A stretch of 64,000 bases of DNA from the NCBI GenBank assembly GCA_030693145.1, contig JAUYBI010000015.1, forward strand, positions 8,619 through 72,618. Reading direction: 5' to 3'. Both the position numbers and the translations under genes were made by a program. The notes beneath the pieces are model-generated. The model worked only from the letters and a program-made list of their open reading frames with translations. It was not told the DNA's origin and did no database searches. The stretch is from Candidatus Omnitrophota bacterium (GTDB taxonomy: Bacteria; Omnitrophota; Gorgyraeia; Gygaellales; Profunditerraquicolaceae). Shown here piece after piece: positions 1-64,000 of this stretch (within the stretch, counting starts at the first letter, position 1; the number at the start of each line of letters is the position of its first letter).

Positions 1-35
1 GCGGTTTTAGCGTTATTGATTATTTATAATTTATT

Positions 36-160
36 CGCGAAATAAAGAGAAGAATCAAGGGGACGCTTCTATTTTTTCTTCGCGAAGTAAAGAGAAGAAT
101 CAAGGGGACGGTTCTCTTAAGTAAGAGAACCGTCCCCGGGATTTTCGTCCCCGGGATTCC
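36..160. repeat. HpB-family elements upstream of the atp operon: a 35-bp direct repeat (CGCGAA[A/G]TAAAGAGAAGAATCAAGGGGACG[C/G]TTCT, x2), the hairpin GGGGACGGTTCTCTTA-AG-TAAGAGAACCGTCCCC, and a duplicated CGTCCCCGGGATT tail
   Basis: Read directly. The ATG of the b/delta-like gene lies 21 nt downstream. Confidence 0.75.
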
Positions 161-180
161 TTGATTAAAGAAGGGAGCGC

Positions 181-900
181 ATGCTTTTAAATTTATTAAT
201 TATTCAGGGGATTACCTTTATCGGAATATTTATCCTTTTACGTTTTCTTTTTTCCCGCCATTTAAATACTGCCTTAAGCAGGTTAAATACCCTGCATGAA
301 GAGAATTTAGCTAAAGAGCAGCAACTCACAGAAGAACTTAAACGCGCCCAAGAAGAAGGGGCTACCGAGATTAAACGCGCCCAAGAAGAAGCCGGCTTAA
401 TTATTGAAGAGGCGCGTAATGATAGCCTCAAGTTACGCCGGAACCTGGAGGATCAGGCTAAAATCCAGGTAACGAAAATTATTGCCGATGGCAATATTGA
501 AGCGGAGAGATTTAAAGAAAAAAGCATAAAAGAGACAGAGGCCCACAGTTTGGATTTAGCCATGAAACTGGTCGAGCAGCTTTTAAGTGAAAAAGAAAAA
601 GAAAATATGCAGCAAGAGTTTATCTCTGAGATAATCTCTGAGATTGCTAAACTCTCTAAAGATCAATTCAGCATGGTTTCGGATCGGGCCAGGGTGAGCT
701 CCAGCCAGAGCTTGAGGAAAGACCAGAAAGAAATCCTGCAGCAGGTTTTAAGAGAAAAAACCGGCAGGGAGATGATTTTTGAGGAGATTTTAAGAGAGGA
801 TCTCATCGGTGGATTAATTGTTGAAATCGGCGGTTTAGTAATTGACGGGACATTAAAAAATAAACTGCTCAGGATTCTCCCCTATTTTAGAAAAAAATAA
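181..900 (+). CDS. F-type ATP synthase stator subunit: b-like N-terminal TM helix and coiled coil with a delta(OSCP)-like C-terminus (short b/delta-like fusion)
   Basis: 239-aa ORF. One N-terminal hydrophobic helix, then a long charged coiled coil. C-terminal GGLIVEIGGLVIDGTLKNKL resembles the delta-subunit C-terminal signature. It is directly followed by atpA with a 1-nt gap. Confidence 0.55.
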   Translation: MLLNLLIIQGITFIGIFILLRFLFSRHLNTALSRLNTLHEENLAKEQQLTEELKRAQEEGATEIKRAQEEAGLIIEEARNDSLKLRRNLEDQAKIQVTKIIADGNIEAERFKEKSIKETEAHSLDLAMKLVEQLLSEKEKENMQQEFISEIISEIAKLSKDQFSMVSDRARVSSSQSLRKDQKEILQQVLREKTGREMIFEEILREDLIGGLIVEIGGLVIDGTLKNKLLRILPYFRKK

Positions 901-901
901 T

Positions 902-2377
902 ATGCAAATTCAAGCTTTAGATATTAAAGAAGTCGGCAGGGTGGAAGAGGTCAGGCAGGGGATTATCAAGATCAGCGGCCTGCCGAGCTGTTCTTATGGG
1001 GAGGTCATTGAGCTAGCTAATGGCTATAAAGGAATGATTATTGAATTTAATCCTACCGGAGCCTACGGAATTGTTTTTGGTGATGAGCAGGGGGTTAGAG
1101 TCGGGGATCTGGTTTCCAGTAAAGGGGAATTATTAAACGTTCCGGTGGGAGAAAATTTTATCGGCCGGGTGGTGGATGCCTTAGGCAAGCCTTTGGACGG
1201 CCGGGAGGAGATTGAACCGGCAGGTTTTAACCCGGCATTCCGGGAAGCGGCCGGGGTTATGGAACGTGAACCGATTAACCAGGCGCTGCATACGGGAATT
1301 AAAATTATTGACCTTTTAATTCCTTTAGGCAAAGGGCAGCGTGAGTTAATCGTCGGTGACCGGCAGATCGGCAAGACCAGCGTGGGCCTGGATACGATTA
1401 TTAATCAAGTTGGGAAAAATATTATTTGTATCTATTGCTGGATTGGAGGCAATAACGCCGCTTTTAATAAAATTATCCAACAGTTAAAACAAAAAGGTTT
1501 GATGGATTATATCCTGGCGGTTTCCGCTCCTGCCGGAAGTTCTGCCGCCGAGCAGTACCTTTGCCCTTATACCGCCGCTTCTTTAGGTGAATATTTTATG
1601 TATAAAGGTAAAGATGTTTTAGTGGTTTTCGATGATCTGACCAAACACAGCTGGGTTTATCGGCAGATGTCCCTTTTATTAGAGCACGCGCCCGGGCGCG
1701 AAGCGTATCCCGGAGATATTTTCTTTTTGCATTCCCAGCTGATGGAGCGGGCCGGCCGCCTAAAAACTAAATTTGGCGGCGGGTCAATGACCTTTCTGCC
1801 TCTAGCGGAAACCTTACAAGGGGATATTACCGGTTATATTTGCTCCAATATTGTTTCGATGACCGATGGACAGATTTATTTAAATACCAGTCTTTTTCAG
1901 GAAGGGTTTAAGCCGGGAATTGATTTAGAGTTATCGGTTTCACGTATTGGCAGTAAGGTGCAATGTCCGGCGATTAAAGAATTAAGCAAGGGGCTGCGTT
2001 ATGAGTATGTGCAGTTCCGTTCTTTATTGCGCTTAACGCGCTTAAGAACCAAGCTTTCTCCGGAGGCTGCCGCTCAACTACAGCGCGGACGGACTCTTTA
2101 TGAAATTTTAACGCAGGAAAATAATGCTCCGGTTACTCAGGCCGAAGAGATTGCCCTCTTCTATGCTTTTCAGAAAAGGATTTTAGAAGCCTTGGATATC
2201 GCTCAAGTAAAAATATTTAAGCATGAATTTTTTAATCATTTAAAAAAACATAATCAAAGCTTAATTGAGGATTTAGATAGCCGGGGGGAGTTAACCGAAG
2301 AAATTAAGCTGCAGTTAGATAAAGTGATTAAAGAGTTCTTCAGGACCCTTATGCCGGGTGCTAATGAGCCAAAGTAG
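902..2377 (+). CDS. atpA: F-type ATP synthase alpha subunit
   Basis: 491 aa. Walker A is GDRQIGKTS (canonical GDRQTGKT). The sequence is alpha-like throughout, and the gene sits between the b/delta-like and gamma genes. Confidence 0.9.
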   Translation: MQIQALDIKEVGRVEEVRQGIIKISGLPSCSYGEVIELANGYKGMIIEFNPTGAYGIVFGDEQGVRVGDLVSSKGELLNVPVGENFIGRVVDALGKPLDGREEIEPAGFNPAFREAAGVMEREPINQALHTGIKIIDLLIPLGKGQRELIVGDRQIGKTSVGLDTIINQVGKNIICIYCWIGGNNAAFNKIIQQLKQKGLMDYILAVSAPAGSSAAEQYLCPYTAASLGEYFMYKGKDVLVVFDDLTKHSWVYRQMSLLLEHAPGREAYPGDIFFLHSQLMERAGRLKTKFGGGSMTFLPLAETLQGDITGYICSNIVSMTDGQIYLNTSLFQEGFKPGIDLELSVSRIGSKVQCPAIKELSKGLRYEYVQFRSLLRLTRLRTKLSPEAAAQLQRGRTLYEILTQENNAPVTQAEEIALFYAFQKRILEALDIAQVKIFKHEFFNHLKKHNQSLIEDLDSRGELTEEIKLQLDKVIKEFFRTLMPGANEPK

Positions 2378-2474
2378 GGGAGGTTTAAACCTCCCCTACA
2401 GATGTGGATAACTAATGAGCCAAAGTAGGGGGAGAAGTGTCAATTACAGTAGGGTGGGTTTAAACCCACCCTAC
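2374..2474. repeat. Two PalA copies (G-variant GTAGGGGAGGTTTAAACCTCCCCTAC and T-variant GTAGGGTGGGTTTAAACCCACCCTAC) around a 20-bp duplication of the atpA 3' end (CTAATGAGCCAAAGTAGGGG)
   Basis: 26-bp perfect palindromes. The direct repeat at 2361-2380 and 2412-2431 is read directly from the sequence. Confidence 0.85.
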
Positions 2475-2490
2475 TATTGGAAGGACAGTA

Positions 2491-3330
2491 ATGATTCCGA
2501 TTGGGAAGTTAAAGCAGAACCTGCTCTTTAATAAGAATCTCGGGGATTTAATTGAGGTTATGAAGATGGCGGCTACCTTGCAGTTTAATCAGTTCCGCGC
2601 GCATCAGGAGCCCGCGGAAAACTTTTATACTTTACTGAATTCCGCCTATAGCGCATTGCCGCTGGATGAGTCGACGCATAGTTTTTTTAATCCGCCGCCA
2701 AATCTGCCGGGTTTGACTGTTTTGATTAGTTCCGACGGAGGATTTTTAGGGGAACTCAATATTCTTTTAGTCAACCGACTCCTGGATACCAAGCGCCCGC
2801 AGGATGAAATTGTCGTTTTAGGCCAGCAGGGGATCAGTTATCTTAATGAAGCCAAAATTAGTTTTATTAGTTTTGAATCTCCGGGGGATAAGTTAGATAC
2901 CCAGAAAATTGGCCTGCTGAGGGATTATCTGGCGAAACGTTATTTTAAACAACAGATCAGCGGGGTAACTGTAATTTATTCTAAGTTTATTAATATTACT
3001 ACTCAGCAGGTAGAAGTGGAGAACCTTTTGCCTTTAGAGCACAAAGAAAATGTTGTGCGTAAAGGCAAGGAGGTTCTGGTTGAGCCGGATATTAAATCCG
3101 TCCTGGAGGGATGGATTAAATTATGGCTGGATTTTCGTTTTTATCATATTTTCTGGTCAAGTAAACTGGCAGAGCATGCTGCCCGGATTATGCATCTGGA
3201 AGGAAGCTCGCAGGAGTTGACTAAGATTAATCAGCATTTGCATATGGAGTATTTTAAATATTTGCACGGGCTTTCGGATAAGTCGATTCGTGAGCTTTCC
3301 GCGGCGCGCCTGATGAGAAGGAATAATTAG
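2491..3330 (+). CDS. atpG: F-type ATP synthase gamma subunit
   Basis: 279 aa. N-terminal LIEVMKMAATLQF matches the gamma ITKAMKMVAAAKL motif. It lies between atpA and atpD. Confidence 0.8.
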   Translation: MIPIGKLKQNLLFNKNLGDLIEVMKMAATLQFNQFRAHQEPAENFYTLLNSAYSALPLDESTHSFFNPPPNLPGLTVLISSDGGFLGELNILLVNRLLDTKRPQDEIVVLGQQGISYLNEAKISFISFESPGDKLDTQKIGLLRDYLAKRYFKQQISGVTVIYSKFINITTQQVEVENLLPLEHKENVVRKGKEVLVEPDIKSVLEGWIKLWLDFRFYHIFWSSKLAEHAARIMHLEGSSQELTKINQHLHMEYFKYLHGLSDKSIRELSAARLMRRNN

Positions 3331-3342
3331 GGATGTAAATAA

Positions 3343-4853
<1,511 letters not shown>

Positions 4854-6469
4854 GTTAAAAAGAATATGGTTACACAGCAACAGGTTAATGAGGCATTGAA
4901 AGAATCCGGGGATAATGGGGATATGTTGGGCAAGATTTTAGTCAACCGGGGGTTAATTAAAGAAATCGACCTTTTAAAAGTGCTTGCTGAACAGTTTAAC
5001 TTACCTTTCCATTTGCATTTAAAAGAAGTGCATATATCTACTGATGCAATTAAAGCCGTGCCGGCGAAATTCGTCCAGCATTACGGTTTTATGCCGATTA
5101 GCCTGGAGGGGTCGGTTTTAACGGTGGCGGTATATAATCCCATGGATATCTGGCTGGCGGAAAATATCAAATTGAACTTAGGGTTTGCCGTAAAAAAAGT
5201 TTTAGCCACGCGGCGCGAGGTGGAGATAGCCATACATAAATATTATGGCGCAGTGGCCGGGACAGTGGATAAGATTATGGAAGGCAAGGTGAGCGCGGGG
5301 ACGAAATTGATTAAGGATGAGAGCGTGGAAGATATTGAAAAAAACGCCGATGAAGCATCGGTAATTAAGCTCGTTAATCAGATCATCACCGAGGCGATTA
5401 AGATGCAGGCCACGGATATCCACATTGAGATTTATGTGGATAAAGTAGTTTTGCGTTACCGGATTGACGGAGTTTTGCGGGAAATGAAGATGCCCCAGGA
5501 TGCTTATTATATTGAGCCGGCGATTGTTTCGCGGATTAAAATTATGTGCCATTTAGATGTGGTGGAGCACCGCGTTCCGCAGGACGGCCGGGCTAAGGTC
5601 CGGCTCCTGGACGGCCAAGAAGTGGATTTAAGGGTTTCTATTCTGCAGGGTTATTTTGGAGAGAATGTCGTTATCCGGATTTTACCTTCCCATGTACTTT
5701 TAGATTTAGATAAAATCGGATTCCTGCCGCAAGATTTAGATACAATTAATAAGCTTATCCAAAAACCGAACGGGATTATTTTAATTACCGGCCCCACCGG
5801 AAGCGGCAAGACGACTACGCTTTATACCTGTTTGACCCGCCTGAACCGTAAAGAGGTAAAGATCATCAGTATTGAGGACCCGGTAGAATACGCGATCGAA
5901 GGCATCACCCAGATTCATGTCAATCCTAAAGTGGGGCTGACCTTTGCCAGCGCCTTAAGAAGCGTCTTAAGGCATGACCCGGATATTATGATGATTGGCG
6001 AGATTCGCGATTCGGAGACAGCCGACCTGGCCATCCGCTCATCGCTTACCGGGCATTTGGTTTTTTCTACTTTGCACACTAATGATTCTGCTACCGGTAT
6101 CGCCCGGCTGATGGACATGGGGATCCAGCCTTATTTATTAGCTTCTTCGGTAGAGGCAATTATCGCTCAGCGTTTAGTGCGTTTACTTTGCCTGCAATGC
6201 AGAGGCAAAGGATGTGAAGCTTGCAGTGAAACAGGATTTAAGGGCCGCCGGGCAATTTATGAGATTATGACAATTGATGATGATATACGGAATTTAATTA
6301 TTGAACATAAGAGCGCGCAGGAGATTAAAGCTAAGGCCCGCGAAAAAGGTATGCGCACGCTGATGGAAAACGGAATGCTTTTGGTGGAACAGGGATTAAC
6401 GAGCAAGGAAGAAATTTTACGCGTAGTGGAATTGGAGTGATATTCGTCATTGCGGGGAGCAAAGTAGAG

Positions 6470-6509
6470 TAGAGGAGGTTTAAACCTCCCCTACAGATGT
6501 GGATAACTC
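6470..6509. repeat. PalA copy (GTAGAGGAGG..CCTCCCCTAC) with the CAGATGTGGATAACT tail
   Basis: Palindrome with one arm mismatch. The tail contains TGTGGATAA. Confidence 0.8.
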
Positions 6510-6522
6510 GGGGAAAATAAAA

Positions 6523-7746
6523 ATGCAATTTAAATATAAAGCCAAAAAGAACTTAAATGAGATGGTCGAGGGCAATATCGAAGGAATCAGCGTCAAAGGA
6601 GTGCTCGAGGATCTTCAGGAGCAAGGCCTGGTGCCGATTTGTGTTGAGCCATTGGCGATACCCGCGGCTTCGGAAACGCTGAACTTAAAAAGCAAAGCGA
6701 AATTAAAAACCGGAAAATATGGCTTAAAACAGTTAGTTTTATTCACGCAAAAACTCTATAATTTAATTAATTCCCGGGTAGAGTTATTAAGCGCCTTAAG
6801 GCTGCTGGAAAAGAATTCTGATAATCAGACGGAGAAAACATTGCTCGCAGAGATTATCCGGAATATCAAAGACGGCGTCCCGTTTTCCGCGTGTTTGGCC
6901 CGTTATCCGCAATACTTTCCCCGGCTTTATATTAATATCGTGCACACCGGGGAGTCAACCGGAAAGCTTAAAGATGCCTTAATGCAGCTTTTAGAGCATT
7001 TACGCCGGCTCCAGGATTTAAAGTTAAAAGTTAAGCAAGCCCTGGCTTATCCGATATTTATGAGCCTGGTCGGCGTAGGCACAATTTTTGTGATGCTTAC
7101 TTTTGTCCTTCCGCGCCTAGCCGGAATGTTTGATGATTTCCAGGCCAAGCTTCCTTTACCGACACTAATCCTGCTGAAGATCTCTAATTTTTTACAAAGT
7201 TATTGGTGGGGGATAATTATTTTAATGGCGTTGGTTGTTTTTGCCTTAAAGCTAAAGCCCGCGGGCAAAGAAAGCATTTTTAACCGGTTAAAATATTATA
7301 TTCCGGTGGTTAAAGAGATTGTTTATAAACAGTCAGTGGCTAATTTTTCGCAGAGTTTATCTTTACTTTTAAAAAGCGGAGTAAATCTACTTTCCGCGTT
7401 AGCCGATGCCGGCCCGATAATCGGAAATCCGGTTTATATCTTACAATTAGAACAGGTACGCAAAGATATTGGGGAAGGGGTTCCTTTTTCCGCTGCCCTG
7501 GAAAAATTTAAAATCTTCTCGGATTTTTTTGTGCAGATGATTCGTGTCGGTGAAGAAGGGGGAAGGCTGGATAGCGTGCTTGCGGATATCGCCGAGTCTT
7601 ATGAGAAAGAGATAGAGGCAGATTTAAAAATCGTCAGTTCTCTTATCGAGCCGGCAATAATTTTAGTTCTGGGTTTAGTGATTGGGGCAATGGTGATTGC
7701 CATGCTTTTGCCGATATTTAATATGAATAGTATTGTTGGTGGTTGA
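6523..7746 (+). CDS. gspF: Type II secretion / T4P inner-membrane platform protein (GspF/PilC family)
   Basis: Two GspF repeat domains with TM segments. The upstream in-frame start of the ORF track (6499, GTG) lies inside the palindromic repeat. The ATG at 6523 gives MQFKYKAKK.., a typical GspF N-terminus. Confidence 0.8.
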   Translation: MQFKYKAKKNLNEMVEGNIEGISVKGVLEDLQEQGLVPICVEPLAIPAASETLNLKSKAKLKTGKYGLKQLVLFTQKLYNLINSRVELLSALRLLEKNSDNQTEKTLLAEIIRNIKDGVPFSACLARYPQYFPRLYINIVHTGESTGKLKDALMQLLEHLRRLQDLKLKVKQALAYPIFMSLVGVGTIFVMLTFVLPRLAGMFDDFQAKLPLPTLILLKISNFLQSYWWGIIILMALVVFALKLKPAGKESIFNRLKYYIPVVKEIVYKQSVANFSQSLSLLLKSGVNLLSALADAGPIIGNPVYILQLEQVRKDIGEGVPFSAALEKFKIFSDFFVQMIRVGEEGGRLDSVLADIAESYEKEIEADLKIVSSLIEPAIILVLGLVIGAMVIAMLLPIFNMNSIVGG

Positions 7747-7750
7747 TTAT

Positions 7751-7807
7751 TCTTTTCGTCATTCCCGCGTAAGCGGGAATCTGATCCCCGCTTTCGCGGG
7801 GATGACA
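7751..7807. repeat. Nested double-hairpin element (GTCATTCCCGCGTAAGCGGGAATC..ATCCCCGCTTTCGCGGGGATGAC)
   Basis: Read directly. Its minus-strand translation gives the spurious RKRGSDSRLRGNDE peptide. Confidence 0.7.
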
Positions 7808-7833
7808 ATTTTGCTGTCTCTATTTAACTAATT

Positions 7834-9207
7834 ATGAGAACGAAAGTAATCGTTGAGCTCGTAGAATCATGCCTGAAAGTCTGCATTGGCCGCAAGATCG
7901 CGGTTGAATTTCTATCTAATACTGAACCTGCCTTTATTTCCGCGGCCTTAAGCAAGATATTAAAACAAAACAGATGCGGCAAGGATTTTGATGTTTTTGT
8001 AGTGTTTAACCGCAATAAAATAACCGTGCGCCGCGTAGAACTGCCTTCGCAAGACCCCAAGGAAATCGAACAGATGCTGGGCTTGTATCTTATGCGCCAG
8101 ATACCTTATCAGAAAGAGGAGGTTTGCTGGTCATACCAGAATTTAGGGTTTGATGGCATAAGTAACAGCCATCTGATCTTAGCCGTGGTTTTAAAAAATG
8201 TTTTCAAGAACATTGTCAGTTCTTTTGTTCCGGTAAATATTCTTCCCGAAGCTATTTTAATGAGCTCTCAGGGGTTGATCTATTATGTAGTTGATGCCTG
8301 CAGAAATAAAATTGATTTGCCAAATTCGTATATGATTTTAGATATTGATACAAATTACAGCGATTTGGTTTTGGTGTATAATCAAAAATTGGGCTCTAGC
8401 GTCGTAATCCCCCAAGGCGCTGAGCAGCTGCAGGACCCTTTGGAAAAAGAAAAATTTGCCGCGGAATTTAAGCAGGCCCTGGGGGCTTTAAATAATGAGA
8501 TACCGGATGCCCGTTGTGAGAAAATATTTTTAACCGGCTCAGCGAGTTCTTTAGTATTGTTTGTGGAAAATATTTCAGCCCAGGATTTTAATTTGAAGGC
8601 CCAGTATCTTTCTTTTAAGGAATATGATAATTTCCTGGCCCATAGCTTAAAAGACATTTCTTTATCCGCGATATTGGGTTTTAGCACCCAGGTGGCCAAG
8701 GATGACCTTAAATTTATTCTTCCGGAAATCCAGATCAAGAAGGAGATGAAGCTTAAGTTAAAGCAATTAATGATCTTGGGAGTGAGCCTGATCTATATTT
8801 TAATTATGTTGGGCGGGATTGCCCTAGTCCGGCTGGCTCAGCGGCAAGCATATGCTTTGAATTTAAAAAATAGGGTTGCATCTTTAGGCAAGGATGTCAA
8901 AGAGCTGGAGGATATTACCAGTAAGTTAAAGATTGCCCGGCAATACGCGGATGCTAAATCCTCGGCGTTAACTTATCTTAACGGTTTGAACCGCTTGTGC
9001 CCGGATAATATTATTATTACCAATTATAATTGGGAATTAGGCAAGCCGTTTACCATTAGAGGTTATGCCCAGGCAATTCCGGATATTTTAGATTTTACCA
9101 ATACCCTGGGAAATACGGAAACCTTTAAAGGCGCGCAGAACCGTTATACGCGTAGAAGGAAATTAAAAGACAAAGATGTGATCGATTTTGAGATTTTTGT
9201 AAAATGA
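7834..9207 (+). CDS. GspL-like / PilM-PilN fusion-like assembly protein
   Basis: 457 aa. A cytoplasmic region of about 300 aa with an actin-like (PilM-like) flavour, one TM helix (LMILGVSLIYILIMLGGIALV), then a periplasmic coiled-coil domain. Sits in the gspE-F-.-G operon. Confidence 0.5.
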   Translation: MRTKVIVELVESCLKVCIGRKIAVEFLSNTEPAFISAALSKILKQNRCGKDFDVFVVFNRNKITVRRVELPSQDPKEIEQMLGLYLMRQIPYQKEEVCWSYQNLGFDGISNSHLILAVVLKNVFKNIVSSFVPVNILPEAILMSSQGLIYYVVDACRNKIDLPNSYMILDIDTNYSDLVLVYNQKLGSSVVIPQGAEQLQDPLEKEKFAAEFKQALGALNNEIPDARCEKIFLTGSASSLVLFVENISAQDFNLKAQYLSFKEYDNFLAHSLKDISLSAILGFSTQVAKDDLKFILPEIQIKKEMKLKLKQLMILGVSLIYILIMLGGIALVRLAQRQAYALNLKNRVASLGKDVKELEDITSKLKIARQYADAKSSALTYLNGLNRLCPDNIIITNYNWELGKPFTIRGYAQAIPDILDFTNTLGNTETFKGAQNRYTRRRKLKDKDVIDFEIFVK

Positions 9208-9734
9208 GAAAATTAAATAACAAGGAAAAAATATTAGCAGCTGCGATCGGGGCCCTGTTGATTTTGCTGGCGCTTAAGGTTTTTGTTTTGGGCCCGATTT
9301 ATGATAAGACGGGTATTTATTCCAGCGAGATTGAACAGGCCAAAGTAACGATCCGCAAATATACGGCCTTAGAGCATAACCGCATGGAGATCCTCAAGGC
9401 CCAAAAACAGATTGAAGGGTATTCCAGCCTCAAGGGCTCGGATGAAGATAAGTCCGCGATGGTGATGAGCAAACTGGAAGCCGAGGCCAGAAGGTCTAAG
9501 CTGCAGATATTGGATATGAACTCCACCGGGGTGACTAAGGTTAAAGGCGGGGTAACTCTTTACCGGGTTAATTTAAGTGCTGAGGGCCAGTTAAAAGATT
9601 TTCTGGATTTTATTTCCGGGATTGAGGGGGCAAATATCCTGTTGCAGGTGGAGAAGATTACTTTAGCGGTTAAGGGTGAAAATACCGGATTATTAAAAAT
9701 TGATGTGGTGATTTTAGGAGTCGCTTTTGCTTAA
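9204..9734 (+). CDS. GspM/PilO-like bitopic inner-membrane protein
   Basis: 176 aa. N-terminal TM helix followed by a periplasmic domain. Its start overlaps the upstream stop (ATGA). Operon position after the GspL-like gene. Confidence 0.4.
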   Translation: MRKLNNKEKILAAAIGALLILLALKVFVLGPIYDKTGIYSSEIEQAKVTIRKYTALEHNRMEILKAQKQIEGYSSLKGSDEDKSAMVMSKLEAEARRSKLQILDMNSTGVTKVKGGVTLYRVNLSAEGQLKDFLDFISGIEGANILLQVEKITLAVKGENTGLLKIDVVILGVAFA

Positions 9735-9859
9735 TAAGCAGGGGAGGTTGAAACCTCCCCTACAGCTGTTAATAATCAACTATGGAGGATACTTTTGCTT
9801 AATGAGTAGGGGAGGTTTAAACCTCCCCTACAGCTGTTGATAATCAACTAGGGAGGATA
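9724..9859. repeat. 68-bp tandem duplication, each unit holding a PalA copy (GCAGGGGAGGTTGAAACC.. and GTAGGGGAGGTTTAAACC..) plus a CAGCTGTT(A/G)ATAATCAACTA tail
   Basis: The two units, 9724-9791 and 9792-9859, differ at about 5 positions. The first unit includes the gspM-like stop codon. Confidence 0.8.
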
Positions 9860-9861
9860 CA

Positions 9862-10260
9862 ATGAAGCGAGGTTTTACTTTAATTGAGCTGATGCTCGTG
9901 GTTATTATTATCGGCGTTTTATCGGCGATGGTTGTGCCGCGGCTTGCCGGAAGGAGCGAGCAGGCGCGTATACAAGCGGCAAAAACGGATATTAATTCCA
10001 GTATCCCGCTGGCGCTTGACCTCTATGAAATGGATACGGGCCATTATCCGGAGCTGCTGGATTACCTCAGGATTAATTCGGGGTTAGGCGCGGAAAGCTG
10101 GCGCGGGCCATATTTGAAGAAAAAACCCATGGATCCCTGGAATAAGCCGTATAGCTATAAATCCCCGGGTGAACATAATCAGGATGGTTATGATCTTTTT
10201 TCTTCCGGCAGTGATGGGCAGCCGGGGACAACGGATGATATTGTAAACTGGGGTGAGTAA
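9862..10260 (+). CDS. gspG: Major pseudopilin, type II secretion GspG
   Basis: MKRGFTLIELMLVVIIIGVLSAMVVP prepilin cleavage/methylation N-terminus and the typical GspG C-terminus (GYDLFSSGSDGQPGT.DDIVNW). RBS gggaggat. Confidence 0.85.
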   Translation: MKRGFTLIELMLVVIIIGVLSAMVVPRLAGRSEQARIQAAKTDINSSIPLALDLYEMDTGHYPELLDYLRINSGLGAESWRGPYLKKKPMDPWNKPYSYKSPGEHNQDGYDLFSSGSDGQPGTTDDIVNWGE

Positions 10261-10645
10261 GTTGAAGGGGTTTACATTAGTGGAGATAATGATCAGCGTG
10301 CTTATACTGGGAGTGGGTTTGACCCTGGTGGCCAATTCTTATCTTGTCGCTTTAAAAGGGGTAAATGCCGTTGCCAGTAATCTTGAAGCCTTGAATTTGG
10401 CTAAAGAGAAACTGGAGGCGCTGGAGGTTTTAAGTTTAAAAGACGGTTTGCTTGCTTCTAATACCAGTGAGGCCATAAAAACTCCTGCCAAGAATTATAA
10501 TTTTACGCAGGCAGTCGTGGAGATAACCCAGCCAAAAGTTTTGGCTGAGCACCTCGTGCAGGCCTGCTTAACGCTCAACTGGCAGGAACAAAATTCCGTA
10601 AAAAATGTTACCATTTCTACGTATCTATCCAAGCAAAAAAAATAA
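10253..10645 (+). CDS. Minor pseudopilin (GspH/GspI-like)
   Basis: GTG start. N-terminus KGFTLVEIMISVLILGVG is a prepilin-type motif. 130 aa. Confidence 0.6.
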   Translation: MSKLKGFTLVEIMISVLILGVGLTLVANSYLVALKGVNAVASNLEALNLAKEKLEALEVLSLKDGLLASNTSEAIKTPAKNYNFTQAVVEITQPKVLAEHLVQACLTLNWQEQNSVKNVTISTYLSKQKK

Positions 10646-11207
10646 ATTAAACTCAGGCGCTTTTACTTTGGTTGAGCTGCTGATCGCTGTTTCTATCTTC
10701 TCTGTCGTCAGTATTGCCATTTATTCGACTTTTAGTTCAGGGGCCGCTATTTTGCGCCGGGTAAAAAATATTGACCTTGCCCAACAAAGGATTTTACTCA
10801 AAACTGAAAGATTTTCCCGCGAGTTAAGGGAACAGGCCGTTTATAAAAAAAAGTTATTTTCAGGAACCAAAACAAAAATTATTTTTCCGGGAAATTCTGA
10901 TTATCTTCCCTGCCGGATAACTTATTATTATGACCCCTCCTCTTTTTGCCTGATGCGCGTCGTGGACAAACTAAGCGCAATCATCACCCCGGAGGGGAAA
11001 GTGGATGCGGAATTAAAATCAAAGCCGCAGGTTTTTTTATCCTCAATTAAAGAAGCAAATTTTTCCTATCTCTTTCTGGATTTAAAGAAGAATGTATATA
11101 GCTGGACAGAGGAATGGCGGCAAGATTATCTTCCTCTGGCGGTTAAGCTCACTATTATTAGCGAAAATTATGAACATGCCTCGACAATATTTTTACCCAC
11201 AGCATAA
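10605..11207 (+). CDS. Minor pseudopilin (GspJ-like), prepilin-type N-terminal domain
   Basis: SGAFTLVELLIAVSIFSVV prepilin-like motif. The leader before Gly is unusually long and the start codon is uncertain. About 180-200 aa. Confidence 0.45.
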   Translation: MLPFLRIYPSKKNKLNSGAFTLVELLIAVSIFSVVSIAIYSTFSSGAAILRRVKNIDLAQQRILLKTERFSRELREQAVYKKKLFSGTKTKIIFPGNSDYLPCRITYYYDPSSFCLMRVVDKLSAIITPEGKVDAELKSKPQVFLSSIKEANFSYLFLDLKKNVYSWTEEWRQDYLPLAVKLTIISENYEHASTIFLPTA

Positions 11208-12081
11208 TCAAGCAAGTATCCTGGTGGTTTGTCTTTGGGTGATCATGATCCTTTCCATGCTGGGCATGGGCCTGACCGGCCTGGTTTTTCAGGAGATAAA
11301 GTTTGCTAAGGTTTATCAGCGGATAAGTTTTTCCCTGCCCGCCGCCAAAGCCGCGCTGAAAACAGTTTTTTACCTGAGGCAGAGCGATCCTACGCCCGGT
11401 TTTGATACTTTTGAGGAGCTGGTAGAAGAAAATACTTGGGTTTTGTGCGCGGATAATTCCTATAAATATTATTTCGCGGATAAAAATAATTCCGCGGACG
11501 GGATTGAGGTTATTGACGAAGGCGCGTTGATTAATTTGAATACTGCCTCCCTGGATGTGCTGAAAAGGCTGCCGGGGATGGATGAGGATCTGGGGGAAAG
11601 TATCGTTAATTCCGGGGTGCGGCCGCTTAGTTCAATTCATGAAGTATTTTTGATTGAAGGTATGAGTAAGGATAAATTTATACTTTTTAAAGACTTAGTT
11701 ACTATATATGGAACAGGCAAGATCAATATTAATACCGCCAGCAAAGCGGTGTTATTAGCTTTGGGTTTGGATAATGAATTAGCAGGGGCGATTTTGCGTT
11801 TTCGGCAGGAATATAAGATCAAGAATCCTGATCCGGAATCTACCGAGGACTTAGGGTATGGTTTTTCCAGTGTGAATAAAATAATTGATGACTTAAGGAG
11901 TTTTACTTTTTTGGGTTTAAGGCAGGAGCAGGATCTCCTGGTGCTGCTTTCTGTATTCGACGTAAAGAGCGAGTACCTGCGCTTTAATATTATCCCTTAC
12001 TCCGGCGGCAGGGAGGGGCTGCACTACAGCATTGTTATTCATCCCGCAACTAAAAAGCTTCTTTCCTGGAACGAGTATTGA
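11170..12081 (+). CDS. gspK: Type II secretion minor pseudopilin GspK
   Basis: Two helix-hairpin-helix NINTAS repeats (INLNTASLDVLKRLPGM, ININTASKAVLLALGL) typical of GspK. N-terminal TM helix. The ATG at 11170 (MNMPRQ..) is preferred over the track start at 11092, which overlaps the previous gene by 115 nt. Confidence 0.7.
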   Translation: MNMPRQYFYPQHNQASILVVCLWVIMILSMLGMGLTGLVFQEIKFAKVYQRISFSLPAAKAALKTVFYLRQSDPTPGFDTFEELVEENTWVLCADNSYKYYFADKNNSADGIEVIDEGALINLNTASLDVLKRLPGMDEDLGESIVNSGVRPLSSIHEVFLIEGMSKDKFILFKDLVTIYGTGKININTASKAVLLALGLDNELAGAILRFRQEYKIKNPDPESTEDLGYGFSSVNKIIDDLRSFTFLGLRQEQDLLVLLSVFDVKSEYLRFNIIPYSGGREGLHYSIVIHPATKKLLSWNEY

Positions 12082-12100
12082 TACTATTTTAAACTCTGCT

Positions 12101-12185
12101 GATTAACAATAGTAGGGTGGGTTTAAACCTTGGTTAACAATAGTAGGGTGGGTTTAAACCCACCCTACTATTGTTAACCAAGGTT
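12101..12185. repeat. One-and-a-half PalA T-variant copies. 12130-12181 is a 52-bp perfect palindrome (TTGGTTAACAATAGTAGGGTGGGTTTAAACCCACCCTACTATTGTTAACCAA)
   Basis: Read directly. Preceded by an extra left half, TTAACAATAGTAGGGTGGGTTTAAACC. Confidence 0.85.
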
Positions 12186-12240
12186 TGTTATACAGTCGGA
12201 GATTAATTGACTTGACAAAGGAGCCTATCTTTACTAAAAT

Positions 12241-12302
12241 TATATAGTAAAATTTTACTATATGCAAAAGTAGCGCAGGTTTAAACCCGCACTACTTTTG
12301 GG
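12241..12302. repeat. AT-rich 24-bp perfect palindrome (TATATAGTAAAATTTTACTATATA) followed by a degenerate PalA variant (GTAGCGCAGGTTTAAACCCGCACTAC)
   Basis: Read directly. Lies in the intergenic gap before the PCP_red gene and could be an operator or promoter region. Confidence 0.6.
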
Positions 12303-12348
12303 TTATTCAGTTGGTAAAATAACTCTTTTATATCACTAAGGCTAAATC

Positions 12349-12618
12349 ATGGTTTGGGAAGCAGCGACTGAAAGCAAGTTTAAGGTCTTAATTTCTAAGA
12401 TCCCGATATTCCATCGGCGGATTACCGAATCCGTAGTTAGGCGTCAAGCTGAAGAGATTGCCGCCAGGCGTAATGCATCTGGAGTCCAAGAGCAGGATGT
12501 GGTGGCGGCTTTTTTTTCGGATGTTCCCTCGCCATTTTACAGTATGATGGTCCGCCTGCTCGGGCAAAATGGGTTTGATTATAAAAAGTACGGTTTTCCT
12601 AAAAACATTAAAAAATAA
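12349..12618 (+). CDS. Small PCP_red-domain protein (protochlorophyllide-reductase 57 kDa C-terminal-domain-like), function unknown
   Basis: 89 aa. W..A...K....KIPIF.RR......R..AEE.A motif resembling the Pfam PCP_red domain. Directly precedes the oxidoreductase gene. Confidence 0.45.
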   Translation: MVWEAATESKFKVLISKIPIFHRRITESVVRRQAEEIAARRNASGVQEQDVVAAFFSDVPSPFYSMMVRLLGQNGFDYKKYGFPKNIKK

Positions 12619-13622
12619 TGCGGATTGCGGTTATTGGTGCCGGAGCCATAGGTTGTTTAGTCGCGGGTTACCTTAAAGAAAAAGGCGAAGAGGTAACTTT
12701 AGTCGGGCATGGCCATACAGTTAAGGCGATTCATGAGCATGGTGTCGCTATCTCCGGGGCCAGGGGAAGTTTTAAGGTGCCGGTGAGCATTGCCGACACC
12801 TTAAACTATATTCCGGATTTAGTAATTTTAACCACTAAAACGCAAAATATTGATTCGGCTTTAGCGGATAGCGCGCATTTAATACAAAACTCTTTGTTGC
12901 TCACCACGCAAAATGGCGTGCAGGCGGATAAGTTGGCGGCAAAATACCTGCCTGCCGAAAAGATTATTTCCAGCATCGTGATGTTCGGCGCGACCAGCTT
13001 AGAAAGCGGCAAGGTGGTGCATAATTTTGAAGGCAGCTGGATAATCGGCAGCCTTTTTAATTCCCACCCTACGGAATCCCTGATTTCTTTAAGCTTGGTT
13101 TTAGACAAGGCCTTTCCTGTGATTATCAGCCAGGATATGCAGGGAATGAAATATTTGAAAATTTTTGTCAATGCTAATAATTGCCTGCCGGCGATTATCG
13201 GCAAGAGCATGCAGGAAGTTTTTAGCGATTTAACGATGAGCCGGATCAGTATCGCTATCTGGAAAGAGGCTTTTGAGGTTTTTGATAAAATCGGGATAGA
13301 TTTAGTTTCTCTTCCCGGGTTTCCGGTGGAGAACCTCACCAAATTTACTACCATGCCCAGCGCGCATGCCGCGGAGATCTTTTCGGCCATGATGAGGAAT
13401 CTAAGCAAAGACCCGTTGTACGGCTCAATATTGCAGAGCATCATGCGCGGTAAACTTTCGGAGATTGATTATATTAACGGTGAATTCGTGCGCCTGGCTG
13501 AGGAAAACAATCTGCAGGCGCCATTGAATAAAATTTTGGTGGACATGGTGCATCAGGTAGAAGCAAACCGAAGATTTTTTAGTAAAGAAGATTTAATCCA
13601 GAAGACTAAGGAGCTGGTTTAG
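12618..13622 (+). CDS. 2-dehydropantoate 2-reductase family oxidoreductase (ApbA/PanE-like)
   Basis: N-terminal MRIAVIGAGAIGCLVAGYL Rossmann motif, DLVILTTK, and a C-terminal ApbA_C-like region (SEIDYINGEFV). 334 aa. Confidence 0.75.
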   Translation: MRIAVIGAGAIGCLVAGYLKEKGEEVTLVGHGHTVKAIHEHGVAISGARGSFKVPVSIADTLNYIPDLVILTTKTQNIDSALADSAHLIQNSLLLTTQNGVQADKLAAKYLPAEKIISSIVMFGATSLESGKVVHNFEGSWIIGSLFNSHPTESLISLSLVLDKAFPVIISQDMQGMKYLKIFVNANNCLPAIIGKSMQEVFSDLTMSRISIAIWKEAFEVFDKIGIDLVSLPGFPVENLTKFTTMPSAHAAEIFSAMMRNLSKDPLYGSILQSIMRGKLSEIDYINGEFVRLAEENNLQAPLNKILVDMVHQVEANRRFFSKEDLIQKTKELV

Positions 13623-13625
13623 ATA

Positions 13626-14213
13626 ATGAATGAAGTAAATACCCCCTTTCCGCGGCTAAGGCTTACCGTAACCCAAGTTATGGGTGTCTGTTACCATGGT
13701 TACAAAATTGGCGATGAGATTATTTTAGAAGATTTTACGCATGGGCCTAAACATTTCTGTTTAGGATTGGCGCACGCTCTTTTTCCGGTAATCTACGCTT
13801 TAAGCTTTGGCGCAAAATTTGGTTTTCGTGATAATCAGCGCTCGCTGTTGGTGACCTGTCCGGATGGAGGCAAGCTGGAGTTTAAAGCCGAGATTTTGGA
13901 TAAACAGGGTAAGCTTGAGGAAATTCCGCGCGACCCGGAACATAAGGGGCCGCAGCCTAAGAAAATGATTCTGGAAGTAGTGCAATCCAAGGGCAAGTGC
14001 ACTTTTGGATATAAAGTAGGTGATAAATGGGAAACGCAGGGTTTAAAATGTATTCCGGATTTTTGCGGAGCGGCATTTCACACTGCTTTTCCGGCTTTGT
14101 TTGCTTTAAATTTTGGAGCCCAGTTTTTCTTTATGCCCAATCCGGATACAATTGATACGGTTACTTGCCCGGATGGCGGGAATATTATTTTTAAAGTGAA
14201 AAGGATAGATTAA
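13626..14213 (+). CDS. Tandem-duplicated TIGR04076-like domain protein, function unknown
   Basis: Two internal repeats. Each carries C.HG.KIGDE ... FC.G.AHA.FP...AL.FGA.F ... CPDGG..F, the pattern I recall for the TIGR04076 small-protein family. Confidence 0.45.
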   Translation: MNEVNTPFPRLRLTVTQVMGVCYHGYKIGDEIILEDFTHGPKHFCLGLAHALFPVIYALSFGAKFGFRDNQRSLLVTCPDGGKLEFKAEILDKQGKLEEIPRDPEHKGPQPKKMILEVVQSKGKCTFGYKVGDKWETQGLKCIPDFCGAAFHTAFPALFALNFGAQFFFMPNPDTIDTVTCPDGGNIIFKVKRID

Positions 14214-14219
14214 AGTAGA

Positions 14220-14259
14220 GTAGGGGAGGTTTAAACCTCCCCTACAGTTGTGGATAACT
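14220..14259. repeat. PalA G-variant with the CAGTTGTGGATAACT tail
   Basis: Perfect 26-bp palindrome at 14220-14245. The tail carries TGTGGATAA. Confidence 0.85.
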
Positions 14260-14283
14260 CACAGTGTGAAAGGAAAAAGAGAA

Positions 14284-15543
14284 GTGATTAAACGCAGGGT
14301 AGTGATTACCGGCATTGGGGTAATTTCGCCTAATGGCATCGGTAAAAAGAATGCCTGGGAAGGTTTTGCCGGCGGAAAATCCGGGGTACGTTTAGTTGAT
14401 GGTTTTGATGTCTCAGTATTTAATACTAAAATTGCCGCGGAGGTGCGCGATTTTGATCCTTTTAAATTAGGCTTAAGCCATGAAGAAGCCATGCGCATGG
14501 ATCGCTATGTGCAATTTGGCGTAGCTGCCGGTAAAATGGCAGTGGAAGACAGTAAGTTGGACTTTTCTCAAGAAGATGTTCAGCGCATCGGCGTTTGTTT
14601 AGCTAATGCTATCTGCGGGACCAAATATATGGAAGAAGAGTTTGCTTTGGTTACTGACGACGGGAAAAAACCCATAGATCCGAGTTTAGTGCGGCCGGAT
14701 TTATATGATGCGGCAATGTTTAATACTCCGTCAATTGAAATCAGCGCGCGTTTCGGCTTAAAAGGAAGTTGTAATACTATTTCCACCGGATGCACCGCAG
14801 GCACGGATTCCTTAGGTTTTGGCCTGGAAAGTATTCAGGATGGGTCGTTGGATGTGATGATTTGCGGAGCAGCCGAAGCGCCGCTTACTCCGATTACCTT
14901 TGGCGCTTTTGACGTGGTAAATGTCTTATCAGTGCATAATGATGAGCCGCAAAAAGCATCGCGCCCCTTTGATAATAAAAGGGATGGGTTTGTTTTAGGA
15001 GAGGGGGCCGGGATACTGGTGCTGGAGGAATTAAATCACGCCTTAAAGCGGAATGCCCCGATTTATTGCGAGATTTTGGGTTTCGGCACCAGTTGTAATG
15101 CTTTTCATATGACGGATCTTCCTTCTGATGGACGGGCAATGGAGACCTGTATTGCCCTGGCCTTAAAAGATGCGCAGGTTAAACCCTCTGAAATTGATTA
15201 TATCAACGCGCATGGCTCAAGTACGCGGATGAATGATATTTTTGAAAGTAATGCTTATAAAGCGATTTTTGACGAAGCTGCCTATCAGCTGCCTATCAGT
15301 TCATTTAAATCTATGATCGGCCACCCTCTGGCTGCGGCTAATGCTATTGAGATGACGATTGCCGCGATGATTTTTGAGAAAAATATTCTTCCTCCGACGA
15401 TAAACCAAGAGGAAAAAGACCCGCAGTGTGACCTGTATTATATTCCCAATGAAGCGATACAGAAAAAAGTAAATATTATTTTAAAAACCAGCAGTGGTTT
15501 TTCAGGGATACACTCTTCGCTGGTTTTGAAACGATTTAAATAA
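14284..15543 (+). CDS. Beta-ketoacyl synthase (FabF/KS-alpha-like), catalytic Cys-His-His present
   Basis: VVITGIGVISPNG. Active-site ISTGCTAGTD. Conserved His residues at HGSSTRMND and SMIGHPLAAA. The track start (14248, TTG) lies inside the palindromic repeat. The GTG at 14284 gives MIKRRVVITG. Confidence 0.85.
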   Translation: MIKRRVVITGIGVISPNGIGKKNAWEGFAGGKSGVRLVDGFDVSVFNTKIAAEVRDFDPFKLGLSHEEAMRMDRYVQFGVAAGKMAVEDSKLDFSQEDVQRIGVCLANAICGTKYMEEEFALVTDDGKKPIDPSLVRPDLYDAAMFNTPSIEISARFGLKGSCNTISTGCTAGTDSLGFGLESIQDGSLDVMICGAAEAPLTPITFGAFDVVNVLSVHNDEPQKASRPFDNKRDGFVLGEGAGILVLEELNHALKRNAPIYCEILGFGTSCNAFHMTDLPSDGRAMETCIALALKDAQVKPSEIDYINAHGSSTRMNDIFESNAYKAIFDEAAYQLPISSFKSMIGHPLAAANAIEMTIAAMIFEKNILPPTINQEEKDPQCDLYYIPNEAIQKKVNIILKTSSGFSGIHSSLVLKRFK

Positions 15544-15611
15544 AGGGGACGGTTCTATTTTTTATAGAGCCTGTTTGATAAAAAAATAGAACCGTCCCCG
15601 GGATTTTAACT
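15543..15611. repeat. HpB hairpin with GGGATTTTAACT tail between the KS and CLF-like genes
   Basis: AAAGGGGACGGTTCTATTTTTT..AAAAAATAGAACCGTCCCC-GGGATTTT, ending at the ATG. Confidence 0.8.
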
Positions 15612-16841
15612 ATGAATAAAATTGCTATCACGGGTATCGGCGTAGTCAGCCCCTCAGGGATCGGCAAGCGGCAATTCTGGGCGAATATTAAAAGCGGACG
15701 CTCGTTCATTAAAAAGATTACGCGTTTTGATGCCAGCCTTTATCCTGCGCATATTGCCGGGCAAATTGATGACCTGGAAAAGTATAGCCATATCTCCGAG
15801 AGGCTGCTGAAGAAAATTGATGCTTTTTCACATATGGCGCTGGTGGCCGCAGAGCTGGCTTTGCAGGATGCCGGGATTGATATTAAGAATGAAGATCCGA
15901 ACCTGGTGGGTATCTTTTTAGGTAATGCTATTGGCGGCTGGCTTTACGCGGAGACAGAGTTAAGGGACCTGTATTTAGAGGGGCGCCAGGGTGTCTCACC
16001 TTACATGGCTAGCGCCTGGTTTCCGGCGGCACCTCAAGGCCAGGTTTCAATTTATTATGGGATTAAAGGTTTTAGCAAGACCGTAGTCAGCGACCGGGCC
16101 AGCTCCCTGATGGCGCTGGGCTATGCCCGGAAAGTTTTGGCTAAAAATAAACTAAACATGATTTTAGCCGGAGGGATGGAGGCGCCGGTTACTCCGTATG
16201 CTTTATTATGTTGTAATACCTATGGGGCGCTCTCTAAAAACAATGATCATCCGGCGGCAGCTTATCGTCCATTTGACCAGGAGCGCAGCGGTTTTGTGAT
16301 TGGCGAAGGCGCGGGGATTGTGGTCATGGAAAGTATTCAACGCGCCAGGGGCCGGGGCGCGAATATTTTAGGCTTAATTAGCGGCTATGGCACTTCTTGT
16401 GACGGGGTAAATAGAATTAATTGCGCTAGCGACGGGAAGGAACTGGCGCGGGCGATAAATATGGCGCTGGCGGATGCCCAAGTGGCTGCTGAAGAAATTG
16501 GTTATATCAGTTTAGACGGCTTGGCAGTGGAGCTTTGGGATAACTCCGAAATTAAAGCGCTAGAATTAGTTTTTGGGGAGAACTTAAAGAAAATTCCTGT
16601 AAGCTGCCCAAAATCTATGTTCGGGAATTTGCTGGGGGCTTCCGGTGTTTTAGATATGATTATCGCGCTTTTAACTATGGAGCATAGTTTAGTCCCTCCG
16701 ATATTGAATTTAGAGAAGCCGGCTTTAAACAGTTTAAATTATGTGGCTAAAGAGTCCAGGGAATATAAGGTAAGTAAATCTTTGATTATTTCACGCGGAA
16801 GAGGCGGGATTAATTCGGTTTTGGTTGTTGAGAAATTATAA
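15612..16841 (+). CDS. Ketosynthase-like partner lacking the catalytic triad (chain-length-factor / KS-beta-like)
   Basis: KS fold (IAITGIGVVSPSG). At the active-site position the sequence is VVSDRASSLMALG, with Arg in place of Cys. Neither conserved His is present (LDGLAVELWD, SMFGNLLGAS). Confidence 0.75.
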   Translation: MNKIAITGIGVVSPSGIGKRQFWANIKSGRSFIKKITRFDASLYPAHIAGQIDDLEKYSHISERLLKKIDAFSHMALVAAELALQDAGIDIKNEDPNLVGIFLGNAIGGWLYAETELRDLYLEGRQGVSPYMASAWFPAAPQGQVSIYYGIKGFSKTVVSDRASSLMALGYARKVLAKNKLNMILAGGMEAPVTPYALLCCNTYGALSKNNDHPAAAYRPFDQERSGFVIGEGAGIVVMESIQRARGRGANILGLISGYGTSCDGVNRINCASDGKELARAINMALADAQVAAEEIGYISLDGLAVELWDNSEIKALELVFGENLKKIPVSCPKSMFGNLLGASGVLDMIIALLTMEHSLVPPILNLEKPALNSLNYVAKESREYKVSKSLIISRGRGGINSVLVVEKL

Positions 16842-16842
16842 G

Positions 16843-16882
16843 GCAGGGGAGGTTTAAACCTCCCCATGTTTTAAAACGGAGG
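16843..16882. repeat. Truncated PalA (GCAGGGGAGGTTTAAACCTCCCC) fused to the ATGTTTTAAAACGGAGG RBS module
   Basis: A chimera of the two repeat families directly upstream of the radical SAM gene start. Confidence 0.7.
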
Positions 16883-16886
16883 AAAT

Positions 16887-18347
16887 ATGAAAATACTATT
16901 TGTTATGCCGAAAGTCGGTGCTTGGGCAACGCATGGAACACATCGTTCTCCGAATCAGTTATACGCGCATTGGGCGGCTTATGCGCGCGAAAGAGGCTAT
17001 GAGGATGTTTCTGTCTTAGACGGTAAAGCAGATCAAATTCCGATGGACGCTCTGATTGAACAAGTAAAACTTAAAAATCCGGATATCGTGGTGATGGGGG
17101 AGCAGCTGCACGGTTATGGCGGATATGGAGTTCTGCGGCATTTTAAAGATGCGGCCCTGGGGATTAAAAAAGCGCTGCCGAGAACAAAAATAATTCTCGG
17201 TGGGTTATGGTATTCCGCAATGCCGGTGCCGACATTAGAGGAGAATCCCGCGGTTGATTTTGTGGTGATGGGGGAAGAAGAATCTTTCGGAGATTTGATT
17301 GAGGCCATCGATAAAAATAAGCCTTTTGGCGACGTGGGCGGAGTCACTTCCCGCGTTGCCGGGGAAATTGTCATGGGCCCCCATAAGCCGCTGATGGAAG
17401 ATTTAGACAAGCTTCCTCTGCCGGCCTATGATTTATTTCCGATGGATAAATATGTAGGCCACACCTATTGGAAACCATTTGTGGATATCGTTACTTCGCG
17501 GGGATGCCCTTCAGCGTGCACCTTTTGTTATGAATGGGATCAGTTTGACCCGCGTTCACCTTCAGATTTCTTGAAATGGCGGGCGAAGTCTCCGGAAAGA
17601 GTTATGGAGGAGCTGAATCTTTTGCATCGAAAGTACGGAGTTAAAGTCGTGGTTATCCAGGACGACAATTTTAATGTCGACCCTAAAAGAGTACAGAAGT
17701 TCTGTGAACTTAAAAAAGCATCGAACAATCCGATTAAGTGGGTATCTTTAGGCCGGGCTATTGATTGGGTTAATTGTGAATCCATCCTGCCCCTGATGAA
17801 GGAAAATGGTTTATTCATGGGTGTTTTCGGTATTGAGGTTACCACGCAATCAGAGCTCAAGCGCATCGCTAAAGGTATTACCATTGACCAGATTAAGAAA
17901 ACCATAGAGATCCTGCGCAAAAATGATATCGCGATTGTCGCCGATATCATGATGGGTTTTGATTATGACACCGAAGCGATTATCAAGCAGCGTTTTGAGT
18001 TTACGGATCAGGTGGATCCGGATATTCTTTGGGTGGGCTATGTTACTCCTGCCCCGAATTCGCCGATGTGGAGGATTGCTTTAAAGAAAAACTGGATTGA
18101 TCCTAAAAAAGTAGATTTTAGCCGGTGGGATTTCTTGCATCCGGTAATTCCTACGGACCATCTGTCTACGGAAGATCTCGGACGCCTGGGTTCCTGGTGT
18201 ATGCGTGAATTTTTTTCCAAGCCCGGGCGCATTAATAGAATTATGGAAAGTGATTTTGATCCATTAGCTAAGCTTTGCTTTCAGGACGTGATGGCCGGAG
18301 TTGGTAAATGGGAAGCAGCCGCAACCAAGGGCGAAGTGCAGATATAG
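16887..18347 (+). CDS. B12-binding-domain radical SAM enzyme (class B radical SAM)
   Basis: N-terminal cobalamin-binding-like domain. Radical SAM core with a CPSACTFC (CxxxCxxC) cluster motif. 486 aa. Confidence 0.8.
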   Translation: MKILFVMPKVGAWATHGTHRSPNQLYAHWAAYARERGYEDVSVLDGKADQIPMDALIEQVKLKNPDIVVMGEQLHGYGGYGVLRHFKDAALGIKKALPRTKIILGGLWYSAMPVPTLEENPAVDFVVMGEEESFGDLIEAIDKNKPFGDVGGVTSRVAGEIVMGPHKPLMEDLDKLPLPAYDLFPMDKYVGHTYWKPFVDIVTSRGCPSACTFCYEWDQFDPRSPSDFLKWRAKSPERVMEELNLLHRKYGVKVVVIQDDNFNVDPKRVQKFCELKKASNNPIKWVSLGRAIDWVNCESILPLMKENGLFMGVFGIEVTTQSELKRIAKGITIDQIKKTIEILRKNDIAIVADIMMGFDYDTEAIIKQRFEFTDQVDPDILWVGYVTPAPNSPMWRIALKKNWIDPKKVDFSRWDFLHPVIPTDHLSTEDLGRLGSWCMREFFSKPGRINRIMESDFDPLAKLCFQDVMAGVGKWEAAATKGEVQI

Positions 18348-18352
18348 AATTA

Positions 18353-18430
18353 AATCAAGGGGACGGTTCTATTTTTCCGTCGCCCAACTGGTTTGAAAAA
18401 CAGAACCGTCCCCATGTTTTAAAACGGAGG
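18353..18430. repeat. HpB hairpin plus the conserved ATGTTTTAAAACGGAGG RBS module upstream of the ACP gene
   Basis: AATCAAGGGGACGGTTCTATTTTTCCGTCGC...CAGAACCGTCCCC-ATGTTTTAAAACGGAGGATAAATG. Confidence 0.8.
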
Positions 18431-18434
18431 ATAA

Positions 18435-18671
18435 ATGGATACAAAAATAAAAATAAAAGAAGTATTGAGCAGTTTATTAAAAGTAAAAATTGAGGAATTA
18501 AAAGACGGCTCTACTTTAATTGACAGCATCGGCGTGGATTCTACGGAGATGGTGGAATCGGTGATTGCCCTGGAAAAATCATTCGGGGTGAAGCTTAGCC
18601 CCAAAGAGATTACCAAGAACTCAACGATTAACGATATCGTAAATAATATCCAGTCAAAGTTAAATAAATAA
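18435..18671 (+). CDS. Acyl carrier protein
   Basis: 78 aa. Phosphopantetheine attachment motif LIDSIGVDSTEMVE (DSxGxDS). Confidence 0.8.
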   Translation: MDTKIKIKEVLSSLLKVKIEELKDGSTLIDSIGVDSTEMVESVIALEKSFGVKLSPKEITKNSTINDIVNNIQSKLNK

Positions 18672-18673
18672 AG

Positions 18674-18711
18674 TTATCCACAACCGTAGGGTGGGTTTAA
18701 ACCCACCCTAC
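18674..18711. repeat. PalA T-variant in inverted tail orientation (TTATCCACAACC-GTAGGGTGGGTTTAAACCCACCCTAC)
   Basis: Perfect palindrome. TTATCCACA precedes it. Confidence 0.85.
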
Positions 18712-18740
18712 AGGGGTAAATAAAAAGAGGAGCCAGCCGG

Positions 18741-19541
18741 GTGAAGATAGTTGATTTAAGCCTGCCCATCGATGAGTCGGCTTTTGAGGTGCACAAGGTG
18801 GATATTGAACGGATAACGCATCGAGCCGGTGTAGATAAATTTAATCGCGTGATTATGGGCAAGGCCCTGTGGGGTAAAATAAAATACGCCTTAGGACAGC
18901 GCATCGTGAAAAAAGAACAGCTGCCCGACGAAGAATTTCTCTCCTTAGAGATCGTGCACGCTCCGGTGCATATCGGAACACACCTGGATTATTCTTTCCA
19001 TTACGGCTCAAAATCAGAGAACCGCGCCTCCAAGACCGCGGATGAGATCCCGTTAGAATATTGTTATCAGGATGGGGTTAAACTTGATTTTAGGCATAAA
19101 AAACCCAATGAGGTAATCAAGGCAGCGGATATAGAAAGCGCTCTAAAGAAGACAAATTATCAACTTAAGCCTTTAGATATTGTATTATTACAGACGGCAG
19201 CGGATAAGCTTTATGGCGGGCCAAAATATTTTTCCGATTATCCTGGCGTAGATCCCTCAGCTATAGAATATCTTTTAGATAAAGGAATTAAGATCTTTGG
19301 CGTAGACACGATGGGGATTGACCGGCCGTATAGATTTATGCTCAGTGAATTTATTAAGACCAAAGATCCAAAGACATTTTATCCAGCGCATTTTTATGGC
19401 CGTAAAAGAGAATTTATCCATATCGAGCGGCTGGCGAACCTGGAAAAAATACCGGATTCCGGTTTTAAGATTCTTTGTTTTCCGATACGCATAAAGAATA
19501 CTGGCGCAGCTTGGGCCAGAGTAGTTGCTCTTTTAGATTAA
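18741..19541 (+). CDS. Cyclase-family protein (Pfam Cyclase / kynurenine-formamidase-like fold)
   Basis: GTG start after RBS aagaggag. HAPVHIGTHLDYSFHYG matches the HxGTHxDxPxH metal-binding motif of the putative cyclase family. Confidence 0.65.
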   Translation: MKIVDLSLPIDESAFEVHKVDIERITHRAGVDKFNRVIMGKALWGKIKYALGQRIVKKEQLPDEEFLSLEIVHAPVHIGTHLDYSFHYGSKSENRASKTADEIPLEYCYQDGVKLDFRHKKPNEVIKAADIESALKKTNYQLKPLDIVLLQTAADKLYGGPKYFSDYPGVDPSAIEYLLDKGIKIFGVDTMGIDRPYRFMLSEFIKTKDPKTFYPAHFYGRKREFIHIERLANLEKIPDSGFKILCFPIRIKNTGAAWARVVALLD

Positions 19542-19548
19542 AATTAAA

Positions 19549-19626
19549 AATCAAGGGGACGGTTCTGTTTTTCCGTCGCTTAATCTAATTGAAAAATAGA
19601 ACCGTCCCCATGTTTTAAAACGGAGG
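19549..19626. repeat. HpB hairpin plus the ATGTTTTAAAACGGAGG module upstream of the SRPBCC gene
   Basis: About 85% identical to the 18353 copy, including the loop TTTTTCCGTCGC. Confidence 0.8.
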
Positions 19627-19631
19627 GACAA

Positions 19632-20072
19632 ATGGGCCACACGTGTAACTCGATTATTATTAATGCGCCTTATGGTTTAGTTTTTGATATTTCTAATGAT
19701 ATTACGCGTTGGACGGAGTTATTCGGTACGGAATATAAAAAAGCAGAGGTAGTGAAGAAAGAATCCAATAAGATTACTTTTCGCCTGACGGATGAAGATG
19801 ATAAATCCTGGCAATCCTGGCGGCTGCTTTTTAAGGATAAGTATTTTGCCTATGCGGAAAGGGAGGAGCCCAAATTTCCTTTTAAATATATGAAGATCAT
19901 CTGGCTTTATACGCCTAAACCAGAAGGAATAGAAATGGCCTGGATCCAACATTTTGAGATGGAGCAAAAGGCTAAGTTTAATGATGCGCAGATTGAAGGG
20001 TTTATTAATGAAGGCTCGCAGGATAATTTGAAGATTTTTAAAGAGATTATTGAAAAAGAAGCGCTGAAGTGA
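19632..20072 (+). CDS. SRPBCC-fold protein (polyketide cyclase/dehydrase-like, Polyketide_cyc2-like)
   Basis: 146 aa. N-terminal IINAPYGLVFDISNDITRWTELF resembles the I.AP.E.VW..L.D.E.WP.W start of Polyketide_cyc2/SRPBCC proteins. Confidence 0.45.
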   Translation: MGHTCNSIIINAPYGLVFDISNDITRWTELFGTEYKKAEVVKKESNKITFRLTDEDDKSWQSWRLLFKDKYFAYAEREEPKFPFKYMKIIWLYTPKPEGIEMAWIQHFEMEQKAKFNDAQIEGFINEGSQDNLKIFKEIIEKEALK

Positions 20073-21199
20073 AAAAGGCTACATTTAGTATACTTTGCCT
20101 GGAAGGAGCGGTTTTATCATTTAATGTGGCCGCTGCCGCAGCCCTGATCCCGTCAATTGCCGCGGATTTTGCTCTTTCTCAGTTTTTTGTGGGTAAGATA
20201 ATTTGGCTATATATGCTCCCCTATGGACTGGCGGCATTTCTTTATGGGCCGCTGGTGCGCGCTTTTGATGCGCGGAAAGTAGAGCTGGCCTGTATCTTCT
20301 TATTCTCCCTGGCTAATCTTCTGGCAGGTTTAGCTCCGGATATTCATACGCTTTTTGCAGCCAGGTTTCTCATGGGGATTTTTGGCGCCTCGGTAATTCC
20401 GCTGGGTTTAATTCTGATTGCTAAACATATCCGGCAGAATAAGCGCGGAGGCTATGTGGGAATATTTTTTGGCTGGACCTTTGTTGCTTCTTTACTGGGG
20501 TTATTTTTAAGCGGGTTAATTCCCTGGCGCTGGATATTTATAATTCCGGCAGTTTTAGGGCTGGTTCTGTGGGTTTTTATGTATTTTTATTTGCCTAGTT
20601 TTAAAGAAGGCCTGGGGGTTTTTCGTTTCGGGTATCTGGAAGCATTTAAAGATAAGAAAGTAGCGAGGATCTTTCTTTACATCTTTCTGATTAGTTTAAT
20701 TTATCATGGGGTGCAGCAGTGGCTGGGGGTTTATTTTTCTACGCAGCTTTTCTTAAACCAGTTTACGATTAGCATGATGATTACCTTAACCAGCTTGAGC
20801 GGAATATTCGGGGAATTTTGGGGAGGACATCTTGCGGATCAGCTAGGCAGGCCCAGAGTAGTAAGCCTGGGTATTATTGCCATGGTTCTGGGCATCCTTT
20901 TGCTTTTATTAAAATTGCCTTTAACCTTACTCGGCCTGGCGATGATCATTTGGGGCTTGGGTTGGACCTTTAATCATGTAGGCTTGGCGACGATGTTAAC
21001 GGACCTGCCGCCAGAATTCTTAAATGAAGCGGCTAGCTTAAATAGCGGAGTGCGTTTTATTGCCGGCGGGCTGGGGGTAAGTTTAGGCGGCCTGTTGATG
21101 CTTAAAAGTTTTAATTTTGGTTTTGTTATTTTTGGCAGCGCGCTGGTTTTGCTTTTATTTTCAGGCAGAGTGTTTAAATTTAAACAACCGGCAAATTGA
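20069..21199 (+). CDS. MFS transporter
   Basis: 376 aa. About 12 predicted TM helices with MFS-like loops (DQLGRPRV). The GTG start overlaps the upstream stop (GTGA). Confidence 0.75.
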   Translation: MKKATFSILCLEGAVLSFNVAAAAALIPSIAADFALSQFFVGKIIWLYMLPYGLAAFLYGPLVRAFDARKVELACIFLFSLANLLAGLAPDIHTLFAARFLMGIFGASVIPLGLILIAKHIRQNKRGGYVGIFFGWTFVASLLGLFLSGLIPWRWIFIIPAVLGLVLWVFMYFYLPSFKEGLGVFRFGYLEAFKDKKVARIFLYIFLISLIYHGVQQWLGVYFSTQLFLNQFTISMMITLTSLSGIFGEFWGGHLADQLGRPRVVSLGIIAMVLGILLLLLKLPLTLLGLAMIIWGLGWTFNHVGLATMLTDLPPEFLNEAASLNSGVRFIAGGLGVSLGGLLMLKSFNFGFVIFGSALVLLLFSGRVFKFKQPAN

Positions 21200-21239
21200 C
21201 CGGGGCCGTTGTAGAGAGAATTTCAAAGGAGGATTTATC

Positions 21240-22016
21240 ATGGGTACGGATTTAAAAGGACGTGTTGCTATCATTACCGGAGCCAGCCGCGGTATTGGCA
21301 AGGCCCTGGCTTGCACTGCGGCAAGCCTGGGAATAAATTTGGTGATCGGCGCCCGCGGCCAGGAAGCTTTAAATGAGGCCGCCGCAGAGATTGCCGGAAA
21401 ATTTAAAGTACAGGTTTTGCCGGTGGCTTGCGATGTGACCAAGCTGGAGGATTTGGAGAAGCTGGTTAAAAGCGCCAAGGAAAAGTTTGGCCAGATCGAT
21501 ATTCTGATCAATAATGCCGGAGTTTCCAGCCAGTATCCTTTTCAGGATCAGCCAATCGAAGATTTCGAAAGGTTGGCCCACACCAATTACCTGGGTTATG
21601 TCAGGCTTATCCGCCTGGTGATTAATGATATGATCAAGAATAAAAGCGGAGCGATTATTAATATGGTTTCCGGCTCGACTTTATGCGACCCGCTGCCTAG
21701 GAATTTTATCGTTTACAGTTCACTTAAGGTTGGCTTAAGGGCATTTTCTAAAGGATTATTTTGGGAACTGCGCGATCATGGGATCAAAGTGACTTCGATA
21801 TTGCCCGGAGTAACCGATACGGATTTAACCGGTAAATTACAGGAGATTACCGCGGATACCTCGCGTTTAATGACTACCGAAGCGATTGAGAATGCCGTGC
21901 GTTTTGCTTTGACTGTGCCGGCGAATGTCTGCCCTTTAGAGATCGCGGTGATTAACCAACAGACACCCTGGACTGCTCCGGTGATACCGTTTCAACAGCG
22001 GCATCCGGGAAAGTAA
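21240..22016 (+). CDS. Short-chain dehydrogenase/reductase (SDR, ketoreductase-like)
   Basis: GRVAIITGASRGIGKALA NAD(P)-binding motif and INNAG. The ATG at 21240 follows RBS aaggagg. The track start at 21117 overlaps the MFS gene. Confidence 0.8.
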   Translation: MGTDLKGRVAIITGASRGIGKALACTAASLGINLVIGARGQEALNEAAAEIAGKFKVQVLPVACDVTKLEDLEKLVKSAKEKFGQIDILINNAGVSSQYPFQDQPIEDFERLAHTNYLGYVRLIRLVINDMIKNKSGAIINMVSGSTLCDPLPRNFIVYSSLKVGLRAFSKGLFWELRDHGIKVTSILPGVTDTDLTGKLQEITADTSRLMTTEAIENAVRFALTVPANVCPLEIAVINQQTPWTAPVIPFQQRHPGK

Positions 22017-22025
22017 AAAGGAAAT

Positions 22026-22445
22026 ATGAATAATCAGGATATTAAGAATTTAAAGAAGCGTTATTTTATCTGGCTCTATAAAGCCGCCAAAGAAACCTTT
22101 GATAAATACGAGCGTAAGTTTACGCAAGTGGATATTGATAAGGATATCCTGGAAGAGATGGAGAAAGAGCTTTTAGGCTCCTATCTTCCTCATGAAAAAG
22201 ACGCCCTGCAAATGCAGATCAACGATTTTCAAAAATATATCGAGAATAAAGAAAAGTCTTGTTCAGAATTCAGGGATCAGCATAAAAAGATCAATCCGGA
22301 TTTTATTTTCTCAGAGATAAAACTGAATGCTATTGAGAAAGTAATTGTTAAGGGGTTAGGCAAAAGAGGCTTAGAGGAAATAAAATCCCTTTATGAAAAA
22401 GAAATGACTGAACGCATCTTAAAGAATACGGAGCTTTCCCGGTAA
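22026..22445 (+). CDS. Hypothetical helical protein
   Basis: 139-aa ORF inside the operon. Lys/Glu-rich with no recognisable motif. Confidence 0.4.
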   Translation: MNNQDIKNLKKRYFIWLYKAAKETFDKYERKFTQVDIDKDILEEMEKELLGSYLPHEKDALQMQINDFQKYIENKEKSCSEFRDQHKKINPDFIFSEIKLNAIEKVIVKGLGKRGLEEIKSLYEKEMTERILKNTELSR

Positions 22446-23356
22446 TGTTAATTGACGCGCATAGCCATTGGCTGCCGGAAGAAATAATTACTAATGCCCA
22501 TTTTTTTCATAAAGGATGGGGTGAGATTGAGGTGCAGCTTAAGGTTATGGATGAGGCAGGAATTGACCGGGCAGTCTTAAGTTATCCCACAACAGACGCG
22601 CATTTAAAGTTAGGCAGTATCAGCCAAGTAGCGCATATTTATAATGATAATGTTGCCAAGATTTTAAAAGCTTATCCGGAAAGATTTATCGGTGCGGCGG
22701 TTTTACCGGTAGATAATTCTTATGATATGCTGGAAGAGCTAAAGCGGGCAATCAATGAGTTAGGTTTTAAGGCAATTTCCCTTGCCTCAAGTTATAACGG
22801 TATATATTTGGATGACAAGATGTTTTTACCTATATATAAAGAAGCACAAGAAAAGGATATCCCGATCTTTGTGCATGCGCAAATTGTGAACCCGATAGGT
22901 TTTGAGCGGGTTAAGGATCCTCTGCTTACCCCGGTAGTGGAATATGTTTTTGATACTACGATTTCAATCGGCAAGCTTTTAATGTCGGATATTCTACGGC
23001 AGTATCCTAAGGTAAAATTTATTTTCGCCCATTTTGGCGGGGCAATCTGCTATCTAAAGCAGCGCTTTGACGCCACTTATCAGATGCTGCGGGAGATGAA
23101 CTTTGTTAAAGACTTACAGGGGCTTCCTTCAGATTATTTTAAGAATATCTACGTCGATACCAGCGGCGATACGACTAAGGCGAATTTCCTGCTTGCTCTT
23201 GAACTCATGGGCCCAGAACATATTTTGTGGGGCTCTGACTGGCCAGCTAAAAAAGATATGGCCAGTGGTATTAAAGCTGTCAATGATTTGGATATATCTG
23301 GAGAGGATAAACAAAATATCTTGGGTAGTAATTTAGAGAAGATATTCGCTCTTTAG
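22445..23356 (+). CDS. Amidohydrolase-2 family protein (ACMSD/decarboxylase/hydratase-like TIM-barrel metalloenzyme)
   Basis: MLIDAHSHWLPEE N-terminal metal-binding motif typical of Amidohydro_2. The start overlaps the upstream stop (TAATG). Confidence 0.65.
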   Translation: MLIDAHSHWLPEEIITNAHFFHKGWGEIEVQLKVMDEAGIDRAVLSYPTTDAHLKLGSISQVAHIYNDNVAKILKAYPERFIGAAVLPVDNSYDMLEELKRAINELGFKAISLASSYNGIYLDDKMFLPIYKEAQEKDIPIFVHAQIVNPIGFERVKDPLLTPVVEYVFDTTISIGKLLMSDILRQYPKVKFIFAHFGGAICYLKQRFDATYQMLREMNFVKDLQGLPSDYFKNIYVDTSGDTTKANFLLALELMGPEHILWGSDWPAKKDMASGIKAVNDLDISGEDKQNILGSNLEKIFAL

Positions 23357-23462
23357 CAATTTTTGCGGGTCCCCGCCACTAAATCGTTGGCGGGCAGGCT
23401 GTCTTGGGTATTTTCTAGCGCTGACGCGCGTCGAAAACACCCAAGCCACCCGCAAAATAGAC
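23357..23462. repeat. GC-rich palindromic element, family D (TTTTTGCGGGT..CTTGGGTATTTTC..GAAAACACCCAAG..ACCCGCAAAA) with an internal 26-bp hairpin insert. Left boundary of the AT-rich islet
   Basis: Near-reverse-complement of the 28745 element. About 65% GC in a ~42% GC background. Confidence 0.7.
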
Positions 23463-23528
23463 AAATTAATAGACTCTCAGAGTTAGTGAAAATAGAAACG
23501 GTCCCATTATTTTCTCAAGGAGGGGGCG

Positions 23529-24191
23529 ATGGAAAAAGAAACATTAGCGCTGATTCAGGTAATATCAGAGAATTCATCGTTCAAAGAATCTATTCTAAAA
23601 ACATTATTAGTAGCAATTTTAAGTGGTACAGCAGTATATTATGTTCCTAGATTGTTCAAGTTGATTAAACACCGCAGTAAACCGATTCTAACTTATCATT
23701 TTAATGGAGATACTTATTTAGAGTTAGATAAAATAAGACATTCTTTTGGGAAGAAAACGGTGGATAAGGGTGCGTCTAATGGTAAAGCGTGGGAACATAC
23801 AACGGATCAGATAGATGGAGGAGCAACTACCTGTTATGGGCCATACACCAAAGAGATACCTTTTCGAGGGAAATATAAAGCAAGATTTCGAATAAAACTC
23901 TGCGGAATAAAAGACAATAATTCCCATATTATAACTTTAGATGTTGCTTATGGGAAGTTAAGTGCAGATGAAACTAAGATGCAATTAGGGTTGCTTAAAA
24001 CCGAGAGACACTTGAGAACTGCAGATTTTATTGATGGTAAATATAAAGATTTTGATGTCGAATTCGAATACGACGGAGAATCATTGGTAGAATTTAGATG
24101 TTCAGTGCTTAGTCCTTTTAATTTTACAAATAGAGTTAGCCGAATATTTTTTGATAATGTAAAAGTATTTTTGGTATCAGAATTAATTTAG
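23529..24191 (+). CDS. Hypothetical single-TM protein, AT-rich, function unknown
   Basis: 220 aa. N-terminal TM helix (LLVAILSGTAVYYV) and a soluble domain with no recognisable motif. Flanked by degenerate inverted half-copies of the GGACGGTTCT hairpin family. RBS aaggaggg. Confidence 0.5.
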   Translation: MEKETLALIQVISENSSFKESILKTLLVAILSGTAVYYVPRLFKLIKHRSKPILTYHFNGDTYLELDKIRHSFGKKTVDKGASNGKAWEHTTDQIDGGATTCYGPYTKEIPFRGKYKARFRIKLCGIKDNNSHIITLDVAYGKLSADETKMQLGLLKTERHLRTADFIDGKYKDFDVEFEYDGESLVEFRCSVLSPFNFTNRVSRIFFDNVKVFLVSELI

Positions 24192-24205
24192 TTTCTGTAA
24201 TAAAA

Positions 24206-24856
24206 GTGACCGTTTCTATTTTTTTCAAGGAGATTTTAAAAGAAATGACCAAATATGAAAAATGCGATCTTATAATTGCTGCTGTAGCTGCTTTTTTTAC
24301 AACTACGGCTATAATCTGGGTTTTATTTAAAGAAACAATACTGGCTCGCTGGAGAGCGCCAAAATTACAAAGTCTTATTAATATGGATATGCCTTATGTA
24401 ACAAAACAAGGGAGAACTTATTATTATCATTTAGGGATTAAGAATATTGGTAGGGCGACTGCTCAAAATTGTCGTGGTTATGTCGACAGAATTTATGAAT
24501 ATAATAATGGACAATATGAAAGAATAAAGAATTTTATGCCTATGCCGTTATATTGGGCTAGAGAAGAGAAGTCAGCCACATTCATTGGGCCAGACCAGGA
24601 GAAATTCCTGGATTTGGGTACTATTGACACAGATTGTTCATATGCTGTAGGTAAGCGCCCATTTGTATTATGGTTTAGAGAATATAGTGATACCAGCCGG
24701 CTTTTCCTGGGTAGATATAAGATTAGGATTATTTTATATTCCGAAAATACAGAAAGTTTACCTGTAGAATTATATATTAGTTGGAGTGGTCAGGCTAAAG
24801 AAGAATATATGGATATGCTGAAAGAATTAATAATAAGTAAAGAATTAATAAAATAA
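24206..24856 (+). CDS. Hypothetical single-TM protein, AT-rich, function unknown
   Basis: 216 aa. N-terminal TM helix (LIIAAVAAFFTTTAIIWVLF) and a soluble domain rich in Tyr/Arg. No recognisable motif. Confidence 0.5.
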   Translation: MTVSIFFKEILKEMTKYEKCDLIIAAVAAFFTTTAIIWVLFKETILARWRAPKLQSLINMDMPYVTKQGRTYYYHLGIKNIGRATAQNCRGYVDRIYEYNNGQYERIKNFMPMPLYWAREEKSATFIGPDQEKFLDLGTIDTDCSYAVGKRPFVLWFREYSDTSRLFLGRYKIRIILYSENTESLPVELYISWSGQAKEEYMDMLKELIISKELIK

Positions 24857-24865
24857 GGTAGGGAT

Positions 24866-24955
24866 ATATTTTAGCGGGTGACACGGAGGCGGGTCCCCTG
24901 CCGCGCGCAACGCAAGTGAGCACGGTAGGGTGCCGCAGTGGCAGGACGCGCGTAA
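24866..24955. repeat. GC-rich structured element (TTTTAGCGGGTG...CGCGCG) directly upstream of crcB
   Basis: About 70% GC with multiple complementary GC-rich blocks. It does not fit the fluoride riboswitch consensus by eye. Confidence 0.55.
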
Positions 24956-24960
24956 GTATT

Positions 24961-25335
24961 ATGATGAAATTATTGAACTTGATTATTGGGGGAGCGGTAG
25001 GGACAGTTGCCAGGTATTTTTTAGCCGGCGTTGTTTACAGGTTTATGGGTGCTGGGTTCCCTTATGGTACATTAATTGTAAATATCAGCGGCTGTTTTAT
25101 CCTGGGTTTTTTAGCTGCTTTATCGGATAAGAAATTTATTCTTGGGCCGGATGCGCGCCTATTGTTGATGATTGGTTTTTGCGGGGCTTTTACCACATTC
25201 TCAACCTTGATCTTTGAGTCTGATAGCTTAGTTAGAAATGGCCAGGCAATCCGTGCTTTTACTAATATCTTTGCCAGCGTAATTTTAGGCTTTATATTAT
25301 TTAGAGTAGGCAGTTTATTAGGAGAGATAATATGA
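24961..25335 (+). CDS. crcB: Fluoride ion channel CrcB/FluC
   Basis: 124 aa from the ATG at 24961 (MMKLLNLIIGGAVGTVARY..., GFCGAFTTFSTL). Four TM helices typical of the Fluc family. The upstream part of the track ORF translates a GC-rich structured element. Confidence 0.8.
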   Translation: MMKLLNLIIGGAVGTVARYFLAGVVYRFMGAGFPYGTLIVNISGCFILGFLAALSDKKFILGPDARLLLMIGFCGAFTTFSTLIFESDSLVRNGQAIRAFTNIFASVILGFILFRVGSLLGEII

Positions 25336-25661
25336 AAATTCCCGCGGATGGAAAACTTTTGCGTATTTTTATTGGTGAAGCAGACAAATGGAATGGCAAG
25401 CCACTTTATGAAGAGATTGTGTTTTTAGCCAAGAAAAACGGTTTAGCTGGAGCAACGGCAATTAAAGGGTTTATGGGGTTTGGCTGTAAAAGCCATATGC
25501 ATACGGCTAATTTACTGCGGCTTTCCGAGGACCTGCCGGTGGTTATTGAAATCGTGGATAGCGAAGAAAAAATCAATCAATTTATTCCCCAACTGGATAG
25601 CATGGTTAAGGAAGGATTGGTTACTCTTGAAAAGGCAAACGTGATTATGTACCGGGCTTAA
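25332..25661 (+). CDS. DUF190-family small protein (commonly paired with crcB)
   Basis: 109 aa. LLRIFIGEADKWNGKPLYE ... GATAIKGFMGFG resembles DUF190. Start overlaps the crcB stop (ATGA). Confidence 0.6.
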   Translation: MKIPADGKLLRIFIGEADKWNGKPLYEEIVFLAKKNGLAGATAIKGFMGFGCKSHMHTANLLRLSEDLPVVIEIVDSEEKINQFIPQLDSMVKEGLVTLEKANVIMYRA

Positions 25662-25744
25662 TTTAAGAAAAAACGAGCGGGAAGATATGAGCTTGACAAT
25701 GTTCTCAGATATGATACAATTGTTCTCAAAGGGAGAACAGTAAG

Positions 25745-26323
25745 ATGCTCAGTGCGTTAATATCGTCTGGCTCGCGAAGAAAAATCCTGACTCAATTTTT
25801 GTCTCATCCGGATGAGAAATACTATGTCCGGCAGTTAGCGGTTATTCTTGGAGTATCAGTGGGAACAATTCATCGTGAGCTTATTCGGCTGCAGGGCAGC
25901 GGTATATTAAATTCGGATAACGTAGGTAATTTAAGGTTTTTCCGCGTAAATAAAGCGTCGCCGGTTTTTAAAGAATTAAAACAGATTATCTTTAAAACCG
26001 AGGGTGTCCAGGGCAGGCTTAAAGCAAAGTTAAAAGACCTAAAAGGGCTTAAAACCAGCTTTATTTATGGATCATTTGCCAAGAGAGAAGAAAACGCGCA
26101 TAGCGATATTGATCTTTTTCTCTTAGGTGATATTTCCGAAGATGAGTTAATTCAAAGAATAAGTGCTTTGGAGGGAGAGTTTGACAGGGAAATAAATTTT
26201 ACAATTTATACGGTTTCTGATTTTAAGAAAGAGATGAAAAGAGGTGGCTCTTTTCTAAGAGATGTAATTAAGAACCCGAAGATTTTTTTGGTTGGTAGTA
26301 TGGATGTGTTGAATGGATTATAA
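25745..26323 (+). CDS. Winged-HTH plus minimal nucleotidyltransferase (MNT) protein
   Basis: N-terminal ArsR-like HTH (YVRQLAVILGVSVGTIHRELIRL). NTase motif GSFAKREENAHSDIDLFLLGD (GS..DxD). Confidence 0.65.
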   Translation: MLSALISSGSRRKILTQFLSHPDEKYYVRQLAVILGVSVGTIHRELIRLQGSGILNSDNVGNLRFFRVNKASPVFKELKQIIFKTEGVQGRLKAKLKDLKGLKTSFIYGSFAKREENAHSDIDLFLLGDISEDELIQRISALEGEFDREINFTIYTVSDFKKEMKRGGSFLRDVIKNPKIFLVGSMDVLNGL

Positions 26324-26780
26324 TAAATTTATTGAAGATTATTTATCCCGTGGTTTAATTAAAAAACAGCCTGTTGGTTTTGATCAGATAAATAGTTTTA
26401 TAACACAATCAAAGCAGGAATTAAAAGATTGTAATAATATATTGGATATAAGCGCGAAAATCGCCTATTCATCGGCGTATACGGCAATGCTTTACGCGGC
26501 GCGGGCGTTGATGTTACTTGCCGGGTATCGGCCGGCGGGAGTTAATCAGCATAAGACAGTAATTGAATTTGTTGGCGTATGCGCGGGGGATGAATATAGA
26601 GATTTGATTAAGAAGTTTGACGTGATGCGTAAGAAAAGAAATTTACTTATGTATGAACCTTGGGAGGTTAATGTGTCTCCTGCCGATTCTAGAAATGCGG
26701 TAAATACTGCCGCGGAGTTTATCGAGTTTATCATAGTTAAGATTAAGAAAGATAATCCGCAGGATGAATTTGAGTTTTAG
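26313..26780 (+). CDS. HEPN-domain protein (partner of the upstream MNT)
   Basis: 155 aa, overlapping the MNT gene by 11 nt. HEPN-like helical region AKIAYSSAYTAMLYAARALMLLAGYRP. Confidence 0.6.
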   Translation: MDYNKFIEDYLSRGLIKKQPVGFDQINSFITQSKQELKDCNNILDISAKIAYSSAYTAMLYAARALMLLAGYRPAGVNQHKTVIEFVGVCAGDEYRDLIKKFDVMRKKRNLLMYEPWEVNVSPADSRNAVNTAAEFIEFIIVKIKKDNPQDEFEF

Positions 26781-26892
26781 CTTTTCGTAAATAAAAGTTT
26801 ATTTAGAAGTAATGGGGTCAGAATTATTTGTTGACGGAAAAATGAGAGTGGGTAGTAGGTACTAGAGATAATTAACAGAAAGGTAAAATAAG

Positions 26893-27058
26893 ATGCAAAT
26901 GCAAAAAACGTTCATTTAACTGGAAAAGATCTGACGGAGATGGTGCAGCTTCGGAGGCAGGATGTGGGCAAGTACGCGATTGTGCCTGGGCCGCGCGACC
27001 GTTTGGATGTATTAATGAAAAAAATTGAGAATCCGGTGCGTAATTTTTCATTTATGAA
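26893..27058 (+). pseudogene. Degenerate 5' fragment (about 56 codons, frameshifted) duplicating the start of the phosphorylase gene at 27992
   Basis: About 90% nucleotide identity to 27992-28157 (agatgcaaatgcaaaa...taatttttcatttatg). A 1-nt deletion near codon 5 breaks the frame. It ends at a half copy of the GGGGACGGTTCT hairpin. Confidence 0.6.
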
Positions 27059-27078
27059 ATAAAGGGGACGGTTCTATT

Positions 27079-27165
27079 TAGCGGGTGGCGAGGCTTGGAC
27101 TCGAGCAGCATCTCAAAAATTCGAGCGGGCACGGTCCCGCCAAGACTCTTGGCGGGGAGCGAGAA
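27079..27165. repeat. GC-rich structured element (TTTAGCGGGTGGCGAGGCTTGG...CCAAGACTCTTGGCGGGGAGCG) upstream of the Phd/Doc module
   Basis: Complementary arms are read directly. It directly follows a half HpB repeat. Confidence 0.55.
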
Positions 27166-27199
27166 TTAGATAAAATATTTCGTTTGACTGAAGATATTT

Positions 27200-27262
27200 T
27201 TATGTTAACCTAATGGTGTATGGTTAACATATGTTAACTAAGATAACATTGGTTAACAAGAG
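27200..27262. promoter_or_regulatory. Four GTTAAC-centred half-sites forming two inverted repeats, a candidate operator for the HTH antitoxin, directly upstream of the Phd/Doc module
   Basis: GTTAAC at 27204, 27223, 27233 and 27252. The central pair forms the perfect 16-bp palindrome GTTAACATATGTTAAC. Confidence 0.5.
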
Positions 27263-27267
27263 GAGAT

Positions 27268-27534
27268 ATGATGCAAAGTAAAGAGAATGAATATGTTACG
27301 ATACCTGAATTGGCAAAGATACTTGGTTTAAGCAGGATCGCTGTTTTTAAAAAGGTAAAGAAAGGCGAGATTAAGGCCATTAAGATAGGAAAAACCTACG
27401 GAATTTCCAGAAAGCACGTAGAAAGCCTATTAGGGAAGGTTTTGGGCGAAGATGAGAAGAAAGAAATTGACCTGGCGGTAAAAAGAACTGTTAGCGAATA
27501 CGGCCAAACATTGAAGCTTTTGGGTAAAGATTAG
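27268..27534 (+). CDS. HTH DNA-binding protein (excisionase/MerR-like HTH), putative antitoxin partner of Doc
   Basis: 88 aa. VTIPELAKILGLSRIAVFKKVKKGEIKAIKIG helix-turn-helix. Its stop overlaps the doc start. Confidence 0.55.
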   Translation: MMQSKENEYVTIPELAKILGLSRIAVFKKVKKGEIKAIKIGKTYGISRKHVESLLGKVLGEDEKKEIDLAVKRTVSEYGQTLKLLGKD

Positions 27535-27956
27535 TGAAGAAACTCACGGTTAAAGAAGTTGAATATATTGCTTTTAAGTTAGCGCAGGAGTTGTTATCTT
27601 TTAAGGAGCCGATACCCGATTTTGCTACGCGTTATCCCAATATTTTGGAGAGTTGTCTGGCGACGCCATTCCAATCTTTTGGCGGGAAGTCAGGTTACCC
27701 CTCATTTATTGATAAGGCGAGCATTCTGTTTTATCTATTGATTAAAAATCACCCTTTTCAAAATGGTAATAAGAGAGTTGCCATGACAACGCTGTTGGTA
27801 TTTTTGCATAAAAATAAAAAATGGCTTAAAGCTGACACACAGGAATTCTATAATTTTACAATGTGGATAGCCCAAAGCTCGGCAAAATATAAAGAAGAAA
27901 CAATAAAAGCAATTCAGAAGTTTTTAAAAGCAAGCATAGTTGAGTTAATAACGTAA
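27534..27956 (+). CDS. doc: Doc (death-on-curing) toxin, Fic fold
   Basis: 140 aa. HPFQNGNKRVAMTTLLVFL carries the Fic/Doc motif HxFx(D/N)GNKR. Confidence 0.8.
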   Translation: MKKLTVKEVEYIAFKLAQELLSFKEPIPDFATRYPNILESCLATPFQSFGGKSGYPSFIDKASILFYLLIKNHPFQNGNKRVAMTTLLVFLHKNKKWLKADTQEFYNFTMWIAQSSAKYKEETIKAIQKFLKASIVELIT

Positions 27957-27991
27957 GCGAATTAATTAACTATTAAAAGGGAGAATAAAAG

Positions 27992-28741
27992 ATGCAGATG
28001 CAGAAGGATGTTCATTTAACCGGAAGAGATTTAACGGAGATGGTGCAGCTTCGGAGGCAGGATGTGGGTAAATACGCGATTGTGCCCGGGCCGCGCGACC
28101 GGCTGGATGTATTAATGAAGAAAATAGAAAATCCTGTACGTAATTTTTCATTTATGGAATATACCATGTATACCGGTACGTATGAAGGGATCAAGGTTAC
28201 CGGAATTAACGGCGGAAGATTTTCCACGGATACTTCGATTACTACGGAGGTAATGTGTAATGCCGGAATACAAAATATTATCCGCATCGGCACAGCCGGC
28301 TCGCTTGATGAAGATATTAAGGTCGGCGATTTATTTGTGGTAGATGAGGTTATCCGCGGAGATGGGGTAACTCCTTATTATGTAGATAAGGATTTTAAAA
28401 CAGTCAGCGATAAAAAAATCTCCGACCTTCTTTTTGAGATTGCCAAAGGTATGGGGTTAAATGTGCATCGCGGCAAGGCCTGGACCACGGATGCGCTTTT
28501 GCGCGAAACCCGCGAAATTGTCGAAGCCAAGCGTAAAGAAGGAGCAAGGGCAGTGGATATGGTATCTTCAACCCTATTAACTATTTGTCAGACATATAAT
28601 ATTAAGGCGGGATCGATATTAGCCGTAAGTGACAACGTGATTACCGGCGAGATGGGTTTTATGAACCCACTTTATTATCTGGCAGAAAGTAACTTAATCA
28701 AAATCGCGTTGGAGTTAGTGAAGAAATTGGAAGGAAAATAG
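27992..28741 (+). CDS. PNP/UDP-family nucleoside phosphorylase (uridine-phosphorylase-like; possible 5'-deoxyadenosine/MTA phosphorylase)
   Basis: 249 aa. DVHLTGRDL...YAIVPGPRDRLD aligns with the uridine phosphorylase N-terminus (DVFHLGLTK..LAIVPGDPDRV). Also RIGTAGSL. Confidence 0.7.
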   Translation: MQMQKDVHLTGRDLTEMVQLRRQDVGKYAIVPGPRDRLDVLMKKIENPVRNFSFMEYTMYTGTYEGIKVTGINGGRFSTDTSITTEVMCNAGIQNIIRIGTAGSLDEDIKVGDLFVVDEVIRGDGVTPYYVDKDFKTVSDKKISDLLFEIAKGMGLNVHRGKAWTTDALLRETREIVEAKRKEGARAVDMVSSTLLTICQTYNIKAGSILAVSDNVITGEMGFMNPLYYLAESNLIKIALELVKKLEGK

Positions 28742-28744
28742 AAT

Positions 28745-28818
28745 TTTTGCGGGTGGCTTGGGTGTTTTCGTAGCGCGTCAGCGCAAGAAAATACCCAAGA
28801 CAGGACCCGCAAAAAAAG
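28745..28818. repeat. GC-rich palindromic element, family D (TTTTTGCGGGTGGCTTGGGTGTTTTCG-TAGCGCGTCAGCGC-AAGAAAATACCCAAGACAGGACCCGCAAAAA), right boundary of the islet
   Basis: Imperfect 27-bp arms read directly. Lies between the phosphorylase and the MtnA-like gene. Confidence 0.7.
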
Positions 28819-28825
28819 GACGGAC

Positions 28826-29740
28826 ATGAAATTCTCTCCATTATTTTGGCCGATACAATTAAAAGGTAACGTTATTTATATTTTGGATGAGACCCAACTT
28901 CCTCAAAAGCTCGTCTACATAAAGGCGAAGAACTATCTTCAGGCCTGCGCGGCAATTAAACAGATGAAAACCCGCGCCGTGGGGCAGGTGCTCTTGGTAA
29001 TGTATACTTTTCTTTTAAGCAAGCGGCAGAACAAAAATTTAGCCAAAGTTGCCGCAGCGATTAATGCCACGCGGCCGACCTTGTCTTTTAAATTTTTAAC
29101 GGAGATGGTTTTAGGCTGGGAAAAAAGCGGGATGCCATTTGAGAAAAGTATTTTGGGTTTCCTGGAGATGCTTAAAGCCAAGCGTATCGAGCAGGCCGGA
29201 GAGATGGCTAAATTGCTTAAAGACGGCGAAGTGGTCCTTACGCACTGTAATATCAGCGGCCTGATGCCTTTAATTGCCCAGTTTGCTTTAGAGCAGGGCA
29301 AAAAAATAAGTTTCTATGTTACGGAGACGCGGCCATATTTGCAAGGGTCGCGCCTTACTGCCTGGGAAATTATGCGCGCGGGTTTTGAGGTAACCATCAT
29401 TACCGATAATATGGTGGCGTATTTATTATCTTTAGGTAAAGTAACTAAAGTTATCGTCGGAGCAGACCACTTAACCTTAAACGGGGACATCGCCAATAAA
29501 ATCGGCACTTATCAGATGGCGATAGTTGCCAGGTATTTTAAGATCCCTTTTTATGTAATTTGTCCGCCGGCATCGAAATTAAAAAGCGGAAAAGAAATTA
29601 AAATTGAAATCCGTCCGGGCAATGAATTAAAGATTTATCAAGGGCTGCATTTAGCGCCCAAAGAGGTTAAAGCGTATTATCCGGCTTTTGATGTTACGCC
29701 GAATAAGCTTATTACTAAACACATTTATTTAGGGGTGTAA
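28826..29740 (+). CDS. eIF-2B-family sugar-phosphate isomerase (MtnA-like methylthioribose-1-P / 5-deoxyribose-1-P isomerase)
   Basis: 304 aa. N-terminal ILDETQLPQK. C-terminal VGADHLTLNGDIANKIGTYQMAIVARYFKIPFYVICP matches the MtnA/eIF2B C-terminal signature. Confidence 0.7.
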   Translation: MKFSPLFWPIQLKGNVIYILDETQLPQKLVYIKAKNYLQACAAIKQMKTRAVGQVLLVMYTFLLSKRQNKNLAKVAAAINATRPTLSFKFLTEMVLGWEKSGMPFEKSILGFLEMLKAKRIEQAGEMAKLLKDGEVVLTHCNISGLMPLIAQFALEQGKKISFYVTETRPYLQGSRLTAWEIMRAGFEVTIITDNMVAYLLSLGKVTKVIVGADHLTLNGDIANKIGTYQMAIVARYFKIPFYVICPPASKLKSGKEIKIEIRPGNELKIYQGLHLAPKEVKAYYPAFDVTPNKLITKHIYLGV

Positions 29741-29755
29741 AATAGAGGTGTAGAT

Positions 29756-30751
29756 ATGTCTGAACATGAATTAAGGCTGGAGATAATTAAGGTTGGTAAG
29801 CGGCTTTATACTGCCGGCCTGGCCGTAGCTAAATCCGGAAATTTAAGCGCGCGCCTGGATAACGAGAATATTCTCATTACTGCCACCGGGGCAGCTTTAG
29901 GCCAGTTAAAAGAAAGCGACATCGTTAAGGTTAATTTAGCCAGCGGTAAATCCGAGGCAGGGCCAAACCCCAGCTCTGAGCTGCCTTTGCACAGTTTAGT
30001 CTATAAAAATTTTACGGCTCAGGCGGTAATTCATTGCCACCCTCCTTTAATTAACGGATATTTCGCGGTTACCAAGACACTCAAAGCGATGAGTTTTGAA
30101 ACTAAATTTTATCTCGGGGATATTCCGGTAATTCCCCAGGAAACGCCGACGGTGACGGCTCCGGCGCCGGTGATTGCCGCTTTAAAAACAAATAATCTGG
30201 TTATTCTCAAGAATCACGGGACAGTGGCGATTGCCGATAAGTTCCAAGAAGCGCTTAATATTACTGAAGCATTAGAGGAGGCAGTTAAAAGTGCTGCCAT
30301 TGCCCGCCTGTTTGATAAAAACATCCTGGATGATTTAGACCTGGCTTTAAAAGAGGATTTAAAGCGTAATGATCCGGCCTATACCATGTTTAGCCGTCAG
30401 CATATTCAGGCAATCGTGGATTTAGTTAATCAGGATGAATTTATCGCTCAAAAAGGGAAAGAGTTAGATTTAACTGTAAAATTAGCGATTAAACTTGACG
30501 ATAGCGGAGAGGTTTTTAAATTTAATTTTGAAAAAGGGAAAATCATAAAATTAGATACGGATAGCGATGCCCCTTTTGTCATTTCTGCGCCGGCGTCAGT
30601 CTGGGAGCAGGTATTTTTAGGTAAGTTGGATTCGTTTGTAGCGGTTACCCAGGGCAAGATGAAATTAAGCGGCCAATTAGGCCAGCTTTCTAAATGGTAT
30701 GTTCCATTTAACCGGCTTTTCGCTTTATTTAAAGAGGTGAAGGTCAAATGA
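29756..30751 (+). CDS. Class II aldolase/adducin-family protein with a C-terminal SCP2-like extension
   Basis: N-terminal 200 aa: SGNLSAR, AVIHCHPP (His ligands) and NHGTVAIA. C-terminal 120 aa: MKLSGQLGQL, resembling the SCP2 sterol-carrier fold. Confidence 0.7.
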   Translation: MSEHELRLEIIKVGKRLYTAGLAVAKSGNLSARLDNENILITATGAALGQLKESDIVKVNLASGKSEAGPNPSSELPLHSLVYKNFTAQAVIHCHPPLINGYFAVTKTLKAMSFETKFYLGDIPVIPQETPTVTAPAPVIAALKTNNLVILKNHGTVAIADKFQEALNITEALEEAVKSAAIARLFDKNILDDLDLALKEDLKRNDPAYTMFSRQHIQAIVDLVNQDEFIAQKGKELDLTVKLAIKLDDSGEVFKFNFEKGKIIKLDTDSDAPFVISAPASVWEQVFLGKLDSFVAVTQGKMKLSGQLGQLSKWYVPFNRLFALFKEVKVK

Positions 30752-32235
30752 ATTTAAAATGCCCGCTTTATATAAACGGCCAATTTATCGAAACCCCGGA
30801 AAAACAGAATATTGTTAATCCTTCCACCGGCAAAGTAATTGCCGAGGCTTCACTGGCTTCGATAAAAGAGGCAGAGTTGGCTTTATCCGCTGCCCGGGAG
30901 GCTTTTGACTATGGGCCGTGGACGCAATTTTCTTTGTTTGAACGCAAGGAATTTATCTCTAAGCTTGCCCAGGGTATTTTGGATAATGCCGGGATGCTCG
31001 CGGCGCTAGAAACGCAGAATACCGGTAAGCCTATTAAAGAGACTACTTTTATGGATATTCCTTCCAGCGCCAAAACATTTGAATTTATGGCGAATAATTT
31101 TATTGATTATTTGGATAATGAGAAGATTAACGTATCCGCGGACACAAAAGCAGAGTTAATCCGCGAGCCGATGGGGGTGGTAGTTTTAATTATTCCCTGG
31201 AATTATCCGCTTTTAATTGCCTGTTGGAAATTGGCTTCCGCCCTGGCTGCAGGCAATACGGTTATTCTGAAACCTTCCAGCCTTACTCCGCTTACTGCTT
31301 TGGAGCTGGCAAAAATTATCCAGCAGGCCGGTTTTCCTGCTGGAGTGGTGAATATAATTAATGGCAGCGGCGCAAAAATAGGCGAGACACTTTGCGCGGA
31401 TAAGCGCGTAGACATGATTTCTTTTACCGGAAGTAATGAAACAGGCAAACAGATTCTGCAATATTCTTCGAAAAATGTGAAGAAGACGATTATGGAGTTG
31501 GGTGGTAAATCTGCCAGCCTGATATTTAATGATGTGGATTTAGAGGTTGCGGTAAATAGCTCTTTGGCCTCTATTTTTCTAAATCAGGGCCAGATGTGCA
31601 CAGCGATGTCCAGGATTTTCGTACAAGAGGAGATTTACGATAATTTTCTGGCCAGTTTTGCCGAAAAGGCTAAACGCATAAAATTAGGTTTAGCCGATAA
31701 TCCTGAAACCCAGATGGGCCCCTTGATTAGCGACGCGCAGCGTAAAAGAGTAATTGCCTATATTGATAAGGCTAGAGCTGAAGGAGGGCGGGTAGTCTGC
31801 GGCGGGAAAATACCGGAAAACGCGGAATTGATCAATGGCTATTTCTTTGAGCCCACAGTATTAGTGGATGTGAGCACGCATTCGCACATATTTAAAGAAG
31901 AGGTTTTTGGCCCGGTAGTTTTGATGCATAAGTTTTCCGGATCGGATGAGGCGGCAAGTTTAGCCAACAGCGTGGATTTTGGTTTGGCCTGTTGCATCTG
32001 GAGTAAGGATCTACTTCTAGCGCAGGAGTTAGCCGGTAAGATAAATGCCGGCACGGTTTGGATTAATACTTATGGCATGTTTTACAATGAGCTTGCTTAT
32101 GGCGGATTCAAGCAGAGCGGTTTTGGCAAGGAGTTAGGGCGTGAAGGGTTTCTGGAGTATGTCCGTTTTAAGAATGTAATTGTAGATCAGTCGCCCGAAG
32201 GCAAACCGCTGGTTAATTACTGGTATGGATTTTAA
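30748..32235 (+). CDS. NAD(P)-dependent aldehyde dehydrogenase
   Basis: 495 aa. ELGGKSASLIF and the catalytic-Cys motif GQMCTAMSRIFVQE. Start overlaps the upstream stop (ATGA). Confidence 0.85.
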   Translation: MNLKCPLYINGQFIETPEKQNIVNPSTGKVIAEASLASIKEAELALSAAREAFDYGPWTQFSLFERKEFISKLAQGILDNAGMLAALETQNTGKPIKETTFMDIPSSAKTFEFMANNFIDYLDNEKINVSADTKAELIREPMGVVVLIIPWNYPLLIACWKLASALAAGNTVILKPSSLTPLTALELAKIIQQAGFPAGVVNIINGSGAKIGETLCADKRVDMISFTGSNETGKQILQYSSKNVKKTIMELGGKSASLIFNDVDLEVAVNSSLASIFLNQGQMCTAMSRIFVQEEIYDNFLASFAEKAKRIKLGLADNPETQMGPLISDAQRKRVIAYIDKARAEGGRVVCGGKIPENAELINGYFFEPTVLVDVSTHSHIFKEEVFGPVVLMHKFSGSDEAASLANSVDFGLACCIWSKDLLLAQELAGKINAGTVWINTYGMFYNELAYGGFKQSGFGKELGREGFLEYVRFKNVIVDQSPEGKPLVNYWYGF

Positions 32236-33758
32236 TGAATGTCGTTAATGTTTTAGAAGAGTGCGCTAAAATCTACGCGCATAAATCGGCGATTATCTTT
32301 CGCCAGGAGCAGCTTTCCTTTGTCCAGTTAAGAGATAAAGTCTTTGCTCTTGGCCAGGCCCTGCTTAAGCTGGGGGTAAAGCCCGGAGACAGGGTTGCAA
32401 TTTATCTTCCCAACTGGCCGGAATATGTTTTAAGTTATTTGGCTATTTGGTCCATCGGCGCATGCAGTGTGCCTTTGGATTTTATGCTTACGGAAGATGA
32501 AATACTTTCCTGCCTGGACCACTCCGAGGCCAAAATCCTGATCACTAAACACAAGGCTAATATTTCATTTGCGCAGCTTAAGGCAAAATTACCTTCATTG
32601 AAGAATATTATATCCTGCCAATCAGAAGATCAGGAAAGTTTAAGTTTTGAAAAACTTCTGGCAGAGGGGAGGAGTTGTTCTCCCGAGGTAAAGATTGATG
32701 AAAGGGATTGCGCCATAATTTTTTATACCTCCGGTACTACCGGTAAGCCCAAGGGCGTTTTAATCAGCTATGTTCAGCTGGATGCGCCGCCAAAATCCAT
32801 GGCTTTTTTTGTGAATTCGGATTTAAGTGCAAAAGATACCGCGCTCTGTGCTTTGCCATTTTCGCATTTAGGGGGATTGATTTATATCCAGAATACGATT
32901 ACCTTCGGGCTGACCCTGGTGTTGATGGAGCGTTTTATGCCGCTGGATTTTTTAAGGAACATCCAGAATTATAAAGTTAATTTTTTCTGGATTGTCCCTT
33001 CGATGTATTACGCGCTTTTGCAATTGAAAGAGTTTGAAACCTTTGATTTATCCAGTTTGCGCTGGATTGTGACTTTTGGCGCGTCGAATTCACCGGAGGC
33101 TTTGCGCCGGTTCCAGCAATTCTGCCCGCAGGCCTGCTTGTTAAATGGCTGGGGCTTAACTGAGACCAATGCTCCGACGGTAGTTTTACCGATGGGTTCA
33201 AAGAATATCGAAAGCGTGGGCCGTCCGGCGCCCTGGATTGTGGTTAAGATATTTTCAGATAGCGGCCAAGAGCTGCCTGTTGGCCAGATAGGTGAGGTAG
33301 TAGTAAAAAGCTGGGTAGTAACCCAGGGATATTTTAAGGATACAAAGTTAACACAGGAAACTATTCGCAATGGTTGGTTTCACACCGGAGACCTGGGTAG
33401 GTTTGACGCAGAAGGCTTTCTTTATATCGTGGGCAGAAAAAAAGAGATGATTAAAGTTAGCGGAGAGATTGTTTTTGAGCCGGAGGTAGAGGCGAGTTTG
33501 CAAAAACATCCGGATGTTGCTGAGGCAGCCGTAATCGGGATAGCGGATAAATTAAGAGGAGAGGTACCCAAAGCCTTTGTGGTAGTCAAAGAAGGAAAAA
33601 GTATTTCCACGGAAGAGTTGCGTTATTTCCTGCGCCAGCATCTGGCGCATTTTAAGATTCCGCATTATTTTGAATTTTGCGACTCACTTCCTAAGAACCG
33701 TGTTGGTAAAATTGATAAGGAGCAGTTGAGTAAGTTAGATTATAATAAATCCTGCTGA
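32235..33758 (+). CDS. AMP-dependent synthetase/ligase (acyl-CoA synthetase family)
   Basis: 507 aa. IFYTSGTTGKPKGV AMP-binding motif and a C-terminal GEIVFEPEVE...PKNRVGKIDK. Confidence 0.8.
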   Translation: MNVVNVLEECAKIYAHKSAIIFRQEQLSFVQLRDKVFALGQALLKLGVKPGDRVAIYLPNWPEYVLSYLAIWSIGACSVPLDFMLTEDEILSCLDHSEAKILITKHKANISFAQLKAKLPSLKNIISCQSEDQESLSFEKLLAEGRSCSPEVKIDERDCAIIFYTSGTTGKPKGVLISYVQLDAPPKSMAFFVNSDLSAKDTALCALPFSHLGGLIYIQNTITFGLTLVLMERFMPLDFLRNIQNYKVNFFWIVPSMYYALLQLKEFETFDLSSLRWIVTFGASNSPEALRRFQQFCPQACLLNGWGLTETNAPTVVLPMGSKNIESVGRPAPWIVVKIFSDSGQELPVGQIGEVVVKSWVVTQGYFKDTKLTQETIRNGWFHTGDLGRFDAEGFLYIVGRKKEMIKVSGEIVFEPEVEASLQKHPDVAEAAVIGIADKLRGEVPKAFVVVKEGKSISTEELRYFLRQHLAHFKIPHYFEFCDSLPKNRVGKIDKEQLSKLDYNKSC

Positions 33759-33777
33759 CTTTTGTTAATTATTAATT

Positions 33778-33809
33778 ACAGTAGGGGAGGTTTAAACCTC
33801 CCCTACTGT
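33778..33809. repeat. PalA G-variant, extended palindrome ACAGTAGGGGAGGTTTAAACCTCCCCTACTGT
   Basis: Read directly. Lies between the CoA-ligase gene and rlmN. Confidence 0.85.
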
Positions 33810-33822
33810 TGAAAGGCAGGTT

Positions 33823-34875
33823 TTGAGTAAAGAACCGTCCCTGATTATTATGCAAGACATTAAGGAGTTAAGCTTAAAAGAGCTGGAAGATAAATTACTC
33901 TCCTGGGGGAGCCCTAAATATTATGCTCGGGGGATATACGATTGGATTTATCAGAAAGGCGCTTATGAGTTTAGCCAAATGAGCAATTTGCCCGCTCCTT
34001 TAAGGAAGGCCTTAACTGATGAATTCAATATTTTAAACTTAAGGTTGGCGGATTTACGGGAGTCTGGCGACGGAACAACTAAATTTCTTTTGGAGTTAAC
34101 GGATAAGAACCTGGTGGAAGCAGTAAATATTCCCGCGCTCAAGCGTGCCACCGGATGTATTTCATCGCAGGTGGGTTGTAAATTTGGCTGCAATTTTTGC
34201 GCCAGCGCTTTAGGAGGGTTTAAGCGCAATTTAACAACCAGTGAAATTTTAGAGGAGGTACTTTATTTAAAGAATAACCTAAAAGCAGGCCAGCTGACGC
34301 ATATCGTATTTATGGGCACCGGTGAGCCGTTGGATAATTATGAAAACGTGCTGGGCGCAATCCGCCGGATTAATTCGCCGCTGGCTTTTAATATCGGAGC
34401 CAGGCGGATTACTGTTTCTACCTGCGGGATTATTCCGGGAATAGAAAGGCTTGCTCTTGAGGATTTGCAGATAGAGTTTTCCATATCTTTGCATGCCGCT
34501 GATGATAAAACCCGCAGCCAGCTTATGCCGGTAAATAATAAGTATCCCTTGGCCGCACTGATTAAGTGTTGTCAGGAATATATTGCCAAAACTAACCGCC
34601 AGATTACTTTTGAGTATATTTTAATTAAGGGGGTTAATGCGGATTTAACGGCAGCGCAAAATTTAGTCAGGCTGCTTGAGGATTTAAGATTAGCTAAAGT
34701 TAATTTAATTCCGGCAAATTCCATACCGGAATCAAGGATCAATCCCGCGGATAGCGCGCAGGTGATTTCTTTTAAAGAATATTTACTTAAAGCCGGGCTG
34801 AATGTGACCTTAAGGCGCCCGCGCGGGCAAGATATCGATGCGGCCTGCGGACAACTGAGGTTAAGGCATGAATAG
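33823..34875 (+). CDS. rlmN: 23S rRNA/tRNA adenine C2 methyltransferase RlmN (radical SAM)
   Basis: 350 aa. GCKFGCNFCAS radical SAM cluster motif in an RlmN/Cfr-family context, and the conserved C-terminal Cys (IDAACGQL). Confidence 0.75.
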   Translation: MSKEPSLIIMQDIKELSLKELEDKLLSWGSPKYYARGIYDWIYQKGAYEFSQMSNLPAPLRKALTDEFNILNLRLADLRESGDGTTKFLLELTDKNLVEAVNIPALKRATGCISSQVGCKFGCNFCASALGGFKRNLTTSEILEEVLYLKNNLKAGQLTHIVFMGTGEPLDNYENVLGAIRRINSPLAFNIGARRITVSTCGIIPGIERLALEDLQIEFSISLHAADDKTRSQLMPVNNKYPLAALIKCCQEYIAKTNRQITFEYILIKGVNADLTAAQNLVRLLEDLRLAKVNLIPANSIPESRINPADSAQVISFKEYLLKAGLNVTLRRPRGQDIDAACGQLRLRHE

Positions 34876-34911
34876 GATTAATTCAGTTATTACTGAAAAA
34901 CCCATTTTTCC

Positions 34912-34993
34912 ATCTGCTGTCATTCTGAGGAACCCCGCCTTTGGCGGGGCGACGAAGAATCTCTTGAGATCCTTCGTCGCTTTGCTCCTCAGG
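34912..34993. repeat. Nested hairpin (GTCATTCTGAGGAA-CCCCGCCTTTGGCGGGG-CGACGAAGAATCTCTTGAGATCCTTCGTCG-..CTCCTCAGGATGAC) directly upstream of the GDSL lipoprotein start
   Basis: Inverted-repeat arms read directly. Shares GTCATTC/GGATGAC ends with the 7751 element. Confidence 0.65.
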
Positions 34994-35602
34994 ATGACGA
35001 AAAGGGGTTTTTTAGTAATTATTTTGAGTATTTTTTTATCTGGCTGCGTGAAACATGAGATTAGAAATCTTGATGCTCAAGGCGCAAGTATTATTTGTTT
35101 CGGGGACAGCATTACTTTTGGCTACGGAGCAAACCCGGGAGAAGATTATCCCACAGCTTTGAGGAAATTGGTTAATTTACCGGTTATTAATGCCGGCGTT
35201 GACGGAGATACCACCTTTGCCGCTTTAGAGCGCTTAGAAAATGATGTTTTAGCTAAAAAGCCGCGTCTGGTTATCGTGGAGTTTTGCGGGAATGATTTTC
35301 TTAAAAAAATTCCTAAGGAAAATACGGTTAAAAATTTAGCTCAAATTATTGAGCGCATTCAGGAAAAGGGCGCGATGGTGGCTTTGGTGGATATTAGCGC
35401 GGGGATGTTCTTTTGGGAGTATGGAGTAGCTTTTAAAAAGTTAGCTGCCGAGAAAAGGGCAATATTTATTCCTGTAATTTTAAATAGGATTATTACTAAC
35501 CCGGCGATGAAAAGCGATTTTTTCCATCCGAATGCCCGCGGTTATCAAATTATTGCCAAGCGCATCTACCGGGTAATCGCCGCTTATATCCAGGATAAAT
35601 AA
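34994..35602 (+). CDS. SGNH/GDSL hydrolase lipoprotein (arylesterase/lysophospholipase-like)
   Basis: The ATG at 34994 gives MTKRGFLVIILSIFLSGC with a lipobox. GDSL motif ICFGDSITFGYG. The upstream part of the track ORF (from 34868) translates a nested hairpin repeat. Confidence 0.7.
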   Translation: MTKRGFLVIILSIFLSGCVKHEIRNLDAQGASIICFGDSITFGYGANPGEDYPTALRKLVNLPVINAGVDGDTTFAALERLENDVLAKKPRLVIVEFCGNDFLKKIPKENTVKNLAQIIERIQEKGAMVALVDISAGMFFWEYGVAFKKLAAEKRAIFIPVILNRIITNPAMKSDFFHPNARGYQIIAKRIYRVIAAYIQDK

Positions 35603-35623
35603 TAGAGCCAGTTAAAAATTTAA

Positions 35624-35706
35624 TGCTGGAGGAGGGAGTTGAACCCTCACGGAGTTGCCCCCATCGGTTTTTGAGACCGACGTGTATGCCATTCCACCAC
35701 TCCAGC
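35624..35706 (-). tRNA. tRNA-Leu (anticodon CAA), type II with long variable arm
   Basis: Minus-strand read GCTGGAG-TG-GTG..CAC-G-TCGGT-CTCAAAA-ACCGA-(15-nt variable arm)-GAGGG-TTCAACT-CCCTC-CTCCAGC-A. The cloverleaf was folded by hand. Confidence 0.8.
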
Positions 35707-35756
35707 AAAGATTTTTAAGTTGACGCTAAGCATTTTATATTCTAAAATAGCAAAGG

Positions 35757-36527
35757 TCAATAGATAAATTTTTGGGGCTGTAGCTCAGCTGGGACGAGCA
35801 TTTGCCTGGCAGGCAAAGGGTCGAGGGTTCGATCCCCTCCAGCTCCACTTTTTATAATTATTTCGCCAATCGACTGTAGCTTAAACTGAAGGTTAGTGCT
35901 TAGGTAATGTACGGCGCATATCCCTTTGTAGTCTTTCTTTAAAGTAGGTTTTCCTTTTGTACGGCTATCCGGTTTGCTCTTGTAAAAATTATGTAAAGGT
36001 ATCCCCGTTATATTCGACCAATATTTATTGAGTTTTTTTAAGTTTTGGTCGTATCTACACATTATCCTACAACGTAATTTTCCTTCATCAATATTAAAAG
36101 AGTTTCTTAATAAATTAATAAAGCAACGTATTATCCAGGGATCAGAATTACCAAAAACCAAACATCTGGTAGAAGGATATTTTGATCCTTCGCAAAGATA
36201 AAGAATACCACAGATAAGTTTTCCGAGTTTCGGATTTTCAAGGGAGATATTTTCAAAATGTTTTACAGAATTTTGGATATTTTCTTTCCATTGCTGAATT
36301 TTTCGGCGGTTCGCGGCAACAGCTAAGGGCCTTCCGGTTGCCGCGGAATTGATTATTTTTGTTTTTATCCGCTCTTCTTGTTGTTTAGTCATCTTGATAT
36401 CATTAACCCAACTGGAAATAGTATTCTTTGGGATTCTCATTTTTAGGTTAATTTCACCTACGGACCAACCTTTAAGCCTTAAATTTCGCGCTCTTTGTTT
36501 AGTTATTTTCGAATATACCTTTGACAT
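35757..36527 (-). CDS. AT-rich HTH-domain protein with a possible LAGLIDADG-like motif (homing-endonuclease-like?), C-terminal 30 codons overlap tRNA-Ala on the opposite strand
   Basis: 256-aa ORF. N-terminal HTH (LRLKGWSVGEINLKMRIPKNTISSWV). KLICGILYLCEGSKY resembles a LAGLIDADG-type motif. The last ~30 codons (GAGGDRTLDPLPARQMLVPAELQP) are the reverse translation of tRNA-Ala. Confidence 0.4.
   Translation of the reverse strand: MSKVYSKITKQRARNLRLKGWSVGEINLKMRIPKNTISSWVNDIKMTKQQEERIKTKIINSAATGRPLAVAANRRKIQQWKENIQNSVKHFENISLENPKLGKLICGILYLCEGSKYPSTRCLVFGNSDPWIIRCFINLLRNSFNIDEGKLRCRIMCRYDQNLKKLNKYWSNITGIPLHNFYKSKPDSRTKGKPTLKKDYKGICAVHYLSTNLQFKLQSIGEIIIKSGAGGDRTLDPLPARQMLVPAELQPQKFIY
35774..35847 (+). 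tRNA. tRNA-Ala (anticodon GGC) with G3:U70 identity pair
   Basis: GGGGCTG-TA-GCTC..GAGC-A-TTTGC-CTGGCAG-GCAAA-GGGTC-GAGGG-TTCGATC-CCCTC-CAGCTCC-A. Followed by a T-run. CCA is not encoded. Confidence 0.85.
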
Positions 36528-36633
36528 TTGCCCTCCTTTGTAAATGAGTTCCTATTAACAATAGACGTAATTAATAGTAGTTTCTAACTATAACCTTGAC
36601 GCTCATTTTAGGAGGGGGTATAATCTAAGCATT

Positions 36634-37482
36634 ATGATTCTAGGCGTGCATGTTTCTGGAGCAGGGAAGATTTACCAGGCGTTGGATATCGCCCATGATT
36701 TAGGGTGCGCTACGATGCAGATCTTCAGCCGCTCCCCGCAGTCCTGGCGTAACGGCGCTCAGATTGCTCCCGAAGATATTAAGGAATTTATTGCCCGGCG
36801 CAAGAAATATAAAATCAACCCGGTTTTTCTCCATATATCTTACCTGATTAATTTAGCTTCCCCTGATGCGCGCCTCTACCACGGCTCTATTCAGGCTTAT
36901 ATCGAGGATATCCAGGAGGCGGATAAGTTAGGAGCGGATTATATTGTTACGCATATGGGCAGCCATAAGGAAACTTCCGAAGATGCCGGGATTAAGCGGT
37001 TGATTGAGGCGCTAAATAAAATAATCGAAAAGACTAAAAGTTCTAAAGTCGGAATATTATTGGAAAATACTTCCGGAAGCGGATCCTGGCTGGGCTATAG
37101 ATTCTATCATCAGCATAAAATTATCAAGGGCATCAAAGAAAAATCCCGCGTAGGTTTGTGCCTGGACACCGCCCATGCTTATTTGGCCGGTTACAATCTG
37201 TCGACCAAAGCCGGGCTTGATAAAATGATTGATGAAATTGATGAGATGGCCGGGACAAAATTAATTAAGCTCATCCACCTTAATGATGCCGCCGGAGAGC
37301 TGGGCTGCCACCATGACCGGCACGACCATATCGGCCAGGGACACATTGGCCTGGCGGGGATGAAAAGAATTATCAATCATCCTAAATTAAAGAATATCCC
37401 GATGATTTTAGAGACACCTAAAAGCACTCCAGACAGCGATAAAGAAAATTTAGCATTAGTGAGAAAATTAAACCGAAATTAA
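36634..37482 (+). CDS. nfo: Endonuclease IV (AP endonuclease family 2)
   Basis: 282 aa. HVSGAG, HISYLINLAS, SRVGLCLDTAHAY and IHLNDAAGELGCHHDRHDHIGQG (metal-binding His/Asp) match Nfo. Confidence 0.85.
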   Translation: MILGVHVSGAGKIYQALDIAHDLGCATMQIFSRSPQSWRNGAQIAPEDIKEFIARRKKYKINPVFLHISYLINLASPDARLYHGSIQAYIEDIQEADKLGADYIVTHMGSHKETSEDAGIKRLIEALNKIIEKTKSSKVGILLENTSGSGSWLGYRFYHQHKIIKGIKEKSRVGLCLDTAHAYLAGYNLSTKAGLDKMIDEIDEMAGTKLIKLIHLNDAAGELGCHHDRHDHIGQGHIGLAGMKRIINHPKLKNIPMILETPKSTPDSDKENLALVRKLNRN

Positions 37483-37490
37483 ATTATTAT

Positions 37491-37523
37491 CAGTAGTAGG
37501 GGAGGTTTAAACCTCCCCTACTG
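37491..37523. repeat. PalA G-variant between nfo and leuS
   Basis: CAGTAGTAGGGGAGGTTTAAACCTCCCCTACTG. Confidence 0.85.
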
Positions 37524-37555
37524 AGAGATGTATAATTTAATAGCAATAAAATAAA

Positions 37556-39955
37556 ATGCATTACGATTTTAAAAAGATCGAAGAAAAATGGCAGAAAAAA
37601 TGGCAAAAAACGCGGGCCTTCCGCGCGCAAGCCGACCCTAAGCGCAAAAAATACTATTTACTGGAAATGTTCCCCTATCCCAGCGGTAAAATCCATATGG
37701 GCCATGTGCGTAATTACACTATCGGCGATGTCGCCAGCCGTTTTAAAACCTTAGAAGGTTATAACGTAATGCACCCGATGGGCTTTGATGCCTTTGGCCA
37801 GCCGGCAGAGAATGCGGCAATAAAAAATAAAACTAAGCCCGCTGACTGGACGCGTAAATGTATCAAGGAGATGGAAACAGAATTAAAGAAGATGGGTTTT
37901 TCCTATGACTGGGAGAGGGAGGTTTCTACCTGCTCAAGCGATTATTATAAATGGAACCAGTGGATCTTCTTAAAAATGTTTCAACGCGGCCTGGCCTACA
38001 GAAAGGCTTCGCAAGTTAACTGGTGCCCAAGCTGCGCAACAACTTTAGCTAATGAAGAAGTAATCGAAGGTGAATGCTGGCGTTGCCATGCAAAAGTAGA
38101 GCAGAAGGAGTTGGAGCAATGGTATTTAAAGATTACCGAATATAAAGAAAGATTACTGGAGGATTTAAATCAGCTTAAAGATTGGCCGGGGCGGGTTGTG
38201 GCGATGCAGAATAACTGGATCGGCAAAAGCAGCGGCGTAGATATTTATTTTCGTTTGGAAAATAGTGATAAATTGATCTCTGTTTTTACTACCCGGGTAG
38301 ATACTATTTTTGGAGCAACTTACATTGTTCTGGCCCCGGAGCACCCTTTAGTTTTAGGTTTGATTAAAGGCAAGCCACAGGAAAATGAGGCTTTAGGGTT
38401 CATTAAAAAGGTTGCCAGTGAAAGTAAGGTAGTGCGCGCCGCATCCGATGTTAAAAAAGAAGGGGTTTTTACCGGAAGCTTTGCAATTAATCCGGTAAAT
38501 AATGAAAAGGTTCCGGTTTGGATTGCCGATTATGTTCTGATGGAGTATGGGACAGGTGCAATTATGGCTGTGCCCACCCATGACCAAAGGGATTTCCTGT
38601 TTGCTAAAGAACATAGTTTGCCAATGCGGACTGTAATCCGGAGGACGGAGGACGGAGGACAGAAGGCAGAGGATTTAACAGGGGCTTACGAAGGCGATGG
38701 TGTTCAGGTAAATTCCGGAGAATTTGATGGGTTAAGTAATCAGGAGGCAAAGACAAAGATTGCCCAATGGATGGAGGATAAAGGTATTGGTAAAATCCAG
38801 ACACATTTTCGCTTGCGTGATTGGCTGATTTCCCGGCAGCGTTATTGGGGCACTCCCATACCGATGATTTATTGTCCGGCTTGCGGCATCGTCCCGGTTC
38901 CGGATAAAGATTTGCCCGTAGAACTGCCTCCTGATGCGCCTTTTACCGGAGAAGGCGGAAGCCCTTTAAGTAAGGTTAAGAAATTTGTAGAAGTAAATTG
39001 TCCTAAGTGTAAAGTAAGGGCCAGGCGTGAAACTGATACAATGGCCACCTTCTTTGACTCCTCCTGGTATTTCTTAAGGTTCTGCTCGCCTAAATTTAAT
39101 GCTGCGCCATTTGATGTGCATGAAGCTAAATACTGGATGACTGTTGATCAGTATATCGGCGGTATTGAACACGCGATCCTGCATTTATTATATTCCCGCT
39201 TTTTTACTAAATTTTTCCAGGATTTAAAGATGATTGATTTTAGTGAGCCATTCGCTAAACTGCTTACTCAGGGGATGGTTTTAAAGGACGGCGAAGTTAT
39301 GTCCAAGTCCAGGGGTAATATTGTTGACCCGGATTCCATGATCAAAAATTATGGCGCGGATGCCCTGCGCTTGTTTATTTTGTTCGCCGCTCCGCCGGAG
39401 ACAGAGTTGGAGTGGGAGGAACGCGGGTTAGAAGGCGCATACAAATTTTTAAACCGGGTCTGGCGGATTCAGGAAAATTTAAAGGATAATGCAGATCCGC
39501 AGGTATTAAAAGCTTTACACAAGACAATAAAAAAAGTAGGTACGGATTTTAGTGAATTTAAGTTTAATACTGCCATTGCCAGCCTGATGGAGTTAACCAA
39601 TGTTATTTATCAGTCAGGCGCGGATAAACAGGTATTTTCCAGCCTGGTGATTATGCTCAGCCCGATTGTCCCGCATTTTGCCGAAGAGCTTTGGGGGATT
39701 TTAGGGAACAAAGAGAGCATTTTTAAAGCTGCCTGGCCCAAATATGACCTTAAATTACTGGTTGAAGAAAATGTGGAGTTAGTGATTCAGATTAATGGTA
39801 AAGTGCGCAGTAAAATCGAAGTGCCCCGCGGTATATCCGAAGATAAGCTTAAGGAATTAGTGCAGAAAGACGAGAAATTGATTCCTTGGCTGGAAGGCAA
39901 AACCCCGAAGAAATTCATCATTGTCCCGCAGAAGCTTGTTAATATTGTAATTTAA
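37556..39955 (+). CDS. leuS: Leucyl-tRNA synthetase
   Basis: 799 aa. FPYPSGKIHMGHVRNY (HIGH) and VMSKSRGN (KMSKS). LeuRS-specific architecture with a CP1 editing region. Confidence 0.95.
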   Translation: MHYDFKKIEEKWQKKWQKTRAFRAQADPKRKKYYLLEMFPYPSGKIHMGHVRNYTIGDVASRFKTLEGYNVMHPMGFDAFGQPAENAAIKNKTKPADWTRKCIKEMETELKKMGFSYDWEREVSTCSSDYYKWNQWIFLKMFQRGLAYRKASQVNWCPSCATTLANEEVIEGECWRCHAKVEQKELEQWYLKITEYKERLLEDLNQLKDWPGRVVAMQNNWIGKSSGVDIYFRLENSDKLISVFTTRVDTIFGATYIVLAPEHPLVLGLIKGKPQENEALGFIKKVASESKVVRAASDVKKEGVFTGSFAINPVNNEKVPVWIADYVLMEYGTGAIMAVPTHDQRDFLFAKEHSLPMRTVIRRTEDGGQKAEDLTGAYEGDGVQVNSGEFDGLSNQEAKTKIAQWMEDKGIGKIQTHFRLRDWLISRQRYWGTPIPMIYCPACGIVPVPDKDLPVELPPDAPFTGEGGSPLSKVKKFVEVNCPKCKVRARRETDTMATFFDSSWYFLRFCSPKFNAAPFDVHEAKYWMTVDQYIGGIEHAILHLLYSRFFTKFFQDLKMIDFSEPFAKLLTQGMVLKDGEVMSKSRGNIVDPDSMIKNYGADALRLFILFAAPPETELEWEERGLEGAYKFLNRVWRIQENLKDNADPQVLKALHKTIKKVGTDFSEFKFNTAIASLMELTNVIYQSGADKQVFSSLVIMLSPIVPHFAEELWGILGNKESIFKAAWPKYDLKLLVEENVELVIQINGKVRSKIEVPRGISEDKLKELVQKDEKLIPWLEGKTPKKFIIVPQKLVNIVI

Positions 39956-39960
39956 AACCC

Positions 39961-40030
39961 TAGAATAAAGGGACCGTTTCTATTTTTTAAAAGAAAAAAT
40001 AGAAACGGTCCCTTTATTCTGAAACGGTCC
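39961..40030. terminator. Bidirectional intrinsic-terminator-like perfect hairpin between convergent leuS and the response-regulator gene
   Basis: ataaagggaccgtttctatttttt-aaaag-aaaaaatagaaacggtccctttat forms a 24-bp perfect stem flanked by T/A runs. It is a variant of the GGGACNGTTCT hairpin family. Confidence 0.5.
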
Positions 40031-40032
40031 CT

Positions 40033-40407
40033 TTATTCTATATTCCCCAGAACGTCTTTAATGTCAAAAAGTAATCTTTGGTAATCAATGGGTTTTTCGA
40101 GATAGACGGTGATTCCGCTTTTAGCGGCAATATGTTTATCAATTTCTTCGTGTTTTAGGGAGGTGGCGATAATCGGGGTATCCGCAAATTCAGGCAGGGC
40201 CTTGATATCCTGGGCAACTTTAAACCCGCTTTCATCCGGCAGGACCAGATCCAGGAGCACGCAATCCGGTTTTTCCGCTTTTAGTTTTTCTATACCCTCT
40301 TTAGCGCTGTAGGCAATAACTACGGTATAACCTGCCCTAAGCAATTCTTCCTTACTCTTTTTGGCGATATTATAATCATCGTCAATCACCAGGATTTTCT
40401 TGGGCAT
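40033..40407 (-). CDS. Single-domain response regulator (CheY-like receiver)
   Basis: 124 aa. ILVIDDD at the N-terminus, the phospho-acceptor Asp in VLLDLVLPD, and a conserved Lys in YLEKP. Confidence 0.8.
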   Translation of the reverse strand: MPKKILVIDDDYNIAKKSKEELLRAGYTVVIAYSAKEGIEKLKAEKPDCVLLDLVLPDESGFKVAQDIKALPEFADTPIIATSLKHEEIDKHIAAKSGITVYLEKPIDYQRLLFDIKDVLGNIE

Positions 40408-40472
40408 AAATTAAGTATACACTAAAACATCAGCGATTACAATTTGTTAGTGTCAAGAACCCTGCCGACTTT

Positions 40473-40555
40473 CAGTAGGGTGGGTTTAAACCCACCCTAC
40501 TGTTGTTAATAAACTCTACTTTCAACAGTAGGGGAGGTTTAAACCTCCCCTACTG
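40473..40555. repeat. Two PalA copies (T-variant 40475-40500, G-variant 40528-40553), each with CAGT/ACTG extensions
   Basis: Read directly. Lies in the divergent intergenic region between the response-regulator gene and comEA. Confidence 0.85.
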
Positions 40556-40665
40556 TAATTGATAAAAGTCCGCAGGGCCTTTTTTGTCAGTTAGATTTAT
40601 TTTCTTTCTTCGTCTATTGAGGTGAGGGCATATTGAAAGCCAAAGTTAGTAAGGAGGGTTTAGCC

Positions 40666-40995
40666 ATGCTTAATTTTACACCTGAAGAAAGAAAAGTTAC
40701 TTTGTTTCTTTTGGGTTTAGCGCTTTGCGGCTTGATTTTAAATAACTTAATTAAGGTTAACTGCCGGATTGCCGGGGTGGTTTATCCACAAATGCAATTA
40801 GCCAGGTTAAATCTTAATAAAGTAAGCCTGACAGAGCTAATCGAGGCTAAGTGTGTTCCGGTGAAATTAGCCCAACGGATCATCGAATATCGGAATTTGC
40901 GCAAAGAGTTTGGCAGCTTAGAAGAGTTAAAAGAAGTCAAAGGTGTCGGTGACCAACGCTATGGGAAATTAAAAGAGTTATTCTTTGTGGAATGA
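40666..40995 (+). CDS. comEA: ComEA-like competence protein (helix-hairpin-helix DNA-binding)
   Basis: N-terminal TM helix. LNKVSLTELIE and LEELKEVKGVGDQRYGKLKE helix-hairpin-helix motifs. The ATG at 40666 follows RBS taaggaggg. The track start at 40633 has no RBS. Confidence 0.75.
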   Translation: MLNFTPEERKVTLFLLGLALCGLILNNLIKVNCRIAGVVYPQMQLARLNLNKVSLTELIEAKCVPVKLAQRIIEYRNLRKEFGSLEELKEVKGVGDQRYGKLKELFFVE

Positions 40996-42404
40996 AAAGG
41001 CCGCTGGTAATCTTAGCCGTATTTTATGTCCTGGGAATTATTTTGGCGGGCTTAATCCGCCTGGATTTTTGGCTGGTTATGGGGGTGGCCATTGTAGTTT
41101 TTGCCTGCGTCAGCTTAGGGGTAAGAGAAAAACATTTATTTCTGGTTTCAGTATTATTTTTAGCGCTGCTTGCCGGAGGCCTGAACCTGAAAAATTCCCA
41201 TAGATTGCCCGGATGCCATATTCGTAATTTTGTTGCCCATAAAGATAACGCAGTTTATTGCCTGAATGGATTTATCGCTAGCCAGCCGGAATTCAAAAAT
41301 GATCATCTTTGGTTTATTTTACGGGCTCGCCAAATCCAAGCAGATAAACTAAGATATAAATGTTGCGGAGAGGTACTGGTTAAAATGGATTTTAAGCAAG
41401 CATTAAATTACGGGGAGAATTTAACGCTTATCGGTGGTTTAGGCCGGCCGCAAGTTTTCAGCCGCAGCCAGGGTTATCGGGATTTTCTGGCGCGTCAAGG
41501 TATTTATCTGATCATGCCGATTCAAAATCACCGTCAAATTATCCGGCAGGATAAATTCAGCGGCGGGCAATTAATCCGGGGTTGCCTTTGGCTGCGTTTT
41601 TATTTGGAACAAATTATTAGCCGGCACCTTCCGGCTTTGCCGGCGAGTATACTTTCGGCTATGGTTTTAGGCCAAAAGCAGGGTATTCCCTGGCTCGTCA
41701 GTAACTCTATGATTAAAGCCGGCACCGTGCATATTTTGGTAGTCAGCGGTTTTAACGTAGGTATCGTGGCTTTTGTAATTAACTTATTGCTTAAAATCCT
41801 GCGCCTTCCGCGTAAGGGGCGCATCATCCTGACAGCAATTTGCCTGCTTATTTATTGCTTAATTACCGGAGCAACTAACCCGGTTATTCGCGCTACGGTT
41901 ATGGGTTTAGTTTTTTTAGCGGCGTATCTTTTAAAAAGGGAAGCGGATATCTATAATTCTCTGGTGAGCGCGGCATTATTTATCCTGGTGATTAATCCCC
42001 GGCAGCTTTTCGATGTTGGTTTCCAGCTCTCTTTTATCAGTGTGCTGGCCATCGTATATTTCTATCCTAAGTTAAAAGCCCGGGTTCATTTGGAGTCCTG
42101 CAAAATAAAAATATTGAAATTTATCATTGAAGGCTGTTTAGTCTCGTTTTCTGCCTGGCTGGGTACGCTGGTAATTATTGCTTTGAATTTTCGCATTATT
42201 GCCCCGGTAACTGTTTTGGCTAATATTTTGATTGTTCCGTTGGCTACGCTTATTACTTTATGCGGGTTTATCCTGGTTTTATCCGGCCTGATTTATCCGG
42301 ATTTAGCCAATCTTTTTAGCCTGCCTACCATGGCGTTGATTACCCTGCTTTTAAATATAAATGCCTCCTTGATCAAGCTGCCTGGTGCTTATATTTATTT
42401 CTAA
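40992..42404 (+). CDS. comEC: ComEC/Rec2 DNA internalisation channel (short form without the metallo-beta-lactamase domain)
   Basis: 470 aa. DUF4131-like N-terminal region and the Competence domain (LSAMVLGQKQGIPWLVSNSMIKAGTVHILVVSGFNVGIV), with multiple TM helices. Start overlaps the comEA stop (ATGA). Confidence 0.75.
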   Translation: MKRPLVILAVFYVLGIILAGLIRLDFWLVMGVAIVVFACVSLGVREKHLFLVSVLFLALLAGGLNLKNSHRLPGCHIRNFVAHKDNAVYCLNGFIASQPEFKNDHLWFILRARQIQADKLRYKCCGEVLVKMDFKQALNYGENLTLIGGLGRPQVFSRSQGYRDFLARQGIYLIMPIQNHRQIIRQDKFSGGQLIRGCLWLRFYLEQIISRHLPALPASILSAMVLGQKQGIPWLVSNSMIKAGTVHILVVSGFNVGIVAFVINLLLKILRLPRKGRIILTAICLLIYCLITGATNPVIRATVMGLVFLAAYLLKREADIYNSLVSAALFILVINPRQLFDVGFQLSFISVLAIVYFYPKLKARVHLESCKIKILKFIIEGCLVSFSAWLGTLVIIALNFRIIAPVTVLANILIVPLATLITLCGFILVLSGLIYPDLANLFSLPTMALITLLLNINASLIKLPGAYIYF

Positions 42405-42417
42405 GAGCTCTAATATA

Positions 42418-42520
42418 GTAGGGGAGGTTTAAACCTCCCCTACTATTAAAGGCTCGCTTTAAACCTCCCCTACTATTAAAGGCTCGCTTTAAACCTCCCC
42501 TACTATTAAAGGCTCGCTTT
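42418..42520. repeat. PalA G-variant followed by a 3x tandem array of a 30-bp unit (TTTAAACCTCCCCTACTATTAAAGGCTCGC) made from the PalA right half plus flank
   Basis: The three units, 42428-42457, 42458-42487 and 42488-42517, are identical. Confidence 0.85.
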
Positions 42521-42524
42521 AGAA

Positions 42525-42573
42525 TATAGGGGACGGTTCTGTTTTTTAAATAAAAAAATAGAACCGTCCCCTA
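42525..42573. repeat. HpB hairpin (ATAGGGGACGGTTCTGTTTTTT-AAATA-AAAAAATAGAACCGTCCCCTAT), perfect palindrome
   Basis: Read directly. Terminator-like, lying after comEC. Confidence 0.8.
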
Positions 42574-42630
42574 TATTTGCTTGATTTTACCTTTGACAAA
42601 GCCGTCCGGCTATGGTAAATTCATAATATT

Positions 42631-43575
42631 ATGAAACGCATAATCTTAAGTTTGTTAATAATTTCTTTTTTCGCTATCCAACCGGCGCACGCTTACTGGA
42701 TTTGGACCCCTAAGAGCGGGAAATGGGTTAATCCCAAGAACCTGCCTAAGGATAATCCCAAGGAGCAGTTTGCATACGCCAAGTCTTATTTTGATAATAA
42801 TAAATACGAAGAGGCAAAGCGTGAATTCCGTAAACTGCTTAAGGCTTATCCTAAGTCAGCCGAGGCAGCGGAAAGCCAATATTATCTGGGCTTAGCCGAG
42901 GAACAGCAGAGTAAATTATATGAAGCATTTCAGGCTTATCAACTAGTTATCGATAAATACCCTTTTAGTGAGCGCATTCAGGAGATTATCGAGAAGGAAT
43001 ATAAAATTGCCGAGAAATTTATGGCCGGGGAAAAACGTAAAGCATTGGGTATAGATCTACCGGTGGAGAATCCGGCGATTGAGATATTCGGCAAGGTGGT
43101 TGAAAATTCTACCTACGGGCCCCTGGCCCCTAAAGCGCAGTATAAATTAGGCCTGGTTTTAAAAGGATTAATGCGTTATTACGAAGCAGAGGAGGAGTTT
43201 GGCAAGGTGGTTTCCCGTTACCCGGATAGTGAATGGTCAGCGGCAGCCAAATTCCAGATTGCTTCCTGCCGGGCAAGTCTATCCAAGGGTTTTGCTTATG
43301 ACCAGGGTTCAGCCCAGGAGGCTAAAGAGAAGTTCCAGGAGTTTGTCAAGGAGCATCCGGATGCCGTGCTTTCTTTGGATGCGGAAAAAAATATCGGCCA
43401 AATCCGGGAGAAAGAGGCAGAGGCAAGCTACAATACCGCACTTTTTTACGAAAAACAAAAAGCTTTTGATTCAGCCAAAATTTATTATAATAGTATAGTC
43501 AATGATTACGCGCAGAGCCCTTGGGCAGGGCAGGCCGCGGCCAGATTACAGCTAATGGAGGAGAAAAAGAAATGA
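42631..43575 (+). CDS. Secreted TPR-repeat protein (BamD/YfiO-like or YbgF-like)
   Basis: 314 aa. Signal peptide with no lipobox Cys, then several TPR-like repeats (AEAAESQYYLGLAEEQQ, AQYKLGLVLKG). Confidence 0.4.
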   Translation: MKRIILSLLIISFFAIQPAHAYWIWTPKSGKWVNPKNLPKDNPKEQFAYAKSYFDNNKYEEAKREFRKLLKAYPKSAEAAESQYYLGLAEEQQSKLYEAFQAYQLVIDKYPFSERIQEIIEKEYKIAEKFMAGEKRKALGIDLPVENPAIEIFGKVVENSTYGPLAPKAQYKLGLVLKGLMRYYEAEEEFGKVVSRYPDSEWSAAAKFQIASCRASLSKGFAYDQGSAQEAKEKFQEFVKEHPDAVLSLDAEKNIGQIREKEAEASYNTALFYEKQKAFDSAKIYYNSIVNDYAQSPWAGQAAARLQLMEEKKK

Positions 43576-44204
43576 TAGAAGTCAGAAGTCAGAAGTCAGA
43601 AGCCAGAAAACAGAAAACAGAAAATCTTCTTTTCCGTCTTCCGTCTTCCGTCTTCCGTCTTCTGTCTTTTATCCTCTGTCTTCTGTTTTTAACAACCGGC
43701 TGTGGTTATACTACCCGCTCCATGATTTCCGGGAAATACAAAACAATTTACATCGCTCCTTTCCTGAATAAAGTGGACATAACCCAGGAAACCTATTCGG
43801 CTAATAAATACCGTATTTACCGGCCGATGCTGGAAACGGATATTACCAAAAAGGTAATTAACCGGTATCTTTTTGACGGTAATCTCAAGCCCGTAAAAGA
43901 GGCGGCTGCGGATTTAGTGTTGAAGGGGGAGCTGCTGGAGTACCGTAAGGATCCTTTAAGTTATGATAAAAATAATGAAAATGTTACTGAATACCGTATT
44001 AATATTTATGTAAATTTAAGCCTTTGGGATACCCAGGAGAATAAGTTGGTTTGGCAGGAGAATAACTTTAACGGCAATTATTCTTATTTTACCGATGATA
44101 ATGTTAACAGCGCTAGTGTCAAAGTGCCTGAGGCTACTGCGGTGAATAATGCTGTCGAGGATTTGGCCCGCCGCATCGTTGAACGTACAGTTGAGCAATG
44201 GTAA
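43572..44204 (+). CDS. lptE: LptE-like LPS-assembly lipoprotein
   Basis: Lipobox LTTGCGYTTRS. Sits in the conserved leuS-lptE-holA arrangement. The start overlaps the upstream stop (ATGA). The 5' coding region contains tandem heptamer repeats. Confidence 0.55.
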   Translation: MIEVRSQKSEARKQKTENLLFRLPSSVFRLLSFILCLLFLTTGCGYTTRSMISGKYKTIYIAPFLNKVDITQETYSANKYRIYRPMLETDITKKVINRYLFDGNLKPVKEAAADLVLKGELLEYRKDPLSYDKNNENVTEYRINIYVNLSLWDTQENKLVWQENNFNGNYSYFTDDNVNSASVKVPEATAVNNAVEDLARRIVERTVEQW

Positions 44205-44205
44205 T

Positions 44206-44844
44206 ATGGTTTATCTACTTATCGGCCAGGATATCGCGGCCAAAGAAACTCAGCTTAAGAAAATAAAGCAGGAATCCCTTTCCCCAGAGCTGCAAGATTT
44301 TAATCTGGATACCTTATACGCCAAAGAAATAACCTTAAAAGATATCCAAGAGCGCCTTCTGGCCATTCCGCTAAAAAGCGCTAAAAGAGTGATGGTAATT
44401 AAAGACGCGGATTCTCTTAATGAAGAATCCCGCAATTTCCTCTTGAGCTATGCCAAAAAACCGCATAAACAATTAGTCCTGGTTTTAGATTTCGCACAAT
44501 ACGATTATAAGGATGAGTTTATCAAGGGTATCTGCGCGCATGCCAGCATCCTGCGTTTTAAGGAAATAGTTAACCCGGATACTTTTGCCCTGAATCGGCA
44601 GATTGAATTAAGAAAAACAGATTCTGCTTTGCGCCTATTGCAGCAACTGCTTAAAAACGGAGAGGCTCCGGAACGTATTCTGGGGGGCTTACGTTACGGC
44701 TGGGAGAAGCAGGATATTCAGAGCCCCGGTGCCCGAAGGAAGTTAAAACTTCTTTTGGGGGCTGACCTGGAAATGAAGACAGGCAGGCTAAAGCCTGCCT
44801 GTGCCTTGGAAAAATTAGTAGTAAGTTTATGCGGTTTTGCTTAA
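44206..44844 (+). CDS. holA: DNA polymerase III delta subunit (short)
   Basis: N-terminus MVYLLIGQDIAAKETQLKKI is HolA-like. Position immediately after lptE as in E. coli. The 212-aa length is short for HolA. Confidence 0.6.
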   Translation: MVYLLIGQDIAAKETQLKKIKQESLSPELQDFNLDTLYAKEITLKDIQERLLAIPLKSAKRVMVIKDADSLNEESRNFLLSYAKKPHKQLVLVLDFAQYDYKDEFIKGICAHASILRFKEIVNPDTFALNRQIELRKTDSALRLLQQLLKNGEAPERILGGLRYGWEKQDIQSPGARRKLKLLLGADLEMKTGRLKPACALEKLVVSLCGFA

Positions 44845-45090
44845 GCGGCGCATCAGGCGCGATTTTCTGCGGTTAGCGGTAGCCGGGTGAATAATATTTT
44901 TTTTGGCGGCTTTATCCAGCTGGGAAAAAACCTTAGAAATGAAGGCCTTAGCTTCAACAGTGTTTTCTTTAGTAAGTAATTCCTGAAACTTCTTAATTGT
45001 TTTCTTAAGTTGTCCCTTTACCTTAAGATTGCGGGTATGTTTTCTCTTGTTTACGCGGTTACTTTTTAATGATGTTCTGCGTCTGGGCAT
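44827..45090 (-). CDS. rpsT: 30S ribosomal protein S20
   Basis: 87 aa. Basic N-terminus MPRRRTSLKSNRVNKRKH and an all-helical sequence of S20 length and composition. Convergent with holA, overlapping it by 18 nt. Confidence 0.85.
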   Translation of the reverse strand: MPRRRTSLKSNRVNKRKHTRNLKVKGQLKKTIKKFQELLTKENTVEAKAFISKVFSQLDKAAKKNIIHPATANRRKSRLMRRLSKTA

Positions 45091-45150
45091 ATGTTCTCCT
45101 TAGTTAATTTTACAGTAACAATTTAGTTGTTGGGAACATTCGAGGAGTCC

Positions 45151-45176
45151 GTAGGGCAGGTTTAAACCTGCCCTAC
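45151..45176. repeat. PalA C-variant (GTAGGGCAGGTTTAAACCTGCCCTAC)
   Basis: Perfect palindrome. The same compensatory change (G to C) is present on both arms. Confidence 0.8.
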
Positions 45177-45219
45177 TACTACATTTTATGAAGTATATTA
45201 TTAGCATAATTAATTACCC

Positions 45220-46776
45220 ATGTCAATAAACAAATATATCCCGGATAGTCAAAATCAGGCGGTTGCCCGCTCGGCAACGATGATCAGCCTGGCTACCCTT
45301 GCTTCGCGCGTTCTCGGTTTTATCCGGGATGTAATTATTGCCCGCCTGTTCGGAGTTTATCTTTATGCCCAGGCTTTTGTTATTGCTTTTCGTATCCCTA
45401 ATCTTTTCCGCGATCTGGTAGGGGAAGGTGCTGCTAACGCGGCAATTATCCCGGTTTTAAGCGAATATAATCTTAAGCATTCTCGTCAAGAGTTTTGGGA
45501 GCTGGCCAATATTTTACTTAATCTTTTGGCGGTAATCTTAAGCGCGATAACTATATTGGGAATAATTTTTTCTCCTTTGATTGTGCGCCTGATCGCCCCG
45601 GGTTTTATCGGATCCGCGGATAAGCTGCAAGCGACGATTAATTTAAACCGGATTATCTTTCCCTATATCCTGCTGATCGGCCTGGCGGCTTATGCCACGG
45701 CGGTGCTTAATTCGCTGAAGAGTTTTGCTCTCTCCGCATTTGCGCCCTGTTTTTTAAATATTGCGATAATTGTTTGCGCCCTGCTTTTTGGAGAAGGCAC
45801 CATGGGGTTGGCCGCCGGGGTCTTGTTGGGAGGTATTTTACAGCTGGCAGTGCAGGTTCCCCTTTTATATAAAAAGGGATTGCGCCCGAAATTTATTTTG
45901 TGTTTCCGGCATCCTGGCATAGTACAAATCCAAAAATTAATGTTGCCGCGGCTGGCTAGCTCCAGTATTTACCAGTTAAATAATTTTGTGGATTCAATTT
46001 TTGGTTCATTAGCCGCCATTGTGGGAGAGGGGGGAGTCGCGGTGCTGTATTTTTCCTATCGGCTTATACAATTTCCCATCGGTATTTTTAGTAATGCTAT
46101 TGCGCAGGCAATTTTACCTACTTTCTCTACCCAGGTATTAGAGGAAAATCAGGAAAATCTTAAAAATACGCTTTCCTGGGGGTTACGCCTAGTTTTTTTT
46201 GTGATGTTGCCAACAACCGCGCTGTTTATGGTTTTAGCTGACCCGTTAGTTTTTGGCCTTTTTGGCGGAGGCAAATTTGATTTTAACTCCGCGCGCTTAA
46301 CGAGCAATGCCCTATTTTTCTATAGCATTGGCTTAACTGCTTACGGAGGCACCAAGATATTACAATCCTGTTTTTTCGCCCTTAAAGATACGGTTACCCC
46401 TACCAAAATAGCCGGTTTAGCCTTGTTGATGAATATTATTCTAAATGCGCTATTAATGTTTCCGCTTAAAATGGGAGGCTTGGCTTTGGCTACCTCAATT
46501 TCAGGGGTAATTTCTTTTTTATTTTTATTTTTTATCCTCCGCCGCCGCCTGGGTGGTTTTGGAGAACATAAAATATTAAAGTCATTCTCGCGTATTCTGG
46601 CTGCCGCTTTGTGCATGGCCGCGGTATGTTTTTTGGTGAATCGAGCGTTAAATTTTGGCTGGGCATTATTTTGTGCCGCATTAGCCTATATCTTTTTTTG
46701 TGTTCTTTTTAAGGTAGCAGAACTAAAAGAGCTCATGAATTGGTTTTTCCATAAAAATTTAAGGCAATCTTTATGA
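45220..46776 (+). CDS. murJ: Lipid II flippase MurJ (MviN)
   Basis: 518 aa. ISLATLASRVLGFIRDVIIARLFG and AFRIPNLFRDLVGEG are MurJ signatures. About 14 TM helices. Confidence 0.85.
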   Translation: MSINKYIPDSQNQAVARSATMISLATLASRVLGFIRDVIIARLFGVYLYAQAFVIAFRIPNLFRDLVGEGAANAAIIPVLSEYNLKHSRQEFWELANILLNLLAVILSAITILGIIFSPLIVRLIAPGFIGSADKLQATINLNRIIFPYILLIGLAAYATAVLNSLKSFALSAFAPCFLNIAIIVCALLFGEGTMGLAAGVLLGGILQLAVQVPLLYKKGLRPKFILCFRHPGIVQIQKLMLPRLASSSIYQLNNFVDSIFGSLAAIVGEGGVAVLYFSYRLIQFPIGIFSNAIAQAILPTFSTQVLEENQENLKNTLSWGLRLVFFVMLPTTALFMVLADPLVFGLFGGGKFDFNSARLTSNALFFYSIGLTAYGGTKILQSCFFALKDTVTPTKIAGLALLMNIILNALLMFPLKMGGLALATSISGVISFLFLFFILRRRLGGFGEHKILKSFSRILAAALCMAAVCFLVNRALNFGWALFCAALAYIFFCVLFKVAELKELMNWFFHKNLRQSL

Positions 46777-46786
46777 GTTATTAACA

Positions 46787-46818
46787 ACAGTAGGGGAGGT
46801 TTAAACCTCCCCTACTGT
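46787..46818. repeat. PalA G-variant between murJ and uvrC
   Basis: ACAGTAGGGGAGGTTTAAACCTCCCCTACTGT. Confidence 0.85.
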
Positions 46819-46824
46819 AAGATT

Positions 46825-48066
46825 ATGGATTACTTGCAAACGATAAGGGAAAAAATTTTATCCGCCCCGGATTCTTGCGGTGTTTATTTAATGCGGGATT
46901 GTTTGGGCCGGGTACTTTATGTCGGTAAGGCCAAGGCGTTAAAGAAACGCTTGCTTAATTACCTGGGCCGGGATCTAGGCGGTAAAACTCAGAGCCTAAT
47001 GGCTAAAGTGGCAGATGTTGAGTTCAGGTTGGCTCCTAATGAGGCGATGGCTTTGTTGCTGGAGTTTAAGCTTATCCACGAGTTTAATCCCAAATACAAC
47101 ACCTCTCTTAAAGATGATAAAAGTTTTCCTTTTGTCAGGATCTCACCGGAGGAATTTCCTTCAATTCAAGTTACCCGTAAGAAAAATGATGCGTCCGGGC
47201 GATATCTAGGGCCCTACACTAACGCTAAACTTCTAAAAAACGCTCTTAAAATAATCCGTTTTGAGTTTGCCTACCGCACCTGCCGGCATTTTCCCAAGCA
47301 AAGTTGTATTTACCATAAGATTAACCTTTGTCCGGCGCCCTGCATTGGCAAGATCAGCCCTAAAGCCTACAAGCAGCGCATGGATAATATTATTCTAATT
47401 TTGGAGGGTAGGGGAGATTTATTGATACGCAAGCTGACTAAATCTATGCAGGATAAATCGAATGCCCAAGATTTTGAAGCGGCAGCCAGGATGCGTGATC
47501 AGATTATTATTTTGTCCGGAATGTCCGGCCAGCCAAATGATTCCAGCCGCAAAAATGAGTTGGAGCTCCTGGCGAGAAGCTTAAACTTAAAAAATTTGCC
47601 AACCAGGATTGAAGGATTTGATATTTCTAATCTTTCCGGTTCGCAGGCTGTGGGAGCAATGGTAAGTTTTTACAATGGCCAGCCGGAAAAAAATAACTAC
47701 CGTCGTTTTCGGATAAAAAGTTTTTCCCGGATTGATGATTATAAGATGCTTGCGGAAGTATTGCGCCGGCGTTATACCCGGCTGTTAAAAGAAAAGAAAG
47801 CCTTGCCGGATTTATTGCTGATTGACGGAGGCAAGGGGCATCTTTTAACCGCCCAGGCTGAGCTTAAAGCGTTAAATTTACATATTCCGCTGGTGAGTAT
47901 TGCCAAAGAAAAAGAGAATATTTATAGCAGCCAGCCCGGTAAACTGACGGTGGCTTTAGCCAAGGATGGGCCGGCTTTGAATTTAATCCGCCGCATCCGC
48001 GATGAGGCGCATAGGTTTGCCGTAGGCTACCACCGGCTCCTGCGCCAGGAGGATTTATTTAGATGA
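46825..48066 (+). CDS. uvrC: Excinuclease UvrC-like protein (GIY-YIG, Cys-rich, UVR and RNase H-like endonuclease domains; no C-terminal HhH)
   Basis: GVYLMRDCLGRVLYVGKAKALKKRL (GIY-YIG), UVR motif FEAAARMRDQI, IDGGKGHL endonuclease domain. At 413 aa it is about 200 aa shorter than canonical UvrC. Confidence 0.7.
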   Translation: MDYLQTIREKILSAPDSCGVYLMRDCLGRVLYVGKAKALKKRLLNYLGRDLGGKTQSLMAKVADVEFRLAPNEAMALLLEFKLIHEFNPKYNTSLKDDKSFPFVRISPEEFPSIQVTRKKNDASGRYLGPYTNAKLLKNALKIIRFEFAYRTCRHFPKQSCIYHKINLCPAPCIGKISPKAYKQRMDNIILILEGRGDLLIRKLTKSMQDKSNAQDFEAAARMRDQIIILSGMSGQPNDSSRKNELELLARSLNLKNLPTRIEGFDISNLSGSQAVGAMVSFYNGQPEKNNYRRFRIKSFSRIDDYKMLAEVLRRRYTRLLKEKKALPDLLLIDGGKGHLLTAQAELKALNLHIPLVSIAKEKENIYSSQPGKLTVALAKDGPALNLIRRIRDEAHRFAVGYHRLLRQEDLFR

Positions 48067-49031
48067 TTACTTTTCAAAGGATAAGAGGAGTTTTATTTTA
48101 TATAAGTTTATTTTCATTTTTTATCGGCCTGCCTTTTATTCTTTCTTTTGCTTTAGGATATAAATTTAATACCCATACTTTAAAATTCGTAAAGACCGGG
48201 TTAATTTTTGTCAAGACTCAGCCCGCAGGAGCTAAAGTTTATCTTAACGGTGAACTTATTGCTGAAAGGAGCCCCACTAGTATGCAGGAGCTGCTTCCCG
48301 GCTCTTATAAAGTTACCTTGGAATTAGCGCAACATTATCCCTGGAAGGGCCAGGTGGAAGTCGAGGCAGGCAAGGTTAGCCGGGTAGATAAAGTTATTCT
48401 TTTCCCGGCGCGGCCTAATCTGCGGCAGTTGAACCAGGAAAAATTCTCTTCTTTTCGCATTGATACTGAAAAAAAAGTGGTTTATTATCTGGATCAAGAG
48501 AAGAAAGTACTGTATCGCTCGAATTTAGACGCGAACAACTTTGAAGATATCGCCAGCCTCCCGGATAAGTTTACCCAGGTTAACGGCTGGGAGGTTTCTT
48601 CGGATAAAAGAAAGCTATTTATTTTTAATCAACATCAAATTAGCGTGATTTTTTTTGATACCCAGGTTGATTATGAATACGCGGCCTCTACGGTGTTTTT
48701 GGATTATCCGCAGGAGAAAATCATGGATGTTTTCTGGCATTCGGATAGCTACCATTTAGTGGTATTGACGGATAAAAATGTTCAGGTAATTGAATCCCGC
48801 CCGGGCGCAGCAGCGATTAATCTGGTAGCCTTAAATAAAGCAGGATCGGCTGCATTTTACGATACCAAAGAAGATGCGCTTTATTTTAGCGATAGTCAAA
48901 GAAGCCTTGATGGCAGTGCTTATAATAATCTGTATAAGTTGGAATTAAGCGCTAATCTTTATTTATTAGAAAAGTTGATCAGTCAGCCTTTTGGGAAAGT
49001 TAATCCTGAACAAAAGGAAAGGCAGGAATGA
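48063..49031 (+). CDS. PEGA-domain membrane-anchored protein
   Basis: N-terminal TM helix. PAGAKVYLNGELIAERSPTSMQELLPGSYKVTLEL is a PEGA-like motif. The C-terminal domain is unknown. Confidence 0.5.
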   Translation: MITFQRIRGVLFYISLFSFFIGLPFILSFALGYKFNTHTLKFVKTGLIFVKTQPAGAKVYLNGELIAERSPTSMQELLPGSYKVTLELAQHYPWKGQVEVEAGKVSRVDKVILFPARPNLRQLNQEKFSSFRIDTEKKVVYYLDQEKKVLYRSNLDANNFEDIASLPDKFTQVNGWEVSSDKRKLFIFNQHQISVIFFDTQVDYEYAASTVFLDYPQEKIMDVFWHSDSYHLVVLTDKNVQVIESRPGAAAINLVALNKAGSAAFYDTKEDALYFSDSQRSLDGSAYNNLYKLELSANLYLLEKLISQPFGKVNPEQKERQE

Positions 49032-50521
49032 ATAAGGCGCTATTTTTAAAGCGTATTCTTGAAATTATACCCGGAGGATTATCCTGGAGTATAATTATCC
49101 TATTGATCGCATTGTCTTTTTTGCATCCGGTATCCAGCGCGATTATTATCATCTCTTTTGATTTTTATTGGATTATCCGTACGCTGTATTTAACCACGCT
49201 TCTAGTGATGGCGCATTCGCGGCTTTTCCGCCAGAGGAATGAGGATTGGTTGGCGCGCTGCCGGAGTTTGCCCACGGATTTGGGTTTTTCAGAACTGTAT
49301 CAGGTAGTGATCTTTCCGGTTTGCAACGAGGGGCTGGAAGTTTTGCGCCCATCGTTGGCGGCTTTGAGCGGGAGCCGTTATCCTTGCGAGAAGATCATCG
49401 TGGTGATGGCTTTTGAAGCAAGGAATACCTGCGCGCATGACAACGCTTTAATTTTAGAGAAAGAATTTAGCGGGAGGTTTGGCGCGTATCTATCCACATT
49501 CCATCCTGATGATTTGCCCGGGGAGAGCCGGACTAAAGGCGCTAATGCTACCTGGTCGGCAAAAGCGGCCAGGGAATTCCTGGATACCCGCAGGATTGCT
49601 TATGAGCAGGTAGTAGTTTCCTGTTTCGACGCGGATACTTGTGTGGATAAGGAATATTTCGGTTGTTTAAGTTATCATTTTCTGACTTCTGATAAGAGGC
49701 ATCAGGCAAGTTATCAGCCGATGCCGGTTTATAATAATAATATCTGGCAGGCACCGTCTTTTGCCAGGCTGGTTGAGATTAGCAGTTCATTTTGTCAGAT
49801 GATTGAAAGCATGCGTTTGGAGAAGTTTGTTACCTTCTCCAGCCATAGTATGAGTTTTAAGACCTTGGTCCAAATAGATTACTGGCCAACCAATATGATC
49901 TCGGATGATTCGGTGATTTATTGGAAAGGTTATTTGTATTATAACGGAGATTATCGCGTGATTCCGTTATATGTTACGGTTTCTCTGGATGTGGCTTATT
50001 CCAGCAATATCTGGCGGACCATGGTTGTGCAGTATAAACAGAAAAGAAGGTGGGCCTGGGGGGTAGAGAATTTTCCTTTTGTGGTAAATGGTTTTATTAA
50101 CAATAAGAATATTTCCCTGTTTAATAAATTAAGAAGATCTTTCCATCTCTTGGAGAGCCATGTTACCTGGGCGGTCTGGGCGGTAATCCTGGTAGTGATT
50201 GGGCCGCTGCCCATACTCTTTGGGGGAACATTTTTTAGCCAGATGGCCATTGCTTATAACCTGCCAAAAATTACCGGCTTATTGTTCAAATTCACTCTCT
50301 TTACTAGTTTGACTTGGATTTTTTTAAGTTGGACAATTTTACCTCCCCGGCCTAAGGGGATAAGCTGGCTTAAACACGTGCTTTTAATTCTGGAATGGAT
50401 TTTTGTGCCATTGATCATATTGATTATCGGTTCGGCTCCGGCACTTGATGCCCAAACTCGGCTGATGTTTGCTAAATACATGGAATTTAACCCTACATTA
50501 AAAGGGGATAAGGTGTTATAA
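49028..50521 (+). CDS. Family 2 glycosyltransferase, processive (cellulose-synthase-like, QxxRW)
   Basis: Several TM helices. DAD (DxD) motif and QYKQKRRWAWG (QxxRW). Confidence 0.7.
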   Translation: MNKALFLKRILEIIPGGLSWSIIILLIALSFLHPVSSAIIIISFDFYWIIRTLYLTTLLVMAHSRLFRQRNEDWLARCRSLPTDLGFSELYQVVIFPVCNEGLEVLRPSLAALSGSRYPCEKIIVVMAFEARNTCAHDNALILEKEFSGRFGAYLSTFHPDDLPGESRTKGANATWSAKAAREFLDTRRIAYEQVVVSCFDADTCVDKEYFGCLSYHFLTSDKRHQASYQPMPVYNNNIWQAPSFARLVEISSSFCQMIESMRLEKFVTFSSHSMSFKTLVQIDYWPTNMISDDSVIYWKGYLYYNGDYRVIPLYVTVSLDVAYSSNIWRTMVVQYKQKRRWAWGVENFPFVVNGFINNKNISLFNKLRRSFHLLESHVTWAVWAVILVVIGPLPILFGGTFFSQMAIAYNLPKITGLLFKFTLFTSLTWIFLSWTILPPRPKGISWLKHVLLILEWIFVPLIILIIGSAPALDAQTRLMFAKYMEFNPTLKGDKVL

Positions 50522-50542
50522 TATTTATACGGAGGAAAAAAT

Positions 50543-51616
50543 ATGGATATTAAAAAATTAATGCAAGAGATGGTGGATAAGAATGCTTCAGATCTTTTTC
50601 TTCGAGCCGGAGGGGTGCCGCGTCTACGCATTGATGGCAAGGTTCTCCCTATGGATACCAGGAATTTAAACATAGAGGATCTAATGTTCGCCATGGAACA
50701 GCTGGCGATTACTAAACAGTGTGAGGCTTTTAGGAATAAGCTGGATGTTGATTTTGCCGTATTCCTGCCGGAATTTAACCGGCGTTTCCGGGTGAGTATA
50801 TTTACGCAGAGAAATTGGCCGGCGATTGTTATCCGCAACGTCCGCAATAGCATCTCTTCTTTTGAGGAGTTAAATCTTCCCGCGGAAATATTAAAAAAAC
50901 TATCGCTGGAAACCCGGGGCCTGGTACTTTTAACCGGAAGTATGGGCAGCGGAAAATCCACGACCATTGCCAGTATGGTAGAATACATAAATAATAATGC
51001 CAAGAAACATATCTTGACTGTTGAGGAACCGATTGAATTTACCTTTGAGGATAAACAGTCAATTATTAATCAACGGGAGCTGGGGATTGATGTGTCTAGT
51101 TATCCGGTGGCGCTGCGCGCCTTTACCTTACAAAGCCCGGACGTCATATTTATCGGTAATATCCGTGATTATGATACAGTCTCAGCCGCCATGTCTGCCG
51201 CGGAGACGGGAGTTTTAGTTTTAAGTACTTTGCATACGATCAATGCTTCGCAGACCGTGGAAAGGTTAATTAATCTTTTCCCTCCGCATCAACATCAAGA
51301 GGTAAGGAATCAGCTCGCCACACTGTTAAAAGGAGTAATTTCTTTACGCCTGGTGCCGGCGAAGAGTGGTGCGGGCCGGGTTCCGGCTTATGAAGTAATG
51401 CTGCTGACTCCGACGATCGGCCGTTTAATCCGTGAAGGAAAAATTTGGGAAATCCCGCAATTTATTGATGATGGAACGGTATTTGGGATGCAATCATTTA
51501 ATCAGTCTTTGGTTAGGTTAGTGCATGAGGGTAAGGTGGCTTTGGAGGATGCGGCGTTAGCTGCAGACAGCCGCGAGGAATTTATGTTGGCTTATAGAGG
51601 AATTAAGAAAAGTTAA
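50543..51616 (+). CDS. pilT: Twitching-motility ATPase PilT
   Basis: 357 aa. Walker A LLTGSMGSGKSTT. PilT-like AIRNxxxxF region (VIRNVRNSISSF). Confidence 0.85.
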   Translation: MDIKKLMQEMVDKNASDLFLRAGGVPRLRIDGKVLPMDTRNLNIEDLMFAMEQLAITKQCEAFRNKLDVDFAVFLPEFNRRFRVSIFTQRNWPAIVIRNVRNSISSFEELNLPAEILKKLSLETRGLVLLTGSMGSGKSTTIASMVEYINNNAKKHILTVEEPIEFTFEDKQSIINQRELGIDVSSYPVALRAFTLQSPDVIFIGNIRDYDTVSAAMSAAETGVLVLSTLHTINASQTVERLINLFPPHQHQEVRNQLATLLKGVISLRLVPAKSGAGRVPAYEVMLLTPTIGRLIREGKIWEIPQFIDDGTVFGMQSFNQSLVRLVHEGKVALEDAALAADSREEFMLAYRGIKKS

Positions 51617-51648
51617 TTTACTAACCCAGAGGAGGAAATAAGATAACC

Positions 51649-52747
51649 ATGATTGAAGAGATTAAAGCTAAGCTGGTGGAGATTGGCGTAAGGATGGAGA
51701 ACTTAAGAGGTTATCTTTGACGTTGCCCATAAAAGGCAAAAGATTGATGCTTTAAACGAGCAGATGTCGAGCGAAGGTTTTTGGAATAATACAGAACGTT
51801 CAACCAGCGTAGTTAAGGAATTAAAAAACCTTAAAACAACGGTTGAGCCTTGGGAGTTAGCTTATAAAAAATATCAGGAACTGGCTGAGCTTATTCCTTT
51901 ACTTCAAGAGAATGATCAGGATTTGGTTTCAGAGTTAACGCGTAATGCCTCAAGCCTTATCGGGATAATTGATAAGTTAGAATTTCAGGTGCTTTTAGGG
52001 GGGGCGTTTGATAAACATAGCGCAATCTTAAGCATTAATGCCGGAGCCGGCGGCACGGAATCCTGTGATTGGGCAGGAATGCTTTTAAGGATGTATAGCC
52101 GTTTTGCCGAAAGCCACGACTATAGCGTAAAAACAATTGATATCCTTTCCGGGGAAGAAGCGGGAATTAAAAATGTTACTTTGCTCATCGAGGGCCCGTA
52201 TGCCTTTGGCTATTTAAAGGCAGAACGGGGGGTGCATCGATTAGTGCGTATTTCGCCTTTTGACGCGAATAAGCGCAGGCATACTTCTTTTGCTTCAGTG
52301 GACGTGATTCCGGAGATAGAGGAAGAATTAGAGCTAAAAATCCAGGAGAGTGATCTGCGCGTAGATGTTTTTCGGGCCAAGGGCGCCGGCGGCCAAAGCG
52401 TGAACACCACGGATTCAGCGGTAAGAATTACCCATTTGCCCAGTGGAATTGTCGCGCAATGCCAGAATGAGCGTTCGCAATTTCAAAATAAACAAACGGC
52501 TTTAAAGATACTTAAGGCGCGTATTTATGAAGCAGAGCAGGCTAAAAAAGCAGAAGAGGTAAAACAGCAGGACTCAGATAAAAAGAGGATTGAGTGGGGC
52601 AGCCAGATTCGTTCCTATGTTTTACATCCCTATAATTTAGTGAAGGATCACCGCACGGATTTTGAAACCGGAGATAGCCAAAAGATTTTAGACGGCGGCC
52701 TGGATGATTTTATCGAGGCGTATTTAAAGTTTAGCGCGAATAAATAA
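51649..52747 (+). CDS. prfB: Peptide chain release factor 2, made by a programmed +1 ribosomal frameshift at CTT TGA C
   Basis: ORF0 runs 51649-51720 (MIEEIKAKLVEIGVRMENLRGYL*) and ends in AGAGGT TAT CTT TGA C. The +1 frame continues with DVAHKRQKIDALNEQ... into the 51764 ORF, which carries SPF and GGQ. Confidence 0.85.
51715..51721 (+). promoter_or_regulatory. prfB programmed +1 frameshift site CTT TGA C, with an upstream SD-like AGAGGT
   Basis: Matches the canonical RF2 autoregulatory frameshift cassette. Both reading frames were reconstructed by hand. Confidence 0.85.
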
Positions 52748-52762
52748 GGGGATTTAAAAAAA

Positions 52763-52815
52763 CAAGGGGACGGTTCTCTTATTTAAGAGAACCGTCCCCG
52801 GGATTTTAAAAATTC
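52763..52815. repeat. HpB hairpin with GGGATTTTAAAAATTCAGGAG tail upstream of secA
   Basis: CAAGGGGACGGTTCTCTTATTTAAGAGAACCGTCCCC-GGGATTTT. Confidence 0.8.
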
Positions 52816-52824
52816 AGGAGTAAA

Positions 52825-55767
52825 ATGCTAGGTTTAATTAAAAAAGTTATTCTTAAGAATAAGCAGGGCGAAATCAGGAAGAGATTTCCCAAATTAAATA
52901 TCACCTTGCATGTTGAGATGCCCAGCCCCTCCATGAATAAAATGGTGGAGGTAGCGCGGCTGGTTAATTTGGTAAATTCTTTTGAAAGCCGGATCAGCGC
53001 CTTAAGCGATAGCCAGCTTGCCGCCAAGACAGATGAGTTTAGGGAGCATTTAAAAAATAAATCTGAAAAGTTTAACCAGGAGCTAGAAGAACTGCAGCAG
53101 GCGATGCTGAAGGTGGCGATGCCTGAAGAAAAAGAGAAATTAAAAGAAAAGTTAAAAATTAGCCGCAACAGAATTTTTGCGGAAATATTACCCGAGGCTT
53201 TCGCGGTAGTCAGGGAGGCATCAGGCCGGACAATAGGTTTAAGGCATTTTGATGTGCAGATTATCGGGGGTATTATTTTACATGAGGGCCGGATCGCGGA
53301 GATGTCTACCGGGGAAGGAAAGACCCTGGTGGCTACACTGGCGGCATATCTGAATGCTTTATTGGGCAAGGGCGTGCATATTATTACGGTCAATGATTAC
53401 CTGGCCCGGCGCGACCGGGAGTGGATGGGGCCGATCTATGAATTTTTGGGTTTATCCGTAGGCACTATCCAGCATGATATGTCGGATGAGCAAAGAAAAG
53501 TTGCTTATGCTTCTGATATAACTTATGGCACCAATAATGAGTTTGGTTTTGATTATCTGCGCGACAATATGAAGTATTCTACAGAAGATCTGGTACAGAG
53601 GCCTTTTTATTACGCGATTGTGGATGAAGTAGATTCTATATTAATTGATGAAGCGCGTACTCCTTTGATCATCTCCGGACCGGCGGAAGAGTCCACAGAA
53701 AAATATTATAACGCTAAGAAAATAGTTGAACAATTAGATGGGCGCCGGGTTACGGAGCGTGATGAGATTGACGCAAAATATAAAGGGATAGATTTAGGCA
53801 AAGGTTTTGATTACGTAGCGGATGAGAAGGCGCAAACCGTAGCTTTGACCGAAGCCGGGGAGATTAAGGCTTCTAAGCTTTGGGGCGTGGATACCCTGCA
53901 TTCCTTAGAGACAATCGAATACCGGCACCATACTATTCAGGCTTTACGGGCAAAAGAGTTTTTCCAGAGGGATGTGGATTATGTAATTAAGGATGGGGAG
54001 GTAATTATCGTCGATGAATTTACGGGCCGGTTGATGCCGGGCCGGCGTTGGTCAGACGGCCTGCATCAGGCTGTCGAGTCTAAAGAGGGCTTGAAGATTG
54101 AGCGGGAAAATCAGACTTTAGCCACGATTACCTTTCAGAATTATTTCCGGATGTATGAAAAATTAGCGGGAATGACCGGTACGGCTTTTACGGAAGCGAA
54201 TGAATTTAAAAGTATCTATCAGTTAGATGTCGTGGTTTTACCGACCAATCAGCCTTTAGTGCGTAAGAATTATCCGGATCGTATTTATAAAACGGAAGAA
54301 GAAAAATTTGCGGCTGTAGTTGAAGAGATTGCCCAGTTAAGTGACTTAGGTAAACCCGTATTGGTAGGCACCATTACCATTGATAAATCTGAAAGGCTCT
54401 CTGAGATGCTTAAACGCCGGGGGATTAAGCATCAGGTGTTAAATGCTAAATATCATGAAATGGAGGCCCAAATTATCTCCCAGGCGGGCAGCTATAAAGG
54501 CGTAACCATTGCTACGAATATGGCCGGCCGCGGCACAGATATACTTTTGGGAGGGAATCCCGAGTTTGTAGCCAAAAATGTGGCCAAACAGAAATTAAAC
54601 CCTCAAGACCCGGATTATCTTGTTGAATATAAAAAGATTCTCCAGCATTATAAATCTATAGCTGCCGTTGAGCATAATCAGGTAGTAGGATTAGGGGGCC
54701 TGCATGTTTTAGGCACGGAGCGCCATGAAGCCAGGCGGATTGATAATCAGCTGCGCGGCCGCAGCGGCCGTCAGGGGGACCCCGGAAGTTCACGTTTTTA
54801 TGTATCCTTAAAGGATGACCTGATGCGTTTGTTTGGTTCTGACCGGATTATCGGATTAATGGAAAAACTGGGCTTGGAAGAAGGCCAGGTTATTGAACAT
54901 CCATGGGTTAGCGGCTCGATTGAGATCGCTCAGCGCCGGGTAGAGCAGCATAACTTTGAGATTAGAAAGCAACTCTTAGATTATGATAATGTAATGAATA
55001 AACAGAGAGAGATCATCTATGGCCAGCGCCGCCAGATTCTGGAAGGATTCTCTTTGCGAGAAAATATCATCGAGATTATTTCTAAACTGGCCCGGGATTA
55101 TTTAGTAATTTATAAACAGCCGGAGACTTCTGAAATTGATAGCGCAGGCTTAACTAGTTTTATAGACTTAAATTTTGGCCTGCAATTAGATGCGCAAACA
55201 TTTAATCATCAAAGCGCTGAAGAGGCCGGGGAGAAACTAACGCAGGAGCTGCTGGCGGCTTATGAAAATAAAGAGAAATTAATCGGCCGGGAGTTATTGC
55301 GAAATTTAGAGCGGATGGTTTTCCTGCAGATCATCGATAGCAAATGGAAAGATCATCTTTATGCCATGGATAGTTTGCGTGAAGGTATCGGCCTGCGGGC
55401 CTATGGACAAAGGGATCCTTTAATTGAGTATAAGCGCGAAGCTTTTGAGATGTTTACTCAAATGATTAGCGCTATCGAAGAAGATGCCGCGCAGACTATT
55501 TATAAATTAGAGTCGGTTAAACCAGAGAGGTTCCAGGGGGTTTTCAGTTCTTTACCTAAAGAGCTAAGCCACCCGGAATTAGCGATTTTTCCGGCCGATA
55601 CTGCGCAAGCAATCCCTGCGTCATTAGCGGTTACCCCTCAGAAACAATCCGCTAAGCCTGTGCCGGCAAATCAGCCGAAAGTGGGCCGAAATGACCCCTG
55701 TCCCTGCGGGAAAACAGATTCCATAACCGGAAGATTGTTGAAATATAAAAAATGTTGCGGAAAATGA
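52825..55767 (+). CDS. secA: Preprotein translocase ATPase SecA
   Basis: 980 aa. MLGLIKKV N-terminus, [10 protein letters not shown] and [10 protein letters not shown] (DEAD-like motor). C-terminal Zn finger CPCGK...CCGK. Confidence 0.95.
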
Positions 55768-57233
55768 GTGTTGTGATCCTGCCCATTCTCACGTCAATTT
55801 TGTTGTCGCTTTCATTCTCCAGTTTTAATCTTTGGCTGTTTGCCTGGTGCGGGTTTATTCCTTTATTTATTGCGCTAGAGAATAAATCCTTGCGCCAATC
55901 ATTTATCATCACCTGCCTGTGCGGAGTTGTTTTTTGGTCACTAACTCTATATTGGCTTATCCATGTTACCCTGCTTGGCCAAATAATCCTGGTTTTATAC
56001 CTGGCTATTTACTTTGGCCTCTTTGGCTGCGTAATTTATTTATCGCGATTTCTTTCGGTTAATCGCCGCCTGCTTTTCCTGCCCGCAAGTTGGGCCTTAT
56101 TGGAATATTTGCGTAGTTATTTATTTACCGGATTTCCCTGGGCCTTAATCGGGCTTTCACAATATAAAAATTTGCCGATTATTCAGATCGCGGATATTAC
56201 CGGCGCCTGGGGAGTTTGTTTTCTGATAGTTTTAGTGAATACCGCGCTGTATTTATTTTTACGCAGGCATTCAGGGGTAAAAATTTTATTCATCCCTATA
56301 CTCATACTGTTTTTATCTCTCGGCTACGGCGCCACGAGGTTAAGTTATAAACCGGACCGGTGCAGCGATAAAGAGCAGCTTAAAATTTCTGTAGTTCAGG
56401 GTAATATCCCCCAGGATCTAAAATGGGATAAGCGGGCGGCTGCTTTTATTCAAAGCAGGTATAAGGAATTAACGGTTGAGGCAGCTGCGCAGAAGCCTGC
56501 TCTGATTATCTGGCCGGAGGCAAGCGTGCCGGGGCTCTGGGGCCGGGATGATGCTGAATTTGCCCAAGTTTTTTCTTTAGCCGGCCAACTTGATACTAAT
56601 CTTTTGGTAGGCGCGGTCTCGTATTTTAACCAAAATTATTTTAACAGCGCTTTGTTTATTAATCATTTAGGGAGTCCGGCAGCAACTTACAACAAGCTGC
56701 ATCTGGTTCCCTTCGGGGAATATATACCGCTGAAGAATATTTTTCCATTTTTAGAGACGATTGCTCCGATCGGGGATATCCAGCCGGGCAGGGAGTATAC
56801 GTTATTCAGGCAGCCTGCTAATTTTGGCGTGCTTATTTGTTTTGAGGATCTTTTTCCGGAGCTGTCACGTGAGTTTATAAAACGGGGGGCAAGATTCCTG
56901 GTTAATATTACCAATGATGCCTGGTATAAAGAAGGCAGCGCTCCGTATCAGCATTTTGCCGCTTCGGTTTTCAGGTCGGTTGAGAATCGTGTATATTTAG
57001 CCCGCGCCGCCAATACCGGAATTTCCGGGTTTATTGATCCGGCCGGCAGGATCTTAGGGGTAGTCCGAAATGATCAAGGTAAAGAGATTTTTGTCGAAGG
57101 TTATTACAGCCAGAGTATTTGTTTAGCCGCAGGCAGGCGTACAATTTATAACCGTTACGGGGATTTTTTTGTTGTTTTTTGCCTGCTGCTTGACGCGGGT
57201 GTTATCATCTCTATTTTAATTAATAAAAAATGA
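55752..57233 (+). CDS. lnt: Apolipoprotein N-acyltransferase
   Basis: Six N-terminal TM helices. C-terminal CN-hydrolase domain ([11 protein letters not shown], catalytic Cys). An alternative start, ATG 55764, overlaps the secA stop. Confidence 0.8.
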
Positions 57234-57331
57234 TAAAAAAAATCTTATTAATTATTTTAGCCTTGATTTGCGCCAGTGTGTTTTTGGGCCTGGCCCGGAT
57301 GGATAAACGTTATCTGCCCGCTTGAATATAT

Positions 57332-58210
57332 CTAGCGGCCTTGGGGTTCCATGTGCACTACGACATCGGTTATCCCGGGAATGGCGGATTTAATCGCTTC
57401 TTCAATACGGCAGCTTATCTGGTGGGCGTCATCCATATGCATGCTGGGATTAACCTGCACATGTAAATCGATATAGACATCATCAATTCTTCCGCGGCTG
57501 CGAATTTTATGGCAGGTGAGCACTCCTTTTGTTTTTAGTACGATATCCCTGACCTTTTGATCATCCAGGAAAACAGCAGTATCGCAAAGGACATCCGAGC
57601 TTTGTTTAACGATCGCAAAAGCAGCATAACCGATAAATAACGCTATGAGTATGGTAACGATAGGGTCAATTGCAGGGAATCCCAGCTTGGTTACAACCAG
57701 AGAAATAATTACTGAAAATGAGGTGAAGATGTCTGCCCGGGTATGCAGGGAATCCGAAATCAGGATGTCGCTTTTTAGGGCCCGGCCTTTTCTATGCTCA
57801 TAGCGCATTACATAGATATTTACCGCTAAGGTAATCAGCATTACCGCGAAACTACCCCAGTCAGGCTTAAACAAGACAGGCTGCTGCAGGTGCTGCCAGC
57901 CGGTTTTTAAGAGGTTAAAAGAAACAAGAAATAACATGCCGGCAATACCCAGGGAAAACAGCGTCTCATATTTTTTATGTCCGTAGGGGTGGTCTTTATC
58001 CACCGGTTGACAGGCAAAATGAATCCCGATGAGGCCAATAACGTTGGAAGTCCCGTCGCTTAAAGAATGGAACCCATCTGCGGTCATGCTAAAACAGCGG
58101 CTGCTTAAGCCGTAAATGATTTTGGCTAAAGCTACTGCCCAGTTTAAGGCAAGCACAATAATCAGGATTTTTCTGATTTTTTGATAATGCTTAGCTAGAT
58201 TAACGTGCAT
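57332..58210 (-). CDS. Cation diffusion facilitator (CDF) family metal efflux transporter
   Basis: 292 aa. HSLSDG and DHPYGHKKYE motifs, six TM helices and a C-terminal cytoplasmic domain. Confidence 0.8.
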   Translation of the reverse strand: MHVNLAKHYQKIRKILIIVLALNWAVALAKIIYGLSSRCFSMTADGFHSLSDGTSNVIGLIGIHFACQPVDKDHPYGHKKYETLFSLGIAGMLFLVSFNLLKTGWQHLQQPVLFKPDWGSFAVMLITLAVNIYVMRYEHRKGRALKSDILISDSLHTRADIFTSFSVIISLVVTKLGFPAIDPIVTILIALFIGYAAFAIVKQSSDVLCDTAVFLDDQKVRDIVLKTKGVLTCHKIRSRGRIDDVYIDLHVQVNPSMHMDDAHQISCRIEEAIKSAIPGITDVVVHMEPQGR

Positions 58211-58269
58211 AAAGATATTCTATAATAATTTCCGGGCCTTGTAAATGACATTGTAATAAACATGACATT

Positions 58270-58372
58270 GTAATAAACTCCGCTGATTTTTATCAATTGC
58301 CAAGTACAGTAGGGTGGGTTTAAACCCACCCTACTGTACTTGGCAAAAGTCCACAGGGTTTATTATAATGTT
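58270..58372. repeat. Extended PalA T-variant (50-bp perfect palindrome TTGCCAAGTACAGTAGGG..CCCTACTGTACTTGGCAA) with ATAAACTC(C/T)GC(T/G)GATTTTTAT and AAAAGTCCACAGGGTTTATTATAAT flanks
   Basis: The flanks are shared with the copies at 60331 and 61553. The right flank contains TTGGCA-N17-TTATAAT. Confidence 0.8.
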
Positions 58373-58402
58373 CTCGATTAAAAATTAGTTAAATGCTAGA
58401 AT

Positions 58403-59815
58403 GTGAGCATGTCTAAATTAAGATTATTAATGGTGGCGTTGGTTTTGTTATGCGTTGGCTGTGCGCGTATACCCAAGCCCGATGCCGGCGCTGGAGATCG
58501 TTACGCGGAATTAGAGCCGTTTAAAAAGAATGAACGAATTTTAATTTTAGCTCCGCACCCTGATGATGAGGCGATTGCCTGCGCGGGGGTTATTCAAAAG
58601 GCGCTTAAGGCAGGCGCTCAGGTTAAGGTGGTTTATTTAACCAACGGCGACCATAATGAGCTTGCTTTTATCGTTTATGAAAAGAGGATAGTCATGCGCC
58701 AGGGCGCGTTCATTTATCTGGGTAAAATGCGCCAGCAAGAGTCAATTAAGGCCATGAAGTTTTTAGGATTATCCGAAAAAGACCTGGTATTTTTAGGATA
58801 CCCGGATTACGGAACTTTTGAGATTTTTTGCAAATATTGGCAGGTTGGAAAACCTTTCCGTGACCGGTTAACCCGGATATCCAGCGTGCCCTATGCGCAG
58901 AGCCCTTCTTATGGAGCCAAATATTACGGGGAAAATATCTTAAGTGACCTGACTAAACAGATCCTGGATTATCAGCCGGATAAAATATTTGTTTCGCATC
59001 CGGCGGACGTTAATGTCGATCATAAAGCACTGTACTTGTTTCTCCAGGTGGCCTTGAGTGACCTGGAGGCGCGTATGGCTAAACCTGAAATCTATCCTTA
59101 TCTGGTGCATCGTGTGGGTTGGCCTAAACCGCGGCATTATCATCCGGAGTTAGCGCTATATCCTCCGGAGGAATTTAACGGCTCTAAGATCAACTGGCAG
59201 CGTTTGGATTTAAGCGCTGCGGAGTTAGGCAAAAAATACCGGGCAATCCTTTTCTATAAAAGCCAGACACAATCCAGCGCTTTTTATCTATTTTCTTTTG
59301 CCAGGAAGAATGAACTCTTTAGTGATTATCCGGAGCTGGAGTTGAAACCCCAAGCAGTATCAGCAGGCGAGGATCTTTTTTATTCCGATACTTCGGAGAT
59401 GTTCAAGGAAAAAGAATATCCCTTAGATTCAAAACAGATTGAAGCGCTTGAGGATAAGGGAGGCGTAAGCTATGCCGCAGAAGACGGATATTTTGTTGCG
59501 CGCCTGGATAAACCCAAGAAGTTGAGCAGCAGGTTCGGGGTAATACTCTATATTTTTGGGTATAGCCAGAGTACTCCTTTTGCCCAAATGCCCAAGATCC
59601 GCATTATCACTAAGGGGAAAAACTGCAAAGTATTTAGTTCCAAAAACCGGATAAAGGACCCGGGGGCAAGAATAGATTTCGGCAGAAACTCTTTAATTAT
59701 AAAAATCCCGCTTAAGCTTTTAGGCCAGCCGGATTATACGCTTACGGCGCTGAAGGCTTATCATGGTAATTTGCCTATTGATGGAGCGGCTTTTCGCAAA
59801 GTCAAGATTAAATAA
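58403..59815 (+). CDS. PIG-L/LmbE-family deacetylase lipoprotein with a C-terminal extension of about 200 aa
   Basis: Signal peptide with Cys (LLCVGCA). ILILAPHPDDEAIACAGVI and HxxH (GDHNE) motifs of the LmbE/PIG-L family. C-terminal domain unknown. Confidence 0.6.
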   Translation: MSMSKLRLLMVALVLLCVGCARIPKPDAGAGDRYAELEPFKKNERILILAPHPDDEAIACAGVIQKALKAGAQVKVVYLTNGDHNELAFIVYEKRIVMRQGAFIYLGKMRQQESIKAMKFLGLSEKDLVFLGYPDYGTFEIFCKYWQVGKPFRDRLTRISSVPYAQSPSYGAKYYGENILSDLTKQILDYQPDKIFVSHPADVNVDHKALYLFLQVALSDLEARMAKPEIYPYLVHRVGWPKPRHYHPELALYPPEEFNGSKINWQRLDLSAAELGKKYRAILFYKSQTQSSAFYLFSFARKNELFSDYPELELKPQAVSAGEDLFYSDTSEMFKEKEYPLDSKQIEALEDKGGVSYAAEDGYFVARLDKPKKLSSRFGVILYIFGYSQSTPFAQMPKIRIITKGKNCKVFSSKNRIKDPGARIDFGRNSLIIKIPLKLLGQPDYTLTALKAYHGNLPIDGAAFRKVKIK

Positions 59816-59830
59816 AGAGAGGAGTGTTGG

Positions 59831-60316
59831 ATGTTAGAACTCAAAATAGTGAAGATTGATAAACCTGCGGATTTGAATTTTATTTTAGGGCAAAGCCATT
59901 TCATTAAAACCGTAGAGGACCTTTATGAAGCTTTAGTAAATAATGTTCCCGGGATAAAGTTTGGTTTGGCTTTTGCTGAAGCATCCGGGGCATGCAAAAT
60001 CAGAAGCGAAGGCAATGATCCGGCTCTGGTAGATCTGGCCTGTAAGAATATGCTGGAACTTGGCTGCGGGCATAGCTTTATTGTCTTTCTTAAAGAGGCG
60101 TATCCGATCAATGTTTTGAATGCCATTAAAAACATCCCTGAGGTATGCAATATATATTGTGCTACGGCCAATCCTGCAGAAGTAATTGTGGCCCAGAGCC
60201 AGGCCGGCCGCGGGATATTAGGAGTGATTGATGGGGCAATTCCTCAAGGGTTGGAAGAGGCAACAGATATCGCCTGGCGTAAGAATCTCTTACGTAAAAT
60301 TGGCTATAAGCTTTAG
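59831..60316 (+). CDS. Conserved hypothetical protein (possibly adenosine-specific-kinase-like, PF04008-like)
   Basis: 161-aa ORF with RBS gagagga. The family assignment is from memory only, with no sequence alignment made. Confidence 0.3.
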   Translation: MLELKIVKIDKPADLNFILGQSHFIKTVEDLYEALVNNVPGIKFGLAFAEASGACKIRSEGNDPALVDLACKNMLELGCGHSFIVFLKEAYPINVLNAIKNIPEVCNIYCATANPAEVIVAQSQAGRGILGVIDGAIPQGLEEATDIAWRKNLLRKIGYKL

Positions 60317-60324
60317 GCATTATA

Positions 60325-60450
60325 ATAAACTCTGCGGATTTTTATTAATTGTCAAGTAGAGTAGGGTGGGTTTAAACCTCCCCTACAGCTTATTAACAAC
60401 TGTAGGGTGGGTTTAAACCCACCCTACAGTTGAAAGTCAGGTGTGAATTG
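60325..60450. repeat. Two PalA copies. The first is a chimera of a T-variant left arm with a G-variant right arm (GTAGGGTGGGTTTAAACCTCCCCTAC). The second is a T-variant
   Basis: The chimeric copy at 60361-60386 is not self-complementary. The second copy is at 60403-60428. Confidence 0.85.
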
Positions 60451-60513
60451 TCAGGGTTGATTTTTCTTGCAATTTAAGGGCAGTTTGCTATAATTTGTTT
60501 AACTTAAATCAAA

Positions 60514-61425
60514 ATGGACTCTAAAAAAATTCGTAAGGGCTTTAGCCGTTTTGCGGCTTGGCTGGGAATAAATATATGCTCTTTGATAGTTAAGGTTATT
60601 CCGGCAACTTATCTTTACGCCTTTGCTAAAAATATTGCCGCTTTAGCGTATTTTTTTGCCAAAAAACAGAGAAAAATTGCTTTAGATAGTTTAAGTATTG
60701 CTTTTGGTAAAGAAAAGTCTTATCAAGAAATTGAAAGAATCGCTAAAGATTGCTTTATTTATATGGCTAAAAGCGCGGTGGAATTGATGTTCTTTTTTGA
60801 TAAACCGCAGGCTTTAAGAAATCGGGTTCAGATTCAGGGCCGGGAAAATCTCGATAAAGCATTAGCTTGCGGCCGGGGTGTTATTCTGGTGAGCGCGCAT
60901 TTTGGTAATTTTCCGCTGCTCTTAGGAAGACTGGCAGTGGAGGGTTATAAAACCGGCGGAATTATGAAGCCGATGCACGATGCCAGGATGGAAAAAATCT
61001 TCCTTAAAAAAAGGGAGAGGTTTGGGGTGAGGACTATTTACAGCCAGCCGCGTAATGAGTGCGTGAATAAGTCGATTAATGCCCTGCGTAATAATGAATT
61101 GCTTTTTATTCCTATTGATCAGAATTTTGGAACCGGGGGAGTATTCGTAGATTTCTTCGGACAAAAAGCAGCCACGGCTACCGGCCCGGTGATCTTGGCG
61201 CAGAGGACGAAAGCCGCGCTGATTCCATGTTTTATTATCAGGCAGCCCGATGATCAACACAAGATAATTTTTGAAACAGAGTTAAAATTAGAAGAAGGTA
61301 AGGGCTCTGAGGATGTTATTCTGGTAAATATTCAGAAGCTTACGCGTATAATTGAGTCTTATATACGTGCATATCCTGCGGAGTGGGGTTGGATCCATCG
61401 CAGATGGAAAAGTAAACCCCGTTAA
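60514..61425 (+). CDS. Lipid A biosynthesis (Kdo)2-lipid IVA acyltransferase family (LpxL/HtrB-like)
   Basis: 303 aa. N-terminal TM helix, a lysophospholipid-acyltransferase region (LVSAHFGNF) and C-terminal WGWIHRRWK, typical of the HtrB family. Confidence 0.7.
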   Translation: MDSKKIRKGFSRFAAWLGINICSLIVKVIPATYLYAFAKNIAALAYFFAKKQRKIALDSLSIAFGKEKSYQEIERIAKDCFIYMAKSAVELMFFFDKPQALRNRVQIQGRENLDKALACGRGVILVSAHFGNFPLLLGRLAVEGYKTGGIMKPMHDARMEKIFLKKRERFGVRTIYSQPRNECVNKSINALRNNELLFIPIDQNFGTGGVFVDFFGQKAATATGPVILAQRTKAALIPCFIIRQPDDQHKIIFETELKLEEGKGSEDVILVNIQKLTRIIESYIRAYPAEWGWIHRRWKSKPR

Positions 61426-61463
61426 ATAGAGACAGTGTAACAAACCTTGTTGATTTTCAATAG

Positions 61464-61591
61464 TAGGGGAGGTTCCTGCCTACCGGCAAGTAGGTAAACT
61501 TCCCCCACTGCTTATTAACAATAGTAGGGTGGGTTTAAACCCACCCTACTGTACTTGACAATTGATAAAAGTCAGCAGAGTTTAATATAAT
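61464..61591. repeat. PalA G-variant interrupted in its centre by a 21-bp insert (CCTGCCTACCGGCAAGTAGGT), followed by an intact T-variant with the TTGACAATTGATAAAAGTCAGCAGAGTTTAATATAAT flank
   Basis: GTAGGGGAGGTT-[insert]-AAACTTCCCCCAC is read directly. Confidence 0.8.
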
Positions 61592-61609
61592 GTCTAAATA
61601 GACATTCGG

Positions 61610-61692
61610 CGCTAAGTGGAATTGCGCCGGTGTTGTGTTACTACGCGAGACACCCGGCGCTTATTGGAATTGCGCCGGTGTTATGTATCTAC
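61610..61692. promoter_or_regulatory. Two tandem 33-bp direct repeats (GGCGCT[A/T]A[G/T]TGGAATTGCGCCGGTGTT[G/A]TGT), each with an internal GGCGC/GCGCC hairpin, upstream of the Cys-rich small protein gene
   Basis: Read directly. The spacer CTACGCGAGACACCC is partly complementary to the repeats. Confidence 0.45.
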
Positions 61693-61707
61693 ATAAGGAG
61701 GTGTTTA

Positions 61708-61932
61708 ATGGCAGCAGAAGAGAAAAAATGTTGTGGCACAGAAAAGAAGTGTTGCGATCCTAAAAAGGCCTTAGCTACACTTTTTAAGGTTGTTTTAGGC
61801 CTGGCGTTTCTGGTTTTAGGAGGCTGGGCAATTTTGAAGTTTTGGGGAGAGCTTCTGGTGATGATCAAAGGTTGCATTGGTTTATTCTTGATTTTAGCCG
61901 GTGTAATTACTTTAGCCATCGCTAAGGAATAA
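61708..61932 (+). CDS. Small Cys-rich membrane protein (CC-x4-CC N-terminus, two TM helices), function unknown
   Basis: The ATG at 61708 follows RBS ataaggagg. MAAEEKKCCGTEKKCCDPKK followed by two hydrophobic helices. The track ORF (61630) extends upstream into a repeat region. Confidence 0.45.
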   Translation: MAAEEKKCCGTEKKCCDPKKALATLFKVVLGLAFLVLGGWAILKFWGELLVMIKGCIGLFLILAGVITLAIAKE

Positions 61933-61938
61933 AAAAAT

Positions 61939-62005
61939 AAGGGGGACGGTTCTATTTTTCCGCCTGGCTTCTGGGTAAAAATAGAACCGTCTCCATGTTT
62001 TAAAT
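61939..62005. repeat. HpB hairpin plus an ATGTTTTAAATTC tail downstream of the small Cys-rich gene
   Basis: AAGGGGGACGGTTCTATTTTTCCGCCTGGC..AAAAATAGAACCGTCTCC-ATGTTTTAAA. Confidence 0.75.
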
Positions 62006-62016
62006 TCTAAAAATAG

Positions 62017-63025
62017 TTGAAAAACCTTTCCTCAAAGCTGCTTTCTTTATTTCTATTGGCCTTTTCCCTGGGGGCGGGTGCTAGTTTTTCCGGAATGAAC
62101 GCGCATCAGTCTCTGTCTATAGGTATATTCTCCGCTTCAATTTTAGGGACTCTTTTCTTTTGGGATTTCCGCCTCAGTTTTGCTTTTATCGGCACCTCAA
62201 TATTATTAATGACTAAGACCATTGACTTGGAGCATGTCATTGAATTTTCATCGCTGGAGGTAATTCTTTTCCTGGTAGGGATGATGGTGATTATCGGGTT
62301 ATTAAAAGATTCCGGAGTTTTTGCCTGGATTGTCAGCCTGATGTTACGGATTCCAAAATTAACCGGTAAAAAATTTGTTTTGCTTATTGGTTTCTTATCT
62401 GCCTTGCTTGCCTGTACGATTGACGAAGTAACCTCGATTATTTTTATGGTGGTAGCGGTCTTAGAAATTTGCGATTATTTTGAGGTTAATCCGGTGCCTT
62501 TTGTGATTATTTCTGTTTTGGCGACCAATATTGGATCTGCGGCTACGGTTCTGGGAAATCCCATCGGCATACTTATTGCTTCCAAATCCGGCTTGACCTT
62601 TGAAGACTTTATCACCAAAGCTTTCCCTTTGGCTTTGCTTTGTTTAGCCGTTACTATTTTTATTCTTTTGTTTTGGTATAGAAAATCCATAAAATTTCTG
62701 GATGCGCAGATGGGTAAGCGCGATAGGTTCAAGTGTTTTGGATAATGTCGTTCTGGTGGCGGCTTTTATTCCTGTAGTCCAGGGTTTTGGAAATTTAAAT
62801 ATTAATTTACAGCCGTTGTGGTGGGCCTTGCTTTTTGGCGGCTGTCTGGGCGGCAATATTACGCTGATCGGCTCTACCGCTAATATTGTGGCTATCGGGA
62901 TTTTAGAGAAGGAAAAACGCCTGAAGATAAGTTTCCTGGATTGGTTTTGGGTGGGCTTGAGTGTGGGCTTAGTTACTACCCTGGTGGTTATGGCAGCGCT
63001 TGTTTTTCTGCCGTTTTATAGATAA
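62017..63025 (+). pseudogene. Disrupted ArsB/NhaD-superfamily permease (two adjacent ORFs, 62017-62745 and 62702-63025, in different frames)
   Basis: The N-terminal ORF has permease TM helices. The C-terminal ORF carries the family motif GGCLGGNITLIGSTANIVAIG. The combined length of about 350 aa is short, and a frame change falls near 62700-62760. Confidence 0.4.
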
Positions 63026-63081
63026 CTTGACAAGTAAGAAAACTTGTGATAATTTGAAGACAACCTTAGAGGAGGTATAAG

Positions 63082-63741
63082 ATGAATTTGAAGAAAGCTG
63101 TTGTTTTATCCGGGCTTGCTATTGGAATGATGGTTACTGCGCAAATTGTCCTTGCCGAAGAGGCGGCGGTTGCACCCACAGATTCCGTGGTGATTACTTC
63201 TAATCAACAGGCTGCTTCACAAAAAGAGAACGATACGCAGTGGGCCTGGGGAGAGGTAACGAATTTAGACAATCAGGCTAAAACCATTACTTTAAAACAT
63301 CTTGATTATGAAACGGATCAAGAGAAGGAACTGGTTTTGGTTGTTGATGAAAAAACAGTCTTAGAAAATATTAAAGATTTTAATGAGTTGAAATTAAAAG
63401 ATACTTTAAGTGTTGACTATATGTTAGGAGCGGATAATAAAAATATTGTTAAGAATATTAGTTTTGAGAAACCGGATGCTGCATCTTCTGCGCCTGCGCC
63501 GGCGGTAGAAAATACCCAGCCGTTTACTCCGTCAATTAGCAAAGAGCAACCCGCGGTTGAGGCAGCGCAGCCGCCTGTACCTGCGCAGACAGTTGTTCCT
63601 AATTTAGCGCAGCCGGCAATTCAATCAGAAACACCCGTGGATTCATCTATCGCGGCAAATGCGGCGCCAGGGTCGATAGAGCCAGCCCCAGCACCGGTAG
63701 AATCAGGGCCAGTACCGGCTGTTCAGGAGCAAACCCAGTAA
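63082..63741 (+). CDS. Secreted protein with a Pro/Ala-rich C-terminal tail, function unknown
   Basis: Signal peptide MNLKKAVVLSGLAIGMMVTAQIVLA. The C-terminal 90 aa are low-complexity P/A/Q/V. Confidence 0.4.
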   Translation: MNLKKAVVLSGLAIGMMVTAQIVLAEEAAVAPTDSVVITSNQQAASQKENDTQWAWGEVTNLDNQAKTITLKHLDYETDQEKELVLVVDEKTVLENIKDFNELKLKDTLSVDYMLGADNKNIVKNISFEKPDAASSAPAPAVENTQPFTPSISKEQPAVEAAQPPVPAQTVVPNLAQPAIQSETPVDSSIAANAAPGSIEPAPAPVESGPVPAVQEQTQ

Positions 63742-63822
63742 TTATTCTTGATTATTTCACTCGCAAGGACTGCGTTAGATAAAAGCTGCAAGGTATTAAA
63801 ATTCGCGCATTAACTCATTCAT

Positions 63823-63848
63823 TTAATAGGCAGGGCCTTAAAACCCTG
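63823..63848. repeat. Degenerate PalA-like hairpin (TAGGCAGGGCCTTAAAACCCTGCCTA)
   Basis: Imperfect palindrome upstream of the HAD gene. Confidence 0.5.
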
Positions 63849-63860
63849 CCTAAACTTTAT

Positions 63861-64000
63861 TATGGAAAATATAAAATTAATTATTTTCGATTTGGACGGT
63901 ACCTTAATAGATGCCTATGCGGCGATAAGCAACAGCTTCAATTATGTAATGCACAGATTAGGCCTAAAAACGCAAAGCGCAGGTTTAATCCGGAGTTTGG
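63861..64000 (+). CDS. HAD-superfamily hydrolase (partial, runs off the window end)
   Basis: IKLIIFDLDGTLIDAY is the HAD motif I (DxDGT). Confidence 0.5.

Follow-up and report, generated by a model that had tools for sequence, protein, structure and literature searches.

Gene content of the region

The window (the whole stretch of DNA analysed here, 64 kb from the genome of an uncultured Omnitrophota member) contains five co-directional ORFs at positions 27992-33758 of the + strand, referred to below as pnp, iso, ald, aldh and lig. The module and its downstream flank comprise the following features.

27992..28741, +, pnp: PNP_UDP_1-family nucleoside phosphorylase-like protein, 249 aa (Pfam PF01048, 8.7e-34)
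28744..28815, +, palindromic repeat element forming a strong hairpin in the pnp-iso spacer (-43.6 kcal/mol, z -7.2)
28826..29740, +, iso: MtnA-like aldose-1-phosphate to ketose-1-phosphate isomerase of the IF-2B family, 304 aa (Pfam IF-2B, 4.6e-54)
29756..30751, +, ald: class II metal-dependent aldolase domain (ca. 1-186) followed by an SCP2 domain (ca. 211-331), 331 aa (Pfam)
30748..32235, +, aldh: non-acylating NAD(P)+ aldehyde dehydrogenase (ALDH), 495 aa (Pfam Aldedh, 5.4e-163)
32235..33758, +, lig: AMP-forming acyl-CoA (or acyl-ACP) ligase, 507 aa (Pfam AMP-binding, 8.9e-85, and AMP-binding_C)
33823-34875, +, rlmN (TIGR00048, 370 bits; cut-off 290)
34868-35602, +, GDSL hydrolase, downstream neighbour of rlmN

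The series of phosphorylase, MtnA-type isomerase, class II aldolase, ALDH and CoA ligase proposed in the initial annotation is borne out by Pfam matches for all five proteins, none of which reached a curated equivalog threshold in the NCBIfam profile search. The overlapping start and stop codons that it had described were located as ATGA at 30748-30751, joining the aldolase and ALDH ORFs, and TAATG at 32233-32237, joining those of ALDH and ligase; the ALDH is translationally coupled to the aldolase. Three features went unmentioned there: the aldolase-SCP2 fusion, an atypical phosphorylase active site, and the standing of the operon located upstream as a conserved partner. This operon and the segment separating it from pnp are made up as follows.

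12618-13622, +, ApbA/PanE-like reductase (profile match)
13626-14213, +, TIGR04076-family protein (profile match)
14248-15543, +, KS-alpha, Cys-His-His intact (Pfam ketoacyl-synt N and C domains)
15612-16841, +, KS-beta, chain-length-factor-like partner (Pfam ketoacyl-synt N and C domains)
16887-18347, +, B12-binding radical SAM enzyme, BchE/HpnJ-like (Pfam B12-binding and Radical_SAM)
18435..18671, +, acyl carrier protein (ACP), 78 aa, GVDSTEM motif (ORF and translation)
18741-19541, +, PF04199 cyclase (Pfam)
19632-20072, +, SRPBCC polyketide cyclase (Pfam)
20069-21199, +, MFS transporter (Pfam)
21117-22016, +, SDR ketoreductase, true start probably later (Pfam)
22026-22445, +, 139-aa protein without assigned function (ORF)
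22445-23356, +, Amidohydro_2 protein, aromatic-acid-decarboxylase-like (Pfam)
23357..27991, +, inserted segment including two unknown ORFs (Pfam, NCBIfam; loci lacking all or part of it)
24916-25335, +, crcB, within the inserted segment
25332-25661, +, DUF190, within the inserted segment
25745-26780, +, NTase/HEPN pair, within the inserted segment
27268-27956, +, HTH/Doc toxin-antitoxin pair, within the inserted segment

Both ketosynthase homologues are FabF-like by NCBIfam. A pairwise alignment with KS-alpha places Arg, Asp and Asn of KS-beta at the Cys, His and His positions, so that, to judge from these residues, KS-beta is catalytically dead and KS-alpha active. Canonical chain-length factors carry at the Cys position a Gln that has been linked to decarboxylative priming. 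The radical SAM enzyme matched the BchE (204 bits) and HpnJ (151 bits) models, in both cases under the cut-off, and the nearest relatives of the Amidohydro_2 protein are LigW, ACMSD and gamma-resorcylate decarboxylases. In this window the module is set apart from the partner cluster by the 4.6-kb insertion; in 14 loci the Amidohydro_2 gene abuts pnp directly (gap <150 nt). A second, inverted copy of the hairpin repeat lies at ca. 23390-23453, and copies are also found in loci L010 and L015; the repeat is missing from most loci, the pnp-iso gap there being 0-10 nt.

Linkage of the module to a radical SAM/PKS-like cluster

The order pnp-iso-ald-aldh-lig was found again in some 80 species-level Omnitrophota genomes, which excludes a chance juxtaposition. 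The radical SAM/type II PKS-like cluster lies beside the module in all 48 Omnitrophota loci with enough flanking sequence (at least 9 kb upstream). In six deep lineages (L083-L085 and L087-L089), iso, ald (with SCP2) and aldh are found beside genes for a radical SAM enzyme, two KS proteins, an ACP and cyclases, and the radical SAM gene is adjacent to iso-ald-aldh in 6/6 of them in spite of a rearranged gene order. PP-binding genes occupy the ACP position in L083, L085, L087, L088 and L089, the ApbA and TIGR04076 pair precedes the KS genes in L088 too, and ApbA is also present in L083, L085 and L089. Members of the conserved set are the B12 radical SAM enzyme, an active KS with its inactive KS-beta partner, ACP, SDR, amidohydrolase and cyclases of two types. 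A B12-radical SAM operon just upstream of the module had been pointed out before, and the gene is indeed there, at 16887-18347; the link is stronger than had been described, since module and radical SAM/KS operon constitute one conserved supercluster. No other protein of the region is as conserved as the phosphorylase (median identity across loci, 89.6%) and the radical SAM enzyme (89.7%); for LeuRS the value is 82%.

The same does not hold for rlmN, which had also been named as a neighbouring source of 5'-deoxyadenosine. It does adjoin the module, at 33823, but its adjacency is lineage-specific synteny limited to the close clade: rlmN and the GDSL hydrolase gene lie downstream in close loci and not beside the module in the six deep lineages, and they probably do not belong to the system. 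The region from Amidohydro_2 to leuS is wholly syntenic in the close clade, so that synteny alone is weak evidence there, and the extreme conservation of the phosphorylase is what would be expected of a housekeeping enzyme. The five genes could accordingly represent a general salvage function that has inherited its position next to the biosynthetic cluster without any functional coupling to it. We regard this as quite unlikely, because the adjacency persists in the six deep lineages, where the order is shuffled and the flanking housekeeping genes rlmN, nfo and leuS are not retained.

The module itself varies in composition. In L084, L087 and L060-L063 the cluster lacks the phosphorylase and ligase genes and keeps iso-ald-aldh. 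A class IV aminotransferase gene takes the position of pnp in L084 and L060, adjacent to Amidohydro_2, and the same spacing is seen in L062 and L063. The ligase gene is at least 150 nt away from aldh in 14/58 loci, lies upstream of pnp in deep lineages, and is missing wherever pnp is missing.

Properties of the module enzymes

The isomerase had been described as MtnA-type, and so it appears: it scored 239 and 219 bits with MtnA models (NF004326, 238.7; cut-off 271), exceeded the cut-off of TIGR00524 (199.4 vs 185.85), and matched Thermotoga MtnA (1t9k) at 1.4e-51, with the catalytic Cys ('lthCN') and Asp ('GAD') kept in the alignment and a C-terminus ca. 25 aa shorter. A ribose-1,5-bisphosphate isomerase was rejected (123 bits vs a cut-off of 314), and neither RuBisCO nor AMP phosphorylase, which would have pointed to such an enzyme, was found in the 64-kb window.

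The phosphorylase is neither MtnP nor Udp. All NCBIfam equivalog models fell far under their cut-offs, including that of MtnP (TIGR01694, 20 bits vs 275), and the Udp-specific insertion with Gln166/Arg168 is missing. In alignments, Gly33, Arg37, Arg98 and Thr101 are retained with respect to E. coli Udp (1k3f), and Ser213-Asp214 matches the catalytic Asp motif of DeoD/MTAN. The inter-subunit phosphate-binding Arg48* is replaced by Met55, leaving two of three phosphate-binding arginines, and the E-M-E motif by Asp189-Met190-Val191, with Val where Udp, DeoD and MTAN have the Glu ligand of the ribose 2'/3'-hydroxyls. All of these residues, the non-canonical ones included, are invariant across 63 Omnitrophota homologues. 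Also invariant is His8, which lies outside these alignments (they begin at residues 17-27). Motif comparison suggests it as a possible counterpart of the His that binds the 5'-OH in Udp/DeoD; if so, an ordinary 5'-hydroxyl would fit better than a 5'-deoxy sugar. On its sequence features, the protein is classed as a DeoD/Udp-like, purine-type phosphorylase whose sugar/phosphate site is non-canonical and invariant.

The fusion of an aldolase to an SCP2 domain in ald is genuine (Aldolase_II, 5.4e-37; SCP2, 1.8e-05): the SCP2 domain, whose matches include Eis-family proteins, is conserved to the same degree as the catalytic domain, and the aldolases of the six deep lineages are only 37-40% identical. 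Models of MtnB gave 64-73 bits, far under their cut-offs, generic aldolase models 120 bits, and a haloarchaeal ribulose-1-phosphate aldolase model a weak match of 68 bits.

This weak match, the purine-type Asp214 and the possible 5'-OH-binding role of His8 would suit ordinary catabolism of adenosine, inosine or guanosine, by which ribose 1-phosphate would be converted via ribulose 1-phosphate into DHAP and glycolaldehyde, and the latter into glycolate and perhaps glycolyl-CoA, a small-celled, host-dependent bacterium thus obtaining carbon from scavenged nucleosides. A passage of PMC6302742, citing Nakano 2013, states that ribose can pass through the MSP enzymes. Such catabolism is nevertheless improbable here, given that it leaves unexplained both the universal radical SAM/PKS linkage and the SCP2 domain, that Val replaces the ribose-binding Glu, and that several lineages keep the remaining genes without the phosphorylase.

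The best PDB sequence match of the aldolase is the decarboxylase-type YgbL, and its invariant Glu115 falls at or next to the Tyr113 acid/base position of FucA, where, as we assume, MtnB/APIP dehydratases also have Glu; non-aldolase chemistry is therefore conceivable. The protein might then be an MtnB-like dehydratase, a decarboxylase or an epimerase in an O2-independent route resembling methionine salvage, in which NAD+-dependent oxidation by ALDH and decarboxylation by Amidohydro_2 would replace the dioxygenase step, with a final transamination by the class IV aminotransferase encoded next to Amidohydro_2 in L084 and L060. Such a route is decidedly improbable: the MtnB models score below the generic aldolase ones, no MtnC, MtnW, MtnX or MtnD gene was found in the 64-kb window, no MTA-forming enzyme is encoded nearby, and Amidohydro_2 is closest to aromatic-acid decarboxylases. 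A bona fide MtnB within a full methionine salvage pathway, which would have contradicted the initial annotation, is thus not what the window contains.

The best NCBIfam models for the ALDH are betaine, aminobutyraldehyde and phenylacetaldehyde dehydrogenases, all under cut-off; the CoA-acylating MMSDH model gave 260 vs 448, and PDB matches were broad. Since the enzyme is non-acylating, formation of a thioester requires the ligase. The ligase scored 440 bits with PRK06187 (cut-off 476), and its closest PDB relatives are FadD5, feruloyl-CoA synthetase, oxalyl-CoA synthetase and 4CL; an acetyl-CoA-synthetase (Acs) type was rejected on account of these FadD/4CL-like relatives.

A possible oxidative variant of the DHAP shunt

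In the 5-deoxyribose pathway, a phosphorylase or kinase, an isomerase and an aldolase yield DHAP and acetaldehyde (PMC6079011), and the fluoroacetate pathway runs in turn through a phosphorylase, an isomerase, an aldolase and an aldehyde dehydrogenase (PMC3999930, PMC6302742). The DHAP-shunt-like reading first given to the five genes stands as far as the domain series and the MtnA-like isomerase are concerned, and is weakened by a phosphorylase that is neither MtnP nor Udp and by an SCP2 domain for which C2 aldehydes do not account. In the direction of flux that we infer, the purine-type phosphorylase would convert a SAM-derived 5'-deoxynucleoside into a 5-deoxypentose 1-phosphate; as substrate, the 5'-deoxyadenosine released at each turnover by the co-clustered radical SAM enzyme would be the most economical choice. 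The isomerase would then form the ketose 1-phosphate, the metal-dependent aldolase would split it into DHAP and an aldehyde, the coupled ALDH would oxidise the aldehyde to the free acid, and the FadD-like ligase would activate the acid as a thioester, whereas known DHAP shunts reduce the aldehyde. Against this oxidative reading, ALDH plus a non-Acs-like ligase is an ATP-wasteful way to acetyl-CoA, acetaldehyde needs no SCP2 domain, and the phosphorylase lacks the ribose-binding Glu and keeps His8, a candidate 5'-OH ligand.

Alternatively, the substrate of the module might be a hydrophobic intermediate from the cluster that has been 5'-C-adenosylated. Precedents are MqnE/MqnB of the futalosine pathway and HpnH/HpnG in adenosylhopane formation. 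An unsaturated or aromatic polyketide or lipid would receive the 5'-deoxyadenosyl radical from the radical SAM enzyme, and the phosphorylase would remove the base from the adduct. Isomerase and aldolase would free C1'-C3' as DHAP, and the lipid would keep C4'-C5' in the form of an aldehyde, from which ALDH and ligase would make an acyl-CoA longer by two carbons that returns to the KS pair, SCP2 holding the hydrophobic tail. The FadD/4CL-like ligase, the presence in the cluster of exporters (MFS or MMPL) and of SRPBCC proteins of a lipid-binding type, the altered sugar pocket of the phosphorylase and its co-conservation with the radical SAM enzyme at ca. 90% are consistent with this, and a supplied primer would make sense for a KS-beta with Arg and not the priming Gln. 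We still consider it unlikely, as the radical SAM enzyme belongs to class B (B12-binding, BchE/HpnJ-like), unlike known adenosylating enzymes, the phosphorylase matches the HpnG (47 bits) and futalosine hydrolase (27 bits) models poorly, and SCP2 folds can also be purely structural, as the Eis-family matches illustrate.

The by-products of B12 radical SAM enzymes are SAH and 5'-deoxyadenosine rather than MTA (5'-methylthioadenosine). This makes MTA a very unlikely substrate, as do a phosphorylase that is not MtnP-like and a cluster and 64-kb window in which no polyamine or other MTA-forming gene was found. From MTA, 2-(methylthio)acetaldehyde would give (methylthio)acetate and (methylthio)acetyl-CoA, to be used for sulfur salvage or to prime the PKS with a sulfur-containing unit; the C3-sized thioether acid would suit a FadD-like ligase better than acetate, and the enzyme logic is that of the DHAP-ethylene/methanethiol shunt (PMC6302742).

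We therefore favour, tentatively and with a probability of about 0.4, the reading of the five genes as an oxidative variant of the DHAP shunt that is dedicated to, and co-evolves with, the radical SAM/type II PKS-like cluster. Its acyl-CoA product may prime the KS-alpha/KS-beta pair, in which KS-beta has Arg, not Gln, at the Cys position; such a starter-unit link would not be universal, since pnp and lig are missing in L084, L087 and L060-L063.

The module and its enzymes

The five genes that the initial annotation had described as a dihydroxyacetone phosphate (DHAP) shunt-like set extended by a dehydrogenase and a ligase were found at exactly the coordinates claimed, on the + strand, and their products carry, in order, the Pfam domains PNP_UDP_1; IF-2B; Aldolase_II plus SCP2; Aldedh; and AMP-binding/AMP-binding_C. 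They are referred to here as the module (pnp-iso-ald-aldh-lig):

27992-28741, + strand, phosphorylase (pnp)
28826-29740, + strand, MtnA-like isomerase (iso)
29756-30751, + strand, class II aldolase-SCP2 fusion (ald)
30748-32235, + strand, aldehyde dehydrogenase (ALDH; aldh)
32235-33758, + strand, AMP-forming ligase (lig)

The overlapping start and stop codons are also real, with ATGA shared by ald and aldh (30748-30751) and TAATG by aldh and lig (32233-32237). The observation as such is confirmed and its interpretation partly supported: the isomerase is of the MtnA type, as a DHAP shunt requires, but the phosphorylase is not of the MtnP type, nor is it replaced by MtnN with MtnK or DrdK. Three traits of the module are unusual, namely the aldolase-SCP2 fusion, a non-canonical phosphorylase, and the integration into a phylum-wide PKS-like/radical SAM supercluster.

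The isomerase scored 239 and 219 bits on the MtnA equivalog models, just below cut-off, and passed the TIGR00524 subfamily model (199.4; cut-off 185.85). Thermotoga MtnA (1t9k) matched it at 1.4e-51, the C-terminus of our protein being ~25 residues shorter, and the catalytic Cys and Asp motifs are intact in comparison with 1t9k and 2yrf. It is thus predicted to be an MtnA-like enzyme of the MtnA/DrdI type. A ribose-1,5-bisphosphate (R15P) isomerase accompanied by RuBisCO or AMP phosphorylase, which had been named in advance as an argument against the DHAP-shunt reading, was rejected, since the TIGR00511 score was 123 bits (cut-off 314) and neither partner gene is present in the window. An IF-2B-family isomerase is likewise used in the haloarchaeal non-carboxylating pentose bisphosphate/ribulose-1-phosphate aldolase route and in AMP phosphorylase-R15P isomerase-RuBisCO routes, and in the haloarchaeal route a class II aldolase also splits a nucleoside-derived pentose phosphate to DHAP and a C2 aldehyde; unlike in these, the isomerase here is MtnA-like, not R15P (239 versus 123 bits), and the window lacks a kinase and RuBP phosphatase as well. 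In deep lineages a small additional IF-2B-like ORF of 141-162 aa, which aligns with the central part of the IF-2B profile, lies between isomerase and aldolase (L083 9583-10008; L084 9543-10019; L085 9531-10004; L087 9468-9956; L088 9523-10011; L089 9519-10004); it overlaps the aldolase start in most of them and is missing in the clade of the window.

In profile searches the phosphorylase gave only 82-116 bits with uridine phosphorylase and DeoD models (cut-offs 230-280), the score with TIGR01718 (Udp) being 116 bits for a cut-off of 280. MtnP identity was rejected (TIGR01694 MTAP, 20.3 bits; cut-off 274.85), as was an MtnN nucleosidase acting with a kinase, the MTA/SAH nucleosidase models giving 45-55 bits and the kinase being absent. 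MTA as the substrate fits poorly with a phosphorylase that is not MtnP-like, and we consider it very unlikely. A residue-level alignment to E. coli Udp placed the phosphate-site residues Gly26, Arg30, Arg91 and Thr94 at Gly33, Arg37, Arg98 and Thr101 of the phosphorylase. The phosphorylase lacks the insertion of 14 residues in which Udp has its uracil-binding Gln166/Arg168, Met55 replaces the inter-subunit Arg48, and the Udp E-M-E motif, in which the second Glu (Glu198) binds the 2'/3'-hydroxyls of ribose, is Asp189-Met190-Val191 here. On the base side stands Ser213-Asp214, which we take to be the motif that holds the purine-protonating Asp in DeoD and MTAN. None of these residues, nor His8 or Arg76, varies among 63 Omnitrophota homologues. 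A uridine phosphorylase is ruled out by this alignment (insertion absent; Met55 and Val191 for Arg48 and Glu198), and the residue pattern therefore identifies a predicted purine-type member of the hexameric NP-I group whose sugar/phosphate pocket is non-canonical. His8 may correspond to the 5'-OH-binding His, and a phosphorylase that lacks the ribose-binding Glu yet keeps His8 speaks against the oxidative shunt proposed below. Ordinary nucleoside catabolism via ribulose 1-phosphate and glycolaldehyde would accommodate such a His; we regard it as unlikely.

The aldolase shares with FucA the three histidines that bind the metal, the catalytic Glu and the Asn/Ser-Ser that bind phosphate, and an invariant Glu115 stands at or beside the position of FucA Tyr113. 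Glu115 may be MtnB-like, which is a further point against the oxidative shunt. A bona fide MtnB with full methionine salvage, raised beforehand as a possible objection, was rejected: TIGR03328 gave 64 bits (cut-off 137.05) and NF006672 72.7 (cut-off 226), and no enolase-phosphatase, RLP or ARD domain, that is, none of the downstream enzymes, occurs in the window ORFs scanned. Non-aldolase, MtnB-like chemistry, with Glu115 in its favour and these scores against it, is in our opinion improbable. A literature search on Omnitrophota with methionine salvage or deoxyadenosine rendered no paper mentioning Omnitrophota. The AlphaFold model of the fusion protein has a pLDDT of 89, and the protein contains the SCP2 alpha/beta fold. 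Between lineages that are ~40% identical, the SCP2 and the catalytic domain are conserved to the same degree, while the linker is not conserved. The window is from an uncultured Candidatus Omnitrophota bacterium, and its aldolase protein is 100% identical to an NCBI protein from a MAG in this phylum. The fusion protein forms ~30 clusters at the 50% identity level, with 33-40% identity to the query, those named by source all being from Omnitrophota. The literature, searched for fusions of a class II aldolase with SCP2, yielded no relevant paper.

Profile scores make the ALDH a generic enzyme of the non-acylating kind and rule out a CoA-acylating one, and the ligase resembles FadD5/feruloyl-CoA-synthetase/4CL, not Acs. 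PDB sequence matches of both were broad, non-diagnostic relatives only.

Genomic context and the partner cluster

A comparison by tblastn with the window proteins covered 80 species-level loci, all from Omnitrophota or from mislabelled PVC MAGs; P0124 lies on a contig too short for gene context. In the close clade the order pnp-iso-ald-aldh-lig-rlmN-GDSL is kept throughout, and upstream of pnp lie genes for KS, KS, B12 radical SAM, cyclase, SRPBCC, MFS, SDR, a 139-aa ORF and Amidohydro_2, with pnp starting <150 nt after the end of Amidohydro_2 in 14 loci. Since the whole region is syntenic in this clade, the conserved order proves little there by itself. Radical SAM, KS and cyclase genes were found in 48 of the 48 loci reaching at least 9 kb upstream of the aldolase, and the 13 loci in which these are missing extend <5 kb upstream each. 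The most conserved proteins of the region over all loci are the radical SAM enzyme (median identity 89.7%) and the phosphorylase (89.6%); LeuRS shows 81.7% and endonuclease IV 84%.

The upstream genes form a partner cluster, which makes up the supercluster together with the module. Its main features are:

12618-23356, partner cluster as a whole
14248-15543, ketosynthase KS1 (KS-alpha) with a Cys-His-His triad and the motifs TGCTAG, AHGSST and GHPL
15612-16841, KS2, with Arg, Asp and Asn at the triad positions
16887-18347, B12 radical SAM enzyme, BchE/HpnJ-like
18435-18671, ACP of 78 residues with a DS motif

Because of its Arg, Asp and Asn, KS2 is read as a KS-beta/chain-length-factor-like partner. 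The cluster further encodes two cyclases (PF04199 and SRPBCC), an SDR, an MFS exporter, an ApbA-like reductase and a tandem TIGR04076 protein. The Amidohydro_2 protein is nearest to decarboxylases of aromatic acids, namely LigW, ACMSD and gamma-resorcylate decarboxylase. With KS-alpha, KS-beta and ACP, this is a predicted type II PKS-like system, and probably what antiSMASH, which labels KS:CLF type II PKS/aryl-polyene-type clusters in this way, calls 'ladderane' in Omnitrophota MAGs (PMC9902471). The ladderane comparative-genomics paper does not mention a phosphorylase, an aldolase or an ALDH.

Six distant loci (L083, L084, L085, L087, L088 and L089) were examined. Gene order differs in them and rlmN, nfo and leuS are not nearby, and yet the isomerase (plus the small IF-2B-like ORF), the aldolase-SCP2 and the ALDH directly adjoin the radical SAM gene in all six; in five these genes are also contiguous with KS, KS, ACP and cyclase, and in most also with ApbA and SRPBCC. 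Adjacency kept despite rearrangement is good evidence for functional coupling, and coincidental synteny, which the close clade taken by itself would allow, is accordingly given little credence. The initial annotation had also named rlmN as a neighbouring source of 5'-deoxyadenosine; as a functional partner this gene is rejected because the adjacency is absent in deep lineages. The supercluster of ~21 kb appears to be a phylum-wide trait.

In L084, L087 and L060-L063 the cluster has neither the phosphorylase nor the ligase, which argues against the oxidative shunt. A class IV (fold type IV PLP) aminotransferase takes the position of pnp, between Amidohydro_2 and the isomerase, in L060 (7308-8117) and L084 (7812-8615), and L062 and L063, where the ligase is missing too, show the same spacing at that position. 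The neighbours called in L084 are radical SAM, Amidohydro_2, the aminotransferase, DeoC, zinc ADH and an MMPL transporter, the ALDH being followed by the DeoC-family aldolase, the zinc ADH and an MMPL/DUF1329/DUF1302 exporter set. Between L084 and the window the radical SAM enzyme is 75% identical, and the isomerase, aldolase and ALDH only 35-38%.

Downstream of the module, GDSL and nfo are separated by divergent genes for tRNA-Leu(CAA) and tRNA-Ala(GGC) (35623-36527); a minus-strand ORF of 256 aa, whose match to a terminase-HTH is only weak, overlaps them. From locus to locus GDSL and nfo are ~0.4 to 5 kb apart, which suggests a variable spot beside the tRNA genes. A protein of the PF04008 'adenosine-specific kinase' family (2.2e-73) is encoded 26 kb downstream (59831-60316), with no evident linkage to the module.

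The segment upstream of pnp and the fluoride channel gene

In the window, Amidohydro_2 and pnp are separated by a 4.6-kb insertion containing two unknown ORFs, crcB (fluoride channel), DUF190, an NTase/HEPN pair and an HTH/Doc pair:

24916-25661, crcB-DUF190, split from pnp by the toxin-antitoxin insertion
25745-26780, nucleotidyltransferase/HEPN pair, toxin-antitoxin type
27268-27956, HTH/Doc-Fic pair, toxin-antitoxin type
about 23390-23453, - strand, palindromic repeat
28744-28815, + strand, palindromic repeat

Doc immediately precedes pnp also in L002, L004 and L035. The palindromic repeat, of ~65-70 nt, occurs twice and in opposite orientation, after Amidohydro_2 and after pnp, so that the two copies together bracket the inserted segment and pnp; it resembles a REP/MITE-like element, its hairpins are very stable (-43.6 and -40.3 kcal/mol; z -7.2 and -4.4), and it is also found at L010 871-890 and L015 2039-2058.

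In at least 20 Omnitrophota loci, crcB and DUF190 stand directly upstream of pnp, with a DUF190-pnp gap of ~20-25 nt (L004, L008, L009, L011, L013, L014, L017, L018, L024, L028-L032, L035, L038, L042, L077, L079, L080). This is striking because the fluoroacetate pathway of Streptomyces cattleya and Nocardia brasiliensis (FlA fluorinase, FlB phosphorylase, 5-FDRP isomerase, fuculose-aldolase-type cleavage and fluoroacetaldehyde dehydrogenase), which starts from a SAM-derived 5'-substituted 5'-deoxyadenosine, is the sole described route with the four-enzyme series of the module including the ALDH (PMC3999930). Unlike that pathway, the window has no fluorinase/chlorinase homologue, thioesterase or transaldolase, and FlB is MTAP-like. 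No fluoride riboswitch was found at gathering threshold or at E<=1, nor any SAM_HAT/DUF62 fluorinase or chlorinase domain in window ORFs of >=120 aa; on these grounds a fluoride link of the module is rejected and kept only as a curiosity. Nothing but the crcB adjacency points to a route that makes a halo- or fluoro-acetyl-CoA primer, a variant that is much less likely than the C2 homologation considered below and verges on the negligible. The crcB arrangement may be a single insertion inherited by one subclade.

Proposed role and relation to known pathways

The 5-deoxyribose/DHAP shunt is an established case of the chemistry that the first three enzymes imply (PMC6079011), and the fluoroacetate pathway is one with the ALDH step added (PMC3999930; PMC6302742). 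The module is therefore read, tentatively and with a probability of about 0.4, as an oxidative variant of the DHAP shunt tied to the radical SAM/PKS cluster. Its substrate and product are throughout what we infer from sequence. The simplest substrate would be the 5'-deoxyadenosine that the radical SAM enzyme of the same cluster gives off. The ALDH would make an acid, and the ligase would be needed to turn this acid into a thioester, which could serve as a primer for the KS pair. A Gln at the Cys position of canonical chain-length factors is linked to decarboxylative priming, and it is because the KS-beta here has Arg, not Gln, that such a primer is plausible.

Known DHAP shunts for 5-deoxyribose disposal consist of MtnP (or MtnN plus MtnK/DrdK), MtnA/DrdI and Ald2/DrdA (PMC6079011, PMC10986504, PMC6302742). 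The module would share with them the sequence from nucleoside to pentose 1-phosphate, ketose 1-phosphate, and DHAP plus aldehyde, the IF-2B-family isomerase and FucA-like metal-dependent aldolase, and the rationale of removing radical SAM by-products. It differs in a phosphorylase that is DeoD/Udp-like with a non-canonical site, in the fusion of the aldolase to SCP2, in the proposed oxidation and CoA activation of an aldehyde that the shunt reduces or passes to central metabolism, and in being embedded in a PKS-like/radical SAM cluster and not a stand-alone three-gene operon.

The conserved SCP2 domain, which the oxidative shunt leaves unexplained, and a ligase that is FadD-like, not Acs-like, count against this reading. 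It can also be the case that the substrate is a 5'-C-adenosylated hydrophobic intermediate. The radical SAM enzyme would then attach 5'-deoxyadenosyl to a polyketide or lipid intermediate that is hydrophobic; adenine and DHAP would come off through the action of the phosphorylase, the isomerase and the SCP2-aldolase, leaving C4'-C5'; and the ALDH and ligase would give an acyl-CoA longer by two carbons, an 'adenosyl-mediated C2 homologation', not described before, feeding a phylum-specific Omnitrophota lipid or aromatic product. In the futalosine (MqnE/MqnB) and adenosylhopane (HpnH/HpnG) routes a radical SAM enzyme likewise acts with a base-removing enzyme of the PNP_UDP_1 family, ribose carbons are reused, and the partner is hydrophobic or aromatic. 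Unlike in those routes, the radical SAM enzyme here is B12-binding and BchE/HpnJ-like, the phosphorylase fits HpnG and futalosine hydrolase models only weakly, and to our knowledge nothing there corresponds to the isomerase, aldolase and ALDH steps; we hold such a homologation to be rather unlikely.

Like type II PKS/aryl-polyene systems, which have a KS:CLF heterodimer and an AMP-ligase-primed starter, the partner cluster pairs an active KS with an inactive KS-beta and has a free-standing ACP, a transporter, an SDR ketoreductase, cyclases of the SRPBCC and PF04199 types, and a decarboxylase-like enzyme for tailoring; in contrast to them, it includes as integral parts a B12 radical SAM enzyme and the module that cleaves nucleosides.

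If the oxidative shunt is correct, 'ladderane'-type BGC calls in Omnitrophota (PMC9902471) should be taken with caution, since they would cover a different, uncharacterised pathway. DHAP-shunt chemistry would not only be a stand-alone means of waste disposal but could be built into a biosynthetic gene cluster, and there it would have an oxidative, CoA-activating end and a putative lipid-carrier fusion on the aldolase. Two enzyme variants, the DeoD-like phosphorylase with Met/Val for Arg/Glu and the aldolase-SCP2 fusion, could be tested for new specificities, and an uncultured phylum would have a conserved, experimentally tractable gene set.

Follow-up and report, generated by a model that had tools for sequence, protein, structure and literature searches.

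In a 64-kb stretch of DNA from a Candidatus Omnitrophota bacterium (the window), the 5′ end of lptE carries two microsatellites of heptanucleotide units that together form an imperfect palindrome, by which the canonical 24-residue signal of this gene would have been replaced with one of 44 residues. With moderate confidence, drawn from sequence evidence, this leader is read here as a translated 44-residue signal peptide extension that was built by slippage, is evolutionarily labile and is probably no dedicated contingency switch, export and cleavage being predicted.

The lptE leader and its repeat arrays

The open reading frame matches the Pfam family LptE (PF04390) at 1.9e-14, with 54.8 bits against a cut-off of 23, a match that confirms the lptE-like identity first suggested by a sequence-only reading of this DNA. 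The 1390 homologues retrieved with its product are named LptE in Candidatus Omnitrophota. The stop codon of the upstream bamD-like gene (TGA, 43573–43575) overlaps the lptE start as ATGA, and the gene 3′ of lptE matches DNA_pol3_delta, defining an lptE–holA neighbourhood whose order is shared with relatives. The features of the locus are as follows.

42631..43575, + strand: BamD/YfiO-like TPR gene, upstream of lptE (Pfam YfiO, 1.5e-17, plus TPR families)
43557..43563, + strand: Shine–Dalgarno sequence GGAGGAG, 8 nt 5′ of ATG 43572, read from the sequence
43564..43690, no strand assigned: whole imperfect palindrome, with two 61-nt arms that are 72% complementary
43572..44204, + strand: lptE open reading frame, 210 amino acids plus stop (exact protein, MDP3041438.1)
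43572..43703, + strand: predicted extended lipoprotein signal peptide, codons 1–44 up to the lipobox Cys (TGT, 43701–43703), matched in the alignment by the GCGY Cys of 107 canonical orthologues
43576..43624, + strand: purine-rich array of seven heptamers (TAGAAGT, CAGAAGT ×2, CAGAAGC, CAGAAAA ×3; pattern CAGAARN), encoding the hydrophilic part EVRSQKSEARKQKTE
43625..43629, + strand: spacer or hairpin loop TCTTC, from the fold and the arm pairing
43630..43685, + strand: pyrimidine-rich array of eight TCTTCYG-like heptamers (TTTTCCG, TCTTCCG ×3, TCTTCTG, TCTTTTA, TCCTCTG, TCTTCTG), encoding LFRLPSSVFRLLSFILCLL
43659..43703, + strand: hydrophobic core LLSFILCLLFL (residues 30–40) followed by the lipobox-like LTTGC, from a hydropathy scan

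Tandem Repeats Finder, at period 7, reported AGAAGTC ×4.6 at 43577–43608, CAGAAAA ×3 at 43604–43624 and TTCCGTC ×5.3 at 43632–43668 (96% matches), bearing out, together with the sequence itself, the earlier description of two tandem heptamer arrays in the 5′ coding region. Their separation, previously given as 8 nt, is 11 nt in the registration then used and 7 nt by the Tandem Repeats Finder coordinates; the arrays are present as described, but the degenerate pyrimidine units TCTTCTG, TCTTTTA, TCCTCTG and TCTTCTG run on to 43685, so that there are seven plus eight units. The longest perfect runs comprise three to four units (CAGAAGT ×3, CAGAAAA ×3 and TCTTCCG ×3–4). The pattern CAGAARNCAGAARNCAGAA occurs six times in the window, every time at the lptE site, against 0.04 occurrences expected from shuffles. 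The arms of the palindrome (43564–43624 and 43630–43690) lie 5 nt apart, and each array is the reverse complement of the other, an inverted complementarity that the earlier description did not include.

The Shine–Dalgarno sequence, the ATG and the ATGA overlap are kept in all eight leader-bearing DNA sequences. Between ATG 43572 and the lipobox Cys codon the window has no in-frame ATG, GTG or TTG, only the rare CTG and ATC, and no in-frame alternative start is found in six of the seven leaders of relatives, the seventh (L085) having one TTG at codon 23. The suggestion that the true start lies downstream and the repeats in a 5′ untranslated region, which the unusual length of the leader for a lipoprotein signal would favour, is scarcely credible, because ATG 43572, with its strong Shine–Dalgarno sequence and ATGA overlap, is the sole in-frame start before Cys44 (none of the three start codons following from 43575) and the frame is kept in 11 of 12 alleles.

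Translation would thus begin at ATG 43572, coupled to the bamD-like stop through ATGA, and proceed through both arrays, giving the previously reported product MIEVRSQKSEARKQKTENLLFRLPSSVFRLLSF..LTTGC, which is correct. The seven CAGAARN units would supply a long charged n-region and the eight TCTTCYG-like units a Leu/Phe/Ser-rich stretch, the last part of which, LLSFILCLLFL, would form the h-region before the lipobox Cys; the signal peptide would then be removed after export. Residues 2–29 include four Lys and four Arg, plus four Glu, and the hydropathy scan reaches its maximum of 3.15 at residues 30–40, after this charged region. The motif LLFLT[TA]GC is invariant across all leader alleles, and L-T-T-G-C44 aligns with the LTGC or LSGC of the 107 canonical orthologues. 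The box is a relaxed one, with Thr and not Leu at position −3, and its Cys, residue 44 in the window and residue 41–56 in the other leader alleles, lies beyond the usual limit of approximately 35 residues.

Because a 7-nt unit does not divide into whole codons, successive units of each array are read in successive frames, and all three frames are used. The purine array encodes Lys, Arg, Glu, Gln, Ser, Thr and Asn residues in all three frames (mean hydropathy −2.3 to −2.6), and the pyrimidine array Leu, Phe, Ser, Pro, Val, Arg and Cys residues (+0.8 to +1.8). Expansion of the repeats would be tolerated provided that the overall length preserves the frame, because purine arrays give charged and pyrimidine arrays hydrophobic residues in every frame and the signal would be removed after export.

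Alleles, architectures and reading frame

The canonical 24-residue signal is present in 107 of 133 orthologues, and approximately 90% of the close Omnitrophota orthologues have an ordinary lipoprotein signal of this length. Orthologues with the same leader but no repeats, which would have counted against the sequence-only reading, were not seen: orthologues have either no leader or a leader with repeats. A genome with a canonical allele (L207) is 93–100% identical to the window over 8 kb, save for the 5′ end of lptE and some intergenic repeats; compared with this genome, the leader takes the place of about 50 nt, and the pyrimidine arm shares homology at its 3′ end with the h-region of L207 (TTCTGTCTTTTA.CC.CTGT). 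The leader may have originated when the h-region heptamer TTCTGTC was duplicated by a slipped-strand event and an inverted copy arose by template switching at the quasi-palindrome, subsequent gains and losses of units leading to four architectures.

These four repeat architectures, of 132, 123, 123 and 168 nt, are represented among 12 distinct leader-bearing alleles, in 11 of which the ATG and the Cys are in the same frame. The exception, an allele from a metagenome-assembled genome (L206, GCA_030691405.1), is exactly two units short of the architecture of L083 (−14 nt, one 14-nt double unit) and is out of frame: translation from its ATG meets a TAA, and the LptE frame is left without a start codon. 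Its mature protein is 99% identical to that of the window and the flanks are 95–96% identical, with the arrays at 80% identity and 23 gapped positions. As read from its contig, this allele indicates that unit slippage can knock the locus out of frame. It is the only true frameshift; two further candidates for OFF alleles, P0107 (L210) and P0038 (L211), were rejected as canonical in-frame genes with mis-called starts.

A phase-variation switch had been proposed for this locus. Its premise holds, in that 7-nt units lie inside the coding region, between the sole start at 43572 and Cys44, where a change of one unit shifts the frame. In a true contingency locus, heptamer slippage would switch LptE translation ON and OFF reversibly and at high frequency, perhaps aided by the hairpin, and generate heterogeneity of the outer membrane or its lipopolysaccharide. 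Unit number does change, as seen from the four architectures and from L206, whose frameshift is also to be expected of a phase-variable locus and whose arrays differ greatly from those of the window between closely similar flanks. LptE, however, is not exposed at the cell surface, and model Gram-negative bacteria require it. The alleles number 11 ON against one OFF, which may itself be deleterious or reflect an error of assembly, such as collapse of the 14-nt ×3 repeat. In this comparison of consensus contigs the same allele is identical across samples (L002 and L003) and across assemblies (the window and L001, a Logan contig of SRR13727537). Three pairs with the same architecture retain a constant number of units despite a difference of approximately 35% at the third codon positions of mature lptE. 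Phase variation of hmw1A in Haemophilus influenzae, driven by a heptamer simple sequence repeat (SSR) plus a hairpin, offers a precedent, but the hmw tracts found in nature run to 11 units or more, against just three to four in the perfect tracts of lptE (PMC12721329). What stands of the proposal is the change in unit number; the short tracts, the fixed counts and the prevalence of in-frame alleles make a dedicated switch unlikely. Under the favoured reading, as an extended signal peptide, the locus would be labile over evolution but mostly stable and selected to remain in frame, with a low rate of switching.

Synonymous and non-synonymous codon changes in the mature lptE of leader-bearing lineages number 32/12, 31/14 and 15/5, by which the mature gene is under purifying selection and functional. 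The third positions of the purine arm differ at 2/18, 0/18 and 1/18, compared with approximately 35% for mature lptE in two pairs; substitutions in the leader are without codon periodicity. Such conservation exceeds that of a freely drifting signal peptide and hints at an extra constraint at the nucleic-acid level or at recent exchange of alleles. Leader and canonical alleles are patchily distributed among near-identical genomes, and leader architecture does not track the flanks, a distribution that would call for recombination or an old polymorphism.

A profile search from the alignment of eight leaders returned no new leader alleles, only LptE fragments and spurious open reading frames through heptamer arrays of other organisms, and no leader-bearing members were found hidden in ten canonical clusters. 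Other lineages carry an unrelated hairpin-forming insertion of 42 nt at the same place in lptE, and this insertion is confined to lptE.

Folding of the two strands

The + strand of the window folds as RNA at −52 kcal/mol over positions 43540–43720 (z −4.2). When the leader is folded by itself, the + strand reaches −41.6 kcal/mol (z −2.8) and the − strand −56.4 kcal/mol (z −5.1), so that the palindrome folds better as RNA of the antisense strand than as mRNA. In seven alleles folded on both strands, z ranges from −2.4 to −6.6 on the minus strand and from +0.9 to −2.9 on the plus strand. Mismatches between the arms in eight alleles fall at 51 positions with A/C on the plus strand (G·U on the minus strand) against three with G/T on the plus strand. 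This asymmetry of pairing is left unexplained by the signal-peptide model alone. The four architectures do not align with one another column by column, and the units of an array are not independent.

Two functions at the level of nucleic acid were weighed. In the first, a regulatory hairpin in the bamD–lptE transcript would hide the Shine–Dalgarno sequence and the start codon and be opened by upstream ribosomes, by RNase III or by temperature or Csp proteins. The stable fold of the window's + strand, in which the Shine–Dalgarno sequence pairs with UCCUCU at 43672–43677, the conserved ATGA overlap, the nucleotide-level conservation without codon periodicity and the hairpin-forming insertion of other lineages at this place all agree with it, as does the precedent of the hmw 5′-UTR hairpin (PMC12721329). 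The + strand structure, however, is not conserved (z +0.9 in L082 and 0.0 in L085, and −1.6 to −2.9 in the others), the Shine–Dalgarno sequence is unpaired in the minimum-free-energy structures of most relatives, the lengths of the arms fail to co-vary (nine against four units in L005/L084), and the mismatches are systematically of the A·C type that weakens pairing in mRNA. A regulatory mRNA hairpin is accordingly improbable.

In the second, the hairpin of the minus strand would be the functional element, either at the RNA level, where it would be a hairpin or would terminate antisense transcription, or as a structure in the DNA, and would be tolerated by the coding strand. The much better folding of minus-strand RNA in all seven alleles folded both ways and the 51 G·U positions against three point in this direction; a U-rich run (AUCAUUUCUUUUUCU) follows the hairpin on the minus strand, and sub-threshold Rfam matches to long hairpins score higher on that strand. 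These matches were only to eukaryotic microRNA-precursor models, which are generic hairpins, and no Rfam 15 family matched at its gathering score. A terminator scan of both strands over 42300–45400 did not report the palindrome as an intrinsic terminator. No minus-strand gene in need of a terminator is present: protection against read-through from rpsT was considered and rejected, as rpsT terminates itself at 44802–44779. The sole promoter-like site, 44122–44095, lies in a variable coding stretch, and DNA this rich in AT yields many promoter-like matches (16, against 6.5 expected). Selection acting against structure in the mRNA, or favouring a peptide of lower hydrophobicity, could equally account for the asymmetry, and in L087 it is reversed relative to the gene. 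An antisense-strand element is thus very improbable.

Known repeat systems and array-coded signals elsewhere

In H. influenzae, hmw1A and hmw2A carry the heptanucleotide repeat (ATCTTTC)n with a hairpin in the 5′ untranslated region, where the arm opposite the repeat is G-rich and non-repetitive, the repeat tunes expression by way of RNase III, and slippage alters the number of units (PMC12721329, PMC8262952). The lptE leader resembles it in having a 7-nt SSR at or just before the start of a gene for an envelope protein and in using this SSR as an arm of a long imperfect hairpin. It differs in that both arms are heptamer arrays, both lie inside the open reading frame and would be translated, the tracts are short, and the hairpin of the mRNA strand is not conserved among relatives.

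Neisseria opa genes, which encode a phase-variable outer-membrane protein, contain CTCTT pentamers in the signal-peptide coding region. Helicobacter pylori oipA has CT dinucleotide repeats in the corresponding region (PMC10564699). As in lptE, these are pyrimidine-rich SSRs with a Leu/Ser/Phe-rich product and a unit that is not a multiple of three, so the frame shifts. The opa and oipA tracts, however, are long and perfect and belong to adhesins that are exposed at the surface of host-adapted pathogens, are non-essential and are documented to switch ON and OFF, whereas lptE of an environmental Omnitrophota bacterium has short imperfect tracts and a second, inverted purine array. PARCELs share with lptE translated repeat DNA with dyad symmetry, a tie to membrane-targeted proteins and a punctate phylogenetic distribution. 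Their repeats are domains of 25 residues (75 nt) that lie in the mature protein and are recognised by a protein hidden Markov model, unlike the 7-nt units of lptE, which are confined to the predicted cleaved signal peptide and have no protein-level motif conservation beyond composition.

To our knowledge, nearly all SSRs described within the coding region of a signal peptide act as ON/OFF switches for surface antigens of host-adapted pathogens. In the present case a heptamer microsatellite is found in an uncultured environmental phylum, within an essential gene of lipopolysaccharide assembly and as two mirror-image arrays that would be translated. With one out-of-frame allele in existence, the lptE leader is a concrete candidate for repeat-driven frame switching outside pathogens. 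It also suggests that a signal peptide can survive being rebuilt by replication slippage, since base composition alone decides, whatever the frame, whether the product is hydrophilic or hydrophobic.

Heptamers are described as the most abundant class of long SSRs in prokaryotes (PMC4692102, PMC4679880, citing Mrazek 2007). These papers name cyanobacterial STRR, Xanthomonas GGGAATC and Beggiatoaceae TAACTGA arrays, with lengths that vary between close relatives, and note pairs of inverted arrays able to form stem–loops in Xanthomonas (PMC4692102, PMC4679880). The arrays so named are described as intergenic, with roles unknown or regulatory, whereas the lptE pair lies inside an open reading frame and would be translated as an export signal.

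Arrays of (CAGAARN)≥4 turned up at no fewer than 120 places in a scan that spanned many phyla, and 27% of them had an inverted partner array. Such similar paired arrays, the patchy occurrence of the leader among near-identical genomes with an architecture that does not follow the flanks, and the presence in the genome of a dispersed palindrome of another sequence could be taken as signs of a mobile palindromic element, similar to MITE or REP sequences, that inserted at the lptE start and spread between genomes. Yet the heptamer pattern has no second copy in the rest of the 64-kb window or in 77 related canonical lptE loci, and no target duplication is visible. Nor is the insertion clean: native sequence gave way to the leader, whose 3′ part shares homology with the h-region of the canonical gene. 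The unit sequences differ between phyla as independent slippage predicts; a mobile element is highly doubtful.

Beyond the signal-peptide reading of this one leader, a wider proposal is advanced tentatively, as possible: inverted pairs of heptamer microsatellites, purine 5′ and pyrimidine 3′, may be a recurrent, strand-symmetric route by which bacterial export signals are built or remodelled. Whichever strand or frame is read, such a palindrome would give charged and then hydrophobic residues, providing an n-region plus an h-region wherever slippage or template switching places it before an open reading frame. In Omnitrophota it may have taken the place of the native LptE signal, and near-identical genomes may now share it as a circulating allele that is occasionally frame-shifted (OFF). 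Array-coded export signals of a like kind were found in an ApbE lipoprotein (L178), BatD (L124), an Lcl_C protein (L108), a GH-like protein (L087) and another LptE (L180). If this pattern holds across ApbE, BatD and other exported proteins in several phyla, export signals could arise or be altered by a route that is both simple and general. Perfect duplications of a heptamer are enriched in the coding regions of canonical signal peptides, being found in seven of 69 unique sequences against 0.42 expected.

Anatomy and probable translation of the lptE leader

The open reading frame at 43572–44204 encodes LptE (Pfam, 1.9e-14; exact protein MDP3041438.1), and its homologues carry that name in Candidatus Omnitrophota. 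It lies between a gene for a BamD/YfiO-like TPR protein (42631–43575) and a holA-like gene (Pfam), with rpsT (minus strand) and murJ further along, as identified by the Pfam families of genes called on L001, a contig that matches this part of the window exactly. holA (end 44844) and rpsT (44827–45090, minus strand) converge and share 18 nt; between these two genes L207, a locus with an ordinary lptE signal, has an extra 86-residue GIY-YIG frame (6301–6561) that is missing from the window (~44844). GGAGGAG stands 8 nt before the lptE ATG at 43572, which overlaps the upstream stop codon (ATGA). The leader, from this ATG to the lipobox Cys44, is built as follows.

Elements of the lptE leader
43572–43624: start and purine array, ATG A, then TAGAAGT, CAGAAGT, CAGAAGT, CAGAAGC, CAGAAAA, CAGAAAA, CAGAAAA (read from the sequence)
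Between the arrays: spacer TCTTC (5 nt)
43630–43685: pyrimidine array, TTTTCCG, TCTTCCG, TCTTCCG, TCTTCCG, TCTTCTG, TCTTTTA, TCCTCTG, TCTTCTG, then TTTTTAACAACCGGC TGT, ending at 43703

The heptamer arrays are real and statistically non-random, the three-unit purine pattern being unique to this site in the 64 kb (6 overlapping matches versus 0.04 expected). The sequence and Tandem Repeats Finder, which returns period-7 arrays at 43577–43624 and 43632–43668, bear out the sequence-only reading of them except for its 8-nt spacing, which is 11 nt in the register used there (7 nt by Tandem Repeats Finder coordinates); degenerate pyrimidine units extend to 43685, past the array end proposed there. 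That reading did not notice that each array is the reverse complement of the other, the arms (43564–43624 and 43630–43690, 5 nt apart) being 72% complementary. The RNA of 43540–43720 folds at −52 kcal/mol (z −4.2).

Its suggestion that the repeats might lie in a 5′ UTR, with LptE starting downstream, is ruled out, as the window and six of seven relatives have no in-frame ATG, GTG or TTG after the start and before the Cys codon, and ATG and Cys share a frame in 11 of 12 distinct leader alleles. The first half of the leader is charged, and hydropathy peaks (3.15) at LLSFILCLLFL, immediately 5′ of LTTGC. A heptamer array presents each of the three frames in succession. In all of them the purine arm gives only K, R, E, Q, S, T, N, V, A and P (mean hydropathy −2.3 to −2.6; a stop from TAG opens one frame), and the pyrimidine arm gives L, F, S, P, V, R and C (+0.8 to +1.8). 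Because every frame of each arm keeps its residue class, the order of n-region then h-region is fixed by composition alone. Lipoprotein signal peptides are cut off during processing, so only frame and hydrophobicity would matter in the leader, which would explain why it tolerates repeats. On balance, the feature is probably best explained as an over-long lipoprotein signal peptide, built by slippage and translated, that forms one allele of lptE; SSRs are already known from leaders and signal-peptide coding regions of envelope genes.

Leader alleles, slippage and the array palindrome

An ordinary 24-residue (canonical) lipoprotein signal (for example, MKKRINLFLSLATACLLLTTVLTGC) is found in 107 of the 133 close homologues, the MxE[VA]R[KS]QK... 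leader in 13 and a different insert, LENNGLPSDRQSHK, in 6. Leader DNA comprises 8 distinct alleles, 12 with protein-only alleles. All eight share an SD, ATGA, 5–9 purine heptamers whose CAGAA core hardly varies, a short spacer rich in A/T and 4–10 pyrimidine heptamers, followed by a conserved TCTTCTGTTTTTAAC..GG.TG[CT] (LLFLTxGC), and the leader alleles sort into four architectures.

Leader architectures (L, DNA loci; P, homologous proteins)
A, 132 nt, 7+8 units: window, L082
B, 123 nt: L083, L085 and, assigned by protein length, P0010, P0016, P0019
B type with 5 purine units instead of 7, 109 nt: L206
C, 123 nt, 9+4 units: L005, L084, P0132
D, 168 nt: L002/L003

In leader-bearing lineages, synonymous/non-synonymous codon changes in mature lptE (32/12, 31/14 and 15/5) reflect purifying selection, so leader alleles have long supported a functional LptE.

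The out-of-frame allele L206 (GCA_030691405.1) encodes a mature protein 99% identical to that of the window behind an L083-type leader lacking one CAGAAGTCAGAAAA double unit. Its ATG frame stops at TAA (MIEVRKQKSENRKS*), and the LptE frame, running on from the bamD frame past TGA TAG, has no canonical start. Judged by its sequence, L206 appears to be an OFF allele, exactly the slippage product to be expected. A GAAAAAG run (~975–985) directly precedes the TAA; speculatively, a +1 slip (AAA to AAA) could restore the LptE frame there, five A's being short for efficient slippage. Two further 'truncated' homologues, considered as OFF alleles, were gene-calling artefacts.

A phase-variation switch had been proposed for these arrays. 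Loss of one double unit does put L206 out of frame, and its leader is remodelled relative to that of the window (80% identity, 23 gapped positions) within flanks that are 95–96% identical; however, unit numbers are identical in same-architecture pairs despite 36%, 35% and 12% third-codon differences in mature lptE, the longest perfect runs are only 3–4 units, and same-strain contigs from different samples or assemblies are identical (L002/L003; window/L001). On these grounds the arrays appear slippage-prone over evolutionary time and not evidently fast-switching; the data do not show classical high-frequency phase variation but rather argue against it, and a true switch at lptE is improbable.

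Regulatory-hairpin, antisense and mobile-element readings of the array palindrome are less likely. The mRNA-strand fold is not conserved across seven alleles (z −2.8, +0.9, −2.7, −1.6, −2.9, −2.4, 0.0), and the antisense strand always folds better (z −5.1, −5.6, −6.6, −2.8, −5.5, −6.2, −2.4); non-Watson–Crick positions in eight alleles comprise 51 A/C on the mRNA strand (G·U on the antisense) versus 3 of the opposite type. As for an antisense terminator, no antisense gene needs one and rpsT has its own. Arm lengths do not co-vary (9 versus 4 units in architecture C), and an Rfam search of the palindrome returned sub-threshold generic-hairpin matches only. Leader evolution shows no codon periodicity, the purine arm being far more conserved at third codon positions (2/18, 0/18 and 1/18 differences) than the mature gene. 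This asymmetry and conservation may come from selection that keeps the 5′ coding region A-rich and free of structure, from selection against too long a hydrophobic stretch (broken up where T→C gives P/S/R), from recent exchange of alleles, or from some further nucleic-acid-level function.

Origin and wider occurrence

Leader and canonical lptE genes are interspersed, both by mature-protein identity and by flanking DNA. Canonical L207 is 93–100% identical to the window over 38.5–46.5 kb (~1.3 kb of it at 99–100%), with sharp local differences at the lptE 5′ end and some intergenic repeat regions. Architecture is independent of flanks, A occurring in the window and L082 (~80% flanks) and B in L083/L206 (93–96% to the window over the nearest 300 nt) and L085 (~80%); the alleles either spread by homologous-recombination exchange or are an old polymorphism. 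At its 3′ end (CTTCTGTCTTTTATCCTCTGT) the pyrimidine arm shows homology to the h-region of canonical signals (ATTCTGTCTTTTAACCACTGT), which suggests that the pyrimidine unit grew out of native h-region sequence. Perfect heptamer duplications occur in 7 of 69 canonical signal-peptide coding regions (0.42 expected, a 17-fold enrichment), and the h-region of a more distant LptE (L180, ~990–1030) is (TTTTCTG)x4.

Other Omnitrophota lineages carry a clean, in-frame 42-nt insertion, TTAGAGAACTATGGTTTGCACTCCGACAGGCAAAGCCATAAA (LENYGLHSDRQSHK), at the spot of lptE where the arrays lie here, after codon 4 (MKNK|): L033 (~2955–3000), L047 (~3020–3065), L059 (~160–205), L048, P0052, P0070, P0108, P0111, P0112 and P0133. 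The insertion is itself a hairpin; P0108/P0133 carry it twice and P0112 has it in nested form. The nearest relative, L058, lacks it, and among the related loci examined no copy was found outside this spot.

A scan for (CAGAARN)x3+CAGAA in one genome per GTDB species found at least 120 places, spanning Acidobacteriota, Bacteroidota, Planctomycetota, Cyanobacteria, Nitrospirota, Desulfobacterota, Omnitrophota and others. Among the matches listed (L086–L205), a pyrimidine array lies within 200 nt on the 3′ side of the purine array in 32 of 120 and on the 5′ side in 1 (control rate 3.7%), a polarity that may derive from A-tract/stem/U-tract bidirectional terminators. Many of these sites are intergenic; the one in L147 (Omnitrophota), for example, separates a stop codon from an ilvB-like start. 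Several code for N-terminal signal regions in exported proteins.

Arrays in signal regions of exported proteins
L178 3310–3420: ApbE lipoprotein, array in n-region (MNNKSEVRSQKSEVKK...NSC)
L124 3070–3140 (Thermoanaerobaculia DATLWH010000563.1): BatD, both arms (MTKPETRNQKPEGSAQRPFLVSGFWFLVLLLALPLSA)
L108: Lcl_C protein, array in h-region
L087 1077–1190, minus strand (Candidatus Omnitrophota JACRLT010000046.1): GH-like protein, both arms, N-terminus MSKTGDRGQGTGDRKRKFQKNIFSVFCLLFSVFCFLGMGK

L087 has the array order of the lptE leader, (ACAGGGG)n, spacer, (TTCTGTY)n, and its mRNA strand is the G+U-rich, better-folding one. In Aggregatibacter actinomycetemcomitans HK_961 (L117, 4327–4352), an ATG leads directly into (CAGAAGC)x4 in a 1109-codon open frame, which looks like a classical 5′-coding heptamer SSR of a Pasteurellaceae pathogen.

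By published accounts, heptamers are the commonest long SSR class in prokaryotes, and inverted heptamer arrays are noted in Xanthomonas (PMC4692102, PMC4679880). The nearest mechanistic precedent for the lptE arrays is the (ATCTTTC)n 5′-UTR hairpin of H. influenzae hmw1A (PMC12721329). The literature searchable here yielded no account of a signal peptide translated from paired heptamer arrays, or of repeats in Omnitrophota lptE.

Other repeats in the window

This genome has a REP-like or terminator-like repeat family, the dispersed palindrome TAGGGGAGGTTnnAACCTCCCCTA, whose sequence is unrelated to that of the heptamer arrays; the palindrome half-site occurs 32 times (1.3 expected), corresponding to ~12–14 largely intergenic hairpins in 64 kb.

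Palindrome sites and tandem repeats
Palindrome: 2375–2398, 4780–4803, 6470–6493, 9739–9762, 9807–9830, 14221–14244, 33782–33805, 37497–37520, 40529–40552, 42419–42442, 45152–45175, 46791–46814
30–115: 45 nt x1.9
9724–9860: 68 nt x2, containing a GGGGAGGTTGAAACCTCCCC hairpin
40002–40039: 19 nt x2, perfect
42428–42521: 30 nt x3.1, perfect, TTTAAACCTCCCCTACTATTAAAGGCTCGC
58245–58278: 17 nt x2, perfect

The 30-nt repeat, in the comEC–bamD intergenic region, includes a palindrome half-site, and a 20-bp terminator-like hairpin (42527–42573) comes after it; at few places other than this stretch, 42428–42573 (43% identity bin), does the near-identical L207 diverge strongly.
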